This document shows positions 1-64,000 of a stretch of 64,000 nt of DNA, one piece after another (within the stretch, counting starts at the first letter, position 1; each line of letters begins with the position of its first letter). The stretch lies in IMG/VR virus record IMGVR_UViG_3300045978_000284, positions 32,001-96,000 of that record; one strand, 5' to 3'. Source of the DNA: a virus. The notes below the pieces were generated by a model. The model had not been told where the DNA came from. It saw only the letters and a program-made list of their open reading frames with translations, and searched no databases. The position numbers and the translations under genes were made by a program.

Positions 1-639
1 GTGACGGCGGGCCTGAACCACGTCATGTCTCGGCTCATGCGGTCCTCGGCCGTGGGCGGGGCCACCCTGGGCTACAACGACGGCCGCCGGCTGCCGACCG
101 CCTGGATCGCCTCGACCGCGTACTCGGTGGGCGACGTCGTGCGGCCGACTGGGGCCTCGGCCCAGGATCCGAACAACCGCTTCTTCGTCTGCCAGGTGGC
201 GGGCACCTCGGCGGGCTCGCAGCCGACCTGGCCGAACACCGCGGGCGGCACGGTCACCGACAACACCGTCACGTGGGCAGAGGGAAGCCAGTGGTACATC
301 GGTCTCGTGAACGGGCCGACGGAAACCGACTACAACCCGGCCGACACGATGGCCTCGCACGCCGGGTGGACGGAGAACGTGACCTACTCGAACACGACCC
401 GGGTGGCCTACATTCCGGGTGCGGTGTCGGCGGGCTCGTGCAACAACTCCGGGAACCTGGCGGCGTTCAACATCAACGGCAGCGCCACGATTTCGGGCTC
501 GTTCCTGACCGACATCCAGACCAAGGGCGGCACCGCCGGACTGCTCTACGGTGTCGGGGCCTACACGGGCGGCGATAGGTCGCTGACGGGGGGCGATACC
601 CTCAACGTCACAGTGACTACGAGCGCCACGTCGGCATAG
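1..639 (+). CDS. Virion structural protein with inserted carbohydrate-binding-like module (probably 5' truncated)
   Basis: Thr/Gly/Ser-rich; AWIASTAYSVGDVV...FVCQVAGTS...PTW...DNTVTW insert; WYIGL...DTMASHAGWTE motif typical of phage virion proteins. Confidence 0.65.
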   Translation: MTAGLNHVMSRLMRSSAVGGATLGYNDGRRLPTAWIASTAYSVGDVVRPTGASAQDPNNRFFVCQVAGTSAGSQPTWPNTAGGTVTDNTVTWAEGSQWYIGLVNGPTETDYNPADTMASHAGWTENVTYSNTTRVAYIPGAVSAGSCNNSGNLAAFNINGSATISGSFLTDIQTKGGTAGLLYGVGAYTGGDRSLTGGDTLNVTVTTSATSA

Positions 640-648
640 GAGGCAGGG

Positions 649-1026
649 ATGCGACAGGAGACCGTCGAGAAGGATGGCAAGACGTCGACCGTGTGCGTGG
701 TGGAGGCCGGCGAGGAGGACCGCGTGTGGCTCTTCGTCGATGCGGAGGGCCAAGAGGTCAGCCGGCTGAACGTTCCCGCGGGCCAGGCGGCGACGGTGAA
801 GATGCCGCAGGGCTCGAAGCGCGAGAAGAACGCGGAGGGCTGGGAGCGCACGGTGCCGGTGCCGACCGTGGCGATCCTGGCCCCCGTGGAGACGGGTGCG
901 GCCGCGGAGAAGCTCCTGGCCCAGACCGATCTGCCCCCGGGCTACGAGCTGATCCGGCTCTCGCACGGGGTGGTTCTGCTGCCGCCAAACGGGCAGGGGT
1001 GGAAGCTGCCGCCCAAGGGGGCCTGA
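649..1026 (+). CDS. Hypothetical protein
   Basis: AGGAGG RBS, GC3-rich codons. Confidence 0.7.
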   Translation: MRQETVEKDGKTSTVCVVEAGEEDRVWLFVDAEGQEVSRLNVPAGQAATVKMPQGSKREKNAEGWERTVPVPTVAILAPVETGAAAEKLLAQTDLPPGYELIRLSHGVVLLPPNGQGWKLPPKGA

Positions 1027-1027
1027 G

Positions 1028-1210
1028 ATGGACATCTCGATCGCCGTCATCTGCGCCCTGATCCTGGTGGCGGCGTTCCTGCTCACGCACTTCATCCCGA
1101 TGCCTTCCTGGGTGGCAGGGATCCTCTGGGGGCTGGCGGTGCTGGCCATCATCGTCATCGTCACGCGCGCCCTCGGGATCCGAACGGGTCTTGCCATGCT
1201 CACCCTGTGA
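1028..1210 (+). CDS. Small two-TM membrane protein (holin candidate)
   Basis: 60 aa, two hydrophobic segments; holin role unproven. Confidence 0.6.
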   Translation: MDISIAVICALILVAAFLLTHFIPMPSWVAGILWGLAVLAIIVIVTRALGIRTGLAMLTL

Positions 1211-1222
1211 GGCCCTAGATCC

Positions 1223-2107
1223 GTGTGGACGATCCCGAACGACGACGGGAGCGCGCAGGCCCAGTACCAGTCCCAGCTCGACAGCGTGGACCTGGAGATC
1301 CTGGTCCGCGCGCTGGGCGGGTCCGCGCGCGCCGGCGTGGTGACGGGGTGCGCGGTCAATGCCCAGGGCTCCCCGAACATGACCGTGCAGGTGACCGCGG
1401 GCCTCGTCCAGTTCGGGAATATCCTGAAGCCGATCACGGCCAAGACCGTCACCATCACCACCGCGCACGCGACCCTGCCCCGCTTCGATCTGATCGAGGT
1501 CAACGCGTCGGACGCCGGCTTCGCCCGGGAGGGGACGCCGGCAGTCTCGCCACGGTTCCCGTTCCCGGACACCGACCGGGTGGTGCTGGCCTCGGTGTTC
1601 GTGCCGGCCGCGATCTCGTCGATCGCCCAGGACAAGATCGTCGACAAGCGCGCCGGGGTGCCGGGGGTGGTCGTCAACCCGCGCCTCGCCGATCTCGCCA
1701 AGACGTCGGACAACACGATTGCGACCGATTCCGCGTTCTCGGCGCCCATGGCCGCGCAAGGGAAGTACCTGCTGATCCTCAAGATCTGGTACAACACGGC
1801 AGCGAATCCGGACTTCAAGTGGCGTCTGATTGGCCCGGCCTCGCCGGCGGCGATCAATCTCAACGGCCAGTACGTGATCCCCAACGCCACCCAGCTGGTC
1901 GCCCCGTTTCGCATGACGGCCTACTCCACGTCGGACGAGACCATCCTGTCCGGCGCGACGGGCGAAGGCTGGCTGCTCGTCGAGGGGTACATCGAGAACG
2001 GTCTCAACGCGGGATTCCTCGAGTTCCAGTGGGCGCAGAACACCTCGAACGCCACGGCCACCACGGTGCGCGGGGCGAGCTATCTGCAGCTGATTCCGGT
2101 GGGCTGA
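1223..2107 (+). CDS. Virion fibre/accessory protein, paralog A
   Basis: GVVTGCAV...MTVQVTAG...LPRFDLI N-domain typical of fibre attachment; beta-rich C-domain. Confidence 0.7.
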   Translation: MWTIPNDDGSAQAQYQSQLDSVDLEILVRALGGSARAGVVTGCAVNAQGSPNMTVQVTAGLVQFGNILKPITAKTVTITTAHATLPRFDLIEVNASDAGFAREGTPAVSPRFPFPDTDRVVLASVFVPAAISSIAQDKIVDKRAGVPGVVVNPRLADLAKTSDNTIATDSAFSAPMAAQGKYLLILKIWYNTAANPDFKWRLIGPASPAAINLNGQYVIPNATQLVAPFRMTAYSTSDETILSGATGEGWLLVEGYIENGLNAGFLEFQWAQNTSNATATTVRGASYLQLIPVG

Positions 2108-2108
2108 G

Positions 2109-3020
2109 ATGTCGCTGACCATCCCGAACGACGAGACGACCTGGCTCAGCGAAGCCTTCTCCCTGCCCCAGGCAGTCGATTTCGCGATCCTGGCCGCGGC
2201 GTGCGGCCCCCGGCCCACGGGCGTGCTGTGGGGCTGCCGCGCCTACTGGGATGGGTCATCGACGATCCACGTGGACCCGGGCACCGTCCTGCTGGACGGG
2301 GCCTTTGCCATGACGCCGACCACCCCCGTGGATTGCACCAGCGACGTGCTCAGCCGGATTGATCTCATCCAGGTCATTCCCGTCGCGGAAAGCGTCGCGT
2401 CGGTCCAGATCAAGAGCGGGGCCTACTCCGAGACGCCGCGCGCGCCCCTGCCGGACCCGGGGTGCGCCGGTGTGGCGGTGGTCTATGTGCCGGGCAAGGT
2501 GAATGACTACTTCCCGCCGCTCGGGCCCGAGTTCGTGCTCGACAAGCGCGTCTTTCTGCCCGGCACGGTCCGGCGATCCAAAAAGGTCGACGAGAGCCGG
2601 TCGACTCTGACGGCGACCGACGATGACTACCTGGCCCTGCCGATCCCGAAGGGTCACGTGACCCATGTCACGATCAAGGTCTGGTACAACACCAACGCGA
2701 CCGCGGACTTCATCTGGTCCCTCGTGCTGCGGGACGGGAACGGGGTGTCATTCGCGCCGCCCACCGTGCTGGTGAACTACCAGTACACCCGGCCGACCGT
2801 GGTGACCCTCGTGGCGCCGGTGTTTTCATCGTCGCTCCCGTCGGGCATAAGCGTGAATGCGTCGGGGACGGGCGACGCCTGGCTTCTGATCGACGCGGCG
2901 ATCGGCGGGGACGCCACGCGCGACGGCGTCCTGAAGTTTCAGTGGGCCACGACCGGGGCCGGCGCGGCGATTCTGCGCGGGTCGAGCTACGCGATTGCGC
3001 GGGGCCAGGGCTGGGCCTGA
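2109..3020 (+). CDS. Virion fibre/accessory protein, paralog B
   Basis: Shares TIPND, RxDLI, DKR, IKxWYNT, FQWA and RGxSY with 1223..2107. Confidence 0.7.
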   Translation: MSLTIPNDETTWLSEAFSLPQAVDFAILAAACGPRPTGVLWGCRAYWDGSSTIHVDPGTVLLDGAFAMTPTTPVDCTSDVLSRIDLIQVIPVAESVASVQIKSGAYSETPRAPLPDPGCAGVAVVYVPGKVNDYFPPLGPEFVLDKRVFLPGTVRRSKKVDESRSTLTATDDDYLALPIPKGHVTHVTIKVWYNTNATADFIWSLVLRDGNGVSFAPPTVLVNYQYTRPTVVTLVAPVFSSSLPSGISVNASGTGDAWLLIDAAIGGDATRDGVLKFQWATTGAGAAILRGSSYAIARGQGWA

Positions 3021-4018
3021 TGTGGCTGCCCATCCAGCCGTTCACGCTGCGCGGCATCAACTCCACGGTGGGGCACCCGGACGGCGGGTACCGGGTCCGA
3101 TCGTGGGGCTGCCCGTACCCCACGCTGCTCTGGTGTTCCACCGCCTCCCCGCTCGGCACGACGCACCAGGCCCGGCTGCCGGACATGACCCCGGGGATCA
3201 CCTGGCTCCTGGCGGTGCTGACCCAGCCGCGCGTGTCGATCACGTGGCCCGCGGCGCCGAACGGCCCCTGGACCTCGCTGCTGACCGGCGACGCGCATGG
3301 CGTGGCCTCGCGACTGGCGATGGCGATGCGGACGGCGAGCGGGGCCGAGTCCAAGTTCGTGACCTACACGACGTCGGCCTCGGCGCGCTGCATGGCAATC
3401 GCGATCGCCATGACCGGCCTCTACCCGGGCTCGACGCCCGAGTTCCAGGTCGGCTGGGACGAGTTCGTGGCGGCTCCCCCGTACCCGAGCCTCACGCCGT
3501 CGTGGGGGGTGGAGGGGGAGCGGACGACCTGGCTCGCGTTCACCGGGACCGTGGACGCCGACAACGACCTGCCCTTCCATCACGCGCTGGAGGATGCGCT
3601 CCGCATCCGCGCCATCCTGATCGACCCCACGGATCGTCACGAGCAGCTGGATCTGTGCCGGCTCGATCAACCACTCGCCACCTGGACTCCGTCGGCGCTC
3701 CTGTCATCCTCCTCCGGCCTGCTGCTTGAGTGCACGGCGGTCACGATGGCGCTCAGGGCCAATACGACGGCCTGCGAGTTCACCGCGGCCTCGAGCATCG
3801 ACGGGCGGATCCGGTTGACCCTGTTCCTGCACCAGCTGACCGGCAAGGTCCTCACCATGCGGCTCATCAACGGGCACACGGTGAGCCGGAAAGCCACGGT
3901 GAGTGGGCCCGGGGGGAGCTACGAGGTGACGGCCGCACCCGGGGCCACGGAGACGCTCGACATCTCGGCGGGACTGCTCTCGCTGGACAACATCAGCTAT
4001 GGGACGAGCCAGGCCTGA
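3020..4018 (+). CDS. Putative virion structural protein
   Basis: TGATG overlap with previous gene; PxPPSLTPSW-like motif. Confidence 0.6.
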   Translation: MWLPIQPFTLRGINSTVGHPDGGYRVRSWGCPYPTLLWCSTASPLGTTHQARLPDMTPGITWLLAVLTQPRVSITWPAAPNGPWTSLLTGDAHGVASRLAMAMRTASGAESKFVTYTTSASARCMAIAIAMTGLYPGSTPEFQVGWDEFVAAPPYPSLTPSWGVEGERTTWLAFTGTVDADNDLPFHHALEDALRIRAILIDPTDRHEQLDLCRLDQPLATWTPSALLSSSSGLLLECTAVTMALRANTTACEFTAASSIDGRIRLTLFLHQLTGKVLTMRLINGHTVSRKATVSGPGGSYEVTAAPGATETLDISAGLLSLDNISYGTSQA

Positions 4019-4711
4019 ATGGCCTTCGGCGATGTCCTCATCCTCGCGGAGAACACCAACACCTCGCAGCTCACCGCCTATCCCACGTCCAGCTATACGC
4101 CGACCGCGGGCCGGCTCATCGTGGCCGGGACGCTGATCACGGCCAGCAGCGCGCCGGGTACGCCCACGCTCACTGGGAACGGGCTCACGTGGTCGCTCAT
4201 CGACGAGATCGGCTACAGCACGCTGGCGGCGCCCACCAAGCTCCTGAGCGTCTTCCAGGCCCCGGTGATCTCACCGTCGTCCGGGGCGTGCGAGATCGCC
4301 AGCAGCAGCGGGACGCTCACGTCCTGCACGTGGTCGATCGTCGAGCTCGACCTGGCCGCGCTCGTGGGCGGGATTGTCCAGGCCCAGAAGGCCGGTAGCG
4401 ACGTGACCCAGACCTCCGCGCTGGTCCCCATGAACCCGTTCGCGGATGCCGGCAACCTGGCGCTGGCGTTCTCGGTCCTGAACAACCAGCAGGCCCAGAC
4501 CGAGCGCCCGAACTGGAACCGCATCAGCGATCTGCCGGGCACCGCGCCGGCGACGGGGTTTCTCTCGCAGTACTTCCTGGGTGACGATGGGGACGCCAGC
4601 GCCTCATGGGGCTCGGTCACGCGGTGGGCTATGATCGCCCTCGAAATCAAGGCCCAGGTGGCGCCGGCCCAGGTGTGGCGTCGACAGGTCCCGATGATGC
4701 TGATGCGGTAG
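4019..4711 (+). CDS. Putative virion structural protein
   Basis: Ser/Thr-rich beta-type sequence in structural block. Confidence 0.65.
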   Translation: MAFGDVLILAENTNTSQLTAYPTSSYTPTAGRLIVAGTLITASSAPGTPTLTGNGLTWSLIDEIGYSTLAAPTKLLSVFQAPVISPSSGACEIASSSGTLTSCTWSIVELDLAALVGGIVQAQKAGSDVTQTSALVPMNPFADAGNLALAFSVLNNQQAQTERPNWNRISDLPGTAPATGFLSQYFLGDDGDASASWGSVTRWAMIALEIKAQVAPAQVWRRQVPMMLMR

Positions 4712-4726
4712 GAAAGGACGAGGGCT

Positions 4727-5209
4727 ATGGGACGCATGTATCGACTGCCGATGCCGGCGATCGCGATCACCGCCCAGCAGGATTTCTATGAGATCCAGTC
4801 GCCGACCGATGCCGTGACCAAGGTGCACCGGATCATCCTGAGCCAGCTGACGGAGGTCGGCGACGCCCAGGAAGAGCAGCTGTCGATCCGCGTGAACCGC
4901 GGGACGGGCACCGTCACGAGCGGCAGCGGCGGAACGACCCTGACCCCGCAGCCCATCGAGGCGGGCGACGTCGGCTACGGGGGCGTCGTGGAGATCAACA
5001 ACACGACGAAGATGGCCGTCGGAACGGGCACGCTCGTCAACCTCGGCGAGTACTCCTGGAACGTGCGCATGGAGCGGGACTTCGTGTATACCCCGGAAGG
5101 GCGCGAGGTCATCTCGCCCGGCAGTCGGCTGACGTTCGAGCTGGCCACGACGCCGGCGGATCCCATCACGGTCAAGGGCACGGTCGAGATCGAGGAGGTG
5201 GGCGGATGA
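4727..5209 (+). CDS. Putative virion structural protein
   Basis: RBS, beta-sandwich-like (TSGSGGTT, YTPE...ISP). Confidence 0.65.
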   Translation: MGRMYRLPMPAIAITAQQDFYEIQSPTDAVTKVHRIILSQLTEVGDAQEEQLSIRVNRGTGTVTSGSGGTTLTPQPIEAGDVGYGGVVEINNTTKMAVGTGTLVNLGEYSWNVRMERDFVYTPEGREVISPGSRLTFELATTPADPITVKGTVEIEEVGG

Positions 5210-5682
5210 GCTGGAAGGGGACGGTCCTGACGCCCGAGACGGTGCCCCCGGCCATCCGGGCGGACCTGATGCGCAAGGCCAACCGCCGCCACCCGCGCGA
5301 TCCCGCGGCCGCGATGGCCGCCCACGAGGTGCTCGTGGCCGAGTATGCCCAGGCGCACAACGAGCGCTTCCGTGTCGTGGCGTATGACGGCGAGGTGCCG
5401 GTGATCGCCGAGGAACTGGAGGCGCGAACGCTCAAGCGCCTCTCGCCGAAGGCGCGGCGGATCGCCACGGCCCTGCTCCTGAGCACGCCCGACGTGCGGG
5501 CGGAAGCGCTCGGGGCCTTCGAGGCCTCGGGCGCGCTGCGCTCGGTCCTGGAGCCCGTGCCGGCCGCTGCGGCTGAGAGCGCCCCGCCACAGGCACCACC
5601 GCCGCCGCCCCCATCCCGCCAGCCGGCGCCAGCCTCCAGCCGTCCATCGCATACGCCGCCTGGACGCTCGACCCGGCGGTAG
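5206..5682 (+). CDS. Hypothetical protein
   Basis: ATGA overlap, Pro-rich tail. Confidence 0.6.
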   Translation: MSWKGTVLTPETVPPAIRADLMRKANRRHPRDPAAAMAAHEVLVAEYAQAHNERFRVVAYDGEVPVIAEELEARTLKRLSPKARRIATALLLSTPDVRAEALGAFEASGALRSVLEPVPAAAAESAPPQAPPPPPPSRQPAPASSRPSHTPPGRSTRR

Positions 5683-5691
5683 CCCCGTCGC

Positions 5692-7080
5692 GTGTCGACC
5701 GGGGTCTTCCGGCGCTATCCGCGGCGGTACCCGCGGGCCTGGATTGCCGGCGCGCCGGCGGGCGGCGTGGTCTCGGCGTCGATCGACTACGGCCTGACCG
5801 CGGCGGTGCCGGCAGCGACCACGGCGATCGCAGGGAAGTCGATCGCGTACGGGGTGGTCGTCAACGCCCCGGCTTCGGCCAGTGCCGTGCGCGCCGCGGC
5901 CCTGCCGCTCGGGGTGATCGAGGCGCTCGGCCTGGGCCGCGTCCTGTCGGCCGGCGCATCGCTCTCGCTGACGACCGTGGAGGGGCTCGTGCTCGCGGCG
6001 AGCCGCACCGCGGCCGCCGCGCTGGCGCTGGGCGTCACGGAAGCGCTGACGCCGACCGCGGGCCTCCTGGCGGTGGCGTCGCTGACCCTCGGCACCCAGA
6101 CGGCCCTGATCCTGAACGGGCTTCCGCCGGGGGCGAGTCTGGACCTCGGGATCACGACCGGGCTGGCCCAGAGCGCGGGCCTCCTGGCGGTGGCCTCGAT
6201 GCCGTTCGGGGTCACGGGCGCGATGGCCCCGGCCCCGCAGACCACACGCGAGGGGACCCTCGCCCTGTCGGTCGAGATCGGGTTGGTCCAGGTTGGCGCC
6301 GCGGTCCTCCAGGCGGCGCTCGGGCTCGGGCTGACGTCGCTCCAGAGCCAGCAGGCCGGCACGGTCGCCTCGGCCCTGATCACCTACCCCGTGCTGGAGC
6401 AGCTTGGCCTGGTGGCGGGCGGGAGCCTCATGGCAGCCCAGACGCTGGCCGCGGTGATGGGGTTCACCCCGGCCGCCGCGCCGAGCGGTGTGAGCGTCCT
6501 CGAGCTGGGTACGCAGCTCGCCCTGACCCTGCCGGCGCCGAACGCGATCATGGCGGCGATCCTGTCCATGGGGGTGCAGCATGGGATGGCGCTGGCGGGC
6601 GGCGCGATGCTGCAGGCGCTGCAGGCCCTGGGGATCACGACGGCGTTCCTGCCCGAGCCGGCGGGCGGGACCCAGCAGGCGCCGCTGACGCTGTCGCTCA
6701 CGACGGACCTGGCGCTCGCGGCCTCCCGCGTGTCGGCGGCGCTCCTCAGCCTGACGTCGATCCCGGCGCTGTCTCCGGATGCTCAGCACCAGCTCGGGCG
6801 CGCGCTGGCCCTGACGATCCAGCAGGAGCTGGCCCTGCACACGCAGACGGCGCAGTCGGCGCTGATCCAGTACGGGCTGACGGCCAGCCAGGTGCAGCTC
6901 GGCGGGATGGTCCACCAGGCGGTGATGAGCCTGGCGGCGTCGCTCGTGCTGGCCCAGAACGGGGCGCTGTTCTCGGCGATCGGCCACCGCATCCGCTTCA
7001 CGGGCGAGCAGATGCGGGCGGCCACCATGACGGGCGAGTCGATGGGCGGCGCGTCGCCGAAAGGGGAACGATTGGTATGA
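5692..7080 (+). CDS. Ala/Leu/Gly-rich repetitive fibre-like protein
   Basis: Degenerate repeats (GLLAVAS, LxLGV/IT), almost no charged residues. Confidence 0.65.
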   Translation: MSTGVFRRYPRRYPRAWIAGAPAGGVVSASIDYGLTAAVPAATTAIAGKSIAYGVVVNAPASASAVRAAALPLGVIEALGLGRVLSAGASLSLTTVEGLVLAASRTAAAALALGVTEALTPTAGLLAVASLTLGTQTALILNGLPPGASLDLGITTGLAQSAGLLAVASMPFGVTGAMAPAPQTTREGTLALSVEIGLVQVGAAVLQAALGLGLTSLQSQQAGTVASALITYPVLEQLGLVAGGSLMAAQTLAAVMGFTPAAAPSGVSVLELGTQLALTLPAPNAIMAAILSMGVQHGMALAGGAMLQALQALGITTAFLPEPAGGTQQAPLTLSLTTDLALAASRVSAALLSLTSIPALSPDAQHQLGRALALTIQQELALHTQTAQSALIQYGLTASQVQLGGMVHQAVMSLAASLVLAQNGALFSAIGHRIRFTGEQMRAATMTGESMGGASPKGERLV

Positions 7081-7454
7081 GGCCCAACTCCTACTGGCAC
7101 AGTACCGAGCGGACGACGGGGGCGTACACGGTGAAGGCCCTGAAGGACGAGGACGGGATCGTCCTGACGAGCCTCGATACCCTGACCCTCTCGGTGTGGG
7201 ATCTCAAATCGGGCGCGATCATCAACGGGCGCGACCGGCAGGACGTGCTCAACCAGAACGACGTGACGTTCAATGGGGACGGCTCTCTGCTCTGGCGCGT
7301 CCAGGCCGCCGACCGGCCGATCCTGGACGACACGCAGGACTGGGAGGACCACGTCGCCATGTTCGAGTTCACCTATGCGGGCGGGGGGCGAACCGGCCAC
7401 TGGGTGCTCCAGGACCGGATCGACAATCTCCAGAAGGTGCCGGCGACGCCGTGA
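7077..7454 (+). CDS. Small beta-sandwich structural protein (BppU N-terminal-like)
   Basis: LKDEDG...L...LTL...G.L.W.....D pattern, follows the fibre-like gene. Confidence 0.5.
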   Translation: MRPNSYWHSTERTTGAYTVKALKDEDGIVLTSLDTLTLSVWDLKSGAIINGRDRQDVLNQNDVTFNGDGSLLWRVQAADRPILDDTQDWEDHVAMFEFTYAGGGRTGHWVLQDRIDNLQKVPATP

Positions 7455-10400
7455 GCGCGAAGTGGGACGTGGTTCTGGCCGAGCGCCTGCTGGCGGACAA
7501 AGAGCGCTCGGGCATCGAGGCGTTCATGCGCGGCACCGGGCGAAAGCGCGGCGGCGGCGAACAGGGTGGCGGCGGTGGTGACGAGGACGACGGAGACTGC
7601 AAGTGGGTCACCATCCGCGGTAACCCCGTCTGCCTGACGCCGGGTCATGGTGGCCACCGGAAGGGCGAGTCCATCGCGAAGTCCCAGGCGGCCTACTCCG
7701 ATGTACCCACGGGGAAGGGGGGCCGCGTGCGCGCGGTGTCCCGGATCTGGAACCCGACCGCCGAGAACACCTGGCGGGGCTCCGGTGCCGTGACACCGAA
7801 GTGGCCCAAGGGCGTCGAGCCCGGAAGAGTGCTCGACCGCTTCCGCTTCAACACGACGTCGATGTCCGCTTCCGGCCACATCGAGGAGGACGAGAACCAA
7901 CGCAAGCGGGCCGTCATCCACGAGGTGGTCAACGACACGCCGAGCCTCCTGACGTCGCAGGAGCGGCGAAACCAGCCGACCGGATCCTACCCGTCGCGCG
8001 CCGGCGAATCCCGCACCCTGCTCCGCGAGCTGATGGTCAGCCTGCGCGACAAGGGGGTGCGGGAGGCCATCCTGCCCCCCAGGGTGGTCGGGGCGGGCGC
8101 CGAGCCGTGGATGGCGTACCAGTCCACGCGCGGGGACAAGCCGTACCCGCGGAGCTGGCCCGGAATGAGCGTGCAGTTCGGCCGCGCCGAGCCCAGGCCA
8201 GGAGTCGTGGCGGGTCCAGGCCTCGGCGATGCGACGGCGCGCCCGGTTCCGCCCCATCGCATCCTCGATCGCCTCAAGGCCAAGCCGGTCACGGACGCGG
8301 GCGGCAAGATCACGGGCTACCGGGTGAACGTCGAGGAGATGCAGTACCTCTGCGAGATGGCATGGCCCGAGGATCGCGTCCTGGCGGATCCGGAGCGGCG
8401 GCGCGTGGTGGCCGCCTTCGACTTCGACGGCACGCTGGCCCAGTACCAGGGGTGGGGCGACGGGACACCGGGCGATCCGATCCCGGGCATGCGCGAGGTC
8501 ATCGACCAGCTGCAGGCCGCCGGCGCCGAGGTCCTGATCTTCTCGACGCGGGATGCCGACCAGATCCGGGCCTGGCTCACGAAGCACGAGTGGCCGGCCC
8601 TGGAGGTGACGAACAAGAAGCACCCGCGGATCACGGTGTACATCGACGACCGGGCCCTCGAGTACGAGCCCGAGACGCTCGACACCCTGGCCGTCCGGGT
8701 CATGAACTTCCGCCCGTGGTGGCAGACGGTCGACCACCAGCTGGCGGACGAGGACGACGACTGCACCTGGATCACGATCGACGGCCGCCACATCTGCATC
8801 CAGCCCAAGCACGCCTGGCATGACCGGACGCCGCGCGTGAAAGTCAGCCGCGCGCCGCACTGGCGACGTGAGCCGATCGAGGGCAAGCGCATCAGCTGGT
8901 CCCAGCAGGGGAAGATGGGGGAGCGCCTGGCGATCGCGCATCTCAAGCGCCTTGGGTTCCGGGACGCGCGGCCGGCCACGAAGATCTCGAACTTTCCCGT
9001 CGACCTGGTGCACGGGGACACCCTGGTCGAGGTCAAGACGGGGCTCGCCAGCAACACGCAGAAGAGCCAGCACTGGCGGACCACGATCGGCGAGCCCGGC
9101 AAGGCGGAGCGGCGCTGGCTGCGCGAGCTGGACCGGGACAAGAAGCTCCGGTGGAACGCCGAGAAGATGCGCCAGATCCATCTCCGCAAGCAGGCGGTCG
9201 TGAAGGCGCTCTCGCGCGAGCTGGGCCGTCCGATCAAGACGGAGACCGTCGCGCTCATCCTCGACCCGGGCCGGCGCAAGGCCGACGTGTACCGCTTCGA
9301 GGGCTTCCCCAGGCGCGTGGGATGGCGCTCGCCCACGGCCCAGCAGGGCTACGTGACCACCTACGACTACAAGCTGAGCGAGGACCTGTGGGACGTACCG
9401 GCCCCGCCGCTGCGGCCGGACGTCTACGAACTCGCCGAGCCCGAGGCGGAGCCCGCTGATCCGGAGACGGTCGATGACGAGGCCGACGACGACGCGGACT
9501 GGCCGTCCTGGGTGCCGCTGGGCGTGCGCGCCGAGGTCGAGGGTGCGCTGTCGCGCTGGAGCCGCGACGTCGAGAAGGCGATCGCGAAGGAGGACAGCCG
9601 GTCGCTCGCCGAGGAGGACGACGACGAGTGCATCTGGCGCATGATCGGGGGCCACCCGGTCTGCATCCGCGCGAGCCACGCGGAGCACGGCCGCGGCGAG
9701 CGACCGGACCGTGGGGCCCCCCGGGAGACCCGGCGGTTCCGCTCCGAGACCACCCCACGCGCCCCGAAGCCCCCGGCGAAGGGCATCAACCCGGAGCCCT
9801 TGACCACCCGGGTGGCGAGCCCTCGGCTCTTCAGCCCGGTTGCCCGGGCGGTGCCGCTGGGCCATCGCTACGGGGAAAAGCCGTCCGGCGACCCGGAGGG
9901 CCACCTGAACTCGGTGTTCCGCGTGACGCTGGAGAACGGCAACGACGCGGTGTGGAAACCGGCCGCCGGCGAGCACAGCGCGTTCTCCGGCGCCGATCCC
10001 GCCAAGCTGAAAGGATTCACGCAGGACCTCCGGGCGTTCGGCCAGCCAGGCACCTACTGGAAGCGCGAGGTGGCGGCCTCCCGGATCGCCCGGGCGGTGG
10101 GCATGGAGGACCTGGTGCCGTCCACCGACCCGGCCTCGTTCGGCACCGAGCACGGGGCGCTTCAGACGTTCCAGCGCGGGGTGAGCCCCATGACCCTCGG
10201 GCGCGATCTCTACGGCAAGCGGCTCGAGGACGTCGAGCGCGCGGTGCTGTACGACGCGGTCATCGGGAACTTCGACCGCCACTTCGGCAACTGGCTGGTG
10301 GCCCCCACCGGCAAGCTGATCCTGATCGACCATGGCCACGCCTTCCCGCGCACCCAGGTCGTGAAGCACCCGGGGGACCTCCGGGAAGGTCTCCGGGCAG

Positions 10401-10594
10401 GCGGCGAAATGAACCGCGAGATCCCGGAGGCCGTGAAGGAGCCCTGGAAGAAGATCGAGAGCCAGCTCCCGACGCTCCTGCGGGGTCTTTCGTCGGCCAC
10501 CATCAAGACGACGCGGCAGCGGCTCGGCCTCGCCCTCAAGCCAGGCCAGACGTGGATCGGCCTGCGGCGCGACCTGGAGCGGCCGTTCAAGTAG
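7451..10594 (+). CDS. Multidomain head-associated polyprotein: unknown domain, HAD phosphatase, PD-(D/E)xK nuclease, PI3K/HipA-like kinase
   Basis: GTGA overlap start; FDFDGTL...FSTR...YIDDRA; GERLA...PVDL...VEVKT; KP..GE...REVAA...GNFDRHFGNW...IDHGHAF; three DDxCxWxxIxGxx[VI]C tags. Confidence 0.85.
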   Translation: MSAKWDVVLAERLLADKERSGIEAFMRGTGRKRGGGEQGGGGGDEDDGDCKWVTIRGNPVCLTPGHGGHRKGESIAKSQAAYSDVPTGKGGRVRAVSRIWNPTAENTWRGSGAVTPKWPKGVEPGRVLDRFRFNTTSMSASGHIEEDENQRKRAVIHEVVNDTPSLLTSQERRNQPTGSYPSRAGESRTLLRELMVSLRDKGVREAILPPRVVGAGAEPWMAYQSTRGDKPYPRSWPGMSVQFGRAEPRPGVVAGPGLGDATARPVPPHRILDRLKAKPVTDAGGKITGYRVNVEEMQYLCEMAWPEDRVLADPERRRVVAAFDFDGTLAQYQGWGDGTPGDPIPGMREVIDQLQAAGAEVLIFSTRDADQIRAWLTKHEWPALEVTNKKHPRITVYIDDRALEYEPETLDTLAVRVMNFRPWWQTVDHQLADEDDDCTWITIDGRHICIQPKHAWHDRTPRVKVSRAPHWRREPIEGKRISWSQQGKMGERLAIAHLKRLGFRDARPATKISNFPVDLVHGDTLVEVKTGLASNTQKSQHWRTTIGEPGKAERRWLRELDRDKKLRWNAEKMRQIHLRKQAVVKALSRELGRPIKTETVALILDPGRRKADVYRFEGFPRRVGWRSPTAQQGYVTTYDYKLSEDLWDVPAPPLRPDVYELAEPEAEPADPETVDDEADDDADWPSWVPLGVRAEVEGALSRWSRDVEKAIAKEDSRSLAEEDDDECIWRMIGGHPVCIRASHAEHGRGERPDRGAPRETRRFRSETTPRAPKPPAKGINPEPLTTRVASPRLFSPVARAVPLGHRYGEKPSGDPEGHLNSVFRVTLENGNDAVWKPAAGEHSAFSGADPAKLKGFTQDLRAFGQPGTYWKREVAASRIARAVGMEDLVPSTDPASFGTEHGALQTFQRGVSPMTLGRDLYGKRLEDVERAVLYDAVIGNFDRHFGNWLVAPTGKLILIDHGHAFPRTQVVKHPGDLREGLRAGGEMNREIPEAVKEPWKKIESQLPTLLRGLSSATIKTTRQRLGLALKPGQTWIGLRRDLERPFK

Positions 10595-10790
10595 CGCGTC
10601 ACGCGCCCGTCACGGTTCCGGGCTCACTAAGCGATGGGCGGGTAAGGCCGCTGAGCGAGACACCTGCGGACGCGGGCCGGGACGCGCCCACCCCGGCGAT
10701 TCACGCGCAGGACCGCGGCGCCCCGAGGACGGCGCTGGTGGTGTGGTCATGAGCGGCGAGCGCGTGCGGTACGGTCTCGCAGGAGGGAAG

Positions 10791-10820
10791 TTGACGTCAC
10801 GCTAGCCCGCATGCGATAAG
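10791..10820 (+). promoter_or_regulatory. Candidate sigma70-type promoter for the head operon
   Basis: TTGACG, 18 nt, TGn-GATAAG in the largest intergenic gap of the structural region. Confidence 0.4.
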
Positions 10821-10872
10821 GTCAATCAACGCGCTCCCGGCTGTGACCGGGGGCGGCATGGCTGACCCGCAA

Positions 10873-10909
10873 AGGGAGGCCCGACGCGTCGTCGTCGGGC
10901 CTTTCTCTT
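10873..10909 (+). terminator. Intrinsic terminator-like hairpin in leader
   Basis: AGGCCCGACG/CGTCGGGCCT 10-bp stem followed by TTCTCTT. Confidence 0.6.
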
Positions 10910-10929
10910 GTCTGGTCCTGACAACGATT

Positions 10930-11052
10930 CGCACGGCTCGACCCAGCGCCCGGAGTCATGACCCGGGCGCCGGCGAAATGCCGGGACACCGAGGGGCGGT
11001 TTCTGGTGCACCAGCCAGGAACCGCCCTTCTGTGTTCTGGGGCCGGGGTCAG
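10930..11052 (+). ncRNA. Candidate structured leader RNA
   Basis: Stems GCGCCCGG/CCGGGCGC, CCGGC/GCCGG and 16-bp GAGGGGCGGTTTCTGG/CCAGGAACCGCCCTTC. Confidence 0.35.
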
Positions 11053-11065
11053 AGGGAGAGCAGGC

Positions 11066-11746
11066 ATGATCAAGCCGTTCAAGGGACTGGCGCTCTTCGG
11101 TCGCATCCGGACTCGCCGCGGCGAGGTCGCAACGTTCCCGGGCGCGCGCGCCTTCAACATTCTTCGGGTCACGGGCGTCGTGGCGGATCCGGAGACGATC
11201 ACCATCGGCGCCGATGTGTACGAGATCGACCTGGCGGCCGACGGCGTGACGGCCGGACGCATTCAGGTGGTTCCGGCCACGAACTCGGCGGACAACTTCC
11301 TCACGGCGTTCGCGGCCAAGGTCAACCAGAGCGGCCAGGGGATCGCCGGCGCCGGTGTCGAGGCGGTGCGCGCGCTCAAGATCAGCGCCACGGAGGTCGC
11401 CGTCTTCACGGCGACGCCGCGGGTGTCGACCATGGCGCTCGCCGAGAGCATGACGAACGGCGCCTGGGACTCGGCGGCCCTGCGCGGCGGCCTGGCCACC
11501 TCGGAGCGCCGGATGTTCATGGACGCCCGGGTCCCGACGGCCGGCGAGGTGACGGCGGGCACGATGCACTTCGTCCTGGACTTCACGCCGCGCGCGGTGG
11601 GGATCAACGTCGTGGTCACCTCGACGGGGGTCATCAAGGCCTGGGACGGCGGCCGCGTCCTGGCGGCCGGCCTGCTCACCCTCAACAACGCCGGATCCGT
11701 GGACTGGGCCGCCACCGACACGGTCCACGTCCTGGCCATGGAGTAG
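11066..11746 (+). CDS. Putative head fibre/decoration protein
   Basis: GAGGGAG RBS; ETITIG..VYE motif seen in virion proteins. Confidence 0.6.
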   Translation: MIKPFKGLALFGRIRTRRGEVATFPGARAFNILRVTGVVADPETITIGADVYEIDLAADGVTAGRIQVVPATNSADNFLTAFAAKVNQSGQGIAGAGVEAVRALKISATEVAVFTATPRVSTMALAESMTNGAWDSAALRGGLATSERRMFMDARVPTAGEVTAGTMHFVLDFTPRAVGINVVVTSTGVIKAWDGGRVLAAGLLTLNNAGSVDWAATDTVHVLAME

Positions 11747-11754
11747 CCGAGGGC

Positions 11755-12036
11755 GTGAGCGTCGGAGGTCTGGATGCCGCAGAGCTGGCCCGCGAGCTGG
11801 CGCCGCTCAACCCGAGGATCTCGGTGGGCATTCGCCAGGGGGGCGCGGAGGGCAAGGGCAAGCGCATGCCATATGACAAGCTGAGCGGCCTGCCGGACCA
11901 CGTGCGCAAGCGCGGCAAGACGGCCAGCAAGCGCTGGCGGGCGATCTTCAACAGCGTGTTCGCGAAGGACGGCGAGGCGAAGGCCTTCGCGGCGGCCAAC
12001 GCCTCGCTGGATGACCCGCATTCCGGGCACACCTGA
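11755..12036 (+). CDS. ChaB-family protein (alternative start 11866)
   Basis: MPYDKLSGLPDHVRK...WRAIFNSVF...AFAAANA; ChaB commonly sits beside prohead proteases. Confidence 0.75.
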   Translation: MSVGGLDAAELARELAPLNPRISVGIRQGGAEGKGKRMPYDKLSGLPDHVRKRGKTASKRWRAIFNSVFAKDGEAKAFAAANASLDDPHSGHT

Positions 12037-12042
12037 GACCGC

Positions 12043-13806
12043 ATGCTGAGCGACCGGATCGGTCGCGTGATCGAGGGGTACGAGCTCTCAACGTCGCTCT
12101 TCGGGGAGCCGAAGTCGAAGCTCCTGCTCTTCCCGCGCGGCCAGTTCGATCATCCGAAGTACGGCAAGATGACCTTCGACGACGAGTTCTTCGACGAGGT
12201 CGTCGCCAACTACAAGAACAAGGTGCTCGGCCGGACCGAGCCCTACATCGACTTCGACCACCAGAAGGGCCGCGCGGCCGCGTGGATCCGCGAGCTGTCG
12301 GTCGATCCCGATGGCCTGTGGGCCTCGCGCGTCGACTGGACGCCCGCCGGCGAGACGGCGGTGCGCTCGGGCGAGTACCGCTACGTGTCGCCCTGGTGGG
12401 GCTCCGTGTCCGACGCGGCGAACGGCGAGACCTACGATCGCGTGCTGCGCGGGGCCGGGCTCACGAACGTCCCCTATCTGAAGCAGCTTCCGCCGGTGGC
12501 CCAGGACGCGGTCCTTGAGGAGAGCGAGCCGCTGGTCGAGCTGATGCTCAGCGAGTTCCTGCTCGCGGGCAACCCGTACCGGGCGGCCGATGGGACGTTC
12601 ACCGACGCGGCCCACGACGTCGGCGGTGGCGGTGTCGGTGGTGGTGGCGGCAAGGGCGGCGGCGCCGGGCCCGCTGCGGTCAAGGTCTCGCGCAGCGCGG
12701 CCCGGGGCGCCCAGATCGGCTGGGACCTCGGGCGCCTCTTCGGCTCCACGAAGCTCTCCGGGGCAGCGGCGACCGGCATCGGGATCGCGGCCGGTCTCGG
12801 GTCGCTGGCCGCGGCGAATCCGGATGCGGCCATGAAAGTGGCGGGCCTGGCGAAGGCCCTCGGCTCGCGTGTCATGCGTCACGGGCCGGCGATCGCTGGA
12901 ACCGTCCTGGCCGGCGCGGGCATGCTCGGGCTGTCGCGCGTCGGCCGGCCCCCCGCGCCAGGGCGACAGTCACCGGCCGAGCTTGAAGTCGGCGCGGCCA
13001 TGGCGCGGCAGGGCTTGCTCCCGCCCGCGGCTCCCGGTGGCGCTCCCGCGAAGCCAGCGCTGGGAGCTCTGGCGACCGGGAAAATCCAGAACGCCAAGGC
13101 CGTGCTGCGCGAGGTGCTCTCGCGCTATCGCTCGATGCCCCTCAAGCCGGAGGCGCCCGCCGCTCCAGCGGCGCCCGCCGAACCGCCCTACACGTCCTGG
13201 GTCGAGCGGCAGATCGCGTCGGGCGAGAAGGGCTCGCGAGGCACGCGGCGGCTGCGCAAGGGCGGCGGCGTCGGCTACCAGGGCGGCCGCAACGTGCGCC
13301 TCGACGACGTGCTCGCCACGTTCCGGGAGTTCCGCCTGGCGGATGAGGAGGACGACGCCCTGGAGGCCATCGACGTCGATGCCATCCCGGACGATCTCGC
13401 CGAGGCGATCCTGAAGATGCTGCAGGCCTACGTGGAGCGCGAAGAGAAGGCGCTCTCCGAGCGGCTGCATCGCACGCTGACCGGCCAGGCGCTCGCCGAT
13501 GGCGACCCGGAGGACGAGGACGAGGAAGAGGACGAGGACGAGGACGAGGACGAGGATCTCGAGTCCCTGCCGAACCGGGTGCGCGCAGCCTGGAACGCGA
13601 TGTACCCGATGGGCATCTCCATGAACGGCGCGCGCCATCCCTACCTCACCAAGATCTTCGAGGAGCACGTGATCGCGGAGGACGGCGAGCGGCCGAACAC
13701 GTGGTGGCAGATTCCGTGGCGAGAGGTCGGCCCACAGATCGTCTTCGACATGGCGGCCCGCATCCCGGTCCACCAGGTGTGGCTGCCTGCGGGAGCGACC
13801 GCATGA
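12043..13806 (+). CDS. Mu I-like prohead protease fused to tagged cargo and acidic scaffold-like domain
   Basis: PRG.F.HP.YG, IDFDH, AAAWI, VDWTPAG, GEYRYVSP, GAGLTNVPY motifs. Confidence 0.9.
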   Translation: MLSDRIGRVIEGYELSTSLFGEPKSKLLLFPRGQFDHPKYGKMTFDDEFFDEVVANYKNKVLGRTEPYIDFDHQKGRAAAWIRELSVDPDGLWASRVDWTPAGETAVRSGEYRYVSPWWGSVSDAANGETYDRVLRGAGLTNVPYLKQLPPVAQDAVLEESEPLVELMLSEFLLAGNPYRAADGTFTDAAHDVGGGGVGGGGGKGGGAGPAAVKVSRSAARGAQIGWDLGRLFGSTKLSGAAATGIGIAAGLGSLAAANPDAAMKVAGLAKALGSRVMRHGPAIAGTVLAGAGMLGLSRVGRPPAPGRQSPAELEVGAAMARQGLLPPAAPGGAPAKPALGALATGKIQNAKAVLREVLSRYRSMPLKPEAPAAPAAPAEPPYTSWVERQIASGEKGSRGTRRLRKGGGVGYQGGRNVRLDDVLATFREFRLADEEDDALEAIDVDAIPDDLAEAILKMLQAYVEREEKALSERLHRTLTGQALADGDPEDEDEEEDEDEDEDEDLESLPNRVRAAWNAMYPMGISMNGARHPYLTKIFEEHVIAEDGERPNTWWQIPWREVGPQIVFDMAARIPVHQVWLPAGATA

Positions 13807-15719
13807 GCCTCCGGACGACCCTCGCCGAGCACACCCTGGCCAACCCCTACCGGGACGAGGGCGGTCGGTTCACGACAGAGTCACAAGACACGGGTGGACG
13901 CACTGGGGGCGCGGCGAAAGGCGAGGGGCGCCTCGCCAAGACCGCCAAGCGCGTCGCGAAGGCGGCGGGGGCAGCACTGGATCTCCCGGAGGCCGAAACC
14001 CGGACGATCAGCGCCGATAGAGCGGCGGTGGGGAAGGCGATCAAGAGAGGCATCGGGCACGGTGTGGTGACCGGCCTGGTGCTCGGTCGGCGCGCCGGGC
14101 TCGTAACTGGAGCTGCGGAGGCCGTGACGCAGCTCTCCAAAGCGCCGAAGCTCCGGCGCACCGTCGACCGCGCCCTCCGCACAGTCAGTCGGGGCGCCAT
14201 CAACCTGGGGCCCAAGGGTGTCGGCCAGCTGATCAATGGCCTGGTCCTCACGGGAAGCCTCGCGTACTCGGCCTACCAGATCTACAAGGGGCTGCAGTCG
14301 CTGCGGCCCCCCGGGCCGAGTCGTCAGCTGGCCGAACCCGATGTGGCCGATCGGGAGTCGTTCGAGGCTGTGCCGGAGGTGATCTGGAAGGCCCTCCTGT
14401 CGGCCCTCAAGGACTACACCAAGCATGGCGATGGCGATCGCCTGCAGCGGGACCTGGCCGCCATCGCGCCGGCCCAGTCCGAGCTATCGGAGACCCTGCA
14501 GGAGTACGCGCTGGCGAACCCGTACCGAGATCGAGAGGGCAAGTTCACCACCGAGGCCGGCGACACGGGCGGCGGCGGGCGCGGTGCAAAGACCGAGAGG
14601 CCGCGCGCGCGCAAGCGCGGCCTGGGCGGTGAATCGGTATCCGAAAGCCTGAAGGTCGGTGCCGCCACTGGCGCGACGATGGCCGTCGGCAGCGCGTTCG
14701 CCATGCCGCCGTTGCATGCGGTTGGGGCCGGCGGCCTCTCGGGGGTCGGGGCGGCGGCCTGGAATATCGGGAAGAGCCCGAAAGGCCGCGCCGCCGTCGC
14801 CAAGACCGTGCGCACGCTGAGCAACGGTGCCATCAAGATCGGCCCCAAGGCCGTGGGCCGCATCCTGAAAGGCGTTAGCGTGGCGGCCACTCTCGGGGGC
14901 AGCGCCGTGGCCATGCACGCGCTCTACAAGGCGATGGGTGGCGGAGGGGATCTCCTCGGAACCTTCCGCGACGAGCTGGCCAAGCCGGGAGGGCCCCGGG
15001 GCGGCCCGGCCCCGTTCTCCCCCTACGGTGGGAACGTGGTGAAAGAGCCCACCTATACGGGAGGAGGTCGTCCCCCCGATCCACCCGATCCGACCATTCG
15101 CCGACCGGGCGACACGGCGGCGGTCGAGTACCGGGGCAAGACGTTCTATGGGAAGACCGAGGACGACGCCATGAACAAGCTCAGGCGAGCCCAGCTCCCC
15201 GAGCAGGGCGCATTCGTCGGAGACACGTCGACCATCTTCCGCGGAACCTCCGGGAAGCCACTCGCCCCCGGCCTCGGCATCGTCGGCTACCCGAAGACCA
15301 GGGAGGAAGCCGCGGCGCGCACGCAGGCATTCCGGAGCACGGTGTATGGAGGCCAGAAGTTCACATCCAAGTCGAAGCCGATCCCGACGCTCGAGCCGCC
15401 CAAGGCGCGGTTGGGTGGCCTCCTGGGTCCGCCGCGCGTGGACACGCTCGAAGACCTGCTGAAGCGCCCCGGCTTCAAGCTGGCCGAGCCGGACGCGCCG
15501 GACGATCTGCCCGAACCGCTCCTGAAGGCCATGGTGTCGGCCCTCCAGGACTACGCGAAGCACGAGGACGCCGACCGTCTCCGGCGGGATCTCGCGGCGA
15601 TCCAGGCGCGCGTGGACGCGGCCGCGGACCAGACGGAACCCGCACTGTCAGAACCTTCCATCGGCGAGGTCCTGGGCCAGCAGGCCCGGAGAAGCCTGCT
15701 CGCCGCGATCGCCCACTGA
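13803..15719 (+). CDS. Putative internal head polyprotein with two NPYRD-tagged modules
   Basis: ATGA overlap; internal duplication LANPYRDxxGxFTTExxDTGG...RTxSxGAIxxGPK.VG...LAEPD...ALxDYxKH. Confidence 0.75.
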   Translation: MSLRTTLAEHTLANPYRDEGGRFTTESQDTGGRTGGAAKGEGRLAKTAKRVAKAAGAALDLPEAETRTISADRAAVGKAIKRGIGHGVVTGLVLGRRAGLVTGAAEAVTQLSKAPKLRRTVDRALRTVSRGAINLGPKGVGQLINGLVLTGSLAYSAYQIYKGLQSLRPPGPSRQLAEPDVADRESFEAVPEVIWKALLSALKDYTKHGDGDRLQRDLAAIAPAQSELSETLQEYALANPYRDREGKFTTEAGDTGGGGRGAKTERPRARKRGLGGESVSESLKVGAATGATMAVGSAFAMPPLHAVGAGGLSGVGAAAWNIGKSPKGRAAVAKTVRTLSNGAIKIGPKAVGRILKGVSVAATLGGSAVAMHALYKAMGGGGDLLGTFRDELAKPGGPRGGPAPFSPYGGNVVKEPTYTGGGRPPDPPDPTIRRPGDTAAVEYRGKTFYGKTEDDAMNKLRRAQLPEQGAFVGDTSTIFRGTSGKPLAPGLGIVGYPKTREEAAARTQAFRSTVYGGQKFTSKSKPIPTLEPPKARLGGLLGPPRVDTLEDLLKRPGFKLAEPDAPDDLPEPLLKAMVSALQDYAKHEDADRLRRDLAAIQARVDAAADQTEPALSEPSIGEVLGQQARRSLLAAIAH

Positions 15720-15735
15720 GGAGAGGAGGCCAACG

Positions 15736-16509
15736 ATGGGCAAGTTGCTCGTTCAGCTGCGCAAGGATCTCGCCCTCGCCGAGGACGCGACGGTCGTCGA
15801 GGTCATGGACCACATGGGCCGCATGCTCGCGGACGACATGACCGAGGAGGAGAAGAAGAAGGCCGAGGAAGAGGCCGCCGCCGCCAATGCGGCGAAGAGC
15901 GCCGAGGAGGAGGCCAAGAAGGAAGAGGACAAGGAGATGTCGGAGGTGCGCGCGCTGCTCAAGATCGCCAAGCCGAAGCCGGGCGCGATCCTGACGGCGG
16001 TGCGGACTCTCACGACGTCGGCCTCCGACCACGTGCTCTCGGAGACCGCGCTGGGCCGCGAGCTTGCCGAGCTGCGCCTGTCCCACAAGGAGCTGTCAGA
16101 TCAGGTCGAGGAGCTGCGCCCCGCGGCCGCGGAAGCGACGCGCCTGGCGGCCGAGGCGAAGGCCACCAAGAAGGCCACCTTCTTCGATCGCCAGCTCCAC
16201 GAGGGCAAGCTGAAGCCGGCGGAGCGGTCGTTCTATGAGGCCCAGTACGACCTCAACGAGGACGCGGTGGTCAAGTTCTTCGGCGAGCGCAAGCCGGAGA
16301 TCAAGCTCGGCCAGTGGCCGTCGGTCAATCGCCCGGTCGAGGAGCCCGCGGCCGGGGATCCGCGCGAGCGGGTGCTGGCCGAGGCGCAGAAGCTCGCCCT
16401 CGCCGAGAAGATTCCGCTCGACCAGGCCGTGCACCGCGTGACGGCCCAGGACCACGAGCTGGCCGAATCGGTGCGGGGCATGTACGGCCCGGCGGGCGTC
16501 CGCCGGTAA
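15736..16509 (+). CDS. Capsid scaffolding protein
   Basis: Charged coiled-coil, EGKLKPAE motif, position between protease and capsid, strong RBS. Confidence 0.8.
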   Translation: MGKLLVQLRKDLALAEDATVVEVMDHMGRMLADDMTEEEKKKAEEEAAAANAAKSAEEEAKKEEDKEMSEVRALLKIAKPKPGAILTAVRTLTTSASDHVLSETALGRELAELRLSHKELSDQVEELRPAAAEATRLAAEAKATKKATFFDRQLHEGKLKPAERSFYEAQYDLNEDAVVKFFGERKPEIKLGQWPSVNRPVEEPAAGDPRERVLAEAQKLALAEKIPLDQAVHRVTAQDHELAESVRGMYGPAGVRR

Positions 16510-16542
16510 TCATCCGGCTCAGCCGGGGAAGGAGGAACCACC

Positions 16543-16947
16543 ATGACGGCAGGAATGGGCACTCTGGCGAACCCTTCGGTGGGGAACGCCAACGTCGACC
16601 TCAGCGGGTCGGTGTACCGCTTCGTCAAGCGGCTCAGCACGGGGCTCATCGACCTGACGACGGCCGCGGCCGATCTCCCGGTCGGCGTGCTGTTCAACAA
16701 GCCCAAGGCGGGTGAGGCGGTCAACTGCTTCACGGTCGACGGGGGCATCGTCAAGATGATCTGGGACGGGGTGGCGGGCACGCCCCTGGTCCCGGGCGTC
16801 GCGTTGAAGCTCTCGGCGGCCTCGCCGGGCGCGGTGACGCCCACGGTGACGGCCACCGACAAGGTGGTGGCCGTGCTCGAGGACGCCAACGGCGCCACCG
16901 CGGTCGGTCACGTCATCACGGCTCAGCTCAAGGGCGGCACGCTGTAA
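16543..16947 (+). CDS. Capsid decoration/cement protein
   Basis: DLS...YRFVK...VGVL.NKP.AGEA pattern, directly before major capsid. Confidence 0.75.
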   Translation: MTAGMGTLANPSVGNANVDLSGSVYRFVKRLSTGLIDLTTAAADLPVGVLFNKPKAGEAVNCFTVDGGIVKMIWDGVAGTPLVPGVALKLSAASPGAVTPTVTATDKVVAVLEDANGATAVGHVITAQLKGGTL

Positions 16948-17010
16948 CGCCCTCGTGCCGGCGGCCCCCGACGCCGGCACGCACCCAGGGGAGAAAGTTG
17001 AGGCGCACGA

Positions 17011-17952
17011 ATGCCTCCGGCACGGCTCGACCCACGTGATGTGCGTATCGACCCGCTGCTGTCGTCGATCTCGGTGGCGTATGTGAACCGGGCCTACATC
17101 GCCCCGGGGATCGCGCCGGTCATCCCGAGCGACCTCGACGGCGGTCGGTACACGGAGTACAACCAGGCGGACTGGTTCCGGAACGAAGCGTCCAAGCGCG
17201 CGGCCGGCACGCGCTCGCGACGCGGCGAGTACGGGATCACCTTCTCGACCTACTTCTGCGAGGAAGTGGCGTTCTCGCGGGAAATCCCGGACGAGATCCG
17301 GCAGAACGCGATGCAGCCGATCCGTCCCGACACCGACGCCACCAACTACGCCACGGACAAGGTCATGCTGGCGAAGGAGGTGCGGGTCGCCACCAAGATG
17401 CGGACGGCGGCCAACTGGCCCGGCTCGGTGGCCCTGACCGGCACCAACCGCTGGAACGACTACGCGAACAGCGATCCCATCTCTGACGTCGAGGCGGGGA
17501 TCGACCTGATCCACGGCCGCACGGGGTACGACGTCAACACGATGGTCCTGCCCCATCCGGTGTGGAAGAAGCTCAAGCATCACCCGGACATCATCGACCG
17601 CATCAAGTACAGCCAGCGCGGCTTCGTGAACGTGGAGCTGCTGCAGGAGCTGTTCGAGGTCGAGCGGATCATGGTGGCCAAGCCCGTGTACACCCAGAGC
17701 AACGAAGGGCTGGCGGCCGGCGCCGAGACCTACCAGTACGTGTGGGGCAAGGACGTCTGGCTCGGCTACATCACGGGCAATCCGGGCATCCAGGAACCGA
17801 CGGCGATGTACCAGTTCGTGAGCGGCCAGCGGGCCACGCGCACCTGGCGGGAAGAGCCCGAGCACCAGGACGTGGTCGAGGCCTACGAGAAGGTGGACGA
17901 GAAGGTGATCAGCCAGCTGCTGGGCTATCTGATCGCCACCGCGATCGACTAG
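17011..17952 (+). CDS. Major capsid protein
   Basis: IDPLLSSISVAY.N..YIA, W.DYANSDPI.D, L.HHPDI.DRIKY, YVWGKD motifs; 313 aa. Confidence 0.9.
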   Translation: MPPARLDPRDVRIDPLLSSISVAYVNRAYIAPGIAPVIPSDLDGGRYTEYNQADWFRNEASKRAAGTRSRRGEYGITFSTYFCEEVAFSREIPDEIRQNAMQPIRPDTDATNYATDKVMLAKEVRVATKMRTAANWPGSVALTGTNRWNDYANSDPISDVEAGIDLIHGRTGYDVNTMVLPHPVWKKLKHHPDIIDRIKYSQRGFVNVELLQELFEVERIMVAKPVYTQSNEGLAAGAETYQYVWGKDVWLGYITGNPGIQEPTAMYQFVSGQRATRTWREEPEHQDVVEAYEKVDEKVISQLLGYLIATAID

Positions 17953-18028
17953 CAGCACCGCGCTTCAGGCGGGCGCAGGATCTGCGGACAGGGGACCGTC
18001 CGTTCCCGCCTCGCGCAGGAGAGACACG

Positions 18029-18628
18029 ATGCAGATGCTGGTGACGAAGGACATGACGGCCGCCGGGGTGCGGTACAAGGCCGGCGACCTGTTCAACGTG
18101 CTGGGGGTGCAGCATCGCCAGTTCTTCGGCGACAGCCTGATGCCCATCACGGACCCGGATCTCATCAAGGCCGCCCGGCTCGGCCAGAACTGGTACACGG
18201 TGGTCGCCCCGTTCCGATGGGCGCGCCACGACTACGCGGCGGGCGATCTGATGCGCGTCGAGGAGCGCTCGATGCTGCGGCGCCTGCCCAAGACCGAGGA
18301 CGGCCAGTCGAGCGTGCGCCCCGCGACGGGCGACGAAGTGGTCGCGTGGTACCGTCGGATCCAGGCCACAGGAGCGCTCCCAGAGGACACGGGGGCACGG
18401 GATGCCGGATTCGACGCGACCGGCGAGGACGACGACGAAGACGACGCGGGCCCGCCCCTCGTGGCCTCCGGGCGCATCGACGCGGAAACGCAGCCGGGTG
18501 AGCCCGACGACGACGAGGACGACGACGAGGACGACGACGACGAGGACGAGGACGACGGGGGCACGGTGACTCAGCCGCCGCCGCCGGCCCCGGCCGGTCG
18601 TTCCAGGGGGCGACGAGGGCGCCACTGA
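18029..18628 (+). CDS. Hypothetical protein with acidic tail
   Basis: AGGAG RBS; repeated YxAGDL; Asp/Glu tract. Confidence 0.7.
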   Translation: MQMLVTKDMTAAGVRYKAGDLFNVLGVQHRQFFGDSLMPITDPDLIKAARLGQNWYTVVAPFRWARHDYAAGDLMRVEERSMLRRLPKTEDGQSSVRPATGDEVVAWYRRIQATGALPEDTGARDAGFDATGEDDDEDDAGPPLVASGRIDAETQPGEPDDDEDDDEDDDDEDEDDGGTVTQPPPPAPAGRSRGRRGRH

Positions 18629-19131
18629 TGCGCTACTGCGAGATCCAGGACGTCCAGGCGCTGCGGACGAACCACCCCATCACCCCTTCGTCCAAGCCCT
18701 CGACCAACGACGTCCAGACGATCATCGAGAACCTCACCTCCCGGGTGAACGGGCGGCTCTCGTCGGCGGGATACATCGTGCCGATCACCGGACCCGCGTC
18801 GCTGGAGTACCTGCGCTCGATGGTGGCGTTCGGCGCCGCCGGGATCATCCAGGACTCCCAAGCCGCCGGGATCGCGCCGGAGCTGCATGGCGTCAACGTC
18901 GAGAATCGCTACTGGAACACCTTCGAGGTCATGCTCGAGGAGTCGGTCAGCGTCGACGGGGTGCTGTCGGACGCGCCGCGCGGCCAGGGCGAATCGAGCG
19001 CCGGCGCCAACGGGCGGCCGCTGCCAGAGAGCTTCTTCACGCGCTACCCGGACGCCAACCCGGACTCGGGCCAGTTCGGCCGCCTCTCGGGGACCGCGGT
19101 CAACCGCTTCCAGATCGGGAAGCAATACTGA
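18628..19131 (+). CDS. Head-tail adaptor
   Basis: MRYCEIQDV...V...I......VNGRL...GY.VP pattern and synteny. Confidence 0.75.
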   Translation: MRYCEIQDVQALRTNHPITPSSKPSTNDVQTIIENLTSRVNGRLSSAGYIVPITGPASLEYLRSMVAFGAAGIIQDSQAAGIAPELHGVNVENRYWNTFEVMLEESVSVDGVLSDAPRGQGESSAGANGRPLPESFFTRYPDANPDSGQFGRLSGTAVNRFQIGKQY

Positions 19132-19583
19132 TGCTGGAGATCGCGTTCACCACCAAGGGCGAGGATCCGGCGGCGTTCGTGCTCCGCTTCGAGCGGACGA
19201 CGGAGCGCGTGGTCAACTTTCGCCCGGCCTTCATGGAGATCGCCCGGGCCCACGGGCTCTACATGGACGAGGTGTTCACGACCGAGGGGCGGACCGGCCT
19301 CGGCCAGTGGCGGGAACTAACTCCGAGCTACTCGAGGTGGAAGGAGCGGGCCTACCCGGGGATGCCGATCGGCACGCGCACGGGCGATCTGCGCCGCGAC
19401 GCCGGGCGCGCGGTGATGGCGGGGTCTAACCGGATCCTCATGGGCCCCCAGGCGGTGGCCTACGCGCCCTTCTTCAACGCGGAGCGTCCCTTCCTGCCGA
19501 TCAATGAGCGCCAGGAGCGCATGTACCGGGAGATCTTCCGGCGTCACGTGCTGGACGCCATCCACGGGGCCCGAGGTGCCTGA
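19131..19583 (+). CDS. Neck/virion morphogenesis protein
   Basis: F.TEG...W..L.PSY...K...TG.LR...YA.F...RPFL motif. Confidence 0.75.
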   Translation: MLEIAFTTKGEDPAAFVLRFERTTERVVNFRPAFMEIARAHGLYMDEVFTTEGRTGLGQWRELTPSYSRWKERAYPGMPIGTRTGDLRRDAGRAVMAGSNRILMGPQAVAYAPFFNAERPFLPINERQERMYREIFRRHVLDAIHGARGA

Positions 19584-20074
19584 TGCCGCCCCGCATGTTC
19601 GAGGCGATCGCCACGAGCCTCCGGGACCTGCTGGTGGCCGAGCTACCGGCCCAGATCGACGCGCTCAACGCGGACCGGGCCGACGACATCGTGCTCGACC
19701 ACATCAAGGACGTGATCATCGGGGAGCGCCTGGCCCTCAACTGGCCGGCGCTCTGGGTGCACGTCGATCGCTCCCGGGTGCCGTCCGATCGGCCGGACAT
19801 GCGCCAGCTCGGGCTGGAGGGTGTGGGGGACTGGGTCTACATGGCGAGCGTCGCCATCGCGGTCACGGATCCCGACAACCCGGACAACCTGCGGCTGCGC
19901 CTCTACCGCTACGCCGAAGCCTTGGCCCTGATCGTCCGGGAGCACATGTACCACCAGACCGGGTGGTACTTCGCGCTCGGCATGGACATCTCGCTGAGCA
20001 CGGCCGGGTGGGTGCGCCAGTCGCTCTGGCGACAAGACGTCCAGTTGCAGGTGGAAATCCACCGCGCTGACTAG
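19583..20074 (+). CDS. Tail terminator/completion protein
   Basis: Synteny, size, WPAL.V motif. Confidence 0.6.
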   Translation: MPPRMFEAIATSLRDLLVAELPAQIDALNADRADDIVLDHIKDVIIGERLALNWPALWVHVDRSRVPSDRPDMRQLGLEGVGDWVYMASVAIAVTDPDNPDNLRLRLYRYAEALALIVREHMYHQTGWYFALGMDISLSTAGWVRQSLWRQDVQLQVEIHRAD

Positions 20075-20083
20075 GAGGAGACC

Positions 20084-20287
20084 ATGCCCCCGTTCAACCC
20101 TGGCGATCAGGTGACGGTCCCGAGCGGACCCGAGGTGCTGACGGTCGTTCCCTCGAAGCCTGGTGATCCCGCGGGATACGTCCGGGTGGACGTGCGCGCG
20201 GCCGATCCGGCGTCACCGCCCTACGAAGGCCCGGACACCGGGCCGCATGCGCTCTACGCGGAAGGCGACGTCACCCCCAGCCCCTAA
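20084..20287 (+). CDS. Small hypothetical protein
   Basis: AGGAGGAG RBS; FNPGDQV..PSGP. Confidence 0.65.
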   Translation: MPPFNPGDQVTVPSGPEVLTVVPSKPGDPAGYVRVDVRAADPASPPYEGPDTGPHALYAEGDVTPSP

Positions 20288-20314
20288 CGAGACGCGACCG
20301 AGGAGGAAGAACCT

Positions 20315-21289
20315 ATGGCGGCGCCTGCCGTTCCGCTAGTCGAACGAAGGACCATCGCGCTCAAGATCGAGACGGTGTACGGCACGGACGTCTTCGCGGG
20401 GACCGTGACCCTGGCGGACGTGATGGAAGCCTACGAGATCATGCCCGAGAGCGGACCGCAGAACGTCGACATCCCGACGATGGGCGGTCTTCTGACGAAC
20501 CTCGGGTCGGTGCCCGGAACGCGGATCGGTCAGGTCAGCTTCGCCATGATGCTGCGCGGCGGCGGGTCGGCCTACAGCACGACCGTCAAGCCCGCGGTGG
20601 ATGTCGCCCTCCGGGCGTGCGGCATGCTGGGGACGTTCTCGGCCACGCCGACCCCGAACTGGGTCTACACCCCGAAGTCCACGGGCTTCGAGGCGGTCAC
20701 CTGTTACGTGATGAACGAGTACGGCCCGACCGTGAAGCTGACCGGTGCCTTCGGGAGCGGCCAGATCATGTTCTCGATGGGGCGGCCGGTCATCATGCGG
20801 GTCACCCTGCAGGGGATCTACACGACGGAAACGGACACCCCGACCATCGTGACCAAGGCGGTGAGCACGTCGCCGGCCTGGCCGACGTTCCTGAACGCGG
20901 CCGCGGTGTGGGGGGCTTACAGCCCCGTCCTGGCGAACGCGAGCCTCAACTTCGGCAACTCGCTCGACGTCATCGAGTCGGCCAACAACGCGGCGGGCAT
21001 CGCCGGCGTCATCTTCGGCACGCGTCGCCCATCGGGCTCCATCGACCCAGCGGTGACCGTGCGGGGCGCCAGCGGCTTCGACTTCATCGCGGACTGGGAA
21101 GCGGCCACGCCGCGCCTGGTGGCCTGGGGCACCAACGGTGTGCAGTACCAGCGCTGCAAGGTGGAAGCCCCGCGGGCCGTCATCCGGTCGCGGCCCTGGA
21201 TCGCGCGAGGCACGAAGGCGGCCTGGCAGCTCGGCTTCGACTGCACGCCGAATCTCGGCGATGACGATTATAAGATCACCTTTGATTGA
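20315..21289 (+). CDS. Major tail tube protein
   Basis: LKIETVYGTD, LRACG, YTP, LTGAFG motifs; no sheath gene nearby. Confidence 0.85.
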   Translation: MAAPAVPLVERRTIALKIETVYGTDVFAGTVTLADVMEAYEIMPESGPQNVDIPTMGGLLTNLGSVPGTRIGQVSFAMMLRGGGSAYSTTVKPAVDVALRACGMLGTFSATPTPNWVYTPKSTGFEAVTCYVMNEYGPTVKLTGAFGSGQIMFSMGRPVIMRVTLQGIYTTETDTPTIVTKAVSTSPAWPTFLNAAAVWGAYSPVLANASLNFGNSLDVIESANNAAGIAGVIFGTRRPSGSIDPAVTVRGASGFDFIADWEAATPRLVAWGTNGVQYQRCKVEAPRAVIRSRPWIARGTKAAWQLGFDCTPNLGDDDYKITFD

Positions 21290-21450
21290 CTACTGAGTAC
21301 TTTTCGCTTGACTAAGCGATGAGCGACAAAGAGCGCGAGGGCCCGTTCCGCCGGCTGTTCTCCGCCTGCATCCGCGGGACGGCTGCCCTCCTGCGGTGGA
21401 TCGCGGGTCGGTCGGGCGAGAAGCCGAAGGACGGCTGAAATGGCCGGGCC

Positions 21451-21648
21451 ATGGTGGTGGCCTCGATCCTCGCGGCGCTGCTGCTGACGGGGTGTGGCGT
21501 ACACTTGGCGAGCGACGCCGAGTCGTCGGTCGTCTCGGCGTGCGGCAACATTCACATGGCGCATCGGCTCCTGATCGAGAAGGGGACCGTCGTGCGGATC
21601 ACGCAGTCGTGCTCGGTCATCATCGAGCAGCAGCGCGACGAGCCGTGA
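21451..21648 (+). CDS. Small lipoprotein
   Basis: Hydrophobic stretch ending in lipobox LTGC. Confidence 0.5.
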   Translation: MVVASILAALLLTGCGVHLASDAESSVVSACGNIHMAHRLLIEKGTVVRITQSCSVIIEQQRDEP

Positions 21649-21736
21649 CGATCAGGGGGCTCATCGTCGCCGCCGGTCTGCACAGCTGAAACTGCCAGTA
21701 CCATAGGCGCGACCGAAGGGCATCTGGAGGCCATCT

Positions 21737-22402
21737 GTGAGTGATACGACGAACGGACTGCCGCCCGGCGCGGTCGTCCTCACCGAGGAGATGTTCGACA
21801 AGACCTGGCACGAGTGGGTCCGCCTGCCAGGCCTGAGCGCGCGCGTGTCCAGGATGACCACCACCCAGCTGCTGCTGCGCGGGTTCCTGCGACCGCCGCG
21901 CGAGTGGGACCCGGTCGAGGTCGAGCGCGTGAAGGTGCTCGCCCTGGCCGCCCGACCGCCGATCGAGGAGGGCGCCGAGACCGAACCGGTGGAGGAGAAC
22001 GAGCTGCTGGAGGCTCGCGCCCAGGAGCTCCGCCGGGACGGCGTGCACGTCGAGATCGGCATGGTGGGCTTTGCCGAGGTCGTGTCCTTCCAGCCCGTGA
22101 TCCCGGGCTCCGAGGCGTGGCCGCCAGAGCATCGCCAGCAGCTGGCCGGCCAGTGGTTTCAGGCCCAGCCGCCCGAGGTCCAGGAGGCCCATCTGGAGGC
22201 ACTCCTGCAGGCGCAGTACCGGATGGTGTCGGCGGGACTCCTGACGCCGCAACTCCGGCCCGACCAGGTGGTGCGCTACAAGGACGACGCGTTCTACCTC
22301 GCAGCGCGGATCGCCGACCTGTCGGGGGTGGGGTTCGGGGCTCCCGCGGCCGAGCCCGCCGCGCCGGCCCCCGACCCTGGACGAGACGCCCCGGACGCCT
22401 GA
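21737..22402 (+). CDS. Tail assembly chaperone
   Basis: GGAGG RBS; position between tube and tape measure. Confidence 0.7.
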   Translation: MSDTTNGLPPGAVVLTEEMFDKTWHEWVRLPGLSARVSRMTTTQLLLRGFLRPPREWDPVEVERVKVLALAARPPIEEGAETEPVEENELLEARAQELRRDGVHVEIGMVGFAEVVSFQPVIPGSEAWPPEHRQQLAGQWFQAQPPEVQEAHLEALLQAQYRMVSAGLLTPQLRPDQVVRYKDDAFYLAARIADLSGVGFGAPAAEPAAPAPDPGRDAPDA

Positions 22403-22451
22403 CGGCTGGTACGAGCTGCCCTTCCGGTCGCGCCGGTTCGGGCAGCCCGTC

Positions 22452-22913
22452 ATGGTCCGTCTCCGCGAGGTCTCCGTCGACGAGCTGCTCGAGGCGGGGA
22501 TGCCGGACCAGGTGTGCGATCCCTACGGGGTGACCTACCGGGCCATGGATGCCGACGAGCAGGTGGCGCTGCGCCTGTCCTGGGAGCACTGGATGAACCG
22601 GCTCCTGGCCACCGCCATCGAGGAACCCGCTTTCCTGCGCGACGAGCGGAAGATCAACCTGATGGGCCCGGACCGGGATCGGGTCGGCTACGCGATGCTG
22701 CGCCGCTGGGGGATCCTCTCGGACACGCCCGGGCGGCTCGATACGACGATGAAGCGCCGCCACTTCCTCGGCATGGTGCAGCGGTTCTCGCTCCGGATGC
22801 GCATGCTCCCGACGGACGTGCTCGCCATGCCGGCCAGCAAGTTCTGGCGAAACTACCTGATCCTGTTCGGCGACTTCGGGTCTCCCGACGAGGAGGTGAT
22901 GCGCGGTGCCTGA
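22452..22913 (+). CDS. Second tail assembly chaperone (start uncertain, possibly reached by frameshift)
   Basis: C-terminal RMLPTDVL.MP..KF motif; open frame continues upstream without ATG/GTG. Confidence 0.65.
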   Translation: MVRLREVSVDELLEAGMPDQVCDPYGVTYRAMDADEQVALRLSWEHWMNRLLATAIEEPAFLRDERKINLMGPDRDRVGYAMLRRWGILSDTPGRLDTTMKRRHFLGMVQRFSLRMRMLPTDVLAMPASKFWRNYLILFGDFGSPDEEVMRGA

Positions 22914-25900
22914 CGAACGGCTGATGTACGAGGTGCAGGCCACCTGGCGGGACAACGCCACCCAGGGCATCCGCGAGTTCCAGCAGCAGCTCGCCACCAC
23001 GACGAAGAACACCGTCGACTGGATGGCGACGACGCGAGATGCCATCCCGATCGCCGGGCAGCTCCAGCAGCGATGGAACGAGGTCGCGCTGGCGATGCGC
23101 AACGTGGCGCCGTCGATCGCCCAGACCATGACCAACCTGACGTCGCTGCACGGCGTCATCCAGCTGGGGGCCCGGCTGATCACAGACCGGATCACCGCGA
23201 CCAACAAGGCCGCGGAGAGCCAGGCTCAGTGGAACATCTCGATTCGCAGCATGACGATGGACGCGTTCGAGGCGGAGCTGGCCTCGGCCAACCGCTCACT
23301 CGAAGAGTTCACGGTCCGCAGCGAGAGCTTCCTCGGGCGCCTGGTCAACGCCTGGACCGATGCCAAGAAAAAGTTCCAGGAAGGCCAGACGACCCGCGAA
23401 CAGTTCCAGGCCGCCCAGCAACAGTTCAACGAAGCGTTTACCCTACGCGAGCTACCGCAGCTGCAGATCCGCGACCAGCTGGAGATGCTCGCCATCCAGC
23501 GACGCATGGCCGAGGCCAAGCGGGACGCATCCCGGACCGAGCAGGAAGCCGCCCAGCACGAGCGGGAGCGCGTGCTCATCATGCGCCAGCAGCGCGAGCT
23601 GCAGCTCGAGCTGGAGCGGATCGAGCTGCGCCGCCAGATCGCCGCCTCCCAGGCCATGGGGCAGACGGCCCGAGCAGAGTACTACCAGGGGCGCCTGGCT
23701 CGGGTGGACCAAGCGGGGGTCGCCGCCCAGCAGATCGAGGATCTCGAACGCCAGCCGCGACGCGGCACCGTGACGGGCACGGGCACGGTCAGCTTCCGGG
23801 AAGGCCGCCAGCTGATCGCGCCGGCGGTCGCCGCGCTGGCGCCCGAGTTTGCCGGCCCGGTCTTCCAGGGCGCCCAGGCCCTGCGCCTCGGCGGCTTCGT
23901 CGCGGCCTCGGGAGCGATGGGCGCCGGCATCGCCCTCGGTGCGATCGGCGTCGGCGTGACGGCGCTCGCCGCGTACATGAACGCCGCGAACGAGGCGGCG
24001 CAGGCGCAGGCCGCGCTGAACCTCGCGGTCCGCTCCTTCGATGTGAGCGGGCTCCATTCCCAGCTGCGCTCGCTCCACGGGGACCTGGAGCTGATCGACG
24101 TCCGTGCGGAGTCGATCACCGGGCACTTCGTCAACATGAGCGCGGCGTTCTACAAGTTCCTGACCGGCATGCCCACGGAGCGCGAGCTGTTCGTCCAGCG
24201 CGCAGCCGCGCTGTCGGCGATTTTCGCCGAGACCGAAGGAGCGGCCGCGACGGCGCGGGCCAACCAGGCGATCATCGGCGGCCAGCAGGCCGGCGTCGGG
24301 GCCCAGCTCGAGGAGGCCCGCTTCCGTCGTGGCCTGGCGGTGTCCCCGGGGGCGATCGCGGGAGCCGTCGGGGTGGAGCGCGGCCTCATGCAGCGCCAGA
24401 CCGAGCTGGAGGTGCAGAGCCTCAACGAACAGCTGCGGGAGCTCGAAGCGCAGCGGCGCAGCCGCCTGAAGCCCATCGAGGATCTCATCCGTCGCTTCGA
24501 GAACATCCCGGGCGGCGACATGGGCGAGCGCGCCGGCCAGATGAGCCGCGACATCGAGGCGCGCCTCAGGTGGGAGATGCGCACCGGCTTCCGGGACCCC
24601 GCGCTCCCGCGATTGAGGGAAGAGCAGCAGACCATGGCGCGGGCCGCCAGAGCGGGCGGGCTCGAACAGCTGCGCACATCGGCGGAGGAAGAGTTCGAGG
24701 GCCGGCGCCAGCAGCTCATCATGCAGCGCGCCGCCGTCGAAGAGCGCGGGGCGACGGCGCGGCGCGGGCTCGACATCGAGCTGCAGCTGGGCAATCTCCA
24801 GCGCATCCAGGAGGGTCTGCAAAGCATCATCTCGGCGCGCACGCTCCTGTCGCAAGGCACCATCGAGGGAGCCCGCTACGAGCGCGGCCGCGCCATCATC
24901 CCCCAGGACATCGAGCGCGCCGGGGCCATCGAACGCGCGGAGATCGTCCAGACGCTGGACCTCGAATCGTGGACGCTCAGGAATCAGCTCACCCAGCTCG
25001 ACGAGGAGCGAAAACTCCGCGGCAGCGAACCCTACGGTCGCCGCGAGGCGCTCGAAACCCAGCTCGACGCCCTGGCCCGCCGCCGGCTGAACGTCCTGCA
25101 GCAGTTCGACGACCGCCTCCAGGCCGAGCGCCAGGCCATGATCGAGGCCATCCGGGTCCGGGAACAGCAAGGCGAGCTGCTGCTCGACTCCGCGCTCTAC
25201 GGTGCGGTGAGCCCCCTGGCCCAGCAGCAAGCGGAGGAATACGGCCAGCGGATCATGGCCGGCCAGGAGCTGCAGCGCACCTACAACCTGCCGGCCATCA
25301 TGGAGCAGCTGCAGGGGCGCATCCCGGAGGCCTTGCGCGAGCGCCTGGGGCGCGCCGCGCCGGCGATCGCCCCGATGGAGATCTCCCAGATCCAGCGCGA
25401 GATGGACTTTCGCGCCCAGCAGGAGCAGTACCGCCTGGCGGGACGCGACCGCGAGATCCAGGCCCGTCAGGAGCAGTTCCAGGCGCTCTACCAGATGGGC
25501 CAGATCACACAGCCCGAGATGTCCCGCGCCGAGATCGCCGGCATGGCGGAGCAGGTCGACGTCCTCACCGACCGCATCCGCGAGCTGAACCGCCAGCGCG
25601 ACGCGCTTGCCGACACCAGCCAGAACCAGGCCCAGCGGGAAGCGCTCGTGGAGGAGACGCGCAAGACCACCGCCGAGATCGAGCGGCTCTACCGGGACAT
25701 GATCGTGTCGATCAAGGAAGTGGGGGACCAGGAGGACCCCTTCGCCGGCGTCATCAAGGGCCTCCAGGACGTGGCCTCCGGCGCCGAACAGTGGGGCACC
25801 CGGATGCGCTCGATCGTGCAGGGCACGGCGTCCGACCTGGGCGGCTTCATGTCGAACAGCTTCTTCACCGTGGTGGACGAGGGATTCAAGGGGCTCGGGC

Positions 25901-28635
25901 CGCTGGCCGAGCAGGCGGGGCGCGCCATCGTCACGCGCTTCCTCTCGGCATTCGCAGAGGCCCAGCTCTCGGATCTCGCCAAGATGTTCCTGGGCCAGGG
26001 AGCCGCCCGCGGCTTCCCGACGCTGACGAGCATCGCCCCGTCGGGTGCCGCCGACGGCGGGGCTCCCACCACAGGCGGCATCCTCCCGGCGGCGGCGGCG
26101 ATCGCGCCCTTCGTGTCGAGTGGTCCGATCGCGCATCCGGCCGAGCCCTCGAGGCCGACGGGTGTCAGCGTACCCGCTGCGGTCCCGGCCGTCCCGGCGG
26201 AGCCCGTCGAGATTCCGGAGCCCGTCGCGATCCCCGCCGAACCCGCGGAGCCCGTCGAGATTCCGGAGCCCGTCGCGCTGCCCGCGCCGCCCATCGGCGT
26301 TGTCCAGCTTCCGCATCTTCTCGCGATTCCAGCCGATCCTCTGGCGCCCATCGACATCCCGGAGCCCATCGCCCTGCCCTCCGGCCCCCTGCTGCCGATC
26401 GAGATCCCGGAACCCATCGCGATTCCGTCGGATCCGCTCGTGCCGATCGAGATCCCCGCGCCCATCGCGCTCCCGGCGGGCCCGCTCCTCCAGGTCGAGG
26501 TCCCGGAGCCGATTGCGCTCCCGGCGGAGCCGGTCGATCTGACCGCGATGCCATCCGTGGCCACGGTGGCGCCGCCGCTGCTGCCAGAGTTCGTGGCCTT
26601 GTCGCCCGCGCCGACCCAGACGCCGCTTGGGTTGGCGGGTCAGATTGGCCAGCTCGCCCGCATCCTCACGGGCGGCCTCGTGGGAGGTCAGCGCCAGCCG
26701 ATCGCCGTCCCGCCTGACCTGATCAGCGCCTTGGTCCTGCCCGGAGCGGCCGTGCCAGGCGCGCAGGCCGTCTCCGGCCCCATGGAGCCGATGGGGCAAG
26801 GCTTCGCCTTCCCAGACGTCAGCCAGTACAGCTTCGGACTGGGCCGCGTCACGGCGCCACAGGTGGGGACCCCCGTCGTCCCTCGTGCACCGGCCACTGG
26901 GTTCTCGGGATTCGTCGAGGGGCTGGGAACGTCGGTGCGCGGGTTCCTCGGCACGCCGATCTCGCAGTTCTTCGGCGGCGGGACGTCCGCGGCCGCCCAG
27001 GCGCGGCAGCTCCAGAGCATGGACGCGTTCGCCACGTTCGACGAGATGGGCACGGCGATGCCCTCCCAGACACCTGGGTTCCAGTCCATGACGCGGTTCG
27101 GCGAGTTCGGCGAGATCACGCCTTCGGTGTCGGCCGCCGGCGCTGGGAGTGGCTTCGACCTGACCGCGGCGCTGCAGTCGCTGACCGTGGGCCAGGGGCT
27201 CGGCCTCGCGCTCTCCTCGGTGACCTTCGGTGTCGGCCTCTACTCGGCCTACCAGTCGGGATCGCCCCTGGCGGGCACGATCACGGGCGGGCTCTCTGGC
27301 GCGGCCCTGGGCGGCCAGCTGGCGGCCACGGGCCTCGTCCCGGTGGCCAGCTCGACGGCCGGCGCGATCGGGGCGGGCGTGGGCGCCGCGGCGGGGCTCG
27401 CGCTGGCGCTCGCCGGTCGGGCCAAGACGAAGCAGGAAAAGCGAACAGCTATCAACCGGACGCGGCGCATGGGGGCCTATGCCACGGGAGCCGCGCGCCT
27501 CGTCCGCCGTCTGGCGCAGGGGCTGGACGAGGCGGTCGACCGGGCGAACGAGGAGGTCCAGAACGCCGCGAAGAACGCCACCCTGGCGAAGCCGGTCGCG
27601 GTGCTCGACGAGTATCTACGGACGCACGTCGTCGGCGATCTGGGCGACCCCGGCTACACCATGACCAACGGGTGGAAGACCTTCGGCGGCACGATGAAGG
27701 GCATCACGGGCGAGATCCAGTACGGCCAGGCGATCGCTTTCAAGGACCCGCTGCCGAAGGGGTGGGGCATCCGCCCGGGCGGCCGCGTGATCGACCCGGA
27801 CCCGAGGTTCGATGTCATCCTGCACGAGGCCGACCTCGGGGCCGGCACGCCCCCCACAGAGTTCTGGGGCTACGCGGACGCCGGCGACGTGGTCACGGTG
27901 CTGGCTGAATACGTCCGGGTGCGGGAGAGGTTTCAGGAGATGCAGGACCGACTCGACCTGGAAGCGGCGGGCGACCGCCTGACGGCAGCGGCGGAAGCGG
28001 CGGACGAACACGTGGCGGCCATGGCCAAGCTCGCCTATGGTCAGCCGCGCGCGGCGGCGATCTTCTTCGAGTCGCTCCGGGGCGGCCAGGTGGCCGGACT
28101 GCCCCTCGGCGGCGTGATCCGGAAGCTCGCCCAGCTCAACCTGGCCGGTCGCTTCGGGCAGGACTGGCCGGTCGATGCCGAGCTGCAGGGCCTCGCGGAC
28201 GACGAGCGCCTGGGTCCCGCGGTGGATGTGCCGGACTCGTTCATCGCGGCGGACAATCTGGGGCGCCTCCGGTCGATCGTGGAGGGCGCCCGCCGCGGGC
28301 GCGAACAGCTGGACGAGGCAGACGCGGACCTGCGCGCCCAGTTCCAGGAAATCGGTGAAAAGGCCCCCATCGCCTATGATGAACGCTCGACCGTGGGGGG
28401 CGTGACCAGGCGGACGTACTTGCCGTTCCAGGCGCGGCCGGGCGGACCGGCCGACGACGTGTATGAAGCGCCCCGGGGCCAGCAGTTCCTCGTCAGCGGC
28501 CAGCAGCTCGGCTCGCTCGGACTCACGGACGATCAGGTGTCGGATCTGATCAAGCACATCCGCGAAGTGGCAGGCCGCCGGGGCATGGTGATGGACCTCG
28601 GGTCAGATGATTTCATGATGACCGGCCTCGGCTGA
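22906..28635 (+). CDS. Tape measure protein
   Basis: 1909 aa, Ala/Gln/Glu/Arg helical, Gly-rich TM-like segments, synteny. Confidence 0.9.
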   Translation: MPDERLMYEVQATWRDNATQGIREFQQQLATTTKNTVDWMATTRDAIPIAGQLQQRWNEVALAMRNVAPSIAQTMTNLTSLHGVIQLGARLITDRITATNKAAESQAQWNISIRSMTMDAFEAELASANRSLEEFTVRSESFLGRLVNAWTDAKKKFQEGQTTREQFQAAQQQFNEAFTLRELPQLQIRDQLEMLAIQRRMAEAKRDASRTEQEAAQHERERVLIMRQQRELQLELERIELRRQIAASQAMGQTARAEYYQGRLARVDQAGVAAQQIEDLERQPRRGTVTGTGTVSFREGRQLIAPAVAALAPEFAGPVFQGAQALRLGGFVAASGAMGAGIALGAIGVGVTALAAYMNAANEAAQAQAALNLAVRSFDVSGLHSQLRSLHGDLELIDVRAESITGHFVNMSAAFYKFLTGMPTERELFVQRAAALSAIFAETEGAAATARANQAIIGGQQAGVGAQLEEARFRRGLAVSPGAIAGAVGVERGLMQRQTELEVQSLNEQLRELEAQRRSRLKPIEDLIRRFENIPGGDMGERAGQMSRDIEARLRWEMRTGFRDPALPRLREEQQTMARAARAGGLEQLRTSAEEEFEGRRQQLIMQRAAVEERGATARRGLDIELQLGNLQRIQEGLQSIISARTLLSQGTIEGARYERGRAIIPQDIERAGAIERAEIVQTLDLESWTLRNQLTQLDEERKLRGSEPYGRREALETQLDALARRRLNVLQQFDDRLQAERQAMIEAIRVREQQGELLLDSALYGAVSPLAQQQAEEYGQRIMAGQELQRTYNLPAIMEQLQGRIPEALRERLGRAAPAIAPMEISQIQREMDFRAQQEQYRLAGRDREIQARQEQFQALYQMGQITQPEMSRAEIAGMAEQVDVLTDRIRELNRQRDALADTSQNQAQREALVEETRKTTAEIERLYRDMIVSIKEVGDQEDPFAGVIKGLQDVASGAEQWGTRMRSIVQGTASDLGGFMSNSFFTVVDEGFKGLGPLAEQAGRAIVTRFLSAFAEAQLSDLAKMFLGQGAARGFPTLTSIAPSGAADGGAPTTGGILPAAAAIAPFVSSGPIAHPAEPSRPTGVSVPAAVPAVPAEPVEIPEPVAIPAEPAEPVEIPEPVALPAPPIGVVQLPHLLAIPADPLAPIDIPEPIALPSGPLLPIEIPEPIAIPSDPLVPIEIPAPIALPAGPLLQVEVPEPIALPAEPVDLTAMPSVATVAPPLLPEFVALSPAPTQTPLGLAGQIGQLARILTGGLVGGQRQPIAVPPDLISALVLPGAAVPGAQAVSGPMEPMGQGFAFPDVSQYSFGLGRVTAPQVGTPVVPRAPATGFSGFVEGLGTSVRGFLGTPISQFFGGGTSAAAQARQLQSMDAFATFDEMGTAMPSQTPGFQSMTRFGEFGEITPSVSAAGAGSGFDLTAALQSLTVGQGLGLALSSVTFGVGLYSAYQSGSPLAGTITGGLSGAALGGQLAATGLVPVASSTAGAIGAGVGAAAGLALALAGRAKTKQEKRTAINRTRRMGAYATGAARLVRRLAQGLDEAVDRANEEVQNAAKNATLAKPVAVLDEYLRTHVVGDLGDPGYTMTNGWKTFGGTMKGITGEIQYGQAIAFKDPLPKGWGIRPGGRVIDPDPRFDVILHEADLGAGTPPTEFWGYADAGDVVTVLAEYVRVRERFQEMQDRLDLEAAGDRLTAAAEAADEHVAAMAKLAYGQPRAAAIFFESLRGGQVAGLPLGGVIRKLAQLNLAGRFGQDWPVDAELQGLADDERLGPAVDVPDSFIAADNLGRLRSIVEGARRGREQLDEADADLRAQFQEIGEKAPIAYDERSTVGGVTRRTYLPFQARPGGPADDVYEAPRGQQFLVSGQQLGSLGLTDDQVSDLIKHIREVAGRRGMVMDLGSDDFMMTGLG
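26190..26540 (+). repeat. Approximately 16-aa Pro-rich repeats in tape measure
   Basis: P[IV][ED]IPEP[IV]A[LI]P units, about 7 copies. Confidence 0.85.
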
Positions 28636-30821
28636 TGCCGGTCGCCGACGTCGAGTACTTCGGGTTCGGCGCGGTCACGCCGGGGGGCACCGGCCAGTCG
28701 GAGTTCCACGTCACGAACCTCAATTCGAGCGGTCCGGGCTCGCTGCGCGATGCGGTGTCGGCGAGCAACCGCTTCATCGTCTTCGACGTCGCGGGCGAGA
28801 TCCCGGTGCTCTCGGGTCCCGGGGAGAACGAGATCCGGGTCCTGGGCGACCACATCACCATCGCGGGCGAGACCGCGCCCCAGCCTGGCATCACTATCAC
28901 CGGGCGCGGCATCATCATGCGCGGTGACCTCGGAGCCCACGACGTGATCTGTCGCTACCTGCGGATCCGGAACGTCCTGTTCGACTGCATGCAGCTCTTC
29001 CGGGGGGCGTACAACATCGTCCTGGACCATCTCTCGCTCCGGCGCGCGGACGACGGCGCGTGCGACATCTCCGGGGACGCTCAGAGCAACGACCCGTCCA
29101 GGACCACCTACAACGTCACCCTGAGCAACTGCTTCCTGCACACCGGGTCGACCAGCAACAAGACCCAGCTCATCGGCTACCGGTCCAAGCGGATCTCGGT
29201 CTGGCGCAACCTCTACCGCGGCAACCAGCGGAACCCCCAGTACAAGTGGAACCCCACGGACTCGGAGTTTCTCGAGGACCCCCAGGTCGTCATGGGACCT
29301 CCGCCGGACGATACCTGCCTCGACTTCCGGAACAACCTGATCTGGGAGTGGGTGACGCAGGGCAGCTGGCTGCACCACGAGGGGCTCGGCAACTTCGTCG
29401 GCAACTACTACAGCGCGCCCAGCCGACCCAAGAGCGACCAGGTGCACGCCCTGACCATCGGGGACCCCGACCTCATCACCGGCACGGCGACGGATCGCCG
29501 CGAGGGGTTTGCCTTCTGCTATGAGAACTTCTCGGCGGACAACCTCAGCTTCGAGCTCGACTCCCGCGGGAACAAGGCCACCCCGTACCCCACGACAGAG
29601 CTCCCGATCCTGGATCCCTGGGCCTCCGCGTCCCTGGTACGCCAGTCCGCTGGCGTGGTGCCCGTCTTTCCCCGCGATGCCGAGGAGCAGGCCATCGTCG
29701 ATTCGATCGTCCTGCAGGGGCGCCCGCGCCAGCCGGTCGTCCAGATCATCCCGACCTTCGCGGCGAGCCGGGCCCGGTGGAACGGCATCACGTTCGATCT
29801 CCCGGAGCGCACGGTGGAGGCCGCGCCGGCGATCACGGCCATCCGGGGCGTCAACGCGCTGCAGAGCGGGCATCGCGAGTACCTCTTCTCGCGTTACGAC
29901 TACACGGCGCGCGTCGATCTCCTGCTGGAGAGCCCGGAGTACCAGGCGTTCCGGATGTTCTGGGAGCAGACGGCCGGACCCGGGGGCGCGTTCGAGTTCT
30001 GGCTCGATCGCTGGGTGGGCAGCGCGTGGAGCTTCGAGCGCACGCTGGCGGACCAGAACGGCCTGGTGCTGACCATGCGGAATGCCCCCAGCCGGATCCC
30101 CTACGCCGAGGTGGGCGAGGGGCGAGGCGTGGTCCTGAGCGGCAACCGAGACCTGAGCGTCTTCACGGCCCAGGCCTCTGCGCCACAGCCCACGAACTAC
30201 GACGACCCGTTCGATTATCGCGAGGGCATCGTGGCGGTGCGCGTGCGACCGGCCTTCGCGGCAATGGACAGCTCCACGCGGGTCTTCGTGGACACCGAGG
30301 AGAGCCTGTCGCCGCCCGGTTCGAACCGGCTCCTGCTCTGGAAGACCGCGGACAACCACGTGCGCTTCGATGTCTGGGACGGCACAGGCCTGAACCGCCG
30401 CGTGTACCACGTCCTCACGCCCGGCGTGGATACGTGGGAGGCCGGCCAGGGGCTCGAGCTGGTGGCGCGCTGGGGCGCGGACGGTACCCTGACGGCGTGG
30501 TACGCGGTGGATGCCGGCACGTTCATCAAGATGGAGCAGCTGGACGTGACGGGGAACGGCTTGATGTCGGCGCTCCCGCCACGACTCCTGATCGGGGCCC
30601 GCAACGACCAGAGCGGTCGCGCGGCCGGGACCTACGAGAGCGTCACGTTCTGGAAGCGCGCCTGGTCGGGGGACACGCCGTGGCGCCTGTTCGCGGCGCG
30701 CCGCCCCGTGTGGCGCAACTACTACGGCCGCGGTGAGCTGCTCTCGGCGGAGTTCGAGCCCGACCGTCCCGTGCTCAGCCGCCACCTCTGGCGCGTGACC
30801 GTCAACCTGCGCTCGGTATGA
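28635..30821 (+). CDS. Pectate lyase-like beta-helix fused to tail domain with LamG-like insert
   Basis: GFGA.T.GG...VTNLN.SGPGSLRDAV...R.IVFDVAG.I...ITIAGETAP.PGI...RYLRIR...LDHLS motifs. Confidence 0.85.
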   Translation: MPVADVEYFGFGAVTPGGTGQSEFHVTNLNSSGPGSLRDAVSASNRFIVFDVAGEIPVLSGPGENEIRVLGDHITIAGETAPQPGITITGRGIIMRGDLGAHDVICRYLRIRNVLFDCMQLFRGAYNIVLDHLSLRRADDGACDISGDAQSNDPSRTTYNVTLSNCFLHTGSTSNKTQLIGYRSKRISVWRNLYRGNQRNPQYKWNPTDSEFLEDPQVVMGPPPDDTCLDFRNNLIWEWVTQGSWLHHEGLGNFVGNYYSAPSRPKSDQVHALTIGDPDLITGTATDRREGFAFCYENFSADNLSFELDSRGNKATPYPTTELPILDPWASASLVRQSAGVVPVFPRDAEEQAIVDSIVLQGRPRQPVVQIIPTFAASRARWNGITFDLPERTVEAAPAITAIRGVNALQSGHREYLFSRYDYTARVDLLLESPEYQAFRMFWEQTAGPGGAFEFWLDRWVGSAWSFERTLADQNGLVLTMRNAPSRIPYAEVGEGRGVVLSGNRDLSVFTAQASAPQPTNYDDPFDYREGIVAVRVRPAFAAMDSSTRVFVDTEESLSPPGSNRLLLWKTADNHVRFDVWDGTGLNRRVYHVLTPGVDTWEAGQGLELVARWGADGTLTAWYAVDAGTFIKMEQLDVTGNGLMSALPPRLLIGARNDQSGRAAGTYESVTFWKRAWSGDTPWRLFAARRPVWRNYYGRGELLSAEFEPDRPVLSRHLWRVTVNLRSV

Positions 30822-31900
30822 TTCTCCCGTTCCAGCCGACCTTCTCGTACCCGCGGATCCGCTGGACGCCCCAGGGGACCTCGACGGCGATCCTGCTCGA
30901 TCTCGCCGAACAGGCCACGGAGCACTCGGCGAGCACGACCTCCCAGCGATCGACCAACATCGTCCAGGGCGGCAAGGGGGAGTACCTCTTCGCGCGGAAT
31001 GAAGAGATCCAGCGCGTGGCCTTCTTCTTCGAGGATGCGGACTACATGGCCCTGCGCACATTCTTCGAGACCCATGGCGGTCTGGGGCGGCCCTTCGAGC
31101 TGTGGGTGGACCGCTATCAGGGCAGCGTCTGGCACTTCGAGTGGAGCCTGGCGGACCAGAACGGCCTCACCTGGTCGCCCGTCGGATTCACGCCGAGCGT
31201 GGCGTCCTACGAGTGGGCGTTCCGGGGCCGCGGCATTCGGCTGGCCACCTCGCAGTACCTCACGATGAACTCCGTCCAGTCGACCGCCACACCGAACCGG
31301 ACGGGCTATGACGATCCCCTGATCAAAGAAGAGGGCATCGTCGTGGTCGACTGCAAGCCCTCATTCCCGTCCGGGGACGGTGTCCAGCACTCGTTCTTCC
31401 AGGCCTACACCAGCCCGGACACTGGGAAGAACGCGATCTATTTCTTCAAGGACACGAGCAATTTCCTGAACTGGTATTTCTTCGACGCAGCCGGCGTCGA
31501 CAAGCGCCGCTTTGCCGCGGCCGTGTGGAATACCAACGAACGGCTGACGCTCGTCGGACGCTGGACCGCAACGGGCGATCTCTCGGCCTGGTTCTCGGTC
31601 AACGGGGCGTCGTTCCAGGAGTTCACGGGCGCGGCCGGAGCGGGCACGGGGATCCTGTCGACGCAGCCGGCGACCCTCGACGTCGGCGGCACGGCCGAGG
31701 GCCTCTATGACTCGCTGGCGATCTTCAAGTTCGCCTGGCCCAACGATGCGCCGTACCGGGTCCTGGCCAACCACTTCCCGGCGTACCGCAACTACTGGCC
31801 CTATGCCGAGCTGGTGACTAACGAGTTCAACCCGCAGCGCGTGTACAAGACGCGGCACCTGTGGTCCTGGTCGCCGCTCATCCGCAACGGCGCGGCCTGA
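30818..31900 (+). CDS. Distal tail protein, paralog of C-terminal half of 28635..30821
   Basis: Shared EYLFxR, FExWxDR, LADQNGL, YDDP, EGIV, RNY. Confidence 0.75.
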   Translation: MILPFQPTFSYPRIRWTPQGTSTAILLDLAEQATEHSASTTSQRSTNIVQGGKGEYLFARNEEIQRVAFFFEDADYMALRTFFETHGGLGRPFELWVDRYQGSVWHFEWSLADQNGLTWSPVGFTPSVASYEWAFRGRGIRLATSQYLTMNSVQSTATPNRTGYDDPLIKEEGIVVVDCKPSFPSGDGVQHSFFQAYTSPDTGKNAIYFFKDTSNFLNWYFFDAAGVDKRRFAAAVWNTNERLTLVGRWTATGDLSAWFSVNGASFQEFTGAAGAGTGILSTQPATLDVGGTAEGLYDSLAIFKFAWPNDAPYRVLANHFPAYRNYWPYAELVTNEFNPQRVYKTRHLWSWSPLIRNGAA

Positions 31901-33156
31901 TGCGGCGCGAATCCTCACGGTACCGCCTGGAGCGCCAGCGGATGGCCACCCGCCCGGTGGCCTTCGTCGTCTTCAGCGTGGTCCCGAACATGCTCGACCA
32001 GTCGCGCGTGTGGGACTTCTCGAGGGACTTCGCCACGGCGGACGTCCGGTCTCGGCTCCGCGACAAGCTGGTGTGCATCCGCCACCTGAGCGGCATCGCC
32101 CAGTCGGTTGACCTGATTACCGGGGTCTCCTCGGTCGGGGCCCTGACCATCGAAATGGTGGACGTGGGCGGGATGATCACGCGCTATGTCTCGGACCCGG
32201 CGCGGCCGCTCATCCACGACCTGGGCTCCTCACTTCCCGTGGACCCGAACCTCGGCCTGGGTCGCCACAACCGCGTGGACGTGGTGTCCGACGCCGACGC
32301 GGAGATCCGCATCGGCGGCGACATCTCGGCCTACCCCGATCTCGGCTTCATCCGCATCGACGACGAGGACATCGGCTACCGCGCGACCTACCAGGACGGT
32401 CCGGATGGGGTGTTCCGGTCGATCTCGCGCGGCATGCGCGGCACGCTGCCGGACGTTCACGATGCCGGCGCGCTCGTCCACAATGGCGAGCAGATCCGCC
32501 GCAATACCCGCGTCCGCCTGGAGCTGGGCTACGACGCCCTGGACGAGTCGGACTACGGGCCCGGACCGGGCTACGCCCTGATGAACGTGACCCAGATCCA
32601 GTCGACCCCGGGCGGGTGGACCATCACCGCGCACGACGTCCAGGTCTTCACGCGAAAGAAGATCTTCACCAAGTCGACGACCAACAACCCGTTCACGATC
32701 AAGGGCAACCCGCTGCGCCTGGCGCTGCGCATCCTCCTGTCGACTGGCAACGGGTCGAACAGCGCCAACGACGTGTATGAGTACGAGAACGGCGCGGGGG
32801 TCCCGAAGGACTTCGTGGACATCTCGATGTTCCGCTACTTCCAGCGCCAGTTCCCGCTCACGGAAATGCGCTTCCGGGAGCCCGGGCCGGTCGATGCCAA
32901 GACCTTCGTCGAGACCCAGCTGCTGCGTCCGCTCGGCCTGATCCCGATCATCAACCAGCGTGGCCAATACAGCGTGCGCCGGGTGACCAGCCCCACGCCG
33001 CTCCTGACGGGCATCTCCTCGGCGACGATGACCTACCCGGAGATCATCCCGCCCGAGCCGCCCGAGCCGCCCGAGGACTCGTTCTACATCCTGCTGGAGG
33101 ACGGCGGCCGGATCATGCTCGAGGACCTCAGCGGGGCCATCGAGCTGGAGCACTGA
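31900..33156 (+). CDS. Tail tip/hub protein N-half, copy 1
   Basis: VDVGGxITRYVxDPAR, IDDEDI.Y, RG.RGT, LLSTGNGSN, NQRGQYS; LLEDG..LED tail. Confidence 0.75.
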   Translation: MRRESSRYRLERQRMATRPVAFVVFSVVPNMLDQSRVWDFSRDFATADVRSRLRDKLVCIRHLSGIAQSVDLITGVSSVGALTIEMVDVGGMITRYVSDPARPLIHDLGSSLPVDPNLGLGRHNRVDVVSDADAEIRIGGDISAYPDLGFIRIDDEDIGYRATYQDGPDGVFRSISRGMRGTLPDVHDAGALVHNGEQIRRNTRVRLELGYDALDESDYGPGPGYALMNVTQIQSTPGGWTITAHDVQVFTRKKIFTKSTTNNPFTIKGNPLRLALRILLSTGNGSNSANDVYEYENGAGVPKDFVDISMFRYFQRQFPLTEMRFREPGPVDAKTFVETQLLRPLGLIPIINQRGQYSVRRVTSPTPLLTGISSATMTYPEIIPPEPPEPPEDSFYILLEDGGRIMLEDLSGAIELEH

Positions 33157-33157
33157 G

Positions 33158-33733
33158 ATGGCCGACACCCCGATCAGCCTGATCGCCTCGGCGGCCGCCG
33201 CGCTGACCTCGCACCGCTACGTGGTGCAGGAGGGTTCGGCCAACAAGGCGGTGAGCGGGACCCAGCTCTCCGCCCTGATCGGCTCGCTCCTCGGCCAGAC
33301 GGGGTTCGTCGAGAAGAGCGCGGACCAGGCGGGCATCGTCTCGACCAGCTTCACGGACATCACGGGCATGGGGATCCCGGTCGCGGCCGGCAAGCGCTAC
33401 AGCGGCCGCTTCGTGTTCATGGTGGACGCCGGGGCGACGTCGGAGGGCATCCGCATCACGCTGAGCGGGCCGGCCACGCCGACGCGTGTGTCCTGGCTTC
33501 TGACGCGGAGCACCTCGGCGACGATCGTCGCCCTGGACGCCTTCAGCGCGTACGACGTGGACCCAGGCGATACGGGCAGCGCGGGCCCGGCGCAGCGGTT
33601 GACCGTCCTCGAGTGGGTGCTCCAGAACGGCGGCACCGCCGGGACGGTGATTCCTCGGGTGCGCGCTGAGACGGGCGCCCAGGCGGTGAACATCCGCGCG
33701 GGCAGCTACGGCACGTATCGGGAGGCTGGCTGA
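33158..33733 (+). CDS. Tail fibre-associated protein
   Basis: MADTPIS.I..A start; C-domain resembles those of 1223 and 2109 (NG..AG, RAGSY). Confidence 0.65.
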   Translation: MADTPISLIASAAAALTSHRYVVQEGSANKAVSGTQLSALIGSLLGQTGFVEKSADQAGIVSTSFTDITGMGIPVAAGKRYSGRFVFMVDAGATSEGIRITLSGPATPTRVSWLLTRSTSATIVALDAFSAYDVDPGDTGSAGPAQRLTVLEWVLQNGGTAGTVIPRVRAETGAQAVNIRAGSYGTYREAG

Positions 33734-34830
33734 TGCCGCGCGACGAAACCTTTGCCTATGGCGTGGAGCGCCGCCGCTGGTCGACCCAGCCGGCGCTCTT
33801 CATCCGCGCGTCGCACGTCCCGAACTGGCTCAACCGCGGCACGGAGTACCCGTTCTCGGTCGACTTCGCCACGCTCCAGGTCAAGAACCCCACGGTCCCC
33901 AAGATCGTGTGTCTGCGGCGCGTGGGCGGTCAGAGCCAGTCCGTCGATCCGGTCTCCGGGACGTCGACGGTGGGGGCCACGACGGTCGAGCTGGTCGACG
34001 TCGGCGGCGAGATCACGCGCTACGTGGCGGACCCAGCGCGCCGCCTGTTCCTGGCCATGGACACCAGCACCACCACCGTCCAGGTGGACGCGAACATCAG
34101 CAGCTACCCGTCGCGCGGCCACATCATCATCGACAACGAGGACATCAAGTACACCGGCCTCAACACGGTGTCCCAGACCTTCACCGGCGTCGTCCGGGCC
34201 CAGCGCGGCTCGTCCCTCGAGGCACACGCGGCCCAAGCCCTGGTGCACAACGGCGAGCGCCTGTCGCGCGGCACCCGCATGACGCTCTACCTGGGGTACG
34301 CGCCGCTGAACGAGGCGGACTACGGGCCGGGCCCGGGCTTCGCCAACATGGACATCCTATCGGTGCAGACCTCGGAGAATGGCACCGCGTGGGTGCTGCA
34401 GGCCACGGACATTCAGCGCTTCGCGCGCCGGCAGATCTTCCGCGGCGCCACGACGGATGCGCCCTTCGAGACCGGCGTGGTCCACCCGATCAACCTGGCG
34501 CTCCAGGTCCTGCTCAGCACCGGGAACGGGTCGAACACGGCCTACGATAATCTATCGTTCGATGACGGCGGCGCCATCCCGAAAGGCCTGGTGGACATCG
34601 TGAGGTTCGAGACCTACCGCGACTACTTCTTCCCGTGGGCCCAGATGCGGTTCCGAGAATCGGCCCCGACCGAGCTCAAGAGCTTCGTCGAGAACCAGTG
34701 TCTGCGCCCGCTCAACATCTTTCCGCTCGTGAACCAGCGCGGCCAGTACAGCTGCAAGCTTCTCCGCACGCCCGAGTTCCTCCGATCGGCCCTCGGCATG
34801 GGCCGGATCTCCGTCGAGGAGGTGCTCTGA
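33733..34830 (+). CDS. Tail tip/hub protein N-half, copy 2
   Basis: Collinear similarity to 31900..33156 (DFAT, VHNGE, DYGPGPG, LRPL). Confidence 0.75.
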   Translation: MPRDETFAYGVERRRWSTQPALFIRASHVPNWLNRGTEYPFSVDFATLQVKNPTVPKIVCLRRVGGQSQSVDPVSGTSTVGATTVELVDVGGEITRYVADPARRLFLAMDTSTTTVQVDANISSYPSRGHIIIDNEDIKYTGLNTVSQTFTGVVRAQRGSSLEAHAAQALVHNGERLSRGTRMTLYLGYAPLNEADYGPGPGFANMDILSVQTSENGTAWVLQATDIQRFARRQIFRGATTDAPFETGVVHPINLALQVLLSTGNGSNTAYDNLSFDDGGAIPKGLVDIVRFETYRDYFFPWAQMRFRESAPTELKSFVENQCLRPLNIFPLVNQRGQYSCKLLRTPEFLRSALGMGRISVEEVL

Positions 34831-34831
34831 G

Positions 34832-35101
34832 GTGGAGAAGTGCACGGGCGTCGTCCTGGACTCGGGTGGCAACCCGCTCTCGGGCGTCACCGTCACCGTG
34901 CGCCTCGCGGGGACCGCCACCATCGCCGCCATCTACTCGGCGAACACGACCGGCGCCCCGATGGGCAACCCCTTCACCAACGCCGCGAACGGGGCCTACG
35001 CGTTTTACGCAGCGAACGGGCGGTACGACATCTTCTTCTTCAAGGTGGGAGTGACCTTCGTGAACGAAGACACGACTGACATCCTCCTGCACGACCACTG
35101 A
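34832..35101 (+). CDS. Prealbumin/CarboxypepD-like attachment domain protein
   Basis: DSGGNP...V.VRLAGT...NPF....G.Y.FY...GRYDI. Confidence 0.7.
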   Translation: MEKCTGVVLDSGGNPLSGVTVTVRLAGTATIAAIYSANTTGAPMGNPFTNAANGAYAFYAANGRYDIFFFKVGVTFVNEDTTDILLHDH

Positions 35102-35104
35102 GCG

Positions 35105-36001
35105 ATGCAGGCGATCCACGGCGTCCTGTTCGATAGCGGCGGCAACCCGATGTCCAGCGTCAGCGTCTCGGTCCGCCTGGCCGGCACCGCCACCATGGCC
35201 GAGATCTTCTCGGACGACCGCCAGACGCCCAAGGCCAACCCGTTCCTGAACGATCCGAACGGGAGCTACGATTTCTATGTCACCAGCGGCCGGTACGACA
35301 TCTCCTTCTCCAAGGCGGGCGTGACCTTCGTCACCGCCGATAGCACCGATGTCCTCTTCGAGGATCCGGCGGACCGCCGCACGAGCTACACGCGCTTTGA
35401 CCTGGAGGGCTACTCCTGCTGGTATCCCGCCGCCGATCGCTTCGTTGTCGACGGCCACTACTTCACCACCGCAGGCAGCGTCGGGTACGATGCCTCGGCT
35501 CTGGGAGGCTGTGTTGTGCTGGCGGCCGCCGGGGGCGTCGCCGGTCGCGCCGATCTGGCCCAGCCCGGCGGCGGTATGGCCGTCCCGTGGCGCCTCAGCT
35601 CCAAGCCCCTGACCTTCTTCATGGAAATCCAGCGATACAACTTCGGCGTCGCCGGAGCCGCTCGGGTTGGGTTGACGGAGGTGTCCTTCAGCGCGGGCGA
35701 CCCGGCGAACGGCGCGTATATTCGACAGATCGACTCGGCCTCGGCGTTCCTGGTGTGCCGCAAATCCGGCATCGAGTCGGCCATGGACCTCGGCTCCGGA
35801 TTCGCGTCGCCGCGGAAGGTCATGTTCCGGGCCCGCTCGAACGAGGTGAAGGCCTGGATGGACGGCAACTACATGGGCGCGATCACCACGAATGTCCCCG
35901 ACAGCCTGCTGGGACTGTCGATCTCCGGTGGCGCCACGACGGACAGCGGCGGTATCCTGCTCGGCGCGATCTCGATTTACTACCAGCCGCAGGTCTTCTG
36001 A
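35105..36001 (+). CDS. Tail fibre/receptor-binding candidate
   Basis: Same N-domain as 34832..35101 plus lectin-like C-domain (WMDGN..G.ITTNVP). Confidence 0.7.
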   Translation: MQAIHGVLFDSGGNPMSSVSVSVRLAGTATMAEIFSDDRQTPKANPFLNDPNGSYDFYVTSGRYDISFSKAGVTFVTADSTDVLFEDPADRRTSYTRFDLEGYSCWYPAADRFVVDGHYFTTAGSVGYDASALGGCVVLAAAGGVAGRADLAQPGGGMAVPWRLSSKPLTFFMEIQRYNFGVAGAARVGLTEVSFSAGDPANGAYIRQIDSASAFLVCRKSGIESAMDLGSGFASPRKVMFRARSNEVKAWMDGNYMGAITTNVPDSLLGLSISGGATTDSGGILLGAISIYYQPQVF

Positions 36002-36774
36002 TGTTCCTGACGACGGTCGCGCTCGACGACATCTTCCAGCTCGGCGAGGACGCGATTATCATCGACCCGGGCACCGGGCGTCCGCTCCACCAGTGGGTGA
36101 TCCAGAGCACGGTCAAAAACGCCATCGATGTCCGGTACGACTACAACCGGATCAACGCCGACGGCACGCCCCTCGCGCGGGACGCCTTCGGCCGCCGGCA
36201 GGTCTACCAGGCCGAGGCCAGCGTGGAGAAGTACGGGCCCGAGCCGACGATCGTGATGGAGTTCCGCGGGATCGACACGAACCTGGGCGGCCAGACGATC
36301 ATGGACAACCTGTCGCTGGCCTTCCTGCAGCGCTGGGCCTATCCACCGCCCTTCCTGCGCTTGAGCGTGGTCTACCAGAAGCACCCGCTCGAGATCCTCG
36401 ACTCGGTGCGGGTCACGCACAGCAAGATCCAGAACCCGATCACCGGCCTCATCGGCATCAAGGGCGAGCGATTCGAGATCATCGACATCGCGCCCCAGTT
36501 CCAGACGGCCGGCCGGCTCGACCTGCTGCTCCTGTGGGTGGGGGCGATCGAGACGTCGGCCGCCCCGGTCAGCGGCGGCGAGTTCACCCTGGTCCCGGGA
36601 ATCCAGGTGAGCTACACGGAGCCCAACACGGCGGTCCCACTGGGCTCGTTCGTCCAGTTCGACCTGCCGGCCTCCGGGACGTCCAACGCGGCCGGCGTGC
36701 GGATCGGTCTGGCGCATCGCAGCTACCGGATCTGGCAATGCGTCTTCGAAGTCGAAAACTACGGGGAGCTGTAG
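36001..36774 (+). CDS. Tail tip/hub protein C-half
   Basis: N.IDVRYDY...SVEKYG...LEILD.VRVTH hub-type motifs. Confidence 0.7.
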   Translation: MFLTTVALDDIFQLGEDAIIIDPGTGRPLHQWVIQSTVKNAIDVRYDYNRINADGTPLARDAFGRRQVYQAEASVEKYGPEPTIVMEFRGIDTNLGGQTIMDNLSLAFLQRWAYPPPFLRLSVVYQKHPLEILDSVRVTHSKIQNPITGLIGIKGERFEIIDIAPQFQTAGRLDLLLLWVGAIETSAAPVSGGEFTLVPGIQVSYTEPNTAVPLGSFVQFDLPASGTSNAAGVRIGLAHRSYRIWQCVFEVENYGEL

Positions 36775-37335
36775 GTGGGCTGGAACCCACCGGACGAGAA
36801 CTGGGAGGAGCAGTTCCCTCCCTACGAGAACCCGAACCCGCCGCCTCCGCCGCCACCTCCACCGCCACCGGGCCCGGTGTACGGCTGCCGTGTCACCGGT
36901 TCGGCCTACACGCGCCGGAGCTACTCCAGCTCGGTCACCTACCGCATCCGGTACAAGACCCAGACGGCCCCCGACGTCGAGGGCTCGTCCCTGAATCCCA
37001 CCACGGGCTGGGTCACCCTCAAGACGGCCACGCGTGGCCAGCGAGCGAACTACGACCAGATCAGCTGCACACCGGACCCTGTGAATCCCTCCACGCCCCT
37101 GGAGGACAACTGGGTGGAGTACATCCCGCTCCTGGGTGCGGCGCCGAACAAGTACAACATGCGCGTCCACTTCGACACGGTGAACACGCGGGAGGACCCC
37201 TGCAGCGCGCTTCCGGCCGAAATGTGCTCCGGTCGAGACCCAGCCGGCAGCCGCTGTCCGGGAGGGCTCCTGAGTTCGACCCTCGTTGACGATCACGCCG
37301 AAATGACCCTCGAGTTCGTGCAGGGCCTCACGTGA
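36775..37335 (+). CDS. Tail tip distal domain, in frame with previous gene after TAG
   Basis: TAG GTG junction; poly-Pro loop; Cys-rich. Confidence 0.6.
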   Translation: MGWNPPDENWEEQFPPYENPNPPPPPPPPPPPGPVYGCRVTGSAYTRRSYSSSVTYRIRYKTQTAPDVEGSSLNPTTGWVTLKTATRGQRANYDQISCTPDPVNPSTPLEDNWVEYIPLLGAAPNKYNMRVHFDTVNTREDPCSALPAEMCSGRDPAGSRCPGGLLSSTLVDDHAEMTLEFVQGLT

Positions 37336-37556
37336 TCGCGCCCACGGACGCTCCCGGGATCCTGATCGCCGAGCCCGAGGATCCCCAGGGCCGGAAGCTC
37401 TGGGAGCTGGCCATCAGGAAGTGGAGGCGCGCGGGCCCCCGCGGGCCCGAAACCCATGCCGAGTGGGGCCAGGTGGTGGCGGAGTACAACGCGCTGCGCC
37501 GCAAGCTCTACGGCCCGCTCGCGACGGTCGTCTCCCAGGTCCGGGAGCATGGCTGA
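37332..37556 (+). CDS. Hypothetical protein
   Basis: GTGA overlap. Confidence 0.55.
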   Translation: MIAPTDAPGILIAEPEDPQGRKLWELAIRKWRRAGPRGPETHAEWGQVVAEYNALRRKLYGPLATVVSQVREHG

Positions 37557-37574
37557 CCGGACAAGACGCGGCCC

Positions 37575-38180
37575 GTGGGGCCGGCGCCCGTGGACCTGAG
37601 CCTGATGCCCGCCTTCGGCCTGGAGCTGGAACGCGTGCTCCCGACGATCGACCCGGTGAACGGCGATCGGCTCACGGTGGTGACGCCGGCGATGGCCGGA
37701 GCTGCCCTGGTGGCCTACTGGACGGTGAACCCGCCCCGGATCATCCGCCGCTGGTTCGACTACCCGAACGACAGCTGGCGGGGATACGTCCGGGAACGCC
37801 TGGCGACCCGGTGGACCCAGTGCGCGATCGTGGTCATCGAGGCCAACCCGGAGCCCGAGGACCCGCGCGACCTCGAGGAGCTGCCGGCCCGCGGGAGCCT
37901 CCTGCGCACGATCCGGTGCTACCAGCCCGAGGCGCCTGGCCAAGTCATGGTCCAAGACGTCTGGGGTGGGCACTTCGTGACGACCACGGTGACCCGCGCC
38001 CTCTGGGACCTCGGGATCCGTGCGACGGTGGGCAACATCATGCGGACGAACTGGGACTGGAAGCGCCGGCTCATCCGGGCTGGGATCCAGATCCAGGACT
38101 GGAACGGCCGGCGGAACATGGTCCAGTGGGTGATCCCCGAGCGGCCGCCGGCCGGCCGGCCCAGCTGGTGGGGCGAGTGA
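37575..38180 (+). CDS. Hypothetical protein (start uncertain)
   Basis: Coding-like GC3; in frame with 37332..37556. Confidence 0.6.
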   Translation: MGPAPVDLSLMPAFGLELERVLPTIDPVNGDRLTVVTPAMAGAALVAYWTVNPPRIIRRWFDYPNDSWRGYVRERLATRWTQCAIVVIEANPEPEDPRDLEELPARGSLLRTIRCYQPEAPGQVMVQDVWGGHFVTTTVTRALWDLGIRATVGNIMRTNWDWKRRLIRAGIQIQDWNGRRNMVQWVIPERPPAGRPSWWGE

Positions 38181-38791
38181 TCCCCGCGGCGGAGGCCGCG
38201 GTGGTGGCCCGGCTCCTGCTGCGCGGGTCGGCGCTGGACGCCTACGCGGCCCACGCGAGCGGCTGGCTCGCGGATCGGCTGCCGGCCTTCGAGGCGGAAC
38301 TGCGGTCCAACCAGGAGGACGAGCGCCGCCATGCAGCCATCCAGGCCGAGCTGGCGGTCAGGCTCGACCCGGAGTGCCGCCCGGACGGTCAGGCCAGGCT
38401 TCTATTCGCCTCGTGGCGGGCCTGGGAGGCTCCAGGACGGCTCCTGATGCTGCACCTGGTTGAACGCATCGCCATGCTCTCGTTCGAGGTCCTGGGGCGG
38501 CGCCTGCGCCAGCTGGGGGCGCTGGACGAGGCACTCGCGGTCCTCGACATCGCCCGGGACGAGCGTCGGCACGTGCGGACCGGGCGGGACGCCCTCCTGG
38601 CAATCGGGCCGGTCCCCGCGGCCGCCGGCGTGTACCAGGCCATCCGGTCGGTGTACGCGGCGGATCCGCTCCTGGAGGTGGAGGCTCCGCGGGTCCTGGG
38701 AATCGGCCGGCTCACGGAGCTGGGTGACAGGGTGTGGGCCCGGTGGCAGAATGCTCGCGCGGGGAGTCTGGGAGACCACGGTGGCCCATAA
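38177..38791 (+). CDS. Ferritin-like di-iron protein
   Basis: EDERRH...VER...RDERRH paired ExxH motifs. Confidence 0.8.
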   Translation: MIPAAEAAVVARLLLRGSALDAYAAHASGWLADRLPAFEAELRSNQEDERRHAAIQAELAVRLDPECRPDGQARLLFASWRAWEAPGRLLMLHLVERIAMLSFEVLGRRLRQLGALDEALAVLDIARDERRHVRTGRDALLAIGPVPAAAGVYQAIRSVYAADPLLEVEAPRVLGIGRLTELGDRVWARWQNARAGSLGDHGGP

Positions 38792-38829
38792 CCATCGAGA
38801 AGCGGGTTCGACTCCCGCCCCCGTAACCA
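38758..38829 (+). tRNA. tRNA-Met(CAT), initiator-like, atypical
   Basis: Acceptor CGCGGGG/CCCCGTA with C1:A72 mismatch, T-arm GCGGG-TTCGACT-CCCGC, loop CC-CAT-AA, encoded CCA; short D-arm. Confidence 0.8.
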
Positions 38830-38832
38830 GCT

Positions 38833-38907
38833 CGGGGCGTGGCGCAGAGGGAGCGCGCCTGGCCTGGGACCAGGAGGTCGCCGGTTCGAGTCCGGCCGCC
38901 CCGACCA
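38833..38907 (+). tRNA. tRNA-Pro(TGG)
   Basis: Acceptor CGGGGCG/CGCCCCG, anticodon arm CCTGG-CCTGGGA-CCAGG, T-arm GCCGG-TTCGAGT-CCGGC, ACCA end. Confidence 0.9.
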
Positions 38908-38908
38908 C

Positions 38909-39121
38909 ATGAAGGTCACCCAGTTCACGGCGGACCGCTCGGTCGAGGGCCAGATCACCTACCGGATCGACCTGGACGACGCCACCTTCCGCGAGCTGGT
39001 GTCCCTGAACCTGGACCAGCGCCCGATGGTGGCCGAGCTCTGGCGGGACTACGAGACCGACCAGGTGGAGATCTACACCGAGGACCAGCTCTGGGGCCGC
39101 CTGTCGGCGGTGCCTGTCTGA
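38909..39121 (+). CDS. Small acidic hypothetical protein
   Basis: ATG one base after tRNA CCA; coding-like codons. Confidence 0.6.
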   Translation: MKVTQFTADRSVEGQITYRIDLDDATFRELVSLNLDQRPMVAELWRDYETDQVEIYTEDQLWGRLSAVPV

Positions 39122-39159
39122 GGAACCCTCAAAACCCTCGAAACCATCCGGAGGCTCCC

Positions 39160-39729
39160 ATGCTGACTGACCAGATCCTCCACGGCTTCCTCTGGGACCA
39201 GGCGCGCGGCGAAGCCATCGGCCTTGGGCGGTTCGTGTACCTGCGGCGGAGCACCCGGCTCGGCGTCGAGGACCGGCAGCTCCTTGAGCGGCGGCTCGTA
39301 GACGAGGTGAACCACGGGGCCTGGCTCACGGCCCGGGCGCGGCACTACGGCCCGCGTCCTGTCCAGGGCGGCCCGGTCTGGGACACCTGCGAGCGGGACT
39401 ACCACGGCCAGGTCGCCGGCGCGATCAGCCCGGAGGAGATGCTGGTGTACGCATACCTCCCGGAGCGCTTCGCCACCAGGGTCCTGCAGCGGGCCGCCGG
39501 CGACGTCCGGGTGCACGGCGACCGGGAGACGGCCGACCTCCTGGACCAGCTCGTCCTGGACGAGCAGCGCCACGTCCGGGAGAACGGCGCCCTCCTGCAG
39601 CGCTGGGTGGCCGACCCGGAGATCGGCCCCGGGATCCGGGCCGCCTGGCACGCAGCACTCCGGGGGAACTACCACAAGTCCCTGTTCTCGGCGCCCCTGC
39701 CCGTCGGCCAGCTCCCAGCCCAGCCATAG
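39160..39729 (+). CDS. Ferritin-like di-iron protein
   Basis: GGAGG RBS; GE...DEVNH...PER...DEQRH. Confidence 0.8.
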   Translation: MLTDQILHGFLWDQARGEAIGLGRFVYLRRSTRLGVEDRQLLERRLVDEVNHGAWLTARARHYGPRPVQGGPVWDTCERDYHGQVAGAISPEEMLVYAYLPERFATRVLQRAAGDVRVHGDRETADLLDQLVLDEQRHVRENGALLQRWVADPEIGPGIRAAWHAALRGNYHKSLFSAPLPVGQLPAQP

Positions 39730-39730
39730 C

Positions 39731-39806
39731 AGTCGGACCCAGTCGTACCCAGTCGGACCGGGTCCGACTGGGTCTCGGCAAGCCAAGCCAAGCCAAGCCA
39801 AAGCCA
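39731..39806 (+). repeat. 10-mer tandem repeats, 27-bp palindrome and (AAGCC)n tract
   Basis: AGTCGKACCS x3; ACCCAGTCGGACC-G-GGTCCGACTGGGT at 39747-39773; AAGCC x4 from 39780. Confidence 0.9.
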
Positions 39807-40031
39807 TAGCGTAGACGTAGGCGGCGCGAAAACTGGAAGGTGGCGCCGCGTCCGCGTCCGCTCCGCTCCGCGCGCGCAAGGCGCCCGGAGCTTCGCGGGC
39901 GGAGCCCGGTCGGCCGCTGGCGCGGCGTAGACGTAGGCGGCGGGCGGGCGGCGGGCTGGCGCCTGGACCGCGGCCCGCGGCCGCCGGTGCCCGGACCGCG
40001 GCGAAAAAACGTCGCGCCGTCGGTTCACCCC

Positions 40032-40069
40032 TTGACACCTGTATCTCCCCGTGCGACATTGAACACATG
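40032..40069 (+). promoter_or_regulatory. Early promoter P1
   Basis: TTGACA-17-GACATT, ATG 6 nt downstream. Confidence 0.65.
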
Positions 40070-40153
40070 CCGCACATGACGCGAATCGCCACTAACGCCC
40101 ATGTGACGCGCGCGCCGTTCCCCGCGCGCACTCCGCGCGCTACCGACTGCGAA

Positions 40154-40627
40154 ATGACAATGCCGCGACTGAACCCGACCGCCGCCGCTCCCACGTCCGC
40201 CGCTCCCACGTCCGCCGCTCCCACGTCCGCCGCCGCCGTTGCCGCCGCAACGATCTGGCGCGAGCGGATGGAGCGGTACCTCGCCTCCGCCCGCGCCGAT
40301 GCTGATCTGATCGCGGCGCGCCTCGGCGCCGAGCGCGCGATTCTCAAGTCCCTGCCCGCGACCTCGCCCGCACGCGACGATGTTGACCTCCGCGTGCGAC
40401 GCCTCGCCGTTCGCCATGCCCGCGCTACCGACCTCGTTTCGCGCCGCGTCGGCTGGCTTGAGCGCGCGACCGACGCGCTCAATCGCCTCGCGCCTCCGCC
40501 TCCGCCCGCGCGCCGCTCGCGTCCCACGTCCGCCAAACCCCGCCGCTCGCGCCCGACCTCCGCGCCCGCGCCCGCGCCCGACACCGCGCCCGCGCCCGCG
40601 CCCGCGCCCGAACCCGCCACCGTCTAA
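40154..40627 (+). CDS. Coiled-coil protein with Pro/Ala tails (alternative start 40067); paralog of 47667..48140
   Basis: WRERMERY...RRVGWLERA; GCCGCTCCCACGTCC x3. Confidence 0.6.
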   Translation: MTMPRLNPTAAAPTSAAPTSAAPTSAAAVAAATIWRERMERYLASARADADLIAARLGAERAILKSLPATSPARDDVDLRVRRLAVRHARATDLVSRRVGWLERATDALNRLAPPPPPARRSRPTSAKPRRSRPTSAPAPAPDTAPAPAPAPEPATV

Positions 40628-40701
40628 CCCGCCTCACCGGGGGCGCGCGCGCGGAGTGCGCGCGCCCCTCCACTACTCGCCGCGTGACGACTACCCGGTA
40701 G

Positions 40702-40902
40702 ACGTAGGAGTACTTCGTAGACATTCGTAGGCGGCTGGCGGCTGGCGGCTCGGCCCGGCAGCGCTGGCGGCAGCCCAGGACCTGGCCCAGGCCAAGGACC
40801 TCGGCGCCCAGCTCCCGCGCTCCGGCCGGCGTAGAAACCGTAGAAGCACGTAGGAGTACTTCGTAGACATTCGTAGGCGGCTGGCGGCTGGCGGCTCGGC
40901 CC
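40702..40902 (+). repeat. Two-copy direct repeat of about 55 bp
   Basis: ACGTAGGAGTACTTCGTAGACATTCGTAGGCGGCTGGCGGCTGGCGGCTCGGCCC at about 40702 and 40848. Confidence 0.9.
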
Positions 40903-40962
40903 CTGGCGGCTGGCCATCGGCCAAGCGGCCAAGCCCCGCCCCCAGCCCGGCCCCGGCCCCGC

Positions 40963-41000
40963 TCGCAACCCGGCGGTGACACCGATACCTTATCACCATG
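40963..41000 (+). promoter_or_regulatory. Early promoter/operator P2
   Basis: TCGCAA-17-TACCTT-ATCACCATG. Confidence 0.7.
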
Positions 41001-41006
41001 CGCCCG

Positions 41007-41050
41007 CGTGCCGACCGTGCCGACCGTGCCGACCGTGCCGACCGTGCCGA
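41007..41050 (+). repeat. 9-mer tandem repeat
   Basis: CGTGCCGAC, nearly 5 copies. Confidence 0.9.
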
Positions 41051-41078
41051 GGCCGCAAGTCCACAGGAGGAGGCGACG

Positions 41079-41360
41079 ATGCCGATGACGGCGACTGACC
41101 TGGAAAACCTGGAGACCAACGTGGCGGAGCGACGGAAGGTGGCCCAGTCCCAATTCAACAGGCTGTGGGAGGCGCTCGAGGAGGCAGCGACCGCGCCCCA
41201 GGCGCTGGTGTCGGGCCGGCTCGAAGCGGTGGCGCGCGCGCAGGAGGTGCTCAAGGACAGCCTGAACGCGGCGCAGGGCAAGGTCGCCGGCGTCCGGCTC
41301 CACGGCCAGCCGGTGCTCCGCAGGCCCCAGCGGGTGTACGACGCCGAGCGGTTCGCCTAA
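41079..41360 (+). CDS. Hypothetical protein
   Basis: AGGAGGAGG RBS. Confidence 0.65.
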   Translation: MPMTATDLENLETNVAERRKVAQSQFNRLWEALEEAATAPQALVSGRLEAVARAQEVLKDSLNAAQGKVAGVRLHGQPVLRRPQRVYDAERFA

Positions 41361-41480
41361 GGCGGCTGGCGGCTGGCGGCGCGCGGGCCGGCTCTCGGCC
41401 CGCGGCGCCTACGAGCCAAGCAGGCGGCAGGCGGGCAGCGGGCGGCTGTCGGATCTCAGCTCGGACAGCTCTCCCGGGCT

Positions 41481-41600
41481 CGCCGAAATTCCAGGCGCCG
41501 GCCAAGCCATTCGGGCAGAGCCAACGGCGCGGTCGCGGCAGGACGAGACCAGTCGAGCGGCGTAGGCGGCGCCGAAATTCCAGGCGCCGGCCAAAGCCAT
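41481..41600 (+). repeat. Two-copy 30-bp direct repeat
   Basis: CGCCGAAATTCCAGGCGCCGGCCAA(A)GCCAT at 41481 and 41570. Confidence 0.9.
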
Positions 41601-41631
41601 CAGCACCCAATCAGCTCGGCGCCGGCCTCGC

Positions 41632-41680
41632 TCGCAACCTGGTGGTGACACCGATACCTTGTCACCATGTCGCCATGTCT
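41632..41680 (+). promoter_or_regulatory. Early promoter/operator P3
   Basis: TCGCAA-17-TACCTT; GGTGACA-N9-TGTCACC inverted repeat. Confidence 0.75.
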
Positions 41681-41753
41681 CTACCTCGCCACGACGCCAC
41701 GACGCGCGACCACCGCGCGCGAGCTGGCGACAAATCCCCGAGTGGAGGCGCCA

Positions 41754-42446
41754 ATGTCCGACACGTTTCTCGAACAGCACTTCACACCCACCGAGCGGCG
41801 CTCGATCCGTGCCGCGGCGCGCGAGGTGGCCCAGCGCCAGCTGCAGGCGCAACGCCACCTGGCGCGCAACCGCTACCGGGCGGGCACGAAGCAGGTTGCC
41901 GGGATCTCGGAACTCGGGCTCACGGAGCTCGAGGTGCGGGCCGGTGTCCAGCGTCTCGACCTCGAACACGCCGCCATCAACTCCGCGCTGGAGGCGGGTG
42001 GCGACGTGCGCGCGACGGTGCGCGCGACCAAGGCGAAAGCGATCGTCACCCACGACCCGAAAGGTGAGGCGGCGGTGATCGACCGCCTCGCCGAGATGGC
42101 GGCGGCGCTGCCGCCGACGCTGATCGGCAAGCTCGCCGCCGAATTGAAGGAGGCCCGTCAGCGTGCCGCCAGGCGGGAGGCCGACATCTTCACCGTGGGG
42201 ATGATCGTGGTGGTGCCCACCCTGACCATCCCCTATCCGCCGCGCGCGGGGATCGCGATGGTCGTCGCCAGGAACAAGGCGACCGTCACGATCGAGTACC
42301 AGGACGGCGCGCGCGAACGGCGCCGCGTCTCCCCCGCGTACCTGGAGGCGCCGAAGCAGACGGTGATGCCCCGCAACGCAATCGACGAGCAGGCGCTGAT
42401 CGCGCACCGGCGCCGCCAACTCTTCCCGACGGAGGGTGCCCGATGA
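41754..42446 (+). CDS. Hypothetical protein with C-terminal SH3/KOW-like domain
   Basis: GGAGG RBS; FTVGMIV...G...VV.RN.ATVTI...RVSP..L. Confidence 0.65.
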   Translation: MSDTFLEQHFTPTERRSIRAAAREVAQRQLQAQRHLARNRYRAGTKQVAGISELGLTELEVRAGVQRLDLEHAAINSALEAGGDVRATVRATKAKAIVTHDPKGEAAVIDRLAEMAAALPPTLIGKLAAELKEARQRAARREADIFTVGMIVVVPTLTIPYPPRAGIAMVVARNKATVTIEYQDGARERRRVSPAYLEAPKQTVMPRNAIDEQALIAHRRRQLFPTEGAR

Positions 42447-42847
42447 TCAGCTACAACCTCCCCGACGCCGAACGCCAGGCGATCTTCGCCCGGCTCGGCG
42501 ACATCCGCCGCGACCTCGACCTCATCATGAAGCGCAAGGACGAGAGCAAGGACCGCGCGTACTGGGCGGCGCGCGACGCGCTGATCGCCGAGCGCGACAC
42601 CCTGGGCGCCCGGCTCGATGCCTGCGCCGTGAAGGTGGCCGATCCGCCGCGGCCCACGCCCGCGGCGCAGGCGAAGGCGGCGCTCGCCGACCGCGCGGCC
42701 CAGAACGCCGCACGCTGGGCGGTGCCGACCAAGGCCGCCAGAGCTGCCGCCAGCGAGCAGGCGCTGTTCCACGCCATCGTCGCCGGGGCCGAACGCGAGC
42801 TGACGGCGGCGGGCATCCGAAAACTGATCGAGCGGCTGGCGCAATGA
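42443..42847 (+). CDS. Hypothetical protein
   Basis: ATGA overlap, RBS. Confidence 0.65.
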   Translation: MISYNLPDAERQAIFARLGDIRRDLDLIMKRKDESKDRAYWAARDALIAERDTLGARLDACAVKVADPPRPTPAAQAKAALADRAAQNAARWAVPTKAARAAASEQALFHAIVAGAERELTAAGIRKLIERLAQ

Positions 42848-43035
42848 TCGACAAGCCTCCGGTCTGCTCATCCTGCGGCACGCCTGGCGGGATCCGTCGC
42901 GCGTACGGAGTGCCCTACGCGGTGTCGCCGTGCGGAGCGGTGTGGAAATACAACCATCGGTGGGTTCTCGTTCACCAGCACAAAGACTCGCAGCCGAGTG
43001 GCGTAGGCGAGCAACGAAAGGTGGTGCGGCCATGA
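42844..43035 (+). CDS. Small Cys-containing hypothetical protein
   Basis: ATGA overlaps at both ends. Confidence 0.5.
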   Translation: MIDKPPVCSSCGTPGGIRRAYGVPYAVSPCGAVWKYNHRWVLVHQHKDSQPSGVGEQRKVVRP

Positions 43036-43415
43036 TGATCGTGGACGTTCGGAATCACCTCAAGGCCAAGTGGCCCGACACGCGGTTCTACATCTCGGTG
43101 AAGCACCGCGGATCGGCGAACGGCTCGGACCAGCTGTGCGTGGCCTGGAAGACCGGGCCCGACTGGGTCCAGGTCGAGCGGCACCTGCTCATGATCCTGG
43201 CCGGCGACACCAAGTGGGACGAGTTCATCCTGAGGTCCTGCGACACGGAGGACGTCGAGGCGTACTGGGCGACGATCTGCCTCCGGCACCGCAAGACCAT
43301 GCTCCAGTGCGAGACCTGCCGCTATGACGAGCTGTACGACCGGGAGCCGACCGACGACGAGAAGCTGGCGGCCATCATCTTCCCGGACCGGTTCGGTCCT
43401 GGAGCGATGCGATGA
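43032..43415 (+). CDS. LPD29-like domain protein
   Basis: VR.HLK.KWP.TRF..SV......V.W..GP resembles 59665..60168. Confidence 0.5.
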   Translation: MMIVDVRNHLKAKWPDTRFYISVKHRGSANGSDQLCVAWKTGPDWVQVERHLLMILAGDTKWDEFILRSCDTEDVEAYWATICLRHRKTMLQCETCRYDELYDREPTDDEKLAAIIFPDRFGPGAMR

Positions 43416-43813
43416 GCGACCCGATCGTGGTCCGCGCCCGCTCCCAGAAGGTGCGCTGCCGGCGGGTCAAGATCACGCGCGTCAAGGTGGACGGCGCTAC
43501 GGTCCCGGGCGGCAAGGTGCAGCTGGCCGACGGCCGGTGGGTCGAGCACAAGACGGTGGCCCAGGTCGTCGCCGAGCTGGCGGCCGAGCAAGGCCACGCG
43601 CCCTGGCAGCCGACGATGCGCCAGAAGAAGCCCAAGGCGGCGGCGCCCGCCCCGCCGCCGGCGCCGCCGACCTGGCGCCAGGAGATCAGGAAGGCGTCCA
43701 GCGGGCGGACGACGGCGTTCGCGGCGGCGTTCGTGCTGGCGAGCGGCGTAGGCGGTGCCGCGCGTCGTGGTAGCAGTCCCGCTCCGCCGGCGCCGCTTGC
43801 GACCCGGTGGTGA
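43412..43813 (+). CDS. Hypothetical basic protein
   Basis: ATGA overlap; 3' end runs into promoter P4. Confidence 0.55.
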   Translation: MSDPIVVRARSQKVRCRRVKITRVKVDGATVPGGKVQLADGRWVEHKTVAQVVAELAAEQGHAPWQPTMRQKKPKAAAPAPPPAPPTWRQEIRKASSGRTTAFAAAFVLASGVGGAARRGSSPAPPAPLATRW

Positions 43814-43842
43814 CACCGATACGTTATCACCATGTCGCCATG
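43797..43842 (+). promoter_or_regulatory. Early promoter/operator P4
   Basis: TTGCGA-17-TACGTT-ATCACCATGTCGCCATG. Confidence 0.75.
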
Positions 43843-43911
43843 CTCTGTCCGCGCGCACCAATGCCATCCCGCCCCGGGCCATGGCGACAACTCTCCCAGG
43901 AGGAGGTGCCG

Positions 43912-44118
43912 ATGTACGTCGAGCCGAACTACCCCACCAAGAAGGCCCTGAAGACGGCGGTGGCCGCCGGCAAGGAGGTCTTGGTCTTTCACCCCGGGAT
44001 CGGGCGGGAAATCCGCGACGGCGAGCACGCCGTCGAGGGGCCGCACTACCCGAAGCCGCACACCTGGTACGCCAGGGTGCGGGTGAAGGACTGCCGGGTC
44101 GAGAAGGTCATCAGCTGA
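43912..44118 (+). CDS. Small conserved phage protein
   Basis: AGGAGGAGG RBS; NY.TKKALK.AV...EGPHYPKPH.WYA. Confidence 0.75.
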   Translation: MYVEPNYPTKKALKTAVAAGKEVLVFHPGIGREIRDGEHAVEGPHYPKPHTWYARVRVKDCRVEKVIS

Positions 44119-44324
44119 TTGGAGACTTCAGGCCGGCCCCTCTGCAGTCCGGGGCCGGCATGGTCCGCTGTGCCAGACACAGCCATAGGAGGAGCACATG
44201 AGGAACGGAGACGGGCTCAGGAAGCGGAAGTCGGGAACGTTCGCGGTGGCGTTCGGGCGCGCGCTGGATGCGATGGCGCTGGCCATCTGGTCCGAGCTGA
44301 TCGACAGGTCATAGGAGGACACCA

Positions 44325-44648
44325 ATGGCGGAGAAGAAGCGGAGCCTCGAGCAGGTGCGCAAGGCGGGGCCGGAGGCGTTCGTCATGGACGCCATCGTCC
44401 GGCTCCGGACCGGCAACTACACCGGCATCCACACGGTGTACAGCGGCTTCAACGCCGCGTTCCGGGAGGTGTTCCCGGACGTGGACCCCGTGCAGTTCAC
44501 CCGCGAGCTGTCGGAGGCCGGGAAGCTGGTGATCAAGCCGATCCGTGGCGGGGCGCTCATCACGCGACGGCAGGACTGGAAGGGCGAGCTGCCGGTCAGC
44601 ACGGTCGAGCGGCAGAAGCGCGCCCTGTCGGCGCTCAACATCGGGTAG
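44325..44648 (+). CDS. Conserved hypothetical protein
   Basis: RBS; AI..LR...Y.GIHTVYSGFN.AF...P.RGG motif. Confidence 0.75.
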   Translation: MAEKKRSLEQVRKAGPEAFVMDAIVRLRTGNYTGIHTVYSGFNAAFREVFPDVDPVQFTRELSEAGKLVIKPIRGGALITRRQDWKGELPVSTVERQKRALSALNIG

Positions 44649-44658
44649 GAGGAAGGAC

Positions 44659-45174
44659 ATGAACACGGTGACTGTCATGCCATGCCGCCGCGCTCTGGCT
44701 GGGCTACAGAGCCTCGCCGAGCGGGCGAGGCTCGATCTGCAGGTCCTCGGGGTGCATCGCCCCGAGGTGAAGTCCGAGTTCGGCGACACGGATCGGATCA
44801 TCCGCGTCGCCATCGGGGGCCTCGACGGGCCGCAACGCCGGGCGCTCCTGGCCGCGACCCTGATCCTCCACCGCACGGTGGGCGGCCGGGCGGAGTGGCG
44901 GATCGACCCCGCCACGTCCGCTCTGACGGTCCTGTCGTCGGACCCCGACCGCCAGAGCGAGGGATCCGTGGCGTCGCTCTCGGAGGTCGAGGAGTCCCTC
45001 GACCTCGAGCCCCGGGTGACCCCCGAGGGGGTCACCGTCATGTCGCAGCGCCGGGAGGGGGCGTTGCTGCGGGACCAGATCGTGGCCCGCGTGCTGGGCG
45101 AGTTGGCGGCCCAGTATGTGGAGAGCTGGGCCAGTGAGGAGGAGCACGAGGAAGCGCCGAATCATGGCTCGTAG
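44659..45174 (+). CDS. Hypothetical protein
   Basis: AGGAGG RBS. Confidence 0.6.
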   Translation: MNTVTVMPCRRALAGLQSLAERARLDLQVLGVHRPEVKSEFGDTDRIIRVAIGGLDGPQRRALLAATLILHRTVGGRAEWRIDPATSALTVLSSDPDRQSEGSVASLSEVEESLDLEPRVTPEGVTVMSQRREGALLRDQIVARVLGELAAQYVESWASEEEHEEAPNHGS

Positions 45175-45364
45175 GCTCCGTCCGATCGCAGCGCCGGAAC
45201 CGTACCGCACCGCCCTGGTGCCGGCCAGTCCCGTGAAGGTGGTGCACCTGCGGGTCGAGCGGTCGTCCCAGGCGCTCTGCGGCGTCGTCGTGCGGCCGGC
45301 GGCCCCGATGGTCCGCGGCCGCCTGGCGTGCCCGCGATGCTTCCGGGCTGCGGAGGGAGGGTGA
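45164..45364 (+). CDS. Small Zn-binding hypothetical protein
   Basis: VH...ALCG...CPRC. Confidence 0.55.
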   Translation: MARRLRPIAAPEPYRTALVPASPVKVVHLRVERSSQALCGVVVRPAAPMVRGRLACPRCFRAAEGG

Positions 45365-45519
45365 TGGACGACCCGCGAGTCCTCGTCTTGGTGATCGGCG
45401 CGACGAACGATCGGCCAGTCCCCCGCTTCGTGGCGGGCGTGGTCGTAGGCGCGCTGATTTGTGGCGCCGGTCTTCTGATCCTGCGCCTGGCGATCCTCAT
45501 GATGCCGTGCGCGCACTAG
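45361..45519 (+). CDS. Small membrane protein
   Basis: GGAGG RBS, one TM segment. Confidence 0.5.
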   Translation: MMDDPRVLVLVIGATNDRPVPRFVAGVVVGALICGAGLLILRLAILMMPCAH

Positions 45520-45621
45520 GAGGCAGGAGGCTTAGGTGAGACAGCACTGTCCCTGGCGCCGCGTCGACAACGGAAAGCGCACCACGCTCAGGACCCACAG
45601 GCTGGGTCGGAAAGGATAGCG

Positions 45622-46098
45622 ATGAAAACACAGATTGCGTGCCCCCTGCCGATGCCCTACCCGCTCGACTGGATGCCCTGCGGCCAACCCATGGTCCTGG
45701 CCATCGACACCGGCGATCCCTCGGTCGGCATCTTCGGCTCGTATCTGGAGGAGGTGGACGGCGAGTGCCCGCACGTGGGCGCGGTCAACATGTGCATCGC
45801 CACGAGCGAGGACTGCGCGGCCCAGGAGGCGACGGACTGGTCCGAGAAGCTGCAGGCCCAGGAGCGGATGGTCATGCGCGCCATGTGGGAGGAGCTGTCC
45901 GTCGAGCTGGACCGCGAGAACCAGCCGAGCGCCGAGGAGCTGGCCATGCTCGCCATGTACGAGGGGTCACCAGCCGGCGGCTGGTTTGACGAGGCCGGCA
46001 ACCCGGTCAACGTCGGCGAGTCCGCCGGCCGTTGCCTGGACTGCGGCGGCCCGCTCGGCGACTACGACCAGTGCCTGAACAACTGCGAGCGGTCGTAG
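45622..46098 (+). CDS. Acidic hypothetical protein with C-terminal Zn ribbon
   Basis: GDPSVGIFG; CLDC...CLNNC. Confidence 0.65.
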   Translation: MKTQIACPLPMPYPLDWMPCGQPMVLAIDTGDPSVGIFGSYLEEVDGECPHVGAVNMCIATSEDCAAQEATDWSEKLQAQERMVMRAMWEELSVELDRENQPSAEELAMLAMYEGSPAGGWFDEAGNPVNVGESAGRCLDCGGPLGDYDQCLNNCERS

Positions 46099-46100
46099 CC

Positions 46101-46328
46101 ATGGCGGTCCAGTTCTGGCTGATGGACGGGAGAGCGCCTCGGTGGGACGGCGCGACCATCGACCCCTACGACGTCCCGGACGGCCTCGGGCTGCTGACGG
46201 TCTCGGAGTCGTTGCTGGAAGCCAAGGGCGATCGCGACAGCGGCGCCTTCGGCGATGGCCTGTTCATCGCGGAGGCCACATTCGACGAGCGCAGCTGGCG
46301 GCTGCGCCTGCTGTGGAACGAGCGATAG
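46101..46328 (+). CDS. Hypothetical protein
   Basis: Fills gap between coupled genes. Confidence 0.55.
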   Translation: MAVQFWLMDGRAPRWDGATIDPYDVPDGLGLLTVSESLLEAKGDRDSGAFGDGLFIAEATFDERSWRLRLLWNER

Positions 46329-46338
46329 GAGGAGATAC

Positions 46339-46836
46339 ATGAACCAGGCAGCCATGCTCAGGGTCGCCGGGGAGATCCCGGCACAGTTCTCTCGTCGTCT
46401 GGAGCGGCTCCACCCGACCGCCACGCCGGTGCTGCGCGACGGGATCAGAGAAGTCACGATGGAGAGCGGCGTCGACGACGACATCAGCGCCGCGCTCTTC
46501 GAGCTGATGGCGGAGCTCGAGGACAAGAAGGTGTCGTTCGACTGCTACTTCGGCGCGAGCCTGTACTTCCAGGAGGGCGTGCCCACGCCGATCGCCGAGT
46601 GCATGGGCGGTCTGCGGTGCTCGCGCGGCGGTCAGTCCTCCTACTTCGTCTCCGGCGGAATCCCCTGCACCGCGGTCGGCGAGCTGCCGGTGCGCGACGT
46701 CCCGGAGATCAGCGGCGTGTTCCTGTCGTGGGCGGACCTGAAATTCGTGGAAGACGCGATCAGCGCCGGACGTCCGGGTGCGGCGCTTCAGCGGCTCGAT
46801 CTCCTGGCGGGCCGTCACGTCCAGCCGTTGGCGTAG
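46339..46836 (+). CDS. Hypothetical protein
   Basis: AGGAGG RBS. Confidence 0.65.
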   Translation: MNQAAMLRVAGEIPAQFSRRLERLHPTATPVLRDGIREVTMESGVDDDISAALFELMAELEDKKVSFDCYFGASLYFQEGVPTPIAECMGGLRCSRGGQSSYFVSGGIPCTAVGELPVRDVPEISGVFLSWADLKFVEDAISAGRPGAALQRLDLLAGRHVQPLA

Positions 46837-46840
46837 AGCC

Positions 46841-47083
46841 ATGGGCACGATCCTGACCGGAGAAGGCATCTACCTGTTCCGGATCCTCGCGCTGCGCGGC
46901 GCCGTCCAGCTGGAGGCCAAGGGCATCCGGTTCAAGCGCAGCATGACGGCGCAGGCCAAGCGGGAACTCGGCCTGCCGAAAGGAACCAAACGCGAGAAGG
47001 TGCTGGCGGCGCTCGACGTGGCGGTCGAGGCCCAGAAGCAGGTGACCAGGCCCGGGATCGACGTCCGCAGCACCGAGGCATAG
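46841..47083 (+). CDS. Small basic phage protein
   Basis: I..FR...LR.A..LE.KG. Confidence 0.65.
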   Translation: MGTILTGEGIYLFRILALRGAVQLEAKGIRFKRSMTAQAKRELGLPKGTKREKVLAALDVAVEAQKQVTRPGIDVRSTEA

Positions 47084-47092
47084 GAGGAGCAC

Positions 47093-47512
47093 ATGGGAGC
47101 GGACTTCATCATCCGAGCGGTCAGCGTCGCCCCGCCAGGTCGGCCGCTGGACTGGGAGGCCGGGACGGCACTACTGCAGACGCTGCGCAACCTCCCGATC
47201 TCTCAGTGGCCGGAATCCCTCACGGACTGCGAGGCCGGCACGTCGCCGGCCGACGGCCAGGAAGACGACGTCGACCGCAAGCAGATCTTCGGGTCGGTCG
47301 AGGCCATGATGGCCACCATCCGCAGCATCCACGAGACCGTGGCCGGTGACTTCGAGTTCGACCGTGAGCTGGTCTGTCTGCAATACCCGGATCGCCACAT
47401 CTACATCGTCGGCGGCATGTCCTGGGGGGACGATCCCACCGAGGCGTACCGCGCGATGGCGCGCTTCATCGACTCGGGCATCGCCGACGCGATCGGCTTC
47501 GATTCGGCGTAG
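47093..47512 (+). CDS. Hypothetical protein
   Basis: AGGAGG RBS; GGMSWGDDPT motif. Confidence 0.7.
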   Translation: MGADFIIRAVSVAPPGRPLDWEAGTALLQTLRNLPISQWPESLTDCEAGTSPADGQEDDVDRKQIFGSVEAMMATIRSIHETVAGDFEFDRELVCLQYPDRHIYIVGGMSWGDDPTEAYRAMARFIDSGIADAIGFDSA

Positions 47513-47553
47513 GCGGCACGCCAATGCGCGGCGGCGCCGACGCCCGGCGCGCC

Positions 47554-47603
47554 TTGCAACATGGTGGCGCCCCGCGCACACTGTCACCATGACGATATAT
47601 CCA
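47554..47603 (+). promoter_or_regulatory. Early promoter/operator P5
   Basis: TTGCAA-17-CACACT-GTCACCATGACGATATATCC. Confidence 0.7.
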
Positions 47604-47666
47604 TACCGCGCCGCGATCGCCGCGGCGCCCTGTGCAGCGCACCCCACACCAGAAGGAGACAGCTTC

Positions 47667-48140
47667 ATGGCCACGAAGACGAAGGCGACCAAGACGCAGG
47701 CACCCGAGCCCGAGGCGGTGCTCAAGGCGCGGTCCTGGAGGACCCGGATGGTTCTGTACCGCGACGCCTCGAAGAACAAGATCGCGGAGATCGAGGCGGC
47801 CCTGGTGGCGATGCGGCAGGAGCCCAAGACGCCCGAGCAGGGCGTCCGGGTGGCCACCGCCGAGCTGCGCCTCAAGAAGCAGCGGGAGCACCTCGCCCGC
47901 CGCGAGGACTGGCTGAAGCGCGCCGACACGTCCCTGGCCGGCGCCATCGCCAAGGGCGCGACGCCCAAGGCGCCGGGCAAGGCGGTGGCGGTGGCTGCGC
48001 CGCCGGCGCCGATCGAGAAGAAGAAGCCGCGCAAGCCCAAGGCGAAGGCGCCGGTCGTGGAGCCGCCGGCCGGGCCGGTGGAGACGCTCGAGGTCCCGCC
48101 GGTCGAGCCGACCCAGCCCGCCGAGGAGGTGGCCGCCTAG
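47667..48140 (+). CDS. Coiled-coil protein with Lys/Pro/Ala tail; paralog of 40154..40627
   Basis: AAGGAG RBS; WRTRMVLY...RREDWLKRA. Confidence 0.7.
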   Translation: MATKTKATKTQAPEPEAVLKARSWRTRMVLYRDASKNKIAEIEAALVAMRQEPKTPEQGVRVATAELRLKKQREHLARREDWLKRADTSLAGAIAKGATPKAPGKAVAVAAPPAPIEKKKPRKPKAKAPVVEPPAGPVETLEVPPVEPTQPAEEVAA

Positions 48141-48223
48141 CACCCCCGGCGCGGCCGGTTCTTGTCAGCCACAGCCCAACAGCGCCGGGGGCCCCAGCGC
48201 CCCCGGCAGAGGAGGAACCGCCA

Positions 48224-48808
48224 ATGGTCATCCGATCCCAGTTCCCCAGCCAGTGCACCCTTTGCCATAACCCCGTGGTTGTCGGTGCCCAGGTCGACTG
48301 GACCAATGGCGTCGGCGTCACCCACCATCCGGCCGGTAGCTGCCCGCCGCCCGCCGAGCCTGCGCCGGAGCGCACCCAGGACGCCAGCGGGATCGTCGCG
48401 TTCCTGACCGCGGCCCAGTCCCGCGGCCTGAAGTTCCCCAAGGTCCGGTTCCTGGCGCCTGACCGCCGCCGCGAGCTGCGTCTCTCGGTCTCCGGCGCCC
48501 AGAGCCGCGTCCCGGGCTCGGTGCAGGTCACCCTCGGTCGGGAGTGGATCGGTCGGATCGAGCCCACCGGCGCGATCCGCGGCCGCCTCGCCAACGAGAA
48601 GGCGGTGCTCGACGAGCTGGAGGCCATAGCCGCGGATCCTGCCGCCAAGGCCGCGGAGTACGGCGCCCTGATGTCCCGGTGCTCGTTCTGCGGCCTCGCC
48701 CTGACGGACCAGGGCAGCATCGAGGTCGGGTACGGTCCGGTGTGCGCCCAGAAGTACGATCTGCCCCACCGCTCCCTCGGGACGCGCGTGGTGCGGGTGG
48801 CCAGCTGA
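48224..48808 (+). CDS. DUF6011-type Zn-finger protein
   Basis: CSFCG..LTD..SI..GYGPVCA. Confidence 0.75.
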   Translation: MVIRSQFPSQCTLCHNPVVVGAQVDWTNGVGVTHHPAGSCPPPAEPAPERTQDASGIVAFLTAAQSRGLKFPKVRFLAPDRRRELRLSVSGAQSRVPGSVQVTLGREWIGRIEPTGAIRGRLANEKAVLDELEAIAADPAAKAAEYGALMSRCSFCGLALTDQGSIEVGYGPVCAQKYDLPHRSLGTRVVRVAS

Positions 48809-49335
48809 TGGCCCGCCGGGAACAGGTCTTGTTGTCGGCCGGCCCGAACAACGCTCGGGTCCATGCGTCCGTGGTCCGGGTCAGGTTCACCGTGGATCGC
48901 GGCGTAGGCGGCCCGCACGTCGGCCACCTCCTGTCAGATGCGTCCCTGGCGTCGAACCTGTCGCGCCAGCTGATCCCGGACGACGGGCGGGAGCACTTCG
49001 GCGTGTTCCTGCTCGGCGCCACCAACAGCCTGATCCGCTGGCACGAGGTGGCGATCGGCACGACGGGGGCCTCGCTCGTCGAGCCGTCGTGCGTGTTCGG
49101 GCCGGCGCTTCGACTGCTGGGCGTGCGCTCCCTCATCATGGTGCATTCCCACCCGAGCGGCGACACGGACCCGAGCCGTGAAGACATCGAGCTGACCCAA
49201 CGGCTCATCAAGGTCGGCGACCTGGTCGACATCAAGGTCCTGGACCACGTCATCATCGGGTTCCCGGATCGCTACACGTCCCTGCTGCAGGACGGCCGAG
49301 CCTTCTTCGGCCGGAACGGGAACCGTCATGCCTAA
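48808..49335 (+). CDS. radC: RadC-like JAB domain protein
   Basis: REHF...L...N...IGT...SLV.P...HSHPSGD..PS.ED...T...VLDHVIIG. Confidence 0.9.
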   Translation: MARREQVLLSAGPNNARVHASVVRVRFTVDRGVGGPHVGHLLSDASLASNLSRQLIPDDGREHFGVFLLGATNSLIRWHEVAIGTTGASLVEPSCVFGPALRLLGVRSLIMVHSHPSGDTDPSREDIELTQRLIKVGDLVDIKVLDHVIIGFPDRYTSLLQDGRAFFGRNGNRHA

Positions 49336-49672
49336 GCCGAGATCGAAGGACGAGGTTCACCGCCAGGGCCCCGGCCTCAGGTTCCTGGGCGAGCCCACCA
49401 CCTGGTATGGCGGCGGCTACTGCGGCATCTGCGGCGACCGCTCCGAGTCCCTGGTTCCCCGCGCAGTCCGCTGGTGGGACCCGGACGACGGCTGGCGGAC
49501 CGGCGTGCTCTGCGTCAGCTGCGGCAGAGACGCCTCGGCCCGCGGGCCCCGCCCGGATGACTACGCGACGCACCAGCAGGAGCGCCAGGCCCTCATGGCG
49601 GACACCCTGGCGGAGCTGGGCGACATGGACTCCGCACACACCGACTACGAGGACTTGAGGGGAGGGCTGTAA
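49328..49672 (+). CDS. Zn-finger hypothetical protein
   Basis: CGIC...WDPDDGW..GVLCVSC. Confidence 0.65.
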   Translation: MPKPRSKDEVHRQGPGLRFLGEPTTWYGGGYCGICGDRSESLVPRAVRWWDPDDGWRTGVLCVSCGRDASARGPRPDDYATHQQERQALMADTLAELGDMDSAHTDYEDLRGGL

Positions 49673-49998
49673 TGCCACATCAGACGTGGGTGGTCAGGGT
49701 GGTCATGATGGAGCCCACCAAGGATCCGACCGGCACGGCGATGTTCGCCGTGAACCAGCTCGTCGAGCAGCTGCGCTATGCCGGCCTCTCCTGGGTCCAC
49801 ACGCTTGGCGAGGTCAGGACCGGACCGCTGGGAGAGGTCTGCACCAAGACGATCTTCGACCTGCTCCCGCCGGCCGGAACCGGCGACTCGCGCGTGTGGG
49901 CCAAGCAGAACGCGGAGCGGATGACGAGCTACGGCTACAACGCGGTGGTCGCTCCCAAGTGGCACACGGGCGACGCGCGGCCCACCGGCGAAGGGTAG
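49672..49998 (+). CDS. Hypothetical protein
   Basis: TAATG overlap; WA..NAERM.S.GYNAV. Confidence 0.65.
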   Translation: MPHQTWVVRVVMMEPTKDPTGTAMFAVNQLVEQLRYAGLSWVHTLGEVRTGPLGEVCTKTIFDLLPPAGTGDSRVWAKQNAERMTSYGYNAVVAPKWHTGDARPTGEG

Positions 49999-50007
49999 GA
50001 CTGAGCG

Positions 50008-50220
50008 ATGTGCTGGGAGTGCGCGCCAATGATCCTCGAGGAGGAGGAGGACGCCATGAAACTTCACGTGTCGAAGGACGAGCAAGGCCGTCTCGTGATT
50101 CAGCCCGTGCGCCCGACAAAGCCAGTCCGGCTGTGGCTCCGGGAGGTCGGCCGGCTCCTGGCCATGCTCGCCGCGCTGGCGGCCGTGGCGGTGATCGCGG
50201 CGTTCGTCGCGGCCGGGTAG
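50008..50220 (+). CDS. Small membrane protein (alternative start 50056)
   Basis: C-terminal TM helix. Confidence 0.5.
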   Translation: MCWECAPMILEEEEDAMKLHVSKDEQGRLVIQPVRPTKPVRLWLREVGRLLAMLAALAAVAVIAAFVAAG

Positions 50221-50222
50221 CC

Positions 50223-50438
50223 ATGGCCACCGAGATCTGGGGCGACGGAAAGCCCCTCACCGGCTACTGCCACAACCCGCGCCACGGGATCCCGTGCCCA
50301 CAGCCGTGCGAGGCCTGCGCGATCGAGTGCAGGCCGGACGATGTGCGGCCGACCATCGAGAGACAGGAGTACAGCGATGAAGAAGAGCGGAGTGCAGATC
50401 GAGCGCCCCGCGCGGCAAGGATTCGCGTCCCGCGGTAG
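50223..50438 (+). CDS. Small Cys/His-rich protein
   Basis: CH...H..PCP.PC.AC..EC. Confidence 0.5.
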   Translation: MATEIWGDGKPLTGYCHNPRHGIPCPQPCEACAIECRPDDVRPTIERQEYSDEEERSADRAPRAARIRVPR

Positions 50439-50649
50439 CAAGCTCGCAGGGTATCGGCATAGACGGCGCGCCGTCAGGGTACGGCGCCTGGTGGAGGAGT
50501 ACTCGGGAGAAAAGGCTGACCTTCAGACCGACATCGTGGACGTGCTCGCCGACCTGCGACACCTGTGCGACGTGAAGGGCTGGGAGTATCACCTGCTTGA
50601 CGGGCGCGGCCAGCGGCACTACCTGGCCGAGAAATGGGGGGAGGACTGA
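50377..50649 (+). CDS. Hypothetical protein
   Basis: AGGAG RBS; IVDVLADLRHLCD...HY.AE motif. Confidence 0.6.
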   Translation: MKKSGVQIERPARQGFASRGSKLAGYRHRRRAVRVRRLVEEYSGEKADLQTDIVDVLADLRHLCDVKGWEYHLLDGRGQRHYLAEKWGED

Positions 50650-51116
50650 TGGGCTGGGATGCCTATGCCTTCGACGGGGACGACGGGTCGACCGTCTTCA
50701 GCTGGAACCGAGAGAAAGAGGAGATGCAGATCGTCCATCCCGGGCTTCGGGCAGCGTTTGCGGTCGCCAGCGAGACGGTCAAGAGGCGCGCCATGTACGT
50801 GGACGCGCTGCTCCAGTACGGCGGTCTCGACGTCAGCTGGAGTGGTGAGGCGATGGCCGCTGCGACCGGGGAGAGCGTCTATGGAGACCCCTGGTCGCCC
50901 AAGCAGGTGCGCGAGCTTCACGCCTCGGCGGACTGGTCGAAGGCGAGCGTCGGTCATGGCGGGCGAGCCTGCCAGTACGCCGTCTCGGCACGCCTGCCGA
51001 CAGCCATGGGCCCCATGGAGATCGTGGGCACCGAGACGTGCCTTCATATCGAGTCGGCGAAGGAGTTCCTTCGCGTGTGCGCCGAGCAGGGTCTCGGCAT
51101 TCGCTTCAGCTGGTAG
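50649..51116 (+). CDS. Hypothetical protein
   Basis: GGAGG RBS; MGWDAYA...FL..CA..GL.I.FSW. Confidence 0.65.
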   Translation: MGWDAYAFDGDDGSTVFSWNREKEEMQIVHPGLRAAFAVASETVKRRAMYVDALLQYGGLDVSWSGEAMAAATGESVYGDPWSPKQVRELHASADWSKASVGHGGRACQYAVSARLPTAMGPMEIVGTETCLHIESAKEFLRVCAEQGLGIRFSW

Positions 51117-51125
51117 GAGGACCCA

Positions 51126-51500
51126 ATGAGGAGGCTCCTGATGTGCCTGGTCGTGGGGCTGGTGCTCTGGCCGGGCGTGGCGGCCGCCCAGAATCCCTCG
51201 AACGACGTGGCGGACATGATGGTGGGCGAGATTCGGCGCGGCCTGCAGATGTACGGCAGCCGGATCACCCACGACTACGCGATCGGCGTGATGGTGGGCT
51301 TTCTGGTCTGGAACGACATGGTCGCCGTCTGCCAGCAGTCCTTGACCGCGGGCGAGATGCTGGCGCGCTTGCGCTACAGCGACGACATCCCGGCTCACTG
51401 GACGCTGCAGCGGTTCATCCTGGACGACTTCCGTCGGCGCGGCTGCCGCTGGCGGGAAGAGCTGATCAAGGCCATCGGAGGCATGAAAGGCGGGGCGTGA
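51126..51500 (+). CDS. Exported protein, Rap1a-like, copy 1
   Basis: Signal peptide; Y.IGV..G...C...T..E...WT.Q...RGC. Confidence 0.55.
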   Translation: MRRLLMCLVVGLVLWPGVAAAQNPSNDVADMMVGEIRRGLQMYGSRITHDYAIGVMVGFLVWNDMVAVCQQSLTAGEMLARLRYSDDIPAHWTLQRFILDDFRRRGCRWREELIKAIGGMKGGA

Positions 51501-51517
51501 TGGGAACAGGACGGACG

Positions 51518-51871
51518 ATGCGAAGCATCCTGATCGTGGCGCTGCTCGTGTGCCACCCGTCGGTGGTTGCCGCCCAGAAGTCGTATGTCGCCGACTCCAC
51601 GGTGGCGGACTTGCGGCGCGAGGTCCGCCAGATGAACGGCGCGATCCCCGAGGCTGGGGATGCCTATCTGGTGGGCGTCGCCAGGGGCGCGATGATCTAC
51701 GCGAGCGGATTCTTCACCTGCTCGAACCCTGGCACGGTCGCCGAGCTCGCGTACTACCTCATGGTGTTGGCCGAACCCACCTGGACGGTTCAGAAGGCCA
51801 TGTACCGCGAGCACACGCTCCGAGGATGCACGCTCAGTCCCGGCATCATCGAGTACCTGCGCCGTCAGTGA
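51518..51871 (+). CDS. Exported protein, Rap1a-like, copy 2
   Basis: Signal peptide; YLVGV..G...C...T..E...WT.Q...RGC. Confidence 0.55.
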   Translation: MRSILIVALLVCHPSVVAAQKSYVADSTVADLRREVRQMNGAIPEAGDAYLVGVARGAMIYASGFFTCSNPGTVAELAYYLMVLAEPTWTVQKAMYREHTLRGCTLSPGIIEYLRRQ

Positions 51872-51890
51872 GCGGCGTAGGCGGCGCGCC

Positions 51891-51948
51891 TTGCAATCCG
51901 GTGGCGCCGCCCGCACACTGTCTCCGTGATGATATATCCGTGTCACCA
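51891..51948 (+). promoter_or_regulatory. Early promoter/operator P6
   Basis: TTGCAA-17-CACACT-GTCTCCGTGATGATATATCC, close match to P5. Confidence 0.7.
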
Positions 51949-51969
51949 ACCCAACCATAGGAGGCGCCA

Positions 51970-52308
51970 ATGCTGCACTTCGACGTGAAGATCCCGGCCA
52001 GTCTCACCCTCGCCGCCACGGACGAGGAGGACGCGCGGCGCAAGCTGCGTGACCACCGATACGCCCTTGCGAGCACCCTGGGTGACCGCGGACCCGAGGT
52101 GTCGGCCATCGCCCTCGACGTCGACCAGGCGACCATCGCCGAGCACGTCCACCAGTACGAGTTCCAGCGCTACTGCGGCGCCCGGGTCTGCTCGGTCTGC
52201 GAGGACCACAAGGGTCTCGCGCGCTGCTTCTGCGGCTGGGCCGAGTCGGGCGGCGATGGGCGACGCGAGCTGGAAGAGATGGGCGAGACCATCGACGAGG
52301 AGGCGTAG
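51970..52308 (+). CDS. Zn-binding hypothetical protein
   Basis: RBS; C..C.DH.GLARCFCGW. Confidence 0.65.
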   Translation: MLHFDVKIPASLTLAATDEEDARRKLRDHRYALASTLGDRGPEVSAIALDVDQATIAEHVHQYEFQRYCGARVCSVCEDHKGLARCFCGWAESGGDGRRELEEMGETIDEEA

Positions 52309-52650
52309 ATGCGAAGGGGAATCCGGCCCGTCGACGGAACAGGGGGCCCTCGCTCGCGCGAGATCGTGGCCTTCTGCCAGACCATCGCCACCAAGGAAGA
52401 GCTCAGCTTCACCTACGACATGCTCAAGCTCAGATCGCGAGCCCTGGAGGCCCAGCTCGGGGCGTCGTTCAACATCGGAGACGTCGTCGCGTTCCGTGGC
52501 CGCCGGAGCCAGGGCATGGTGACGGGCACCGTCGTCGGCTTGGGCGCCCGGATCAAGGTGCGCGCCGACTCGTACAGCTTCTTCGGGAAGCCCGGACCGA
52601 ATGAGGTCTGGCGCGTGCCCCCGAGCCTGCTATCCCCGGCCAAGACCTGA
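52309..52650 (+). CDS. SH3/KOW-like hypothetical protein
   Basis: FNIGDVV.F...GTV...WRVPPSLL. Confidence 0.6.
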   Translation: MRRGIRPVDGTGGPRSREIVAFCQTIATKEELSFTYDMLKLRSRALEAQLGASFNIGDVVAFRGRRSQGMVTGTVVGLGARIKVRADSYSFFGKPGPNEVWRVPPSLLSPAKT

Positions 52651-52666
52651 GACCAAGGAGGAGCCA

Positions 52667-53533
52667 ATGACCCCGAGTCACTACATCGTGTGGGGACTCC
52701 TGTCCCTGCCGGTCAAGGCGAACCTCGCCGCGGCCGACGAGCGCCTGGAGCTCCGCAACCTGCACCGGCCCTGCCGGTCCCTGCTCAAGCAGACGCCGAA
52801 CGTGTGCGCGGCGTGCGCCAAGCCGGTCCCTCCCACCATCGACGAGAAGCCGAACCCTGATCTCGTGAAGGGGTACGAGCAGGGCAAGGGCTCGTGGGTG
52901 ATCCTCACCACGGAGGAGATCGCGGCGCTGGCCGATGAGAAGGACAAGACGGCCGAGGTCGTGGCCTTCATCCCGGCGGCGTCCATCGACCCGGTGTACT
53001 TCGCGAAGTCGTACAACCTGGAGCCGGCGGACGCCCCGACGTCGAAGCCGTTCTCGCTGCTGCGGGCCACCATGGAGCGCGAGTCGATGGTGGCGATCAT
53101 CGAGTACAAGGGCTCGGGCCGCGACAAGCTGGGGGCCATCCGCGTCACCCCGGCGGGCCTGATGCTCCACGAGCTGTACTACGCGGCCGAGGTCCGCGCC
53201 TTCTCGTCGAAGACCTGGAAGCCGGACATCCAGCTGTCCGAGGCCGAGCACCGTGCCGCCGCGGCGCTCCTGCAGCAGTTCAGGACGGAGTGGACCCCCG
53301 AGGCCTATGTGAACAAGTACAACGCCCGGGCCGCGGCTCTCATCCAGTCGAAGCAAGACGGCCAGGTCATCGAGGTCCAGGCGCCGACCCGACCGACCGC
53401 CAAGGTGGTCGATCTGGCGGATGCCCTCACCCAGTCCCTCGCGCTTCGGTCCGCGAAGGCGGCGGACGTAGACGCGCCGAAGCCGGCGGTGCCGGTCAAG
53501 GCGGGAAAGACGAAGAAAGGCCGTGCCGCGTAG
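52667..53533 (+). CDS. ku: Ku DNA end-binding protein
   Basis: WGLLSLPVK...LH..C...LVKGYE..KG..V.LT.EE...F.....IDPVYF.KSY.L.P...L.Y..EVR...DL..AL..SL. Confidence 0.92.
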   Translation: MTPSHYIVWGLLSLPVKANLAAADERLELRNLHRPCRSLLKQTPNVCAACAKPVPPTIDEKPNPDLVKGYEQGKGSWVILTTEEIAALADEKDKTAEVVAFIPAASIDPVYFAKSYNLEPADAPTSKPFSLLRATMERESMVAIIEYKGSGRDKLGAIRVTPAGLMLHELYYAAEVRAFSSKTWKPDIQLSEAEHRAAAALLQQFRTEWTPEAYVNKYNARAAALIQSKQDGQVIEVQAPTRPTAKVVDLADALTQSLALRSAKAADVDAPKPAVPVKAGKTKKGRAA

Positions 53534-53768
53534 ACCAATCATCGCGCTCGTCATCCTCGCAGCCGTGGTGCTCACCGGCTGCGCCCGCGTCGTCTGGGTT
53601 CGCTCGGGCCTGACCGCGGCCGAGTGGAACCAGGACAGCTACCAGTGCGAGAAGGATGCCCGGCAGAGCGGGTATTTCGGCACGGGCTGGGTGGCTCAGA
53701 TCGAGATGGAGCGCTTCATGGAGCGATGCCTGCTGTCGAAGGGCTACAGCAAGCAGATCGTCCAGTGA
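53523..53768 (+). CDS. Small lipoprotein
   Basis: LTGC lipobox; W...G.T......D.Y.C...C...KGY. Confidence 0.7.
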   Translation: MPRRPIIALVILAAVVLTGCARVVWVRSGLTAAEWNQDSYQCEKDARQSGYFGTGWVAQIEMERFMERCLLSKGYSKQIVQ

Positions 53769-54073
53769 AGACCCAGGGCAGCATCTCGCTCTCGAAGATC
53801 CGAGGACTGCAGCGGGCGCTCCGGATCCGGTCGGGCGCGTTGAACCCGACGGAGCGCCTGATGCTCACCGCGATCGCGGACGGGAAGGTGCTCTGTCTCG
53901 GCATCGACCCGCTCTGCATGGCCGCCCCCGTCGGGATCGGCTTCGCGGTCGCCGGCGTCGGTGAGGGCACCGTGGTCGCGGTCCATGTGCTCGCGGACCT
54001 GGTGCGCGCCGGCCTCGTGGTGGCGGAGGCCAACCAGCCGATGCGCTTGGTTGTCCCACCCGAATGGTCCTGA
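53765..54073 (+). CDS. Hypothetical protein
   Basis: GTGA overlap. Confidence 0.5.
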   Translation: MKTQGSISLSKIRGLQRALRIRSGALNPTERLMLTAIADGKVLCLGIDPLCMAAPVGIGFAVAGVGEGTVVAVHVLADLVRAGLVVAEANQPMRLVVPPEWS

Positions 54074-54084
54074 AAGGAGGCCCT

Positions 54085-54339
54085 ATGACCCGCCCGCGAA
54101 CCCGAAGGGCTGGAAGGCACGAGTACGACCCCGACTTCGACCCCGGCGATGCCGGCGACGGCACCCGCTTCGCCGACCCGGGCGGCCGCTCGGCGCTGCG
54201 GGCTGCTGGCAGGGGCAACCCGCGCAACAGGCCATGCCCGTCCTGCGGCAGAAGAAACATGCTGACCCCGGCGGACGTCGCGCGGGGCTACCAGTGTGAT
54301 CGCTGCTCGGACCGAACGGAGATGGGGCTCGATCCGTGA
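54085..54339 (+). CDS. Zn-finger phage protein
   Basis: FADPGG.SALRA....NPRN.PCP.C...LTPAD...GYQCD.C. Confidence 0.7.
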   Translation: MTRPRTRRAGRHEYDPDFDPGDAGDGTRFADPGGRSALRAAGRGNPRNRPCPSCGRRNMLTPADVARGYQCDRCSDRTEMGLDP

Positions 54340-54728
54340 CGCTTGCAGAGCGCAAGGCCAGGGCACGGGCCTTCATATCTGAGCTGAGGAGCCGGACGGT
54401 CTGTAAACGCTGCGGTCGCCAGCCTATCGACTGGCACCGCGAGGAGCATGCACTGAACCATAACTGGCGTGTCTCTGGTAGGGCGGCACGCGGCAACTCC
54501 CCTCGTGTTCTGCAGGAGGAGGTGGATAAATGCGAGCCGCTCTGTCGTCGCTGCCACATGCTCGCCGACGGTCGGCTGGCGGCTCTTGTGGCGAATCGTC
54601 CGTGGAAGCCCGGTATGAGGATCGCACCGCGTCCATGCGCGAGGTGCGGACAGGAGGTCAACCCAATGCGCAAAGGTTTGTGTCGCCGTTGTTACGACAG
54701 GGTCCGCCGAGCACAGGGCGGGCCATGA
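54336..54728 (+). CDS. HNH-like Cys-rich protein
   Basis: C..CG...DWH...EV.KC..LC..CH; lower GC3 than neighbours. Confidence 0.65.
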   Translation: MTLAERKARARAFISELRSRTVCKRCGRQPIDWHREEHALNHNWRVSGRAARGNSPRVLQEEVDKCEPLCRRCHMLADGRLAALVANRPWKPGMRIAPRPCARCGQEVNPMRKGLCRRCYDRVRRAQGGP

Positions 54729-55138
54729 AAGCGGTCGAGCCGCTCCGCCTGCGGGACAGTGACGCCGGCCGTCTCTACGATCTCGGGATCGAGGCCAGGC
54801 GCCTCTATCTCGCGGACTACCTGGCCCGCCACCACGGCAACCGGAGCGCGGCCGCGCGGGCTCTCGGGATGCAGCGAGCCTACCTCTGCAGGCTGGCGAA
54901 AGAGCTGGGCCTGAACGACTCGTCGCGGCCGACCGCGGGCCGCCATCCAGACACGCCCCACGACCTGGGGCGGCTGCCGGGACCGATCGACCTGGTCGCG
55001 CTGCTGGCGGAAGGGATGCAGCTGGTATACGCCCTTGGCCGGTCGTCGCCAGCCCTGACCGCCTGGGCCGACAAGGTGTCGATGGCCACGCAGCCATTCG
55101 ACGCCACCACACTCAAGAAACTGAGGAGGGGACGATGA
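54725..55138 (+). CDS. Fis-type HTH regulator
   Basis: YL...L.RH.GN.SAAARALGMQR.YL.RL.K.LGL. Confidence 0.8.
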   Translation: MKAVEPLRLRDSDAGRLYDLGIEARRLYLADYLARHHGNRSAAARALGMQRAYLCRLAKELGLNDSSRPTAGRHPDTPHDLGRLPGPIDLVALLAEGMQLVYALGRSSPALTAWADKVSMATQPFDATTLKKLRRGR

Positions 55139-55773
55139 GCGACACCGAGAGCAGGCCGATCACGGACGAGCGCATCCTGGAGCTGGTCCAGCGCGAGCGT
55201 TCCATCGAGGGCACCGAGCGCGAGATCTCCTTCGAGTGGGACTTCGGGGGCAGCGTCGAGGACTACGACGCGGCCATCAGCGAGATGCGGGCCCGGATCG
55301 CCAGGATCTTCCGCGCGTGGCTGGTGGAGAGCGTAGACGATCCCGAGCGCTACACCAAGGCGTGGACCCAGGCTGACATCGTGTATGACGGCTGGGGCAC
55401 CCGGACGCTGCGCGAGATCACCATCCCGGTCCGGCGCGGCACCGAGACCTGGCGCCTCGTCGCCACGCCCAACGACGCGGTCACCTGGCAGCACTGCCGC
55501 TACTCCTCCGGGCTGCGCCCGGCCTTCTCGCCCCTGGACTTCGCGCGCCTCCGGTTCTTCACCGATCTCACCGAGAAGCTCTGTCCGGTCTGCGGCGTGC
55601 TCGTCAAGCTGCAGGACCACACCAAGGACGGCCGGTTGGTCGGGACTTGCGGCGACGCCTTCACCATGAACCAGTGGGACGCCTGCCCGGACTGCGGCGC
55701 CAGCGACGTGCTCGAGGGCTGCGAGCCCGCCTGCTCCGGGCAGAAGTACCCGATCGCGCCGCTCGGGCGCTGA
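55135..55773 (+). CDS. Hypothetical protein with C-terminal Zn ribbons
   Basis: CPVC...TKDGRLVGTCGDAF. Confidence 0.65.
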   Translation: MSDTESRPITDERILELVQRERSIEGTEREISFEWDFGGSVEDYDAAISEMRARIARIFRAWLVESVDDPERYTKAWTQADIVYDGWGTRTLREITIPVRRGTETWRLVATPNDAVTWQHCRYSSGLRPAFSPLDFARLRFFTDLTEKLCPVCGVLVKLQDHTKDGRLVGTCGDAFTMNQWDACPDCGASDVLEGCEPACSGQKYPIAPLGR

Positions 55774-55782
55774 AAGGCAGCC

Positions 55783-56319
55783 ATGTCGTCCTACGCCTCG
55801 ATGCGCCTGATGATCGGCGGGAACCTGACCGCCGCGATCGCCGGCGAGCTGGTCGCGCGACTCGCCTTGACCCCGCTGCCCACGGACTGGGGCGACGCCC
55901 CGTGGACGCCCTCGGAGCCGTCCGACCTGCTTCGAGTGGCGGCGTTCGACGAGGGGATCCTCACGTTCCGAGACGACAGCGCCTCGTGGACGAACTGGAC
56001 CGAGGAGGGGAGCCTCGACAAGTGGCTCGTCGACCACCAGGTGGCCCATGACCGGCTGATCTCCGATGCGGAGGGCGCATCGCTCCGCCTGTACCGCCCT
56101 GGCATGGAGCACCCCCTGGAGTTCCAGGCTGACAACGACGGGGACATCGTGCTCGCAGAGAGCTACGTCCGGGCGGCCATCGCGCTGCTCGACGAAGGCG
56201 AGATCGAGAAGGCTCGCGCCATGCTGAGCGAGAACATCGCGGCCGGTATCCCCAATCTGGAGCGGCTCACCATCGAGGGCCTGGAGGCCGTGGCGCGAGC
56301 CTGGGCCGCCAAGTCATGA
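55783..56319 (+). CDS. Hypothetical protein
   Basis: Coding-like codons, acidic. Confidence 0.65.
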   Translation: MSSYASMRLMIGGNLTAAIAGELVARLALTPLPTDWGDAPWTPSEPSDLLRVAAFDEGILTFRDDSASWTNWTEEGSLDKWLVDHQVAHDRLISDAEGASLRLYRPGMEHPLEFQADNDGDIVLAESYVRAAIALLDEGEIEKARAMLSENIAAGIPNLERLTIEGLEAVARAWAAKS

Positions 56320-56560
56320 GGGGGCGCCGGGCTGGACGCGCACCGACGCCTTCATCGGTGGCAAGACGCGCGGCGTCGCCTGGACCCACCGATCCGGATT
56401 CGTGGTCCGGCACTGTGGACACCCGACAGCGAACTACCCGTACTACATCGAGACACCGGAGGGCGAGATGCTCGTCGCACCGAATGGCCGTGGCTTCCGC
56501 AGGCTCAAGGAGGCCCAGGCCGCGGTCGAGCTGCTCGCCCTGAAGAGGAGGAGCCAATGA
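56316..56560 (+). pseudogene. Small gene with frameshift in G5 run near start
   Basis: ATG at 56316 is out of frame with coding-like frame GWTRTD...HCGHPTANYPY...RSQ ending TGA 56558-60 in an ATGA overlap. Confidence 0.6.
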
Positions 56561-57036
56561 GTGCCATCATCGACCTGGCGCGCTGCGCCCGGGCCAGGAC
56601 AATCCTCGTGGTGAAGGGATCCCCGCACGGTGAGGTCCGCGCCAAGGCCATCGAGGACGCGATCACCGCGTTCCAGCTGGAGGGCGCGCAGGCGCTTCGC
56701 GAGGGGTTCATCGGCGTCAAGAACTACGCTCACTTCGGCGACCAGCGCTCCGACCATCGGTATGGGTATGGTCCGGCACACGGCGTCCTCGTCTTTACGA
56801 TCACGCGGCACGACACGGGCGAAGAGTGTGCGACCTCCGACGCCGTGTACTTCCTCGAAGCGGTCCGCGACTTCGGAACGGTCATGCGTCCCCGGCCCGA
56901 CCGCCCCAGTCTCGTGGAGCCCTGGAATCTCTGCGATGTGCTGGATCGCCTCCAGAAGATCGACCATGAGCGCGCGGAGCTGTGCCAGGTCCTCGCCGCG
57001 GTCGAGATCGAATCCAGTGAAGTGCCCTCAGCGTGA
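56557..57036 (+). CDS. Hypothetical protein
   Basis: RBS; G.KNY..FGDQR.DH.YG.GP.HG motif. Confidence 0.7.
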   Translation: MSAIIDLARCARARTILVVKGSPHGEVRAKAIEDAITAFQLEGAQALREGFIGVKNYAHFGDQRSDHRYGYGPAHGVLVFTITRHDTGEECATSDAVYFLEAVRDFGTVMRPRPDRPSLVEPWNLCDVLDRLQKIDHERAELCQVLAAVEIESSEVPSA

Positions 57037-57191
57037 GCCCGCGGCGGGCGTGGCCCATCGCTCTCCTGGCCGGGTTCACGATCGGTGTCCTCGCATCGCT
57101 CATCGGCCCGGTCCCGTGACCTGTCCTGGCCCTCCTCGCGGTGGCGTGGGGGGCGGTCGGCATCCTGGGCCTGCTCGGACACTGGTCGTGA
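57033..57191 (+). pseudogene. Two-TM micro-protein interrupted by in-frame TGA
   Basis: MSPRRAWPIALLAGFTIGVLASLIGPVP*PVLALLAVAWGAVGILGLLGHWS. Confidence 0.45.
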
Positions 57192-57247
57192 GCCGTCCCC
57201 TCCCGACAGCCGTCCTTCGCTAACCGACCGGCCCGCGGCCGCTGCGC

Positions 57248-57285
57248 TTGAACCGTGGCGGCCGTAATGATACGTTATCACCATG
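57248..57285 (+). promoter_or_regulatory. Early promoter/operator P7
   Basis: TTGAAC-17-TACGTT with TG extension; TGATA-CGT-TATCA palindrome; ATG at about +1. Confidence 0.75.
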
Positions 57286-57519
57286 CGACGATACCGCTAT
57301 GCCATCGTGAACCAGCACGGCGACACCGTTGCCCGCACCGACGCCAGGATGTGGGCCGAGACGCTCTTCGAGCGCGAAAAGCGCAACTGGCGCAGCGTCG
57401 AGCTGCGGGACGTGCTCTACGATCGCGTCGTGCTCGCCTGGGAACAGCCCCGCAGTCCGCTCGAAGGTGACCCGTTCTTTGATCCGCAGGAGGAACCCCA
57501 AGGAGACCCTCCCCCATGA
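57283..57519 (+). CDS. Hypothetical protein (probably leaderless)
   Basis: ATG 6 nt after -10, no RBS. Confidence 0.6.
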   Translation: MRRYRYAIVNQHGDTVARTDARMWAETLFEREKRNWRSVELRDVLYDRVVLAWEQPRSPLEGDPFFDPQEEPQGDPPP

Positions 57520-57821
57520 GACACACCCCGGGGCCGTACTGGTCGACCGCGACCGCGACCGACACCGGCTGGACGATCTGGAAGGATGGCGAACGGCTGG
57601 CGGCCGTAGACGCCAGGCCGACCGAGACGGAGGGCGAGGCCAATCGCCTCCTCTTCGAGAAAGCGCCCGCGATGCGGGCCATGCTCGACAGGGTCCACGC
57701 CATGACGCTGCACGCCCTGGAAGGGGACGTGCCGGTGGCCGATGAGTGGACCGAGCTGCAAGCTGACCTCGCCGAGCTGCTGTCCGCACTCGATGGACTC
57801 GCAGCTGGGGAGAAACGATGA
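57516..57821 (+). CDS. Small phage protein
   Basis: HTPGP.W...EAN..L...AP.M motif. Confidence 0.7.
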   Translation: MRHTPGPYWSTATATDTGWTIWKDGERLAAVDARPTETEGEANRLLFEKAPAMRAMLDRVHAMTLHALEGDVPVADEWTELQADLAELLSALDGLAAGEKR

Positions 57822-58480
57822 CGATAGACGAGTCGGACGCCAGCCGTATCGCCGAGGCAATCCGTGACGAGCTGGGGTGGACTGCCATCGAGGAACCAGC
57901 GAAGTGGTGTCGGACCATCACCCGGGAGGACGGCGCCGGGATCTACCTGCACTTCCAGTGGAACGGGGAGCGGGTGGAGGTGACGGGCCGCTGGCCCCGC
58001 GGCCCCGCCGGATCCTACGCCCCGCGCGGCACTCCGAAGATCTCGTTCTCGATCACCCGCTCCACCCACTCGATGGCGGCCGACATCAAGCGCCGGTTTC
58101 TGCCGGAGTACATCCGGTTGTACCTCGACGCGCTGGACTCCGCCCAGCGAGACCAGGCTGACCACGACCGGGCCGTGAAGCGCATCGAGGAGCTGGGGAT
58201 GAGGCGCGCCAAGCATGAGAACGGGTCGAAGCTCACCGGGTACTTCTCAGCCGGACGGGCTGAGACTTACCGCGGCGAGACCTGGCACGTCACCCTGGAC
58301 AGCGTCCCGGACGCCACCATGGACGAGCTGATGGCCGTAATCAGCCGTAAGAAACCGGCATCCCTGGATGGCCTCGAGGTGGCTGCGCGCATCGCCGAGA
58401 CCTGGTGCGACGAGGGCCACACCCAGCTGCAGCGGGACACCGCGAAGACCATCGCGGCCGCGATCCGGGCAGCCCGATGA
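57818..58480 (+). CDS. Hypothetical protein
   Basis: A.DI.RRFLP.Y; C-terminal LE.AA.IAE...IAAAIRA. Confidence 0.65.
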   Translation: MTIDESDASRIAEAIRDELGWTAIEEPAKWCRTITREDGAGIYLHFQWNGERVEVTGRWPRGPAGSYAPRGTPKISFSITRSTHSMAADIKRRFLPEYIRLYLDALDSAQRDQADHDRAVKRIEELGMRRAKHENGSKLTGYFSAGRAETYRGETWHVTLDSVPDATMDELMAVISRKKPASLDGLEVAARIAETWCDEGHTQLQRDTAKTIAAAIRAAR

Positions 58481-58917
58481 CACCTGGCGAGGCCTTCAGC
58501 AATCTCCTCTCGGCGGTGGACGTCCTGCGCAGCCACGCGCGCAGCAAGAACCCCAATCTCCGACGTGGTGCGCTCGACAACCTGTATGCCCATGCCGATG
58601 CCGCCAGGCTGGCGCTGGGCGAGGCCCGCGGGACCAAGGTGGAGTTCTTCCTGTGCCCGGATGACATCACCTGGGAAGACTCCGACCCCGACGATGGCCG
58701 TGGGCTCGTGCGCGTCGAGATCTTCGGCGTCGCTCACCACCTGTGCCTGGTCCCGGTGACGACGGACGCGGAGGGTGTCCAGCGTGGCCGGACGACATAC
58801 GCGGACTCCGACCTGGACGCGCTCCAGGCGCTCTATGAGGTCTCGGCCTATACAACCGTCGAAGTGCCCGGGCGTGAGGGCGAGTACGTGGTCTACCTGC
58901 ATCCGGCGGAGGACTGA
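58477..58917 (+). CDS. Hypothetical protein
   Basis: ATGA overlap. Confidence 0.6.
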   Translation: MTPGEAFSNLLSAVDVLRSHARSKNPNLRRGALDNLYAHADAARLALGEARGTKVEFFLCPDDITWEDSDPDDGRGLVRVEIFGVAHHLCLVPVTTDAEGVQRGRTTYADSDLDALQALYEVSAYTTVEVPGREGEYVVYLHPAED

Positions 58918-58918
58918 T

Positions 58919-59470
58919 ATGGCCATCTCGCCGAGAGCCCTCAACAAGTGGTACGACGCGCAGCCGGACACCCAGACGTGCTCCGACTGCGGGATGGTCG
59001 GGCACAAGATGCACATTTCTCCGCAGCATCCGTCGTGGACCGGCGGGAAGGAGGGGATGGCCTACTGCACGGACTGTCACAATCGCCGCTACTACGAGCG
59101 CCGCGCCGCCCGCAAGGCCCAGCTCGCGGCGCGCCCCAAGGACTGCGTCCGGTGCGGGAAGCGCCCGCATACCTGGACGCTCGCCGGCTGGAAGCTCTGC
59201 GGTCCGTGCAAGACCGCGACGCTGCGCGAGCACCATGTCGCCGCGTCGGGCGCCGGCTTCCTGGGCCTGCTCGCAACGTCCCCGATGGTAGACACGTCTG
59301 GCTGGGCCGGCCGCCAGGCACCGCTCACGGCGTCCGACGAGCCGGTGGCGGTCGTGACCGTGACGCGCCGGCTCCGCAAAGACGAGGCCCAGACGCTGAT
59401 GTACGAGGTTCGCGCAACAGACGGATGGATCGGCCATGCGTGGCCTGATGAGCTGAAGCCGGTCCGATGA
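58919..59470 (+). CDS. Multi Zn-finger protein
   Basis: Four CxxC pairs; GGAGG RBS. Confidence 0.65.
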   Translation: MAISPRALNKWYDAQPDTQTCSDCGMVGHKMHISPQHPSWTGGKEGMAYCTDCHNRRYYERRAARKAQLAARPKDCVRCGKRPHTWTLAGWKLCGPCKTATLREHHVAASGAGFLGLLATSPMVDTSGWAGRQAPLTASDEPVAVVTVTRRLRKDEAQTLMYEVRATDGWIGHAWPDELKPVR

Positions 59471-59643
59471 TCGACGAGGCTCCCGCTCGAGAGACTCCCC
59501 GCGCGCGCACCTGCGCCGACTGCGGGGAGCGGGCCGTGGTGCCCCCCGGGGAGGAGCTGGGCGGCATCTGCCTGATGTGCGGCGCCGACAACACCTGCTC
59601 GTCCTGCGGTGAGCTGCGGCTCGGCCACCGCTGCGAGTTCTAA
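59467..59643 (+). CDS. Small Zn-finger protein
   Basis: 58 aa, three CxxC; ATGA overlap. Confidence 0.55.
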   Translation: MIDEAPARETPRARTCADCGERAVVPPGEELGGICLMCGADNTCSSCGELRLGHRCEF

Positions 59644-59664
59644 CCAAAGAGAGGAGACCAACCA

Positions 59665-60168
59665 ATGGCGACAGCACGCTACATCCCGATCACCGAGGTT
59701 GCGGTGATGGTCCGCACCGCGTTGAAGAAGGCCTTCCCGACCACCAAGTTCAGCGTGCGCTCCAAGTCCTATTCCGGCGGCTGCCACATCGACGTCCGCT
59801 GGGACGACGGTCCGCCGCCGCGCCGCGTCCACAAGGTCACCGACTACTTCAGCGGGACCGGGTTCGACGGCATGACGGACAGCACCACGCACCATGATCG
59901 CGTGCTGAACGGCGAGCCCGTCCACTTCGCCGGCAGCAGCCCGAGCTGCCAGCGCCACATCACGGACTGGAAGGCACGCGAGGCCGCGTCCTTGGCCATG
60001 CTCAAGGAGCGGCTCCACCTGGACGAGCACGGGCGCTTCGGCGAGTACCACGTCGACATGCTGGCTGGCTCCATGGCCAACTCCGGCGACTACCGCCGAG
60101 CGGACTGGCTGGAGGACGCCTATCGCTTCGTGATCCTGCACGAGGAGGACCAGGAGGAGAGCAAGTGA
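59665..60168 (+). CDS. LPD29 domain protein
   Basis: VR.ALKKAFP.TKFSVRS..YSGG..IDV.W.DGP...F.G..FDGM.D. Confidence 0.8.
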   Translation: MATARYIPITEVAVMVRTALKKAFPTTKFSVRSKSYSGGCHIDVRWDDGPPPRRVHKVTDYFSGTGFDGMTDSTTHHDRVLNGEPVHFAGSSPSCQRHITDWKAREAASLAMLKERLHLDEHGRFGEYHVDMLAGSMANSGDYRRADWLEDAYRFVILHEEDQEESK

Positions 60169-60902
60169 CGCGCCGCGAGCGGCTCGAAGCGAAGGTCGAG
60201 AAGCGGCGCGGCTGGGCGGGCACCCGCCGCGCCAAGGCGGAAACGCTCGCCAAGCGGGCGGAGCCGTACCGCGGGGACGTGGCCTTCAACACCCAGCCCG
60301 GACACATCCCGGAGCGGGCGCGGGTCATCCGGGCCCTGGACAAGTCGTTCGAGCACCAGAACATGGCGAACCACCACGAGGCCAAAGCGGCCGGGCTGGA
60401 GCACCAGCTTGAGCGCTCGGTCTTCTCGGACGACCCGGACGCGCTCGAGGCCCTGGCCGCGCGCATCGCGGAGCTGGAGGCCAAGCGCGAGGAGATGAAG
60501 GCGTCCAACGCGGCGTTCCGCAAGGGCGATGCGGTCTGGGCGGCGCACCTCGGGATCACCGTGGAGCAGGCTGCGGCCAGGCGGGCGACGGTCATGGAGG
60601 GGTACTCGTGGTGCCGCCAGCCCTACCCGGCCTATCAGCTGTCCAATCTGGGGAACAACATCAAGCGGCTCCGGGATCGGGTGACCGTCATCACGGCGCG
60701 CCAGCAACGGACGGCGCGCGCGGAGGCCTCGGGGGGCATCACGATCGAAGGCGAGGAGTGGGTGCGCATCACCTTCGCGGAGAAGCCGTCCCGGTCTGTG
60801 CTGGCGGAGCTGAGACAGGACTTCCGCTGGTCGGGAGGGTCATGGATCGGCCAGCGCGCCAAGATCCCGGCCTGCGTGCTCGAGCTCCTGCCGCCAGCCT
60901 GA
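60165..60902 (+). CDS. DUF3560-type protein
   Basis: QPGH..ER...S.DPDAL..L..RIA.LE...MK..N...Y.LSN...NIKR...F..KP...FRWS. Confidence 0.8.
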   Translation: MTRRERLEAKVEKRRGWAGTRRAKAETLAKRAEPYRGDVAFNTQPGHIPERARVIRALDKSFEHQNMANHHEAKAAGLEHQLERSVFSDDPDALEALAARIAELEAKREEMKASNAAFRKGDAVWAAHLGITVEQAAARRATVMEGYSWCRQPYPAYQLSNLGNNIKRLRDRVTVITARQQRTARAEASGGITIEGEEWVRITFAEKPSRSVLAELRQDFRWSGGSWIGQRAKIPACVLELLPPA

Positions 60903-60917
60903 AGTAGCCGGCCACCG

Positions 60918-60966
60918 TTGAAACGCGGTGGTCCGAATGCGATGATACGTTATCACTCACACCATG
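60918..60966 (+). promoter_or_regulatory. Early promoter/operator P8
   Basis: TTGAAA...TGATACGTTATCAC, same core as P7. Confidence 0.65.
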
Positions 60967-61512
60967 GAGGCGCCGATGCCACGAACCACGTCACCCGAGT
61001 TCCCCGTCTGTCTGCTGCTCTTCACGGAGCTGGACGGGCAGTACTACCGGATCACCCTCCGCGTCCAGAAGCTGGAGGCCGGCCGCCGGATCCGCAACGG
61101 GATCGACACCTGGATTGACGATCTCGTCATCGTCGGCCAGGGCGACGAGCACCAGCGCCGCATCTACAGCTGGTGCGTCGAGTACCGCGACGTCTCGTTC
61201 GTCGGCGCCCGCCGCGCCGAGCGGATGCACCAGACGTTCAAGCGGATCGAGCGCGGACTGGCGCGCATGAGCGAACGCCGCGGCGAGGTGGCCACCTTCC
61301 CCGAGTACGTCGGCCGCATCTGCGAGGTCCTGGGGATCGAGACCATCGTGCGGAAGATTGGCGGCAACTCCTCGTCCTTCGACGAGAACGAGTACCTGCT
61401 CATGTCGGCCAGTGGCGGCGTGCACCATCTGCGCGCGCTGGAACGGGAGTGGGTCGACCGCCTGCAGCAGCTGGACGACGTGCGGGCCGCTTCGCAGGCC
61501 GCTGGAGGTTGA
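60964..61512 (+). CDS. Hypothetical protein (alternative start 60976)
   Basis: GGAGG before second ATG. Confidence 0.65.
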   Translation: MEAPMPRTTSPEFPVCLLLFTELDGQYYRITLRVQKLEAGRRIRNGIDTWIDDLVIVGQGDEHQRRIYSWCVEYRDVSFVGARRAERMHQTFKRIERGLARMSERRGEVATFPEYVGRICEVLGIETIVRKIGGNSSSFDENEYLLMSASGGVHHLRALEREWVDRLQQLDDVRAASQAAGG

Positions 61513-61513
61513 G

Positions 61514-61912
61514 ATGGCAGTCCCGCCCATGACGGAGTGGGTCAAGCGGAAGGTTATCCACGTGGTCCCGGCCCGCAAAGGCGGGCCGGTCCTGGTGCTC
61601 GAGTGCGGGCACACGCGCCGCCACCGTGCCGACCATCGGCATTTCCGGTGTTGGCGCTGCACGCGGCGTCATCCCGCCGTGCCGATCGACGAGGCGATCC
61701 GGCACGCTCATGAGCTGGCCAAGACGGAGGAGATCCGCGCGGAATGGGACAACGGCCTCCTTCGATGCGGCCGCTGCCACCGGAGACTTCGATTCGCCGC
61801 CGTCGGCAAGGAGCCGATGAAGCGCAAGCGGCACACGCGGACCGGCAACAAGCGACGCCTCATGGCGTACTGCCAGTGTGGAGCTGTCGTCCCGATCCAC
61901 CGAGGGACCTGA
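61514..61912 (+). CDS. Basic Zn-binding protein
   Basis: LECGH...CWRC...CGRC...CQC. Confidence 0.6.
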   Translation: MAVPPMTEWVKRKVIHVVPARKGGPVLVLECGHTRRHRADHRHFRCWRCTRRHPAVPIDEAIRHAHELAKTEEIRAEWDNGLLRCGRCHRRLRFAAVGKEPMKRKRHTRTGNKRRLMAYCQCGAVVPIHRGT

Positions 61913-61914
61913 CC

Positions 61915-62235
61915 ATGCGGTGGCTGGCCGAGATCTACGCGCACCTTCGGGCCCGCCTTCTCGGTCCCGACCCATGGGCGCCGCGCGCGTGGCGTCGAGT
62001 CGACGATAGCGCTGGCTGCACCTGGGAGCCCTGGTCCGATGGGTGGGCGGTGGGGTTCAAGGCCACCTACCGGGGCGAGGTGCGCTACGTGGTCCTGAAT
62101 CCCTCGTCGCACCCGGAGACCCCGAACGTCTTTCTCTACGAAGGCAGCGGCGACAACCCGATGGAACAGCCAGTGATTTACCTGGAGCCGTTCGCTCCGA
62201 GAAAGGAAGAGGCCAATGATCCTCAAGAGCATTGA
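61915..62235 (+). CDS. Hypothetical protein
   Basis: W.DGWAVGF...Y..LNPS...NVF.Y. Confidence 0.6.
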   Translation: MRWLAEIYAHLRARLLGPDPWAPRAWRRVDDSAGCTWEPWSDGWAVGFKATYRGEVRYVVLNPSSHPETPNVFLYEGSGDNPMEQPVIYLEPFAPRKEEANDPQEH

Positions 62236-63400
62236 GCTGGGCTACACGGCCGGGACCTCGGACAAGGTCTACCACCTGCGCCTCGAACAGGAGGGCGTCG
62301 AGTACGCCGTCAACGCGCTGTGGGGCCGCCGCGGATCGCTGCTGCGCGTCACGCCCAAGTACTCGGGTCGGGACGGCGACGTCGCCCGGGCCATGTGGGA
62401 CCGGGTCCGCAACGAGAAGCTGTCCGAAGGCTATGTCGTCGAGCGTGATGACGCCGCGCCGGGCCCGTCCGCAGCGGTGGCCGTAGAAGGCCACCATCGG
62501 GTGGCAGCCCGGGCCATGCCTGCCGCCCACGCCAAGGCCGAGCTCGAGGAGAACGACACGCGGATGCTGATCGAGGGACGTGTTCTCCCCTGGCTCCCGT
62601 CGGACGTCGAGCCGTCCCAGCTGGAGCAGCTGATCGTCGATCCGGCCTGGATGCTCCAGGAGAAGGTCGATGGGATTCACCTGATCCTGGACGTCCGCAA
62701 CCACGTGGTGACGGCCACCAACAAGAAGGGGATGCCCTACGCCATCCCGGAGGTCCTCGGCCGCCACGTCATCACCACCATGCCGGACGGGCTGTGGGAC
62801 GGCGAGTGGCTCGCCAGGCCCCAGCAGTTCGTCGTGTTCGACCTACTGCGCGGGCCCGCCGGTGATCTGCGGGGTGAACCCTGCGAGGAGCGCTGGCGCT
62901 CCCTGACCAACCTGCTCATCAAGGCGCCGGCGTGCCTGGGTCCGCGCGTCTCCATCGTGTCCAGCCCCGGGCGCCTGGAGAAACACAAGCGCGGCTTCCT
63001 GGCCGAGCTGCACCGCCAGGCCGCGGAGGGCGCCATCTTCAAGCGCGCGCTGGCGCCCTACCGTCCTGGCGCCGCGGGCGACATGCTCCGTCTCAAGTTC
63101 CGGAAGCGAGCCGACGTCATCCTCCAGCTGCGGACGGGCGACACCAAGGCGAGCGCCGAGATGTTCGTCATGCACGAGGGCAAGCCGTTCCACGTCGGGA
63201 CGGTCGCGGCCCGCACGTTCTTCCGGCGCTTGCAGGTCGGATCGGTCCACGTGGCCGAGGTGGAGTACCTGAGCGCCAGCGATAGCTACGCCTTGGCCCA
63301 GGTCGTGATCCTGCGGCTGCGCACCGACAAGGCGCCCGAACAGTGCACGCGCGACCAGATCGTGATCGGCAAGCGCTACCGGACCGCGGGTGGCCAATGA
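62216..63400 (+). CDS. WGR domain fused to ATP-dependent DNA ligase
   Basis: SDKVY...WGRRG...EK...GY; QEKVDG, DGE, FDLL, EGAIFK...Y.PG...KF, OB-fold V.EVEY...RLR.DK. Confidence 0.88.
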   Translation: MILKSIELGYTAGTSDKVYHLRLEQEGVEYAVNALWGRRGSLLRVTPKYSGRDGDVARAMWDRVRNEKLSEGYVVERDDAAPGPSAAVAVEGHHRVAARAMPAAHAKAELEENDTRMLIEGRVLPWLPSDVEPSQLEQLIVDPAWMLQEKVDGIHLILDVRNHVVTATNKKGMPYAIPEVLGRHVITTMPDGLWDGEWLARPQQFVVFDLLRGPAGDLRGEPCEERWRSLTNLLIKAPACLGPRVSIVSSPGRLEKHKRGFLAELHRQAAEGAIFKRALAPYRPGAAGDMLRLKFRKRADVILQLRTGDTKASAEMFVMHEGKPFHVGTVAARTFFRRLQVGSVHVAEVEYLSASDSYALAQVVILRLRTDKAPEQCTRDQIVIGKRYRTAGGQ

Positions 63401-63840
63401 GCAGCGTCGCCGCGTGGACGCGCCTCTACACGGTGGGCCTCTATTCCATGTATGGCCCGATCAAGCCGCAGTACGCGGCGCGCCTTGCGCGGCTCCTGGA
63501 GCGGCCATCGGACGAGACCTGGGACGCCTGCCACGGCATCATCGTCTCCCGCCAGTCAGCCCTCCGCGTCGAAGGCTGTCGACCGACGCCGAGCACCATC
63601 TGGCAATGGGTGCTGTTCGTCGATCCGACCTTCACGCGGTTCGGACCGACGACGGTGGGGAACAAGCCCCGCCCCCCATGGCCACAGGTGCCGGACGAAG
63701 CCATGCTCCGCGAGGCGCTGCGGTGCGCGCAGGAATACAACCGGGCGGCGAATGCGGGCGCGTCCGGCGTTCTCAGGCTGGACTCGTTCTCGATCACGAG
63801 TGGACAGCCACGTCGTCCCCGCTCGACAGGGGCTCAATGA
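63397..63840 (+). CDS. Hypothetical protein
   Basis: ATGA overlap; W...H.II...T.WQ.V..VDP.F. Confidence 0.6.
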   Translation: MSSVAAWTRLYTVGLYSMYGPIKPQYAARLARLLERPSDETWDACHGIIVSRQSALRVEGCRPTPSTIWQWVLFVDPTFTRFGPTTVGNKPRPPWPQVPDEAMLREALRCAQEYNRAANAGASGVLRLDSFSITSGQPRRPRSTGAQ

Positions 63841-64000
63841 GCCGTCGCAGGCGGGTGCCAGGCACGCCCTACGAGCTTCTGCGAAAGGGGGTCTGCGAGT
63901 GCTGCAACGTCACGTCGGTGACGGCTCAGATCTGGGAGCGCAAGGGGGTGCAGCGCTGCCAGGCCTGTCGGCACCACGTCTCCCGATGCCGCCCGGGGCC
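63837..64000 (+). CDS. Zn-finger protein, truncated by window end
   Basis: ATGA overlap; CECC...CQAC. Confidence 0.45.
   Translation, partial: MSRRRRVPGTPYELLRKGVCECCNVTSVTAQIWERKGVQRCQACRHHVSRCRPG

What the first reader, a model, noticed from the sequence alone, without database searches (positions are those of the whole stretch)
7451..16509. Candidate capsid-loading system: tagged polyproteins cut at L[AS][DE] by the prohead protease
Seen: L[AS][DE] occurs 7 times in 7451..10594, 6 in the protease ORF, 5 in 13803..15719 and 8 in the scaffold (26 in about 2530 aa, counted by eye). It is absent from the major capsid and decoration proteins, and I count about 5 in the 1909-aa tape measure. 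In the three polyproteins the sites lie at termini, domain junctions and acidic spacers (for example LAD 8381 before the HAD, LAD 8741, LSE 9374, LAE 9431, LAE 9605), not inside enzyme or basic cargo domains. Known: prohead proteases cut scaffolds and internal proteins at short motifs (T4 gp21), and Mu I is a protease-scaffold protein. Inference: these genes encode precursors that enter the prohead and are cut into separate effectors ejected with the DNA, following a grammar of site, tag, cargo, site, spacer.
Basis: partly seen in the sequence, partly recalled or inferred. Interest (0 to 1): 0.9.

Follow-up and report, generated by a model that had tools for sequence, protein, structure and literature searches.

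The report
Phage head cargo with protease-site junctions
In this uncultured 108-kb phage, the three-residue signal Leu-Ala/Ser-Glu/Asp crowds the capsid scaffold and also sits at the module borders of three large neighbouring proteins. The phage's own head protease therefore probably cuts these proteins into separate enzymes and basic peptides inside the capsid, but no cut has been measured.

Summary
L[AS][DE] occurs 7, 6, 5 and 8 times in the four ORFs, against about 1.4, 1.4, 1.2 and 1.05 expected. It is absent from the capsid and decoration proteins and occurs 5 times (4.1 expected) in the tape measure. Of 115 ORFs in the genome, only these four adjacent ones reach P<0.01.

The strongest new evidence is independent. 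Distant relatives with 30% GC genomes carry 4-9 L[AS]E in their single protease-scaffold gene, against 0.5-0.9 expected. One LSE column is conserved right after the protease domain, and two window scaffold sites match relatives' LSE columns.

In the cargo proteins most sites lie at module borders. The predicted pieces alternate between basic cargo and acidic spacers.

The "tags" are real. One is a Cys-Trp-Cys-His-His hairpin found in MuF-type polyvalent proteins of many phages. The other is an NPYR..G.F motif.

Cleavage, packaging and ejection remain inferred. The L-x-E before the Cys-Trp tag also occurs in a phage with a different head module, so some sites may belong to the tag itself.

This scan has reported the same theme, with other motifs, on many other genomes. 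I class it as a new variant of a known kind (T4 and phiKZ internal-protein processing; polyvalent proteins).

The parts
7451..10594 (+). P0001, a 1047-aa polyvalent cargo protein. Order: N-peptide, tag 1, unknown basic domain, LAD311, HAD phosphatase, LAD431, tag 2, PD-(D/E)xK-like nuclease, LSE642, acidic spacer (LAE661), LAE719, tag 3, PI3/4-kinase-like domain.
   Evidence: Translation. Pfam PI3_PI4_kinase 36 bits, and PHROG HAD-like hit at aa 305-405. Site list. Fragment charges.
7580..7675 (+). Cys-Trp tag copy 1 (acidic run, then C-x-W-x2-I-x-G-x3-C-x4-H-x2-H). This is the only copy without an L[AS][DE] directly before it.
   Evidence: Alignment A2 has invariant D, C, W, I, G, C, H, H. 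Six-frame scan.
8741..8836 (+). LAD431, acidic run and Cys-Trp tag copy 2, heading the nuclease-like domain.
8861..9370 (+). PD-(D/E)xK-like (YraN-like) nuclease domain, aa 471-640. LSE642 follows 2 residues after its end.
   Evidence: BLASTP gives 36-40% identity to the C-terminal domain of P0010 and P0009. The P0010 alignment ends at that protein's last residue.
9383..9613 (+). Acidic spacer, aa 645-721 (two fragments of pI 4.1), bounded by LSE642, LAE661 and LAE719.
9605..9700 (+). LAE719, acidic run and Cys-Trp tag copy 3, heading the kinase-like domain. It closely resembles the tag in the portal fusion, which lies outside the window.
11866..12036 (+). Small ChaB-like ORF (56 aa). In relatives this domain is fused to the N-terminus of the protease and separated from it by LSE or LSD.
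   Evidence: Alignment. ORF found. Weak Pfam ChaB hit, E=0.007.
12043..12555 (+). Mu-I-type prohead protease domain, aa 1-171, ending at LSE169-171.
   Evidence: Pfam Mu-like_Pro 65 bits against a cut-off of 25.2, and phrog_328. H73 and S116 are invariant in A4. The AlphaFold model has pLDDT 74-95 for about aa 20-147, its last strand ends at aa 141, and LSE169 lies in the low-confidence tail. The weak top Foldseek hits are herpesvirus proteases and T4 gp21.
12556..13500 (+). Module 1, fused behind the protease: NPYR..G.F tag, Gly run, basic Gly/Ala-rich hydrophobic segment (+17, pI 11.1), LAD432, acidic helix, LAD484.
   Evidence: Alignment A1. Fragments.
13558..13803 (+). C-terminal domain of the protease ORF, aa 506-587, preceded by a poly-acidic run. 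In the nearest relative, P0006, the matching domain follows LSE directly.
13803..14492 (+). Module 2 (P0004 aa 1-230): LAE7, NPYR tag, basic hydrophobic segment (+15, pI 11.0), LAE176-PD acidic helix, LSE228.
14493..15716 (+). Module 3 (P0004 aa 231-638): NPYR tag, basic segment with an extra domain (+21, pI 10.2), LAE560-PD acidic helix, LSE615, 21-aa tail.
15736..16509 (+). Scaffold protein with 8 L[AS][DE] sites. It is homologous to the scaffold half of relatives' protease-scaffold fusions. LAE14 and LSD120 match relatives' LSE columns.
16543..17952 (+). Decoration protein (16543-16947) and major capsid protein (17011-17952). Both have no sites and serve as internal negative controls.
   Evidence: phrog_1005 E=1.7e-86. 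Counts.

Best explanation
**Proposed mechanism.** L-[A/S]-[E/D] is the recognition site of this phage's Mu-I-type (assemblin-fold) prohead protease. The cut is probably after the acidic residue. The protease degrades the scaffold at its eight sites and frees itself at LSE169. It also cuts three cargo carriers at module borders:
- the 1047-aa polyvalent enzyme protein;
- the 420-aa extension of its own gene;
- the 638-aa repeat protein.

It probably also cuts the portal-cargo-MuF fusion that lies just upstream of the window.

**Expected products.** Cutting would release basic pieces that stay with the DNA: enzymes headed by a Cys-Trp-Cys-His-His hairpin tag, and Gly/Ala-rich basic peptides headed by an NPYR..G.F tag. 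It would also release short acidic spacers that neutralise the precursors and then leave the capsid or are degraded.

**Shown versus inferred.** Shown here: motif enrichment, conservation in relatives, placement at module borders, the alternation of charge, and fusion of cargo to the portal, MuF and protease. Inferred: the cut itself, entry into the prohead, and ejection into the host.
For: 1. Enrichment is 5-fold in four adjacent ORFs only, out of 115.
2. There is independent replication in 30%-GC relatives that share the capsid (about 40% identity) and the protease (30-36% identity). Their protease-scaffold ORF has 4-9 L[AS]E against 0.5-0.9 expected, while their other ORFs are at expectation. 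In 8 pooled relatives LSE is the top tripeptide, 39 against 2.15.
3. An LSE column is conserved directly after the protease domain and another before it. P0006, whose protease domain is 59% identical, keeps LSE at the same place with different cargo behind it.
4. Two window scaffold sites are positionally conserved with relatives.
5. Sites at the module start and the spacer start are invariant across three paralogous modules of about 30% identity.
6. LSE642 lies 2 residues after the end of a domain that ends the protein in P0010.
7. LSE169 lies outside the confidently folded protease core.
8. Sites coincide with charge boundaries, pooled P=0.001.
9. The same tags occur in the portal-2H-MuF fusion and in MuF-bearing polyvalent proteins of other phages. 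This links the cargo to head-internal proteins.
10. Published precedent exists: prohead proteases of T4 and the phiKZ/SPN3US group cut internal and ejection proteins, the scaffold and themselves after Glu-ending motifs (PMC10052503, PMC5694885).
Against: - No protein data exist for this uncultured virus.
- The recruitment route for P0001 and P0004 is unknown, because neither is fused to the portal, the scaffold or the protease domain.
- LAE452 and LSE471 lie in a predicted helix and are not conserved in the paralogous modules.
- The extension of P0006 has no site beyond the junction LSE.
- More distant PF10123 proteases vary. FP_Mushu has 5 against 0.95, Mx4 has 2 against 1.07, and Thermus Riverbug has 0 against 1.06. 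The motif is therefore specific to a clade.
- L-x-E-A plus an acidic run precedes the Cys-Trp tag in many other phages. One of them, L031, has a different head module and shows no overall enrichment (6 against 4.7).
- Burial of the P0001 sites could not be assessed.
Confidence: 0.6

Rival explanations
1. The motif is a true protease site only in the scaffold and at the protease junction. In P0001, P0004 and the portal fusion, the L-A-E/D triplets are conserved parts of the tags and linkers (for example a helix cap or acidic lead-in of the Cys-Trp hairpin). The cargo proteins would then be packaged whole, or cut at only a few places.
For: L-x-E-A plus an acidic run precedes Cys-Trp tags in many unrelated polyvalent proteins, with a variable middle residue. 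The L031 phage has such tags but a different head module and no overall enrichment. The relatives' MuF and portal proteins carry no excess sites.
Against: Sites also occur where there is no tag: LAD311 before the HAD domain, LSE642 after the nuclease, LAEP[DE] at the spacer starts, and LSE615. In this phage the middle residue is restricted to A or S, exactly as in its scaffold. The sites track charge boundaries.
Confidence: 0.2
2. L-[AS]-[ED] is a docking motif that binds the capsid interior or a protease exosite, like a cargo-loading peptide, rather than the scissile site. Its repetition gives avidity for loading.
For: Repetition in the scaffold and at the head of each cargo module would also suit a binding motif. 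The recruitment signal for P0001 and P0004 is otherwise unidentified.
Against: The motif is conserved exactly at the protease/scaffold domain junction, where self-release is expected. Assemblin-fold phage proteases are known to cut after Glu-ending tripeptides (PMC10052503). The motif lies in acidic, low-confidence linkers rather than forming a defined helix.
Confidence: 0.1
3. The large proteins are late-expressed cytoplasmic enzymes or membrane proteins that are not packaged. The motif excess reflects shared linker style and internal duplication.
For: There is no direct evidence of packaging. P0004 has no homologue anywhere. Several sites are paralogous copies.
Against: The genes sit between the portal-MuF gene and the capsid gene. 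One module is fused to the protease itself. The same tag sits in the portal fusion and in MuF proteins. Enrichment survives the Markov control and is unique to these ORFs in the genome. The DNA copies are only about 70% identical, so the motifs have been kept through divergence.
Confidence: 0.08
4. The excess is chance or a compositional artefact of a motif chosen after the fact.
For: The motif was picked by eye. LAE is a common helix tripeptide.
Against: LAE and LSE are the top non-low-complexity tripeptides in an unbiased ranking. The helical tape measure shows no excess. The pattern is replicated independently in 30%-GC relatives, with P about 6e-35 when pooled.
Confidence: 0.02

Closest known systems
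T4 head maturation: gp21 protease, capsid-targeting sequences, internal proteins IPI-III and Alt
   Same: An assemblin-fold prohead protease cuts the scaffold, itself and packaged cargo after a short Glu-ending motif. I recall the T4 motif as L/I-x-E from my own knowledge; I did not retrieve it. The cargo is basic and diverse, carries a short shared targeting sequence, and includes anti-defence proteins (PMC3012670, PMC5694885).
   Different: Here the protease is a Mu-I type (PF10123) in a siphophage-like genome with a lambda-E-like capsid protein. The cargo is strung into polyproteins with several internal sites, and acidic spacers separate the pieces. The conserved tags follow the site rather than precede it, so they would stay on the mature cargo. 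There is no sequence similarity to the T4 targeting sequence.
phiKZ and SPN3US giant-phage prohead proteases (gp175, gp245)
   Same: Mass spectrometry has shown cleavage after A/S/G-x-E in ejection proteins, the portal and the protease itself, with multiple cuts inside propeptides (PMC10052503, PMC5694885).
   Different: Those substrates lose long N-terminal propeptides and are not multi-enzyme polyproteins. The motif has a different register (small-x-E rather than L-small-E). The protease family is different.
Phage polyvalent proteins and portal- or MuF-fused effectors (Iyer et al. 2017, PMC5512222)
   Same: Multi-enzyme proteins encoded next to virion genes. 2H phosphoesterase fused to portal or MuF is described there. 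The domain repertoire is similar (kinase, nuclease, phosphatase). They are predicted to be packaged and delivered.
   Different: That work proposes processing by zincin-like metallopeptidase domains inside the proteins. No such domain is found in P0001, and the junction motif instead matches the phage's own head protease and scaffold. I did not find the Cys-Trp tag or the NPYR/HPR tag in term searches of that paper.
Mu I/Z nested protease-scaffold gene (PF10123)
   Same: The N-terminal protease domain is homologous and has the same position in the head module. Relatives keep the single protease-scaffold ORF.
   Different: In this phage the gene is split. About 1,060 residues (three NPYR modules and a small C-terminal domain) lie between the protease domain and a separately encoded scaffold. 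The ChaB-like N-domain is also a separate ORF.

Membership tests
Mu-like prophage I protease (Pfam PF10123, assemblin-fold prohead protease) | Significant match to the family profile over the protease core | tested here: met
   PF10123 65 bits against a cut-off of 25.2, over aa 29-163. phrog_328 E=5.8e-19.
Mu-like prophage I protease (Pfam PF10123, assemblin-fold prohead protease) | Conserved catalytic His and Ser | tested here: met
   H73 and S116 (also H37 and D70) are invariant in 15 sequences of 22-38% identity. Assigning them as the catalytic pair is inference from the family, not an assay.
Mu-like prophage I protease (Pfam PF10123, assemblin-fold prohead protease) | Assemblin / T4 gp21-like fold | tested here: inconclusive
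   The core is modelled at pLDDT 74-95. The top Foldseek hits are herpesvirus proteases and T4 gp21, but only at E=0.04-0.2.
Mu-like prophage I protease (Pfam PF10123, assemblin-fold prohead protease) | Scaffold domain in the same ORF (I/Z arrangement) | tested here: not met
   The scaffold is a separate ORF (15736-16509), 1.9 kb downstream. Relatives do have the fusion.
Phage polyvalent proteins (Iyer et al. 2017) | Two or more unrelated effector domains in one polypeptide, encoded beside virion genes | tested here: met
   HAD, PD-(D/E)xK-like and PI3/4-kinase-like domains in P0001. The gene lies between the portal-MuF gene and the capsid gene.
Phage polyvalent proteins (Iyer et al. 2017) | Link to MuF or portal head proteins | tested here: met
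   The same Cys-Trp tag occurs in the Portal_Mu-2H-MuF fusion of this genome and in MuF-bearing giant proteins P0011 and P0013.
Phage polyvalent proteins (Iyer et al. 2017) | Zincin-like metallopeptidase hub domain proposed to do the processing | tested here: not met
   No peptidase domain was found by Pfam or PHROGs in P0001 or P0004.
Prohead-protease-processed internal cargo (T4 IP / phiKZ type) | Cargo shares the cleavage motif used in the phage's own scaffold and protease | tested here: met
   L[AS][DE] is enriched in the scaffold, the protease ORF and both cargo ORFs only. The middle-position restriction is the same in all of them.
Prohead-protease-processed internal cargo (T4 IP / phiKZ type) | Cargo present in virions and cut at the motif | not testable with these tools
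   This is an uncultured IMG/VR record. No proteomic data exist.

The most novel reading that the evidence does not exclude
The unit made of a cut site, a short tag and a cargo is a portable loading grammar shared across many phage lineages. The Cys-Trp-Cys-His-His hairpin is found in 32 representative clusters, up to 7-14 copies per protein. It and the NPYR/HPR..G.F motif would be general, undescribed capsid-retention or delivery tags that stay on the mature cargo. Each phage would tune the tripeptide in front of the tag to its own head protease. Acidic spacers would act as removable charge-neutralising pro-pieces for basic, possibly membrane- or DNA-active peptides.
Probability: 0.3. Interest if true: 0.8.

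Novelty: new variant of a known kind. Interest (0 to 1): 0.6.

Why it matters
If this reading is right, three things follow.

1. It gives a cleavage code for a Mu-I-type head protease that can be read from sequence. I found no published specificity for this protease type.
2. It links two bodies of work that have been treated separately: head-protease processing of internal proteins (T4, phiKZ) and polyvalent effector proteins.
3. It would let the mature, injected enzyme set of uncultured phages be predicted from sequence. Here that set is a phosphatase, a nuclease-like protein, a kinase-like protein and a 2H phosphoesterase, which are plausible early anti-defence tools.

It also points to short tags and acidic spacers that could be tested as parts for loading foreign proteins into capsids, as was done with the T4 targeting sequence.

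Tried and rejected
The genomic contexts of P0006, P0007, P0009, P0010 and most tag-bearing proteins could therefore not be fetched. This blocked the test of whether the pre-tag tripeptide co-varies with each phage's protease.

**Searches for close relatives**
- The scaffold found nothing in viral contigs.
- P0004 found nothing.
- P0001 found nothing in viral contigs, and only two partial homologues among 5.8 billion proteins.
- The protease found 2 relatives.
- Genome contigs found nothing, and metagenome contigs gave only a 1.1-kb fragment.
- P0020 found nothing.
- Megablast against known phages found no match.

**Structure and distant-homology attempts**
- AlphaFold on P0001 without an alignment was unusable (pLDDT 36.9), so burial of its sites was not tested.
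- The ESM Atlas gave no usable hit for the P0004 module.
- A PDB sequence search with P0001 gave only marginal kinase hits.

**Ideas rejected**
- I considered that each module ends with a copy of the scaffold N-terminus. BLASTP shows no significant similarity.
- I considered recent cassette shuffling by exact DNA repeats. The repeats are only about 70% identical.
- I considered that L[AS]E is general to PF10123. Mx4 and Thermus Riverbug show no excess.
- Open reading frames extend upstream of the P0004 and scaffold starts, which could hint at frameshift fusions. I judged this uninformative in a 70%-GC genome.

Full report
**Setting.** The window is bases 32001-96000 of a 108,431-bp IMG/VR virus record, estimated 96% complete. 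It has about 70% GC, and nearly all genes are on the + strand. Megablast finds no known phage.

The head module starts upstream of the window and reads as follows.
- A large terminase carrying a LAGLIDADG insert.
- A 1257-aa fusion of Portal_Mu, a 2H phosphoesterase and MuF (genome 27222-30995).
- About 7 kb of small genes, most without family hits.
- P0001 (7451-10594).
- An unknown gene (10958-11746, phrog_18828).
- A 56-aa ChaB-like ORF (11866-12036).
- The protease ORF (12043-13806).
- P0004 (13803-15719).
- The scaffold (15736-16509).
- The decoration protein and the lambda-E-like capsid protein (phrog_1005, E=1.7e-86).

**Check of the observation.** Shuffle P values run from 4e-4 to below 2e-4. 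The capsid, the decoration protein and the 462-aa protein have none. The tape measure has 5 against 4.1 expected.

The excess survives three further controls.
- A first-order Markov expectation is conservative here, because the motif feeds its own dipeptide counts. It still gives 26 against 10.5 (P=4e-5).
- In a ranking of all tripeptides in the four proteins, LAE and LSE are the best entries that are not low-complexity. Enrichment is confined to L at the first position and A or S at the second, with E preferred over D at the third.
- Among 115 ORFs of the whole genome, only these four adjacent ORFs reach P<0.01.

**Independent replication.** The capsid protein retrieved 24 viral contigs with about 40% identical capsids, all from genomes of about 30% GC. 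In 19 of them a single protease-scaffold ORF of 376-445 aa was found, and where the flanks are held the decoration and capsid genes follow it. This is the Mu I arrangement.

These ORFs hold 4-9 L[AS]E each, against 0.5-0.9 expected. In the five loci where all other ORFs were tabulated, those ORFs sit near expectation. Pooling eight non-redundant relatives, LSE is by far the most enriched tripeptide: 39 against 2.15, P about 6e-35, which is inflated by shared ancestry.

The alignment shows one LSE column conserved right after the protease core (PVmLSE). A second LSE or LSD column lies between an N-terminal ChaB-like domain and the protease. The window protein and its closest relative P0006 (protease domain 59% identical) both have LSE at the post-protease position. 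The window scaffold aligns with the scaffold half of the relatives, and its LAE14 and LSD120 fall on relatives' LSE columns.

More distant PF10123 proteins vary: FP_Mushu has 5 against 0.95, Mx4 has 2 against 1.07, and Thermus Riverbug has 0 against 1.06. The motif is therefore a trait of this clade and not of the whole family.

**The protease.**
- Residues 29-163 match Mu-like_Pro at 65 bits.
- H73 and S116 are invariant across 15 sequences.
- With that alignment, AlphaFold models residues 20-147 or so at pLDDT 74-95. The last strand ends at residue 141 and confidence collapses after 148, so LSE169 lies outside the folded core.
- The top Foldseek hits are herpesvirus proteases and T4 gp21, but they are weak (E=0.04-0.2).

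**How this phage differs from its relatives.** The ancestral protease-scaffold gene is split. About 1,060 residues lie between the protease domain and the separately encoded scaffold. They form three paralogous modules of about 30% identity (A1), one fused to the protease and two in P0004.

Each module has four parts, in this order:
1. L[AS]E, then 2-5 residues, then LA(G)NPYR..G.FT..D.GG;
2. a basic, Gly/Ala-rich, moderately hydrophobic segment;
3. LAEP[DE] or LADEEDD, opening an acidic stretch;
4. a helix of the form LL.AL.DY.KH.D.DRL.RDLAAI.

The L and E at the module start, and the L-A...E at the spacer start, are among the invariant columns. The DNA copies are only about 70% identical, so these are old duplications that have kept the motif. 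P0004 has no detectable homologue.

**P0001 and the portal fusion.** P0001 carries three copies of a second tag: an acidic run followed by C-x-W-x2-I-x-G-x3-C-x4-H-x2-H. The portal fusion carries a fourth copy (A2). Three of the four copies are directly preceded by LAD or LAE.

The other P0001 sites are placed as follows.
- LAD311 lies about 10 residues before the HAD DxD motif.
- LSE642 lies two residues after the end of a PD-(D/E)xK-like domain. The homologous domain of P0010 ends that protein.
- LAE661 lies inside an acidic spacer.
- LAE9 and LAD14 lie in the N-terminal peptide.

In the portal fusion, LAE570 precedes the tag, LAE794 precedes the 2H domain, and LAE1096 precedes MuF.

**Predicted fragments.** Cutting after every site gives large basic fragments and short acidic ones.
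- Basic fragments: P0001 17-313 (+10), 434-644 (+18) and 722-1047 (+10); protease ORF 172-434 (+17); P0004 10-178 (+15) and 231-562 (+21).
- Acidic fragments have pI 4.1-4.9.
- The HAD and protease pieces are also acidic.
- The sites mark charge boundaries better than random cuts placed after D or E (pooled P=0.001).

**The tags elsewhere.** A profile of the Cys-Trp tag, searched against 1.84 billion representative proteins, finds 32 proteins at E<=1e-3. Many are giant and hold 2-14 copies. P0011 and P0013 carry MuF domains, P0017 and P0019 carry a zincin-like domain, and P0018 carries a zeta-toxin kinase. These are polyvalent proteins in the sense of Iyer et al. 2017 (PMC5512222). That paper describes 2H-portal and 2H-MuF fusions and proposes processing by zincin peptidases. 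Variants of the tag without cysteines also exist (G.WVTI.G.HV[FY]I).

In front of the tags there is usually an acidic run, and often L-x-E-A, very often LAE. P0010 has a DUF2213 domain at its N-terminus, which I recall from my own knowledge (untested here) as protease-like. It separates its modules with E.QHPR..G.F..GGG, a variant of the NPYR tag.

One context could be fetched. L031, a 69%-GC phage with a P0011-like protein, has a different head module. Its polyvalent protein shows no overall L[AS][DE] excess (6 against 4.7), although LAE precedes several of its tags. This limits how far the pre-tag triplets can be read as sites specific to the Mu-I-type protease.

**Interpretation.** The most economical reading is that L-[AS]-[ED] is the cleavage motif of this protease clade. 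The scaffold would be degraded at it, the protease would free itself at LSE169, and the cargo carriers would be cut at module borders. This works like T4 (gp21, targeting sequences, basic internal proteins) and like phiKZ and SPN3US (A/S/G-x-E sites shown by mass spectrometry; PMC10052503, PMC5694885).

The differences are the protease family, the polyprotein layout, the acidic spacers, and tags that would remain on the mature cargo. Packaging is supported only indirectly: by gene position, by fusion of one module to the protease, and by the shared tag in the portal-MuF fusion and in MuF proteins. How P0001 and P0004 enter the prohead is unknown.

LAE452 and LSE471 lie in a predicted helix and are not conserved among the paralogous modules. 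Not every occurrence need therefore be a functional site.

**Relation to earlier notes of this scan.** First-reader notes on this same genome describe the same tags, modules and portal fusion. I checked those features myself. The scan has also reported the same theme on many other genomes: head-protease motifs at the borders of cargo polyproteins, with other motifs, and an HPR..G.F tag. I did not test those reports.

**Verdict.** It is a new variant of a known kind, of moderate to high interest, and it can be tested directly by co-expression and mass spectrometry.

Noticed in passing
outside the window: genome 27222-30995 (L026:8223-11996): A 1257-aa single-chain fusion. Its parts are a Portal_Mu core, a Gly/Pro linker, LAE plus a Cys-Trp tag, an unknown basic domain, a 2H phosphoesterase with two H-V-T-L motifs, and MuF. 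It would place 12 copies of the cargo at the portal vertex.
   Followed up: partly
outside the window: genome 19283-21934 (L026:284-2935): The large terminase (883 aa) is interrupted by a LAGLIDADG homing-endonuclease or intein-like insert (Pfam LAGLIDADG_2, aa 405-561). It has 5 L[AS][DE] against 1.3 expected, which I judge to be chance among 115 ORFs.
   Followed up: no
window 11866-12036: An unannotated 56-aa ChaB-like ORF lies directly upstream of the protease. In 30%-GC relatives the same domain forms the N-terminus of the protease-scaffold protein and is separated from the protease by LSE or LSD.
   Followed up: partly
P0010 and P0006 (proteins from the database searches): Two other cases of a protease followed by cargo. 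P0010 has an N-terminal DUF2213 domain followed by ParB-like, NUDIX, kinase-like and nuclease-like modules, separated by E.QHPR..G.F..GGG tags. P0006 has this protease clade followed by a small domain and two C-x2-C-x8-H-x3-C knuckles.
   Followed up: partly
P0015 (698 aa): A protein made of 14 identical 51-residue repeats, each containing NCTWVTLGESPEC. This is a degenerate form of the Cys-Trp tag, or possibly an assembly artefact.
   Followed up: no
window 38756-38907: Adjacent tRNA-Met(CAT) and tRNA-Pro(TGG) genes lie in the phage genome.
   Followed up: no
window 13558-13803 and P0006 aa ~175-260: A small conserved domain (R.R.A[WF]... then a beta-rich stretch ending V..[VA]W[VL]) follows the protease in both phages. 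It has no Pfam or PHROG hit and is a candidate for the element that anchors the protease in the prohead.
   Followed up: no

Follow-up and report, generated by a model that had tools for sequence, protein, structure and literature searches.

The gene at 7451..10594 (plus strand) of the 64,000-nucleotide stretch analysed here (the window) lies in a cluster of head genes of an uncultured phage with high GC and codes for a 1047-residue protein that is, judged from its sequence, a phage-type "polyvalent" cargo protein. It carries three copies of a short Cys/His-containing peptide tag, which is most likely a zinc-stabilised address or processing label, with a Mu-like prohead protease cutting the chain into injectable enzymes. 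For the complete reading as a capsid-interior cargo polyprotein, which is recognised by its tags and cut by the prohead protease into injected enzymes, we see about even chances.

The open frame begins with a GTG start, which overlaps with the stop codon of the preceding ORF and has AGAAGG 12 nt on its 5' side, and an identical 1047-residue product is contained in the protein collection. The order of its parts is a leader, tag 1, a domain at residues ~75–300, a HAD phosphatase, tag 2, a PD-(D/E)xK nuclease, tag 3 and a PI3/4-kinase-like kinase, all encoded on the plus strand. As read from the translation, the N-terminal part (residues 1–42; 7451..7576) comprises a leader with an LAE at residue 9 and an LAD at residue 14 and, after it, a Gly-rich linker. 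Tag 3 is preceded by an acidic linker (residues 641–718; 9371..9604), in which the triplet scan found an LSE at residue 642 and an LAE at residue 661, and is followed by a basic, Pro-rich one (residues 747–800; 9689..9850).

The three tags start at D43 (nt 7577), L431 (nt 8741) and L719 (nt 9605), exactly where an earlier note made from the sequence alone had placed them. Tag 1 (residues 43–69; 7577..7657; profile score 70.9 bits) consists of an acidic run, C50-x-W52...C61, H66 and H69, with no LA[DE] directly ahead. Tag 2 (residues 431–457; 8741..8821; 68.7 bits) opens with LAD, followed by an acidic run, C438-x-W440...C449, H454 and H457, and tag 3 (residues 719–746; 9605..9688; 73.8 bits) with LAE, followed by an acidic run, C727-x-W729...C738, H743 and H746. 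After the acidic run, all three share the motif C-x-W-x-x-I-x-G-x-x-[VI]-C-[LI]-x3-H-x2-H. Scanning the whole window for this motif in six frames returned the three tags and no others, while a profile scan of the 108-kb genome yielded exactly four tags at 69–76 bits and nothing else above 6.4 bits. The fourth copy belongs to a portal-2H phosphoesterase-MuF fusion encoded shortly upstream of the window and is 58% identical to tag 3.

In a 43-residue tag window, AlphaFold2 predicted strands at positions 13–18 and 21–26 (block pLDDT 84 and 76), in agreement with the β-hairpin proposed before, and the hairpin was predicted for tag 3; the predicted register puts both Cys of the tag on one face. Among 19 Cys/His tag sequences, the two Cys and the first His are invariant and the second His nearly so. 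These four conserved Cys/His make the tag look like a metal site and probably hold a zinc ion. By sequence and model, the tag forms a self-contained mini-module of ~27 residues, made up of L-A-[DE] in most cases, an acidic run, the predicted hairpin C-x-W-x-T-I-x-G-x-x-[VI]-C and a loop with H-x2-H. The Cys-Trp-Cys core described in the earlier note stands, but the tag extends further than the note had it, as the H-x2-H extension had been missed and the unit comprises triplet, acidic run, hairpin and HxxH.

Regarding the cargo, four enzymes had been claimed, and three of them, the HAD phosphatase, the nuclease and the kinase, could be recovered. Because the domain at residues ~75–300 (7673..8350) gave no match in Pfam and PHROG searches, we describe the cassette as three enzymes and one further domain. 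The latter has a paralogue in the portal fusion, where it likewise follows the tag (BLASTP E 1e-13 to residues 575–733 of protein P0005); its atlas scores of 0.83–0.86 are at chance level, and a GNAT assignment is a weak lead. The HAD-type phosphatase (residues ~315–425; 8381..8725 together with the LAD ahead of it) was recognised by phrog_1238 (E 4.7e-12) and phrog_415 (E 7.7e-6), while the Pfam HAD models stayed below their cut-offs, the best reaching 19.7 bits against 26.4. Its motifs I–IV are readable as D324-x-D326-G-T (D324-F-D-G-T), S365/T366, K389/K390 and D399-D400, and the domain is 44% identical by tblastn to a gene of Gordonia phage Nithya annotated as polynucleotide kinase. It follows an LAD at residues 311–313 and is flanked by a second one at residue 431, as the earlier note had seen.

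The PD-(D/E)xK nuclease-like module (residues ~470–640; 8858..9370) was assigned from homologues and fold matches. It shares 35–48% identity with its homologues, several of which are joined to MuF or DUF2213, and the residues D518...E527-x-K529 are invariant in 10 of them. No PDB match was obtained at the sequence level. For the AlphaFold2 domain (pLDDT ~85), the best nine VIA-align matches were all PD-(D/E)xK nucleases with middling Z scores below 8 (5.4–7.7; I-Ssp6803I 7.7, NhoI 7.2, Hjc 6.5), and the Foldseek matches were weak (best E 0.09). The C-terminal atypical kinase (residues ~801–1047; 9851..10591) matched phrog_3162 and, over the 43 residues 927–969 only, the Pfam family PI3_PI4_kinase (PF00454; E 8.3e-9; 36.1 bits, with the cut-off at 27.1), which bears out the PI3K-like kinase of the earlier note. 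K836, the catalytic loop D942-R-H-x-x-N947 and the metal-binding D960-H-G are readable. The identities of the phosphatase, the nuclease and the PI3/4-kinase-like enzyme are supported, and all three have intact catalytic motifs.

The gene lies among genes for head assembly encoded on the same strand. Downstream of it we found an ORF for a Mu gpI-like prohead protease (12043..13806; Pfam Mu-like_Pro E 1.2e-17; phrog_328, head maturation protease, E 5.8e-19), a putative scaffold gene named by its position, with no family match (15736..16509), and the gene for the major head protein (17011..17952; phrog_1005, E 1.7e-86), the last of which places the gene at 7451..10594 in a head module. A Pfam search gave no match to MuF (PF04233) in this ORF at E ≤ 0.01, so the absence of MuF reported before holds for the gene itself; it does not hold for the neighbouring portal fusion (Portal_Mu-2H-MuF), which contains MuF together with the same tag and the paralogue of the domain at residues ~75–300. 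The missing MuF, portal or protease domain and the lack of a recognisable function in the surrounding ORFs would fit an ordinary cytoplasmic multi-enzyme that is merely encoded among head genes and never packaged, its repeats being lineage-specific leftovers. We consider this improbable, since this tag, together with a paralogous domain, is built into the chain of the portal-MuF protein, the genes bearing the tag are housed in head modules, and homologues of the nuclease and the kinase are fused to head proteins elsewhere. Nuclease homologues are present in the MuF proteins P0045 and P0046, the MuF-like protein P0003 and the DUF2213-protease protein P0004, and a kinase relative also occurs in P0003, which is of the MuF type; taken together, the two modules have homologues in proteins with MuF, ART (ADP-ribosyltransferase), a metallopeptidase motif, NUDIX or DUF2213.

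The Cys/His tag is not confined to this phage and is, from sequence comparison, a sub-lineage of a widespread peptide of the form acidic-W[VI]TIxGxH[VI]x[IV], which we found at at least 118 viral loci with flanks conserved beyond the search pattern. A profile of this canonical form, built from independent viral examples, matched the whole gene at 7451..10594 with E 2.7e-10 and tags 1 and 2 with i-E values of 6e-4 and 1.2e-5, while tag 3 and the portal tag are tied to the canonical family only via tags 1 and 2 and via mixed proteins, since single proteins combining canonical and Cys forms exist. Most members of the canonical family lack the Cys/His. The Cys/His form occurred in 36 clusters among 1.84 billion representatives, with up to seven matched stretches per protein and with MuF in six of the 36 proteins. 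Neither Pfam nor PHROGs contains a model of the tag peptide, and we found no published description of the W[VI]TIxGxH peptide.

According to the earlier note, homologues of the tag unlinked to head modules would speak against its reading, and the link to head modules held. A portal domain is present in 16 of 73 ORFs with the canonical form, MuF in three and the DUF2213 prohead protease in three, and among the 25 commonest PHROG families next to stand-alone tagged genes, 24 are head or packaging families. The enzymes behind the tags are varied and include kinase, nuclease, ART, NUDIX, SNF2, zeta toxin and Acb1-like domains. One could regard the tag as a structural spacer only, a small stable and perhaps zinc-stabilised hairpin that lets the modules fold independently while other features ensure packaging. 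Its occurrence with four different portal families, MuF and DUF2213 shows that it is not bound to one partner, and its position behind portals, which are themselves already in the capsid, agrees with such a role, as does the lack of cleavage-motif enrichment in the canonical family (see below). On the other hand, the tag is N-terminal in 32 of 74 complete ORFs, internal in 41 and C-terminal in one; a spacer would not be expected right at the start of small proteins that stand alone, where the tag is found e.g. in P0018, P0039 and P0010, and should turn up at C-termini as well. Because the tag is also conserved across unrelated phages far more than linkers usually are, we regard a mere spacer as rather unlikely.

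The modules behind the tags differ greatly among proteins, and contig L122 resembles the phage studied here in its tags only. Both observations could be explained by tags acting as recombination joints at module borders for cassette exchange, comparable to the conserved motifs before polymorphic-toxin tips. However, the four copies in this genome are only 61–79% identical at the DNA level and share no long identical stretch; they are conserved at the protein level, which suggests purifying selection acting at that level only and leaves this explanation with very little probability.

Triplets of the type L-[AS]-[DE] occur seven times in the 1047-residue protein, compared to 1.39 expected by shuffling (p 0.0015), and all are located at borders, where they may possibly represent cut sites. 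The putative scaffold contains eight against 1.03 expected, a number reached in none of 2000 shuffles, the protease ORF six against 1.41 and the next ORF five against 1.21, while the major head protein has none and the tail ORFs are at expectation. The shuffling controlled for composition only, and the excess of LAE and LSE in the scaffold could partly stem from coiled-coil sequence order. Looking at tags in general, [LIM]-x-E was present just 5' of 59% of 54 Cys-bracketed tags versus 13% of control windows; for canonical tags, there was almost no enrichment (19% vs. 14%), and the coupling of tag and cleavage may therefore be lineage-specific. Of four other viral records with the tag, three of them fragments, none gave a match to Mu-like_Pro.

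Prohead proteases of other phages are known to cleave after Glu; T4 gp21, phiKZ gp175 and SPN3US gp245 recognise L/I-x-E, S/A/G-x-E or A-x-E (PMC5694885). The L-A-[ED] triplets at the module borders and in the scaffold resemble these sites, although the protease of our phage is of the Mu gpI type, unlike those of T4, phiKZ and SPN3US. We envisage that the tag would be recognised when the polyprotein enters the prohead and that the Mu gpI-like protease would then cleave after L-A-[DE], as suggested by the motif enrichment and the analogy to the Glu-specific enzymes. The products would be a fragment with the domain at residues ~75–300, the HAD phosphatase without a tag, and the nuclease and the kinase each with one. 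Judged from their families, these enzymes may leave the capsid together with the DNA and target nucleic acids, nucleotides or proteins of the host at the onset of infection, a timing which the earlier note had also proposed and which agrees with what has been published on polyvalent proteins (PMC5512222). The same note had proposed that the tag is a handle for packaging or oligomerisation, which is conjecture so far. Serving as an address cannot be the sole role of the tag, because tags fused behind a portal need none. If cut at LA[DE], the nuclease and the kinase would keep their tags, and the four conserved Cys/His of the sub-lineage could make these zinc-knuckle-like elements that act after injection by binding nucleic acid or a host factor and holding the enzyme on the incoming DNA or a host target. 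This seems a poor prospect, because the strongly acidic run ahead of the tag speaks against DNA binding, the Cys/His are absent from most family members, and the enzymes behind the tag, including ART, NUDIX, SNF2 and zeta toxin, have unrelated substrates.

In T4, internal proteins reach the prohead by means of a short N-terminal capsid-targeting peptide (PMC5694885). The tag has no sequence similarity to it and is comparable in its frequent N-terminal position; unlike the T4 peptide, which the prohead protease removes, it would stay on the cargo, as the presumed cut lies ahead of it. Polyvalent proteins have been described as containing kinases, as well as 2H phosphoesterases joined to a portal or MuF domain, and as being processed into separate products (Iyer, Burroughs, Anand, de Souza, Aravind 2017, J Bacteriol, PMC5512222). 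The 1047-residue protein corresponds to them in joining several unrelated effector domains in one polypeptide, in sharing its nuclease and kinase modules with other such proteins and in its gene environment, which resembles that in portal-terminase phages with the portal fusion upstream and protease, putative scaffold and major head protein downstream, although a terminase was not identified. It differs in lacking a MuF or portal anchor and a zincin metallopeptidase, and its kinase fits PI3_PI4_kinase rather than the Kinase-PolyVal family. As far as a term search of that paper extends, neither the W-x-T-I-x-G hairpin peptide nor its Cys/His form is mentioned. In MuF polymorphic toxins, a head-associated protein of temperate phages delivers an effector domain (Jamet et al. 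2017, BMC Biol, PMC5576092), and, as far as a term search goes, this source mentions neither a linker nor a motif. The nuclease module is C-terminal in the MuF protein P0045 (it precedes MuF in P0046), while our protein lacks an N-terminal MuF and carries several effectors instead of one C-terminal toxin.

A second header type, NPxHDxxGRF with a glycine run, is present in the genome as NPYR..GxFT in three copies, one of them in the protease ORF at nt 12571, and in other proteins a PRDxxGRW header precedes the homologous nuclease module in the same slot as the tag. This second header is unrelated to the tag in sequence. Because a single protein can contain both header types next to each other (L071, P0023), they are probably not simple equivalents. 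We tentatively consider, as a less probable extension, that many tailed-phage lineages share a transferable capsid-interior peptide code, in which the hairpin header (here in a putatively zinc-binding Cys/His form) and the second header (NPxH/PRDxxGRF) mark proteins for prohead loading and protease release. If so, phage heads would load swappable enzyme cargo much like encapsulins load tagged cargo.

Apart from T4, little is known to us about how tailed phages select the proteins that they carry in the head and inject. A conserved short peptide in front of very different enzymes offers a concrete handle on this choice, which covers portal-, MuF- and protease-fused proteins as well as free-standing proteins of head modules, and in its Cys/His form the peptide may have a variant that depends on metal. 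The combination of a phosphatase, a nuclease and an atypical kinase represents a candidate kit for early host takeover or counter-defence. If the tag indeed serves as an address or processing label, injected effectors would become predictable from metagenome sequences, and proteins of choice could be brought into phage capsids by means of the tag.

The gene at 7451..10594 (+) codes for a polyprotein of 1047 amino acids, and its translation confirmed the three Cys-Trp-Cys peptides (about 7580, 8741 and 9605) that an earlier note had read from the sequence; the three-tag finding is real, and the anatomy is as first described. The PI3/4-kinase-like domain was recognised by the Pfam model PI3_PI4_kinase (36.1 bits vs. 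a cut-off of 27.1, with only 43 residues matched) and contains the kinase motifs K836, D942-R-H-x-x-N947 and D960-H-G. The proposed HAD phosphatase is likewise present with motifs I–IV (D324-x-D326-G-T, S365/T366, K389/K390 and D399-D400); it matched phrog_1238 (E 4.7e-12) and shows 44% identity to a Gordonia phage gene annotated as polynucleotide kinase, and all Pfam HAD models remained under their cut-offs on the polyprotein. The PD-(D/E)xK nuclease also held up, with D518, E527 and K529 being invariant and nine homologues showing 35–48% identity. An AlphaFold2 model based on the homologue alignment gave the domain a pLDDT of about 85, and the best nine VIA-align matches were all PD-(D/E)xK enzymes, starting with I-Ssp6803I (Z 7.7), NhoI (7.2) and Hjc (6.5), then Hje, PvuII and EcoRV. 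VIA-align was clearer than Foldseek, which returned only weak matches to the model (best E 0.09). Because the VIA-align scores are middling and the Foldseek matches weak, the nuclease assignment rests on fold and motif combined. PDB sequence searches with the whole polyprotein or the nuclease profile were uninformative. For residues ~75–300, a GNAT-like identity is a weak lead: motif A/B-like stretches can be found by eye, and GNAT families appeared far down the lists of two ESM Atlas look-ups. Because the Atlas scores (0.83–0.86) are at chance level and the acetyl-CoA loop is not recognisable, this assignment is not established.

Each tag consists of an acidic run, the sequence C-x-W-x-x-I-x-G-x-x-[VI]-C and then [LI]-x3-H-x2-H. 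The Cys-Trp-Cys part of the initial description therefore stands, whereas the H-x2-H extension, which brings the conserved potential metal ligands to four per tag, had been missed. A tag profile run over the whole genome found exactly four copies of 69–76 bits each, with all other frames at or below 6.4 bits. The fourth copy is located within a portal fusion, where the region behind the tag is a paralogue of the stretch that follows tag 1 in the polyprotein (residues 46–209; E 1e-13). The four copies are just 61–79% identical in DNA without any long identical stretch, and we therefore rejected the tag as a recombination joint; third codon positions in the polyprotein gene are 93% GC. The shortness of the tag, together with the lack of conservation of the Asn in its N-G turn, also led us to reject an intein or self-cleaving module.

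The hairpin predicted for the tag was recovered by AlphaFold2 from an alignment of 19 sequences that all share C13, W15, G20, C24 and H29, with strands at residues 13–18 and 21–26 and mean pLDDT values of 84 (residues 11–20) and 76 (residues 21–30). The two-residue turn would place C24 opposite W15 and C13 two residues along the same strand, so that both cysteines lie on one side of the predicted hairpin. In the predicted register, the H-x2-H comes after the two same-side cysteines, and we reasonably infer a zinc site; alternatively, the two cysteines might form a cross-strand disulfide.

The source record, an IMG/VR virus record of which the window spans bases 32001–96000, comprises 108,431 bp with ~70% G+C and is estimated to be 96% complete. 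No near relatives of the phage or the polyprotein gene were found among 50,697 phage records, or in IMG/VR by a peptide-pattern search. The polyprotein gene lies within a head-gene cluster. Upstream of it is the gene for the portal fusion of 1257 amino acids, encoded ~1 kb before the window start (G000:C1:27222-30995, equivalent to 7222-10995 of contig L003). The fusion is composed of a portal of the Mu type (Pfam Portal_Mu, E 8e-33), a Gly/Pro linker, the Cys/His tag, the paralogous domain, a 2H phosphoesterase (E 5.8e-7) and a MuF domain (E 2.1e-8). Farther upstream on L003, we noted a 610-aa ORF with a LAGLIDADG endonuclease domain (L003:102-1931) and a 203-aa HNH endonuclease ORF (L003:5394-6002), possible homing elements within or close to the packaging genes. 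Downstream of the polyprotein, the + strand carries a 397-aa ORF (10843..12036), followed by the genes for a Mu gpI-like prohead protease (12043..13806), for a putative scaffold (15736..16509) and, with a phrog_1005 match at E 1.7e-86, for the major head protein (17011..17952). Seven ORFs separate the portal fusion from the polyprotein. The eight larger ORFs in 1–7450 and 10843–12036 (+) had no PHROG match, Pfam gave none for the three of them searched, and ORFs 5692..7080 and 10843..12036 had no homologue among the phage records. The ~8 kb of co-directional ORFs between portal fusion and polyprotein, together with the 397-aa ORF, form an unusually large no-match block within a head module.

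The tag of this phage belongs to a larger family. The canonical DNA pattern W-[VI]-T-I-x-G-x-H-[VI]-x-[IV] matched at least 118 viral loci, in frame within long ORFs, and conservation extends to acidic residues before the Trp and to D/G-E-N/G-G..[VI]..G-P after it. A profile of 88 canonical contexts, none of them from this genome, matched the polyprotein gene in a six-frame search via tags 1 and 2 (E 2.7e-10). A Cys/His profile built from six tags, four from this genome and two from metagenome contig L122, was searched against 1.84 billion representative proteins and retrieved 36 of them at E ≤ 0.001. As many as seven stretches per protein matched in those of 2000–2400 amino acids, and the consensus is L-x-E-A-(D/A)-D-D-C-x-W-[RIV]-T-[IK]-x-G-x-x-[VI]-C-I-T-x-G-H-x(1-3)-H. 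Contig L122 matches this phage in the tags and is otherwise unrelated, and the strict Cys/His DNA pattern occurred in two metagenome contigs, in no viral contig and in no species genome. Because three proteins (P0017, P0023 and P0030) mix canonical and Cys-bracketed copies, and some copies have both Cys as well as a canonical tail, the two forms grade into one another. The Cys/His tag is a new variant of a widespread header peptide. No Pfam or PHROG model covers the tag peptides, tblastn of short canonical peptides against cultured phages gave no match, and a limited literature search by motif string and by packaging or linker descriptions, which is no proof of absence, found no account of them; the header peptide itself appears to be undescribed. 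Among the large tag-bearing proteins, P0024 (2254 aa) contains five near-identical repeats of a Cys-less variant, DSDGYYWRTIRGRKIPFKEGE, ~400 residues apart, and looks like a tandemly duplicated tagged module. Intein splicing domains were seen in P0007 (2434 aa), directly after a MuF domain, and in one of the 73 non-redundant canonical-tag ORFs.

The initial proposal had tied the tag to head modules, and this linkage was borne out: 16 of those 73 ORFs contain a portal domain, representing four Pfam portal families, while MuF and DUF2213 domains occur in three each. Their cargo includes ADP-ribosyltransferase (10 ORFs), NUDIX, pyrophosphatase, zeta toxin, SNF2, 2H and Kinase-PolyVal domains. 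MuF is present in 6 of the 36 Cys/His proteins, and others carry zeta toxin, ART-PolyVal, RelA/SpoT, lethal-factor-like peptidase or Acb1 domains. Around some 20 stand-alone genes with an N-terminal tag, 24 of the 25 commonest PHROG families belong to head and packaging functions (portal, large terminase, head maturation protease, major and minor head proteins, scaffold), a qualitative count without a matched control set. In 74 complete ORFs, the canonical tag is found no more than 40 residues from the earliest possible start in 32 cases, internally in 41 and near the C-terminus in one, and the small Cys/His proteins P0018, P0039 and P0010 begin with it; the tag therefore has something behind it and is almost never C-terminal. 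A separate case is a 609-aa protein on contig L006 (L006:5660-7486, −; ~12 identical IMG/VR loci), which combines a canonical tag at the extreme N-terminus with an ADP-ribosyltransferase and a DUF2213 prohead protease. It matches Klebsiella and other phages over the protease part only, which is 92–98% identical to Klebsiella phage genes lacking the tag-ART part; GenBank relatives of this part are annotated as head maturation protease.

Elsewhere, the homologous nuclease module is preceded by x-P-R-D-x-x-G-R-W and a glycine run instead of the tag. Three copies of this second header are present in the window, one in the prohead-protease ORF (12571, +) and two in the next ORF (13842 and 14517, +), in the form L-x-E..LA(G)NPYRxxxGxFT followed by D[TV]GGG. 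The two header types directly adjoin in either order on contig L071 (3177-3416, −) and in P0023 (residues 47–75), reading …QPRDEHGRWTEG…WVTIRGAHVFI… and WVTIAGHPVFIKYPGQPRDKKGKWTS. Since both occur side by side in one protein, they are probably not simple equivalents.

The polyprotein contains seven L-[AS]-[DE] triplets vs. 1.39 expected from shuffles (p 0.0015), all at borders: two in the leader (residues 9 and 14), one each ahead of the HAD domain (311), tag 2 (431) and tag 3 (719), and two behind the nuclease (642 and 661). The triplet is also frequent in the putative scaffold (8 vs. 1.03 expected), the protease ORF (6 vs. 1.41) and the ORF after it (5 vs. 1.21), whereas observed and expected numbers are 0 and 0.34 for the major head protein, 0 and 0.68 for ORF 5692..7080, 0 and 0.31 for ORF 10843..12036, and 5 and 4.15 or 1 and 1.11 for the long tail-region ORFs 22906..28635 and 28635..30821. 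The portal fusion has LAE triplets at residues 570, 794 and 1096. In other proteins, [LIM]-x-E precedes the Trp by 4–16 residues in 59% of the Cys-bracketed tags vs. 13% of control windows; the values for the canonical family are 19% vs. 14%. In phage Mu, head maturation includes trimming of the portal at the C-terminal end, and this would fit a release of cargo from portal fusions of the Mu type. The three-residue cleavage motifs of the prohead proteases from T4, phiKZ and SPN3US have Glu directly before the cut, and in T4 short peptides at the N-terminus serve for targeting (PMC5694885). The JBD30 paper contains nothing on the specificity of Mu-type proteases, and no Mu-like protease was found in four other tag-bearing viral records, three of which are fragments. 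Judging from motif counts and these analogies, L-[AS]-[DE] may be the motif that the Mu-type prohead protease recognises, and a cleavage model is plausible for this lineage.

The nuclease module further connects the polyprotein to head-protein fusions, as it also occurs in two MuF proteins (P0045 and P0046), in P0003 (1535 aa; with a MuF-like N-terminus by eye, an HExxH peptidase motif, two kinases and an ADP-ribosyltransferase) and in P0004 (1373 aa; with a DUF2213 domain at the start and a NUDIX domain). Iyer et al. (PMC5512222) describe polyvalent proteins of this kind, among them portal or MuF fusions with kinases and 2H domains, and make the case for their packaging and injection. The polyprotein differs from these in having no anchor domain or metallopeptidase of its own. 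It represents a new addition to the polyvalent cargo proteins already known. The best-supported, as yet unproven reading of its tag is that of an address and/or processing label.
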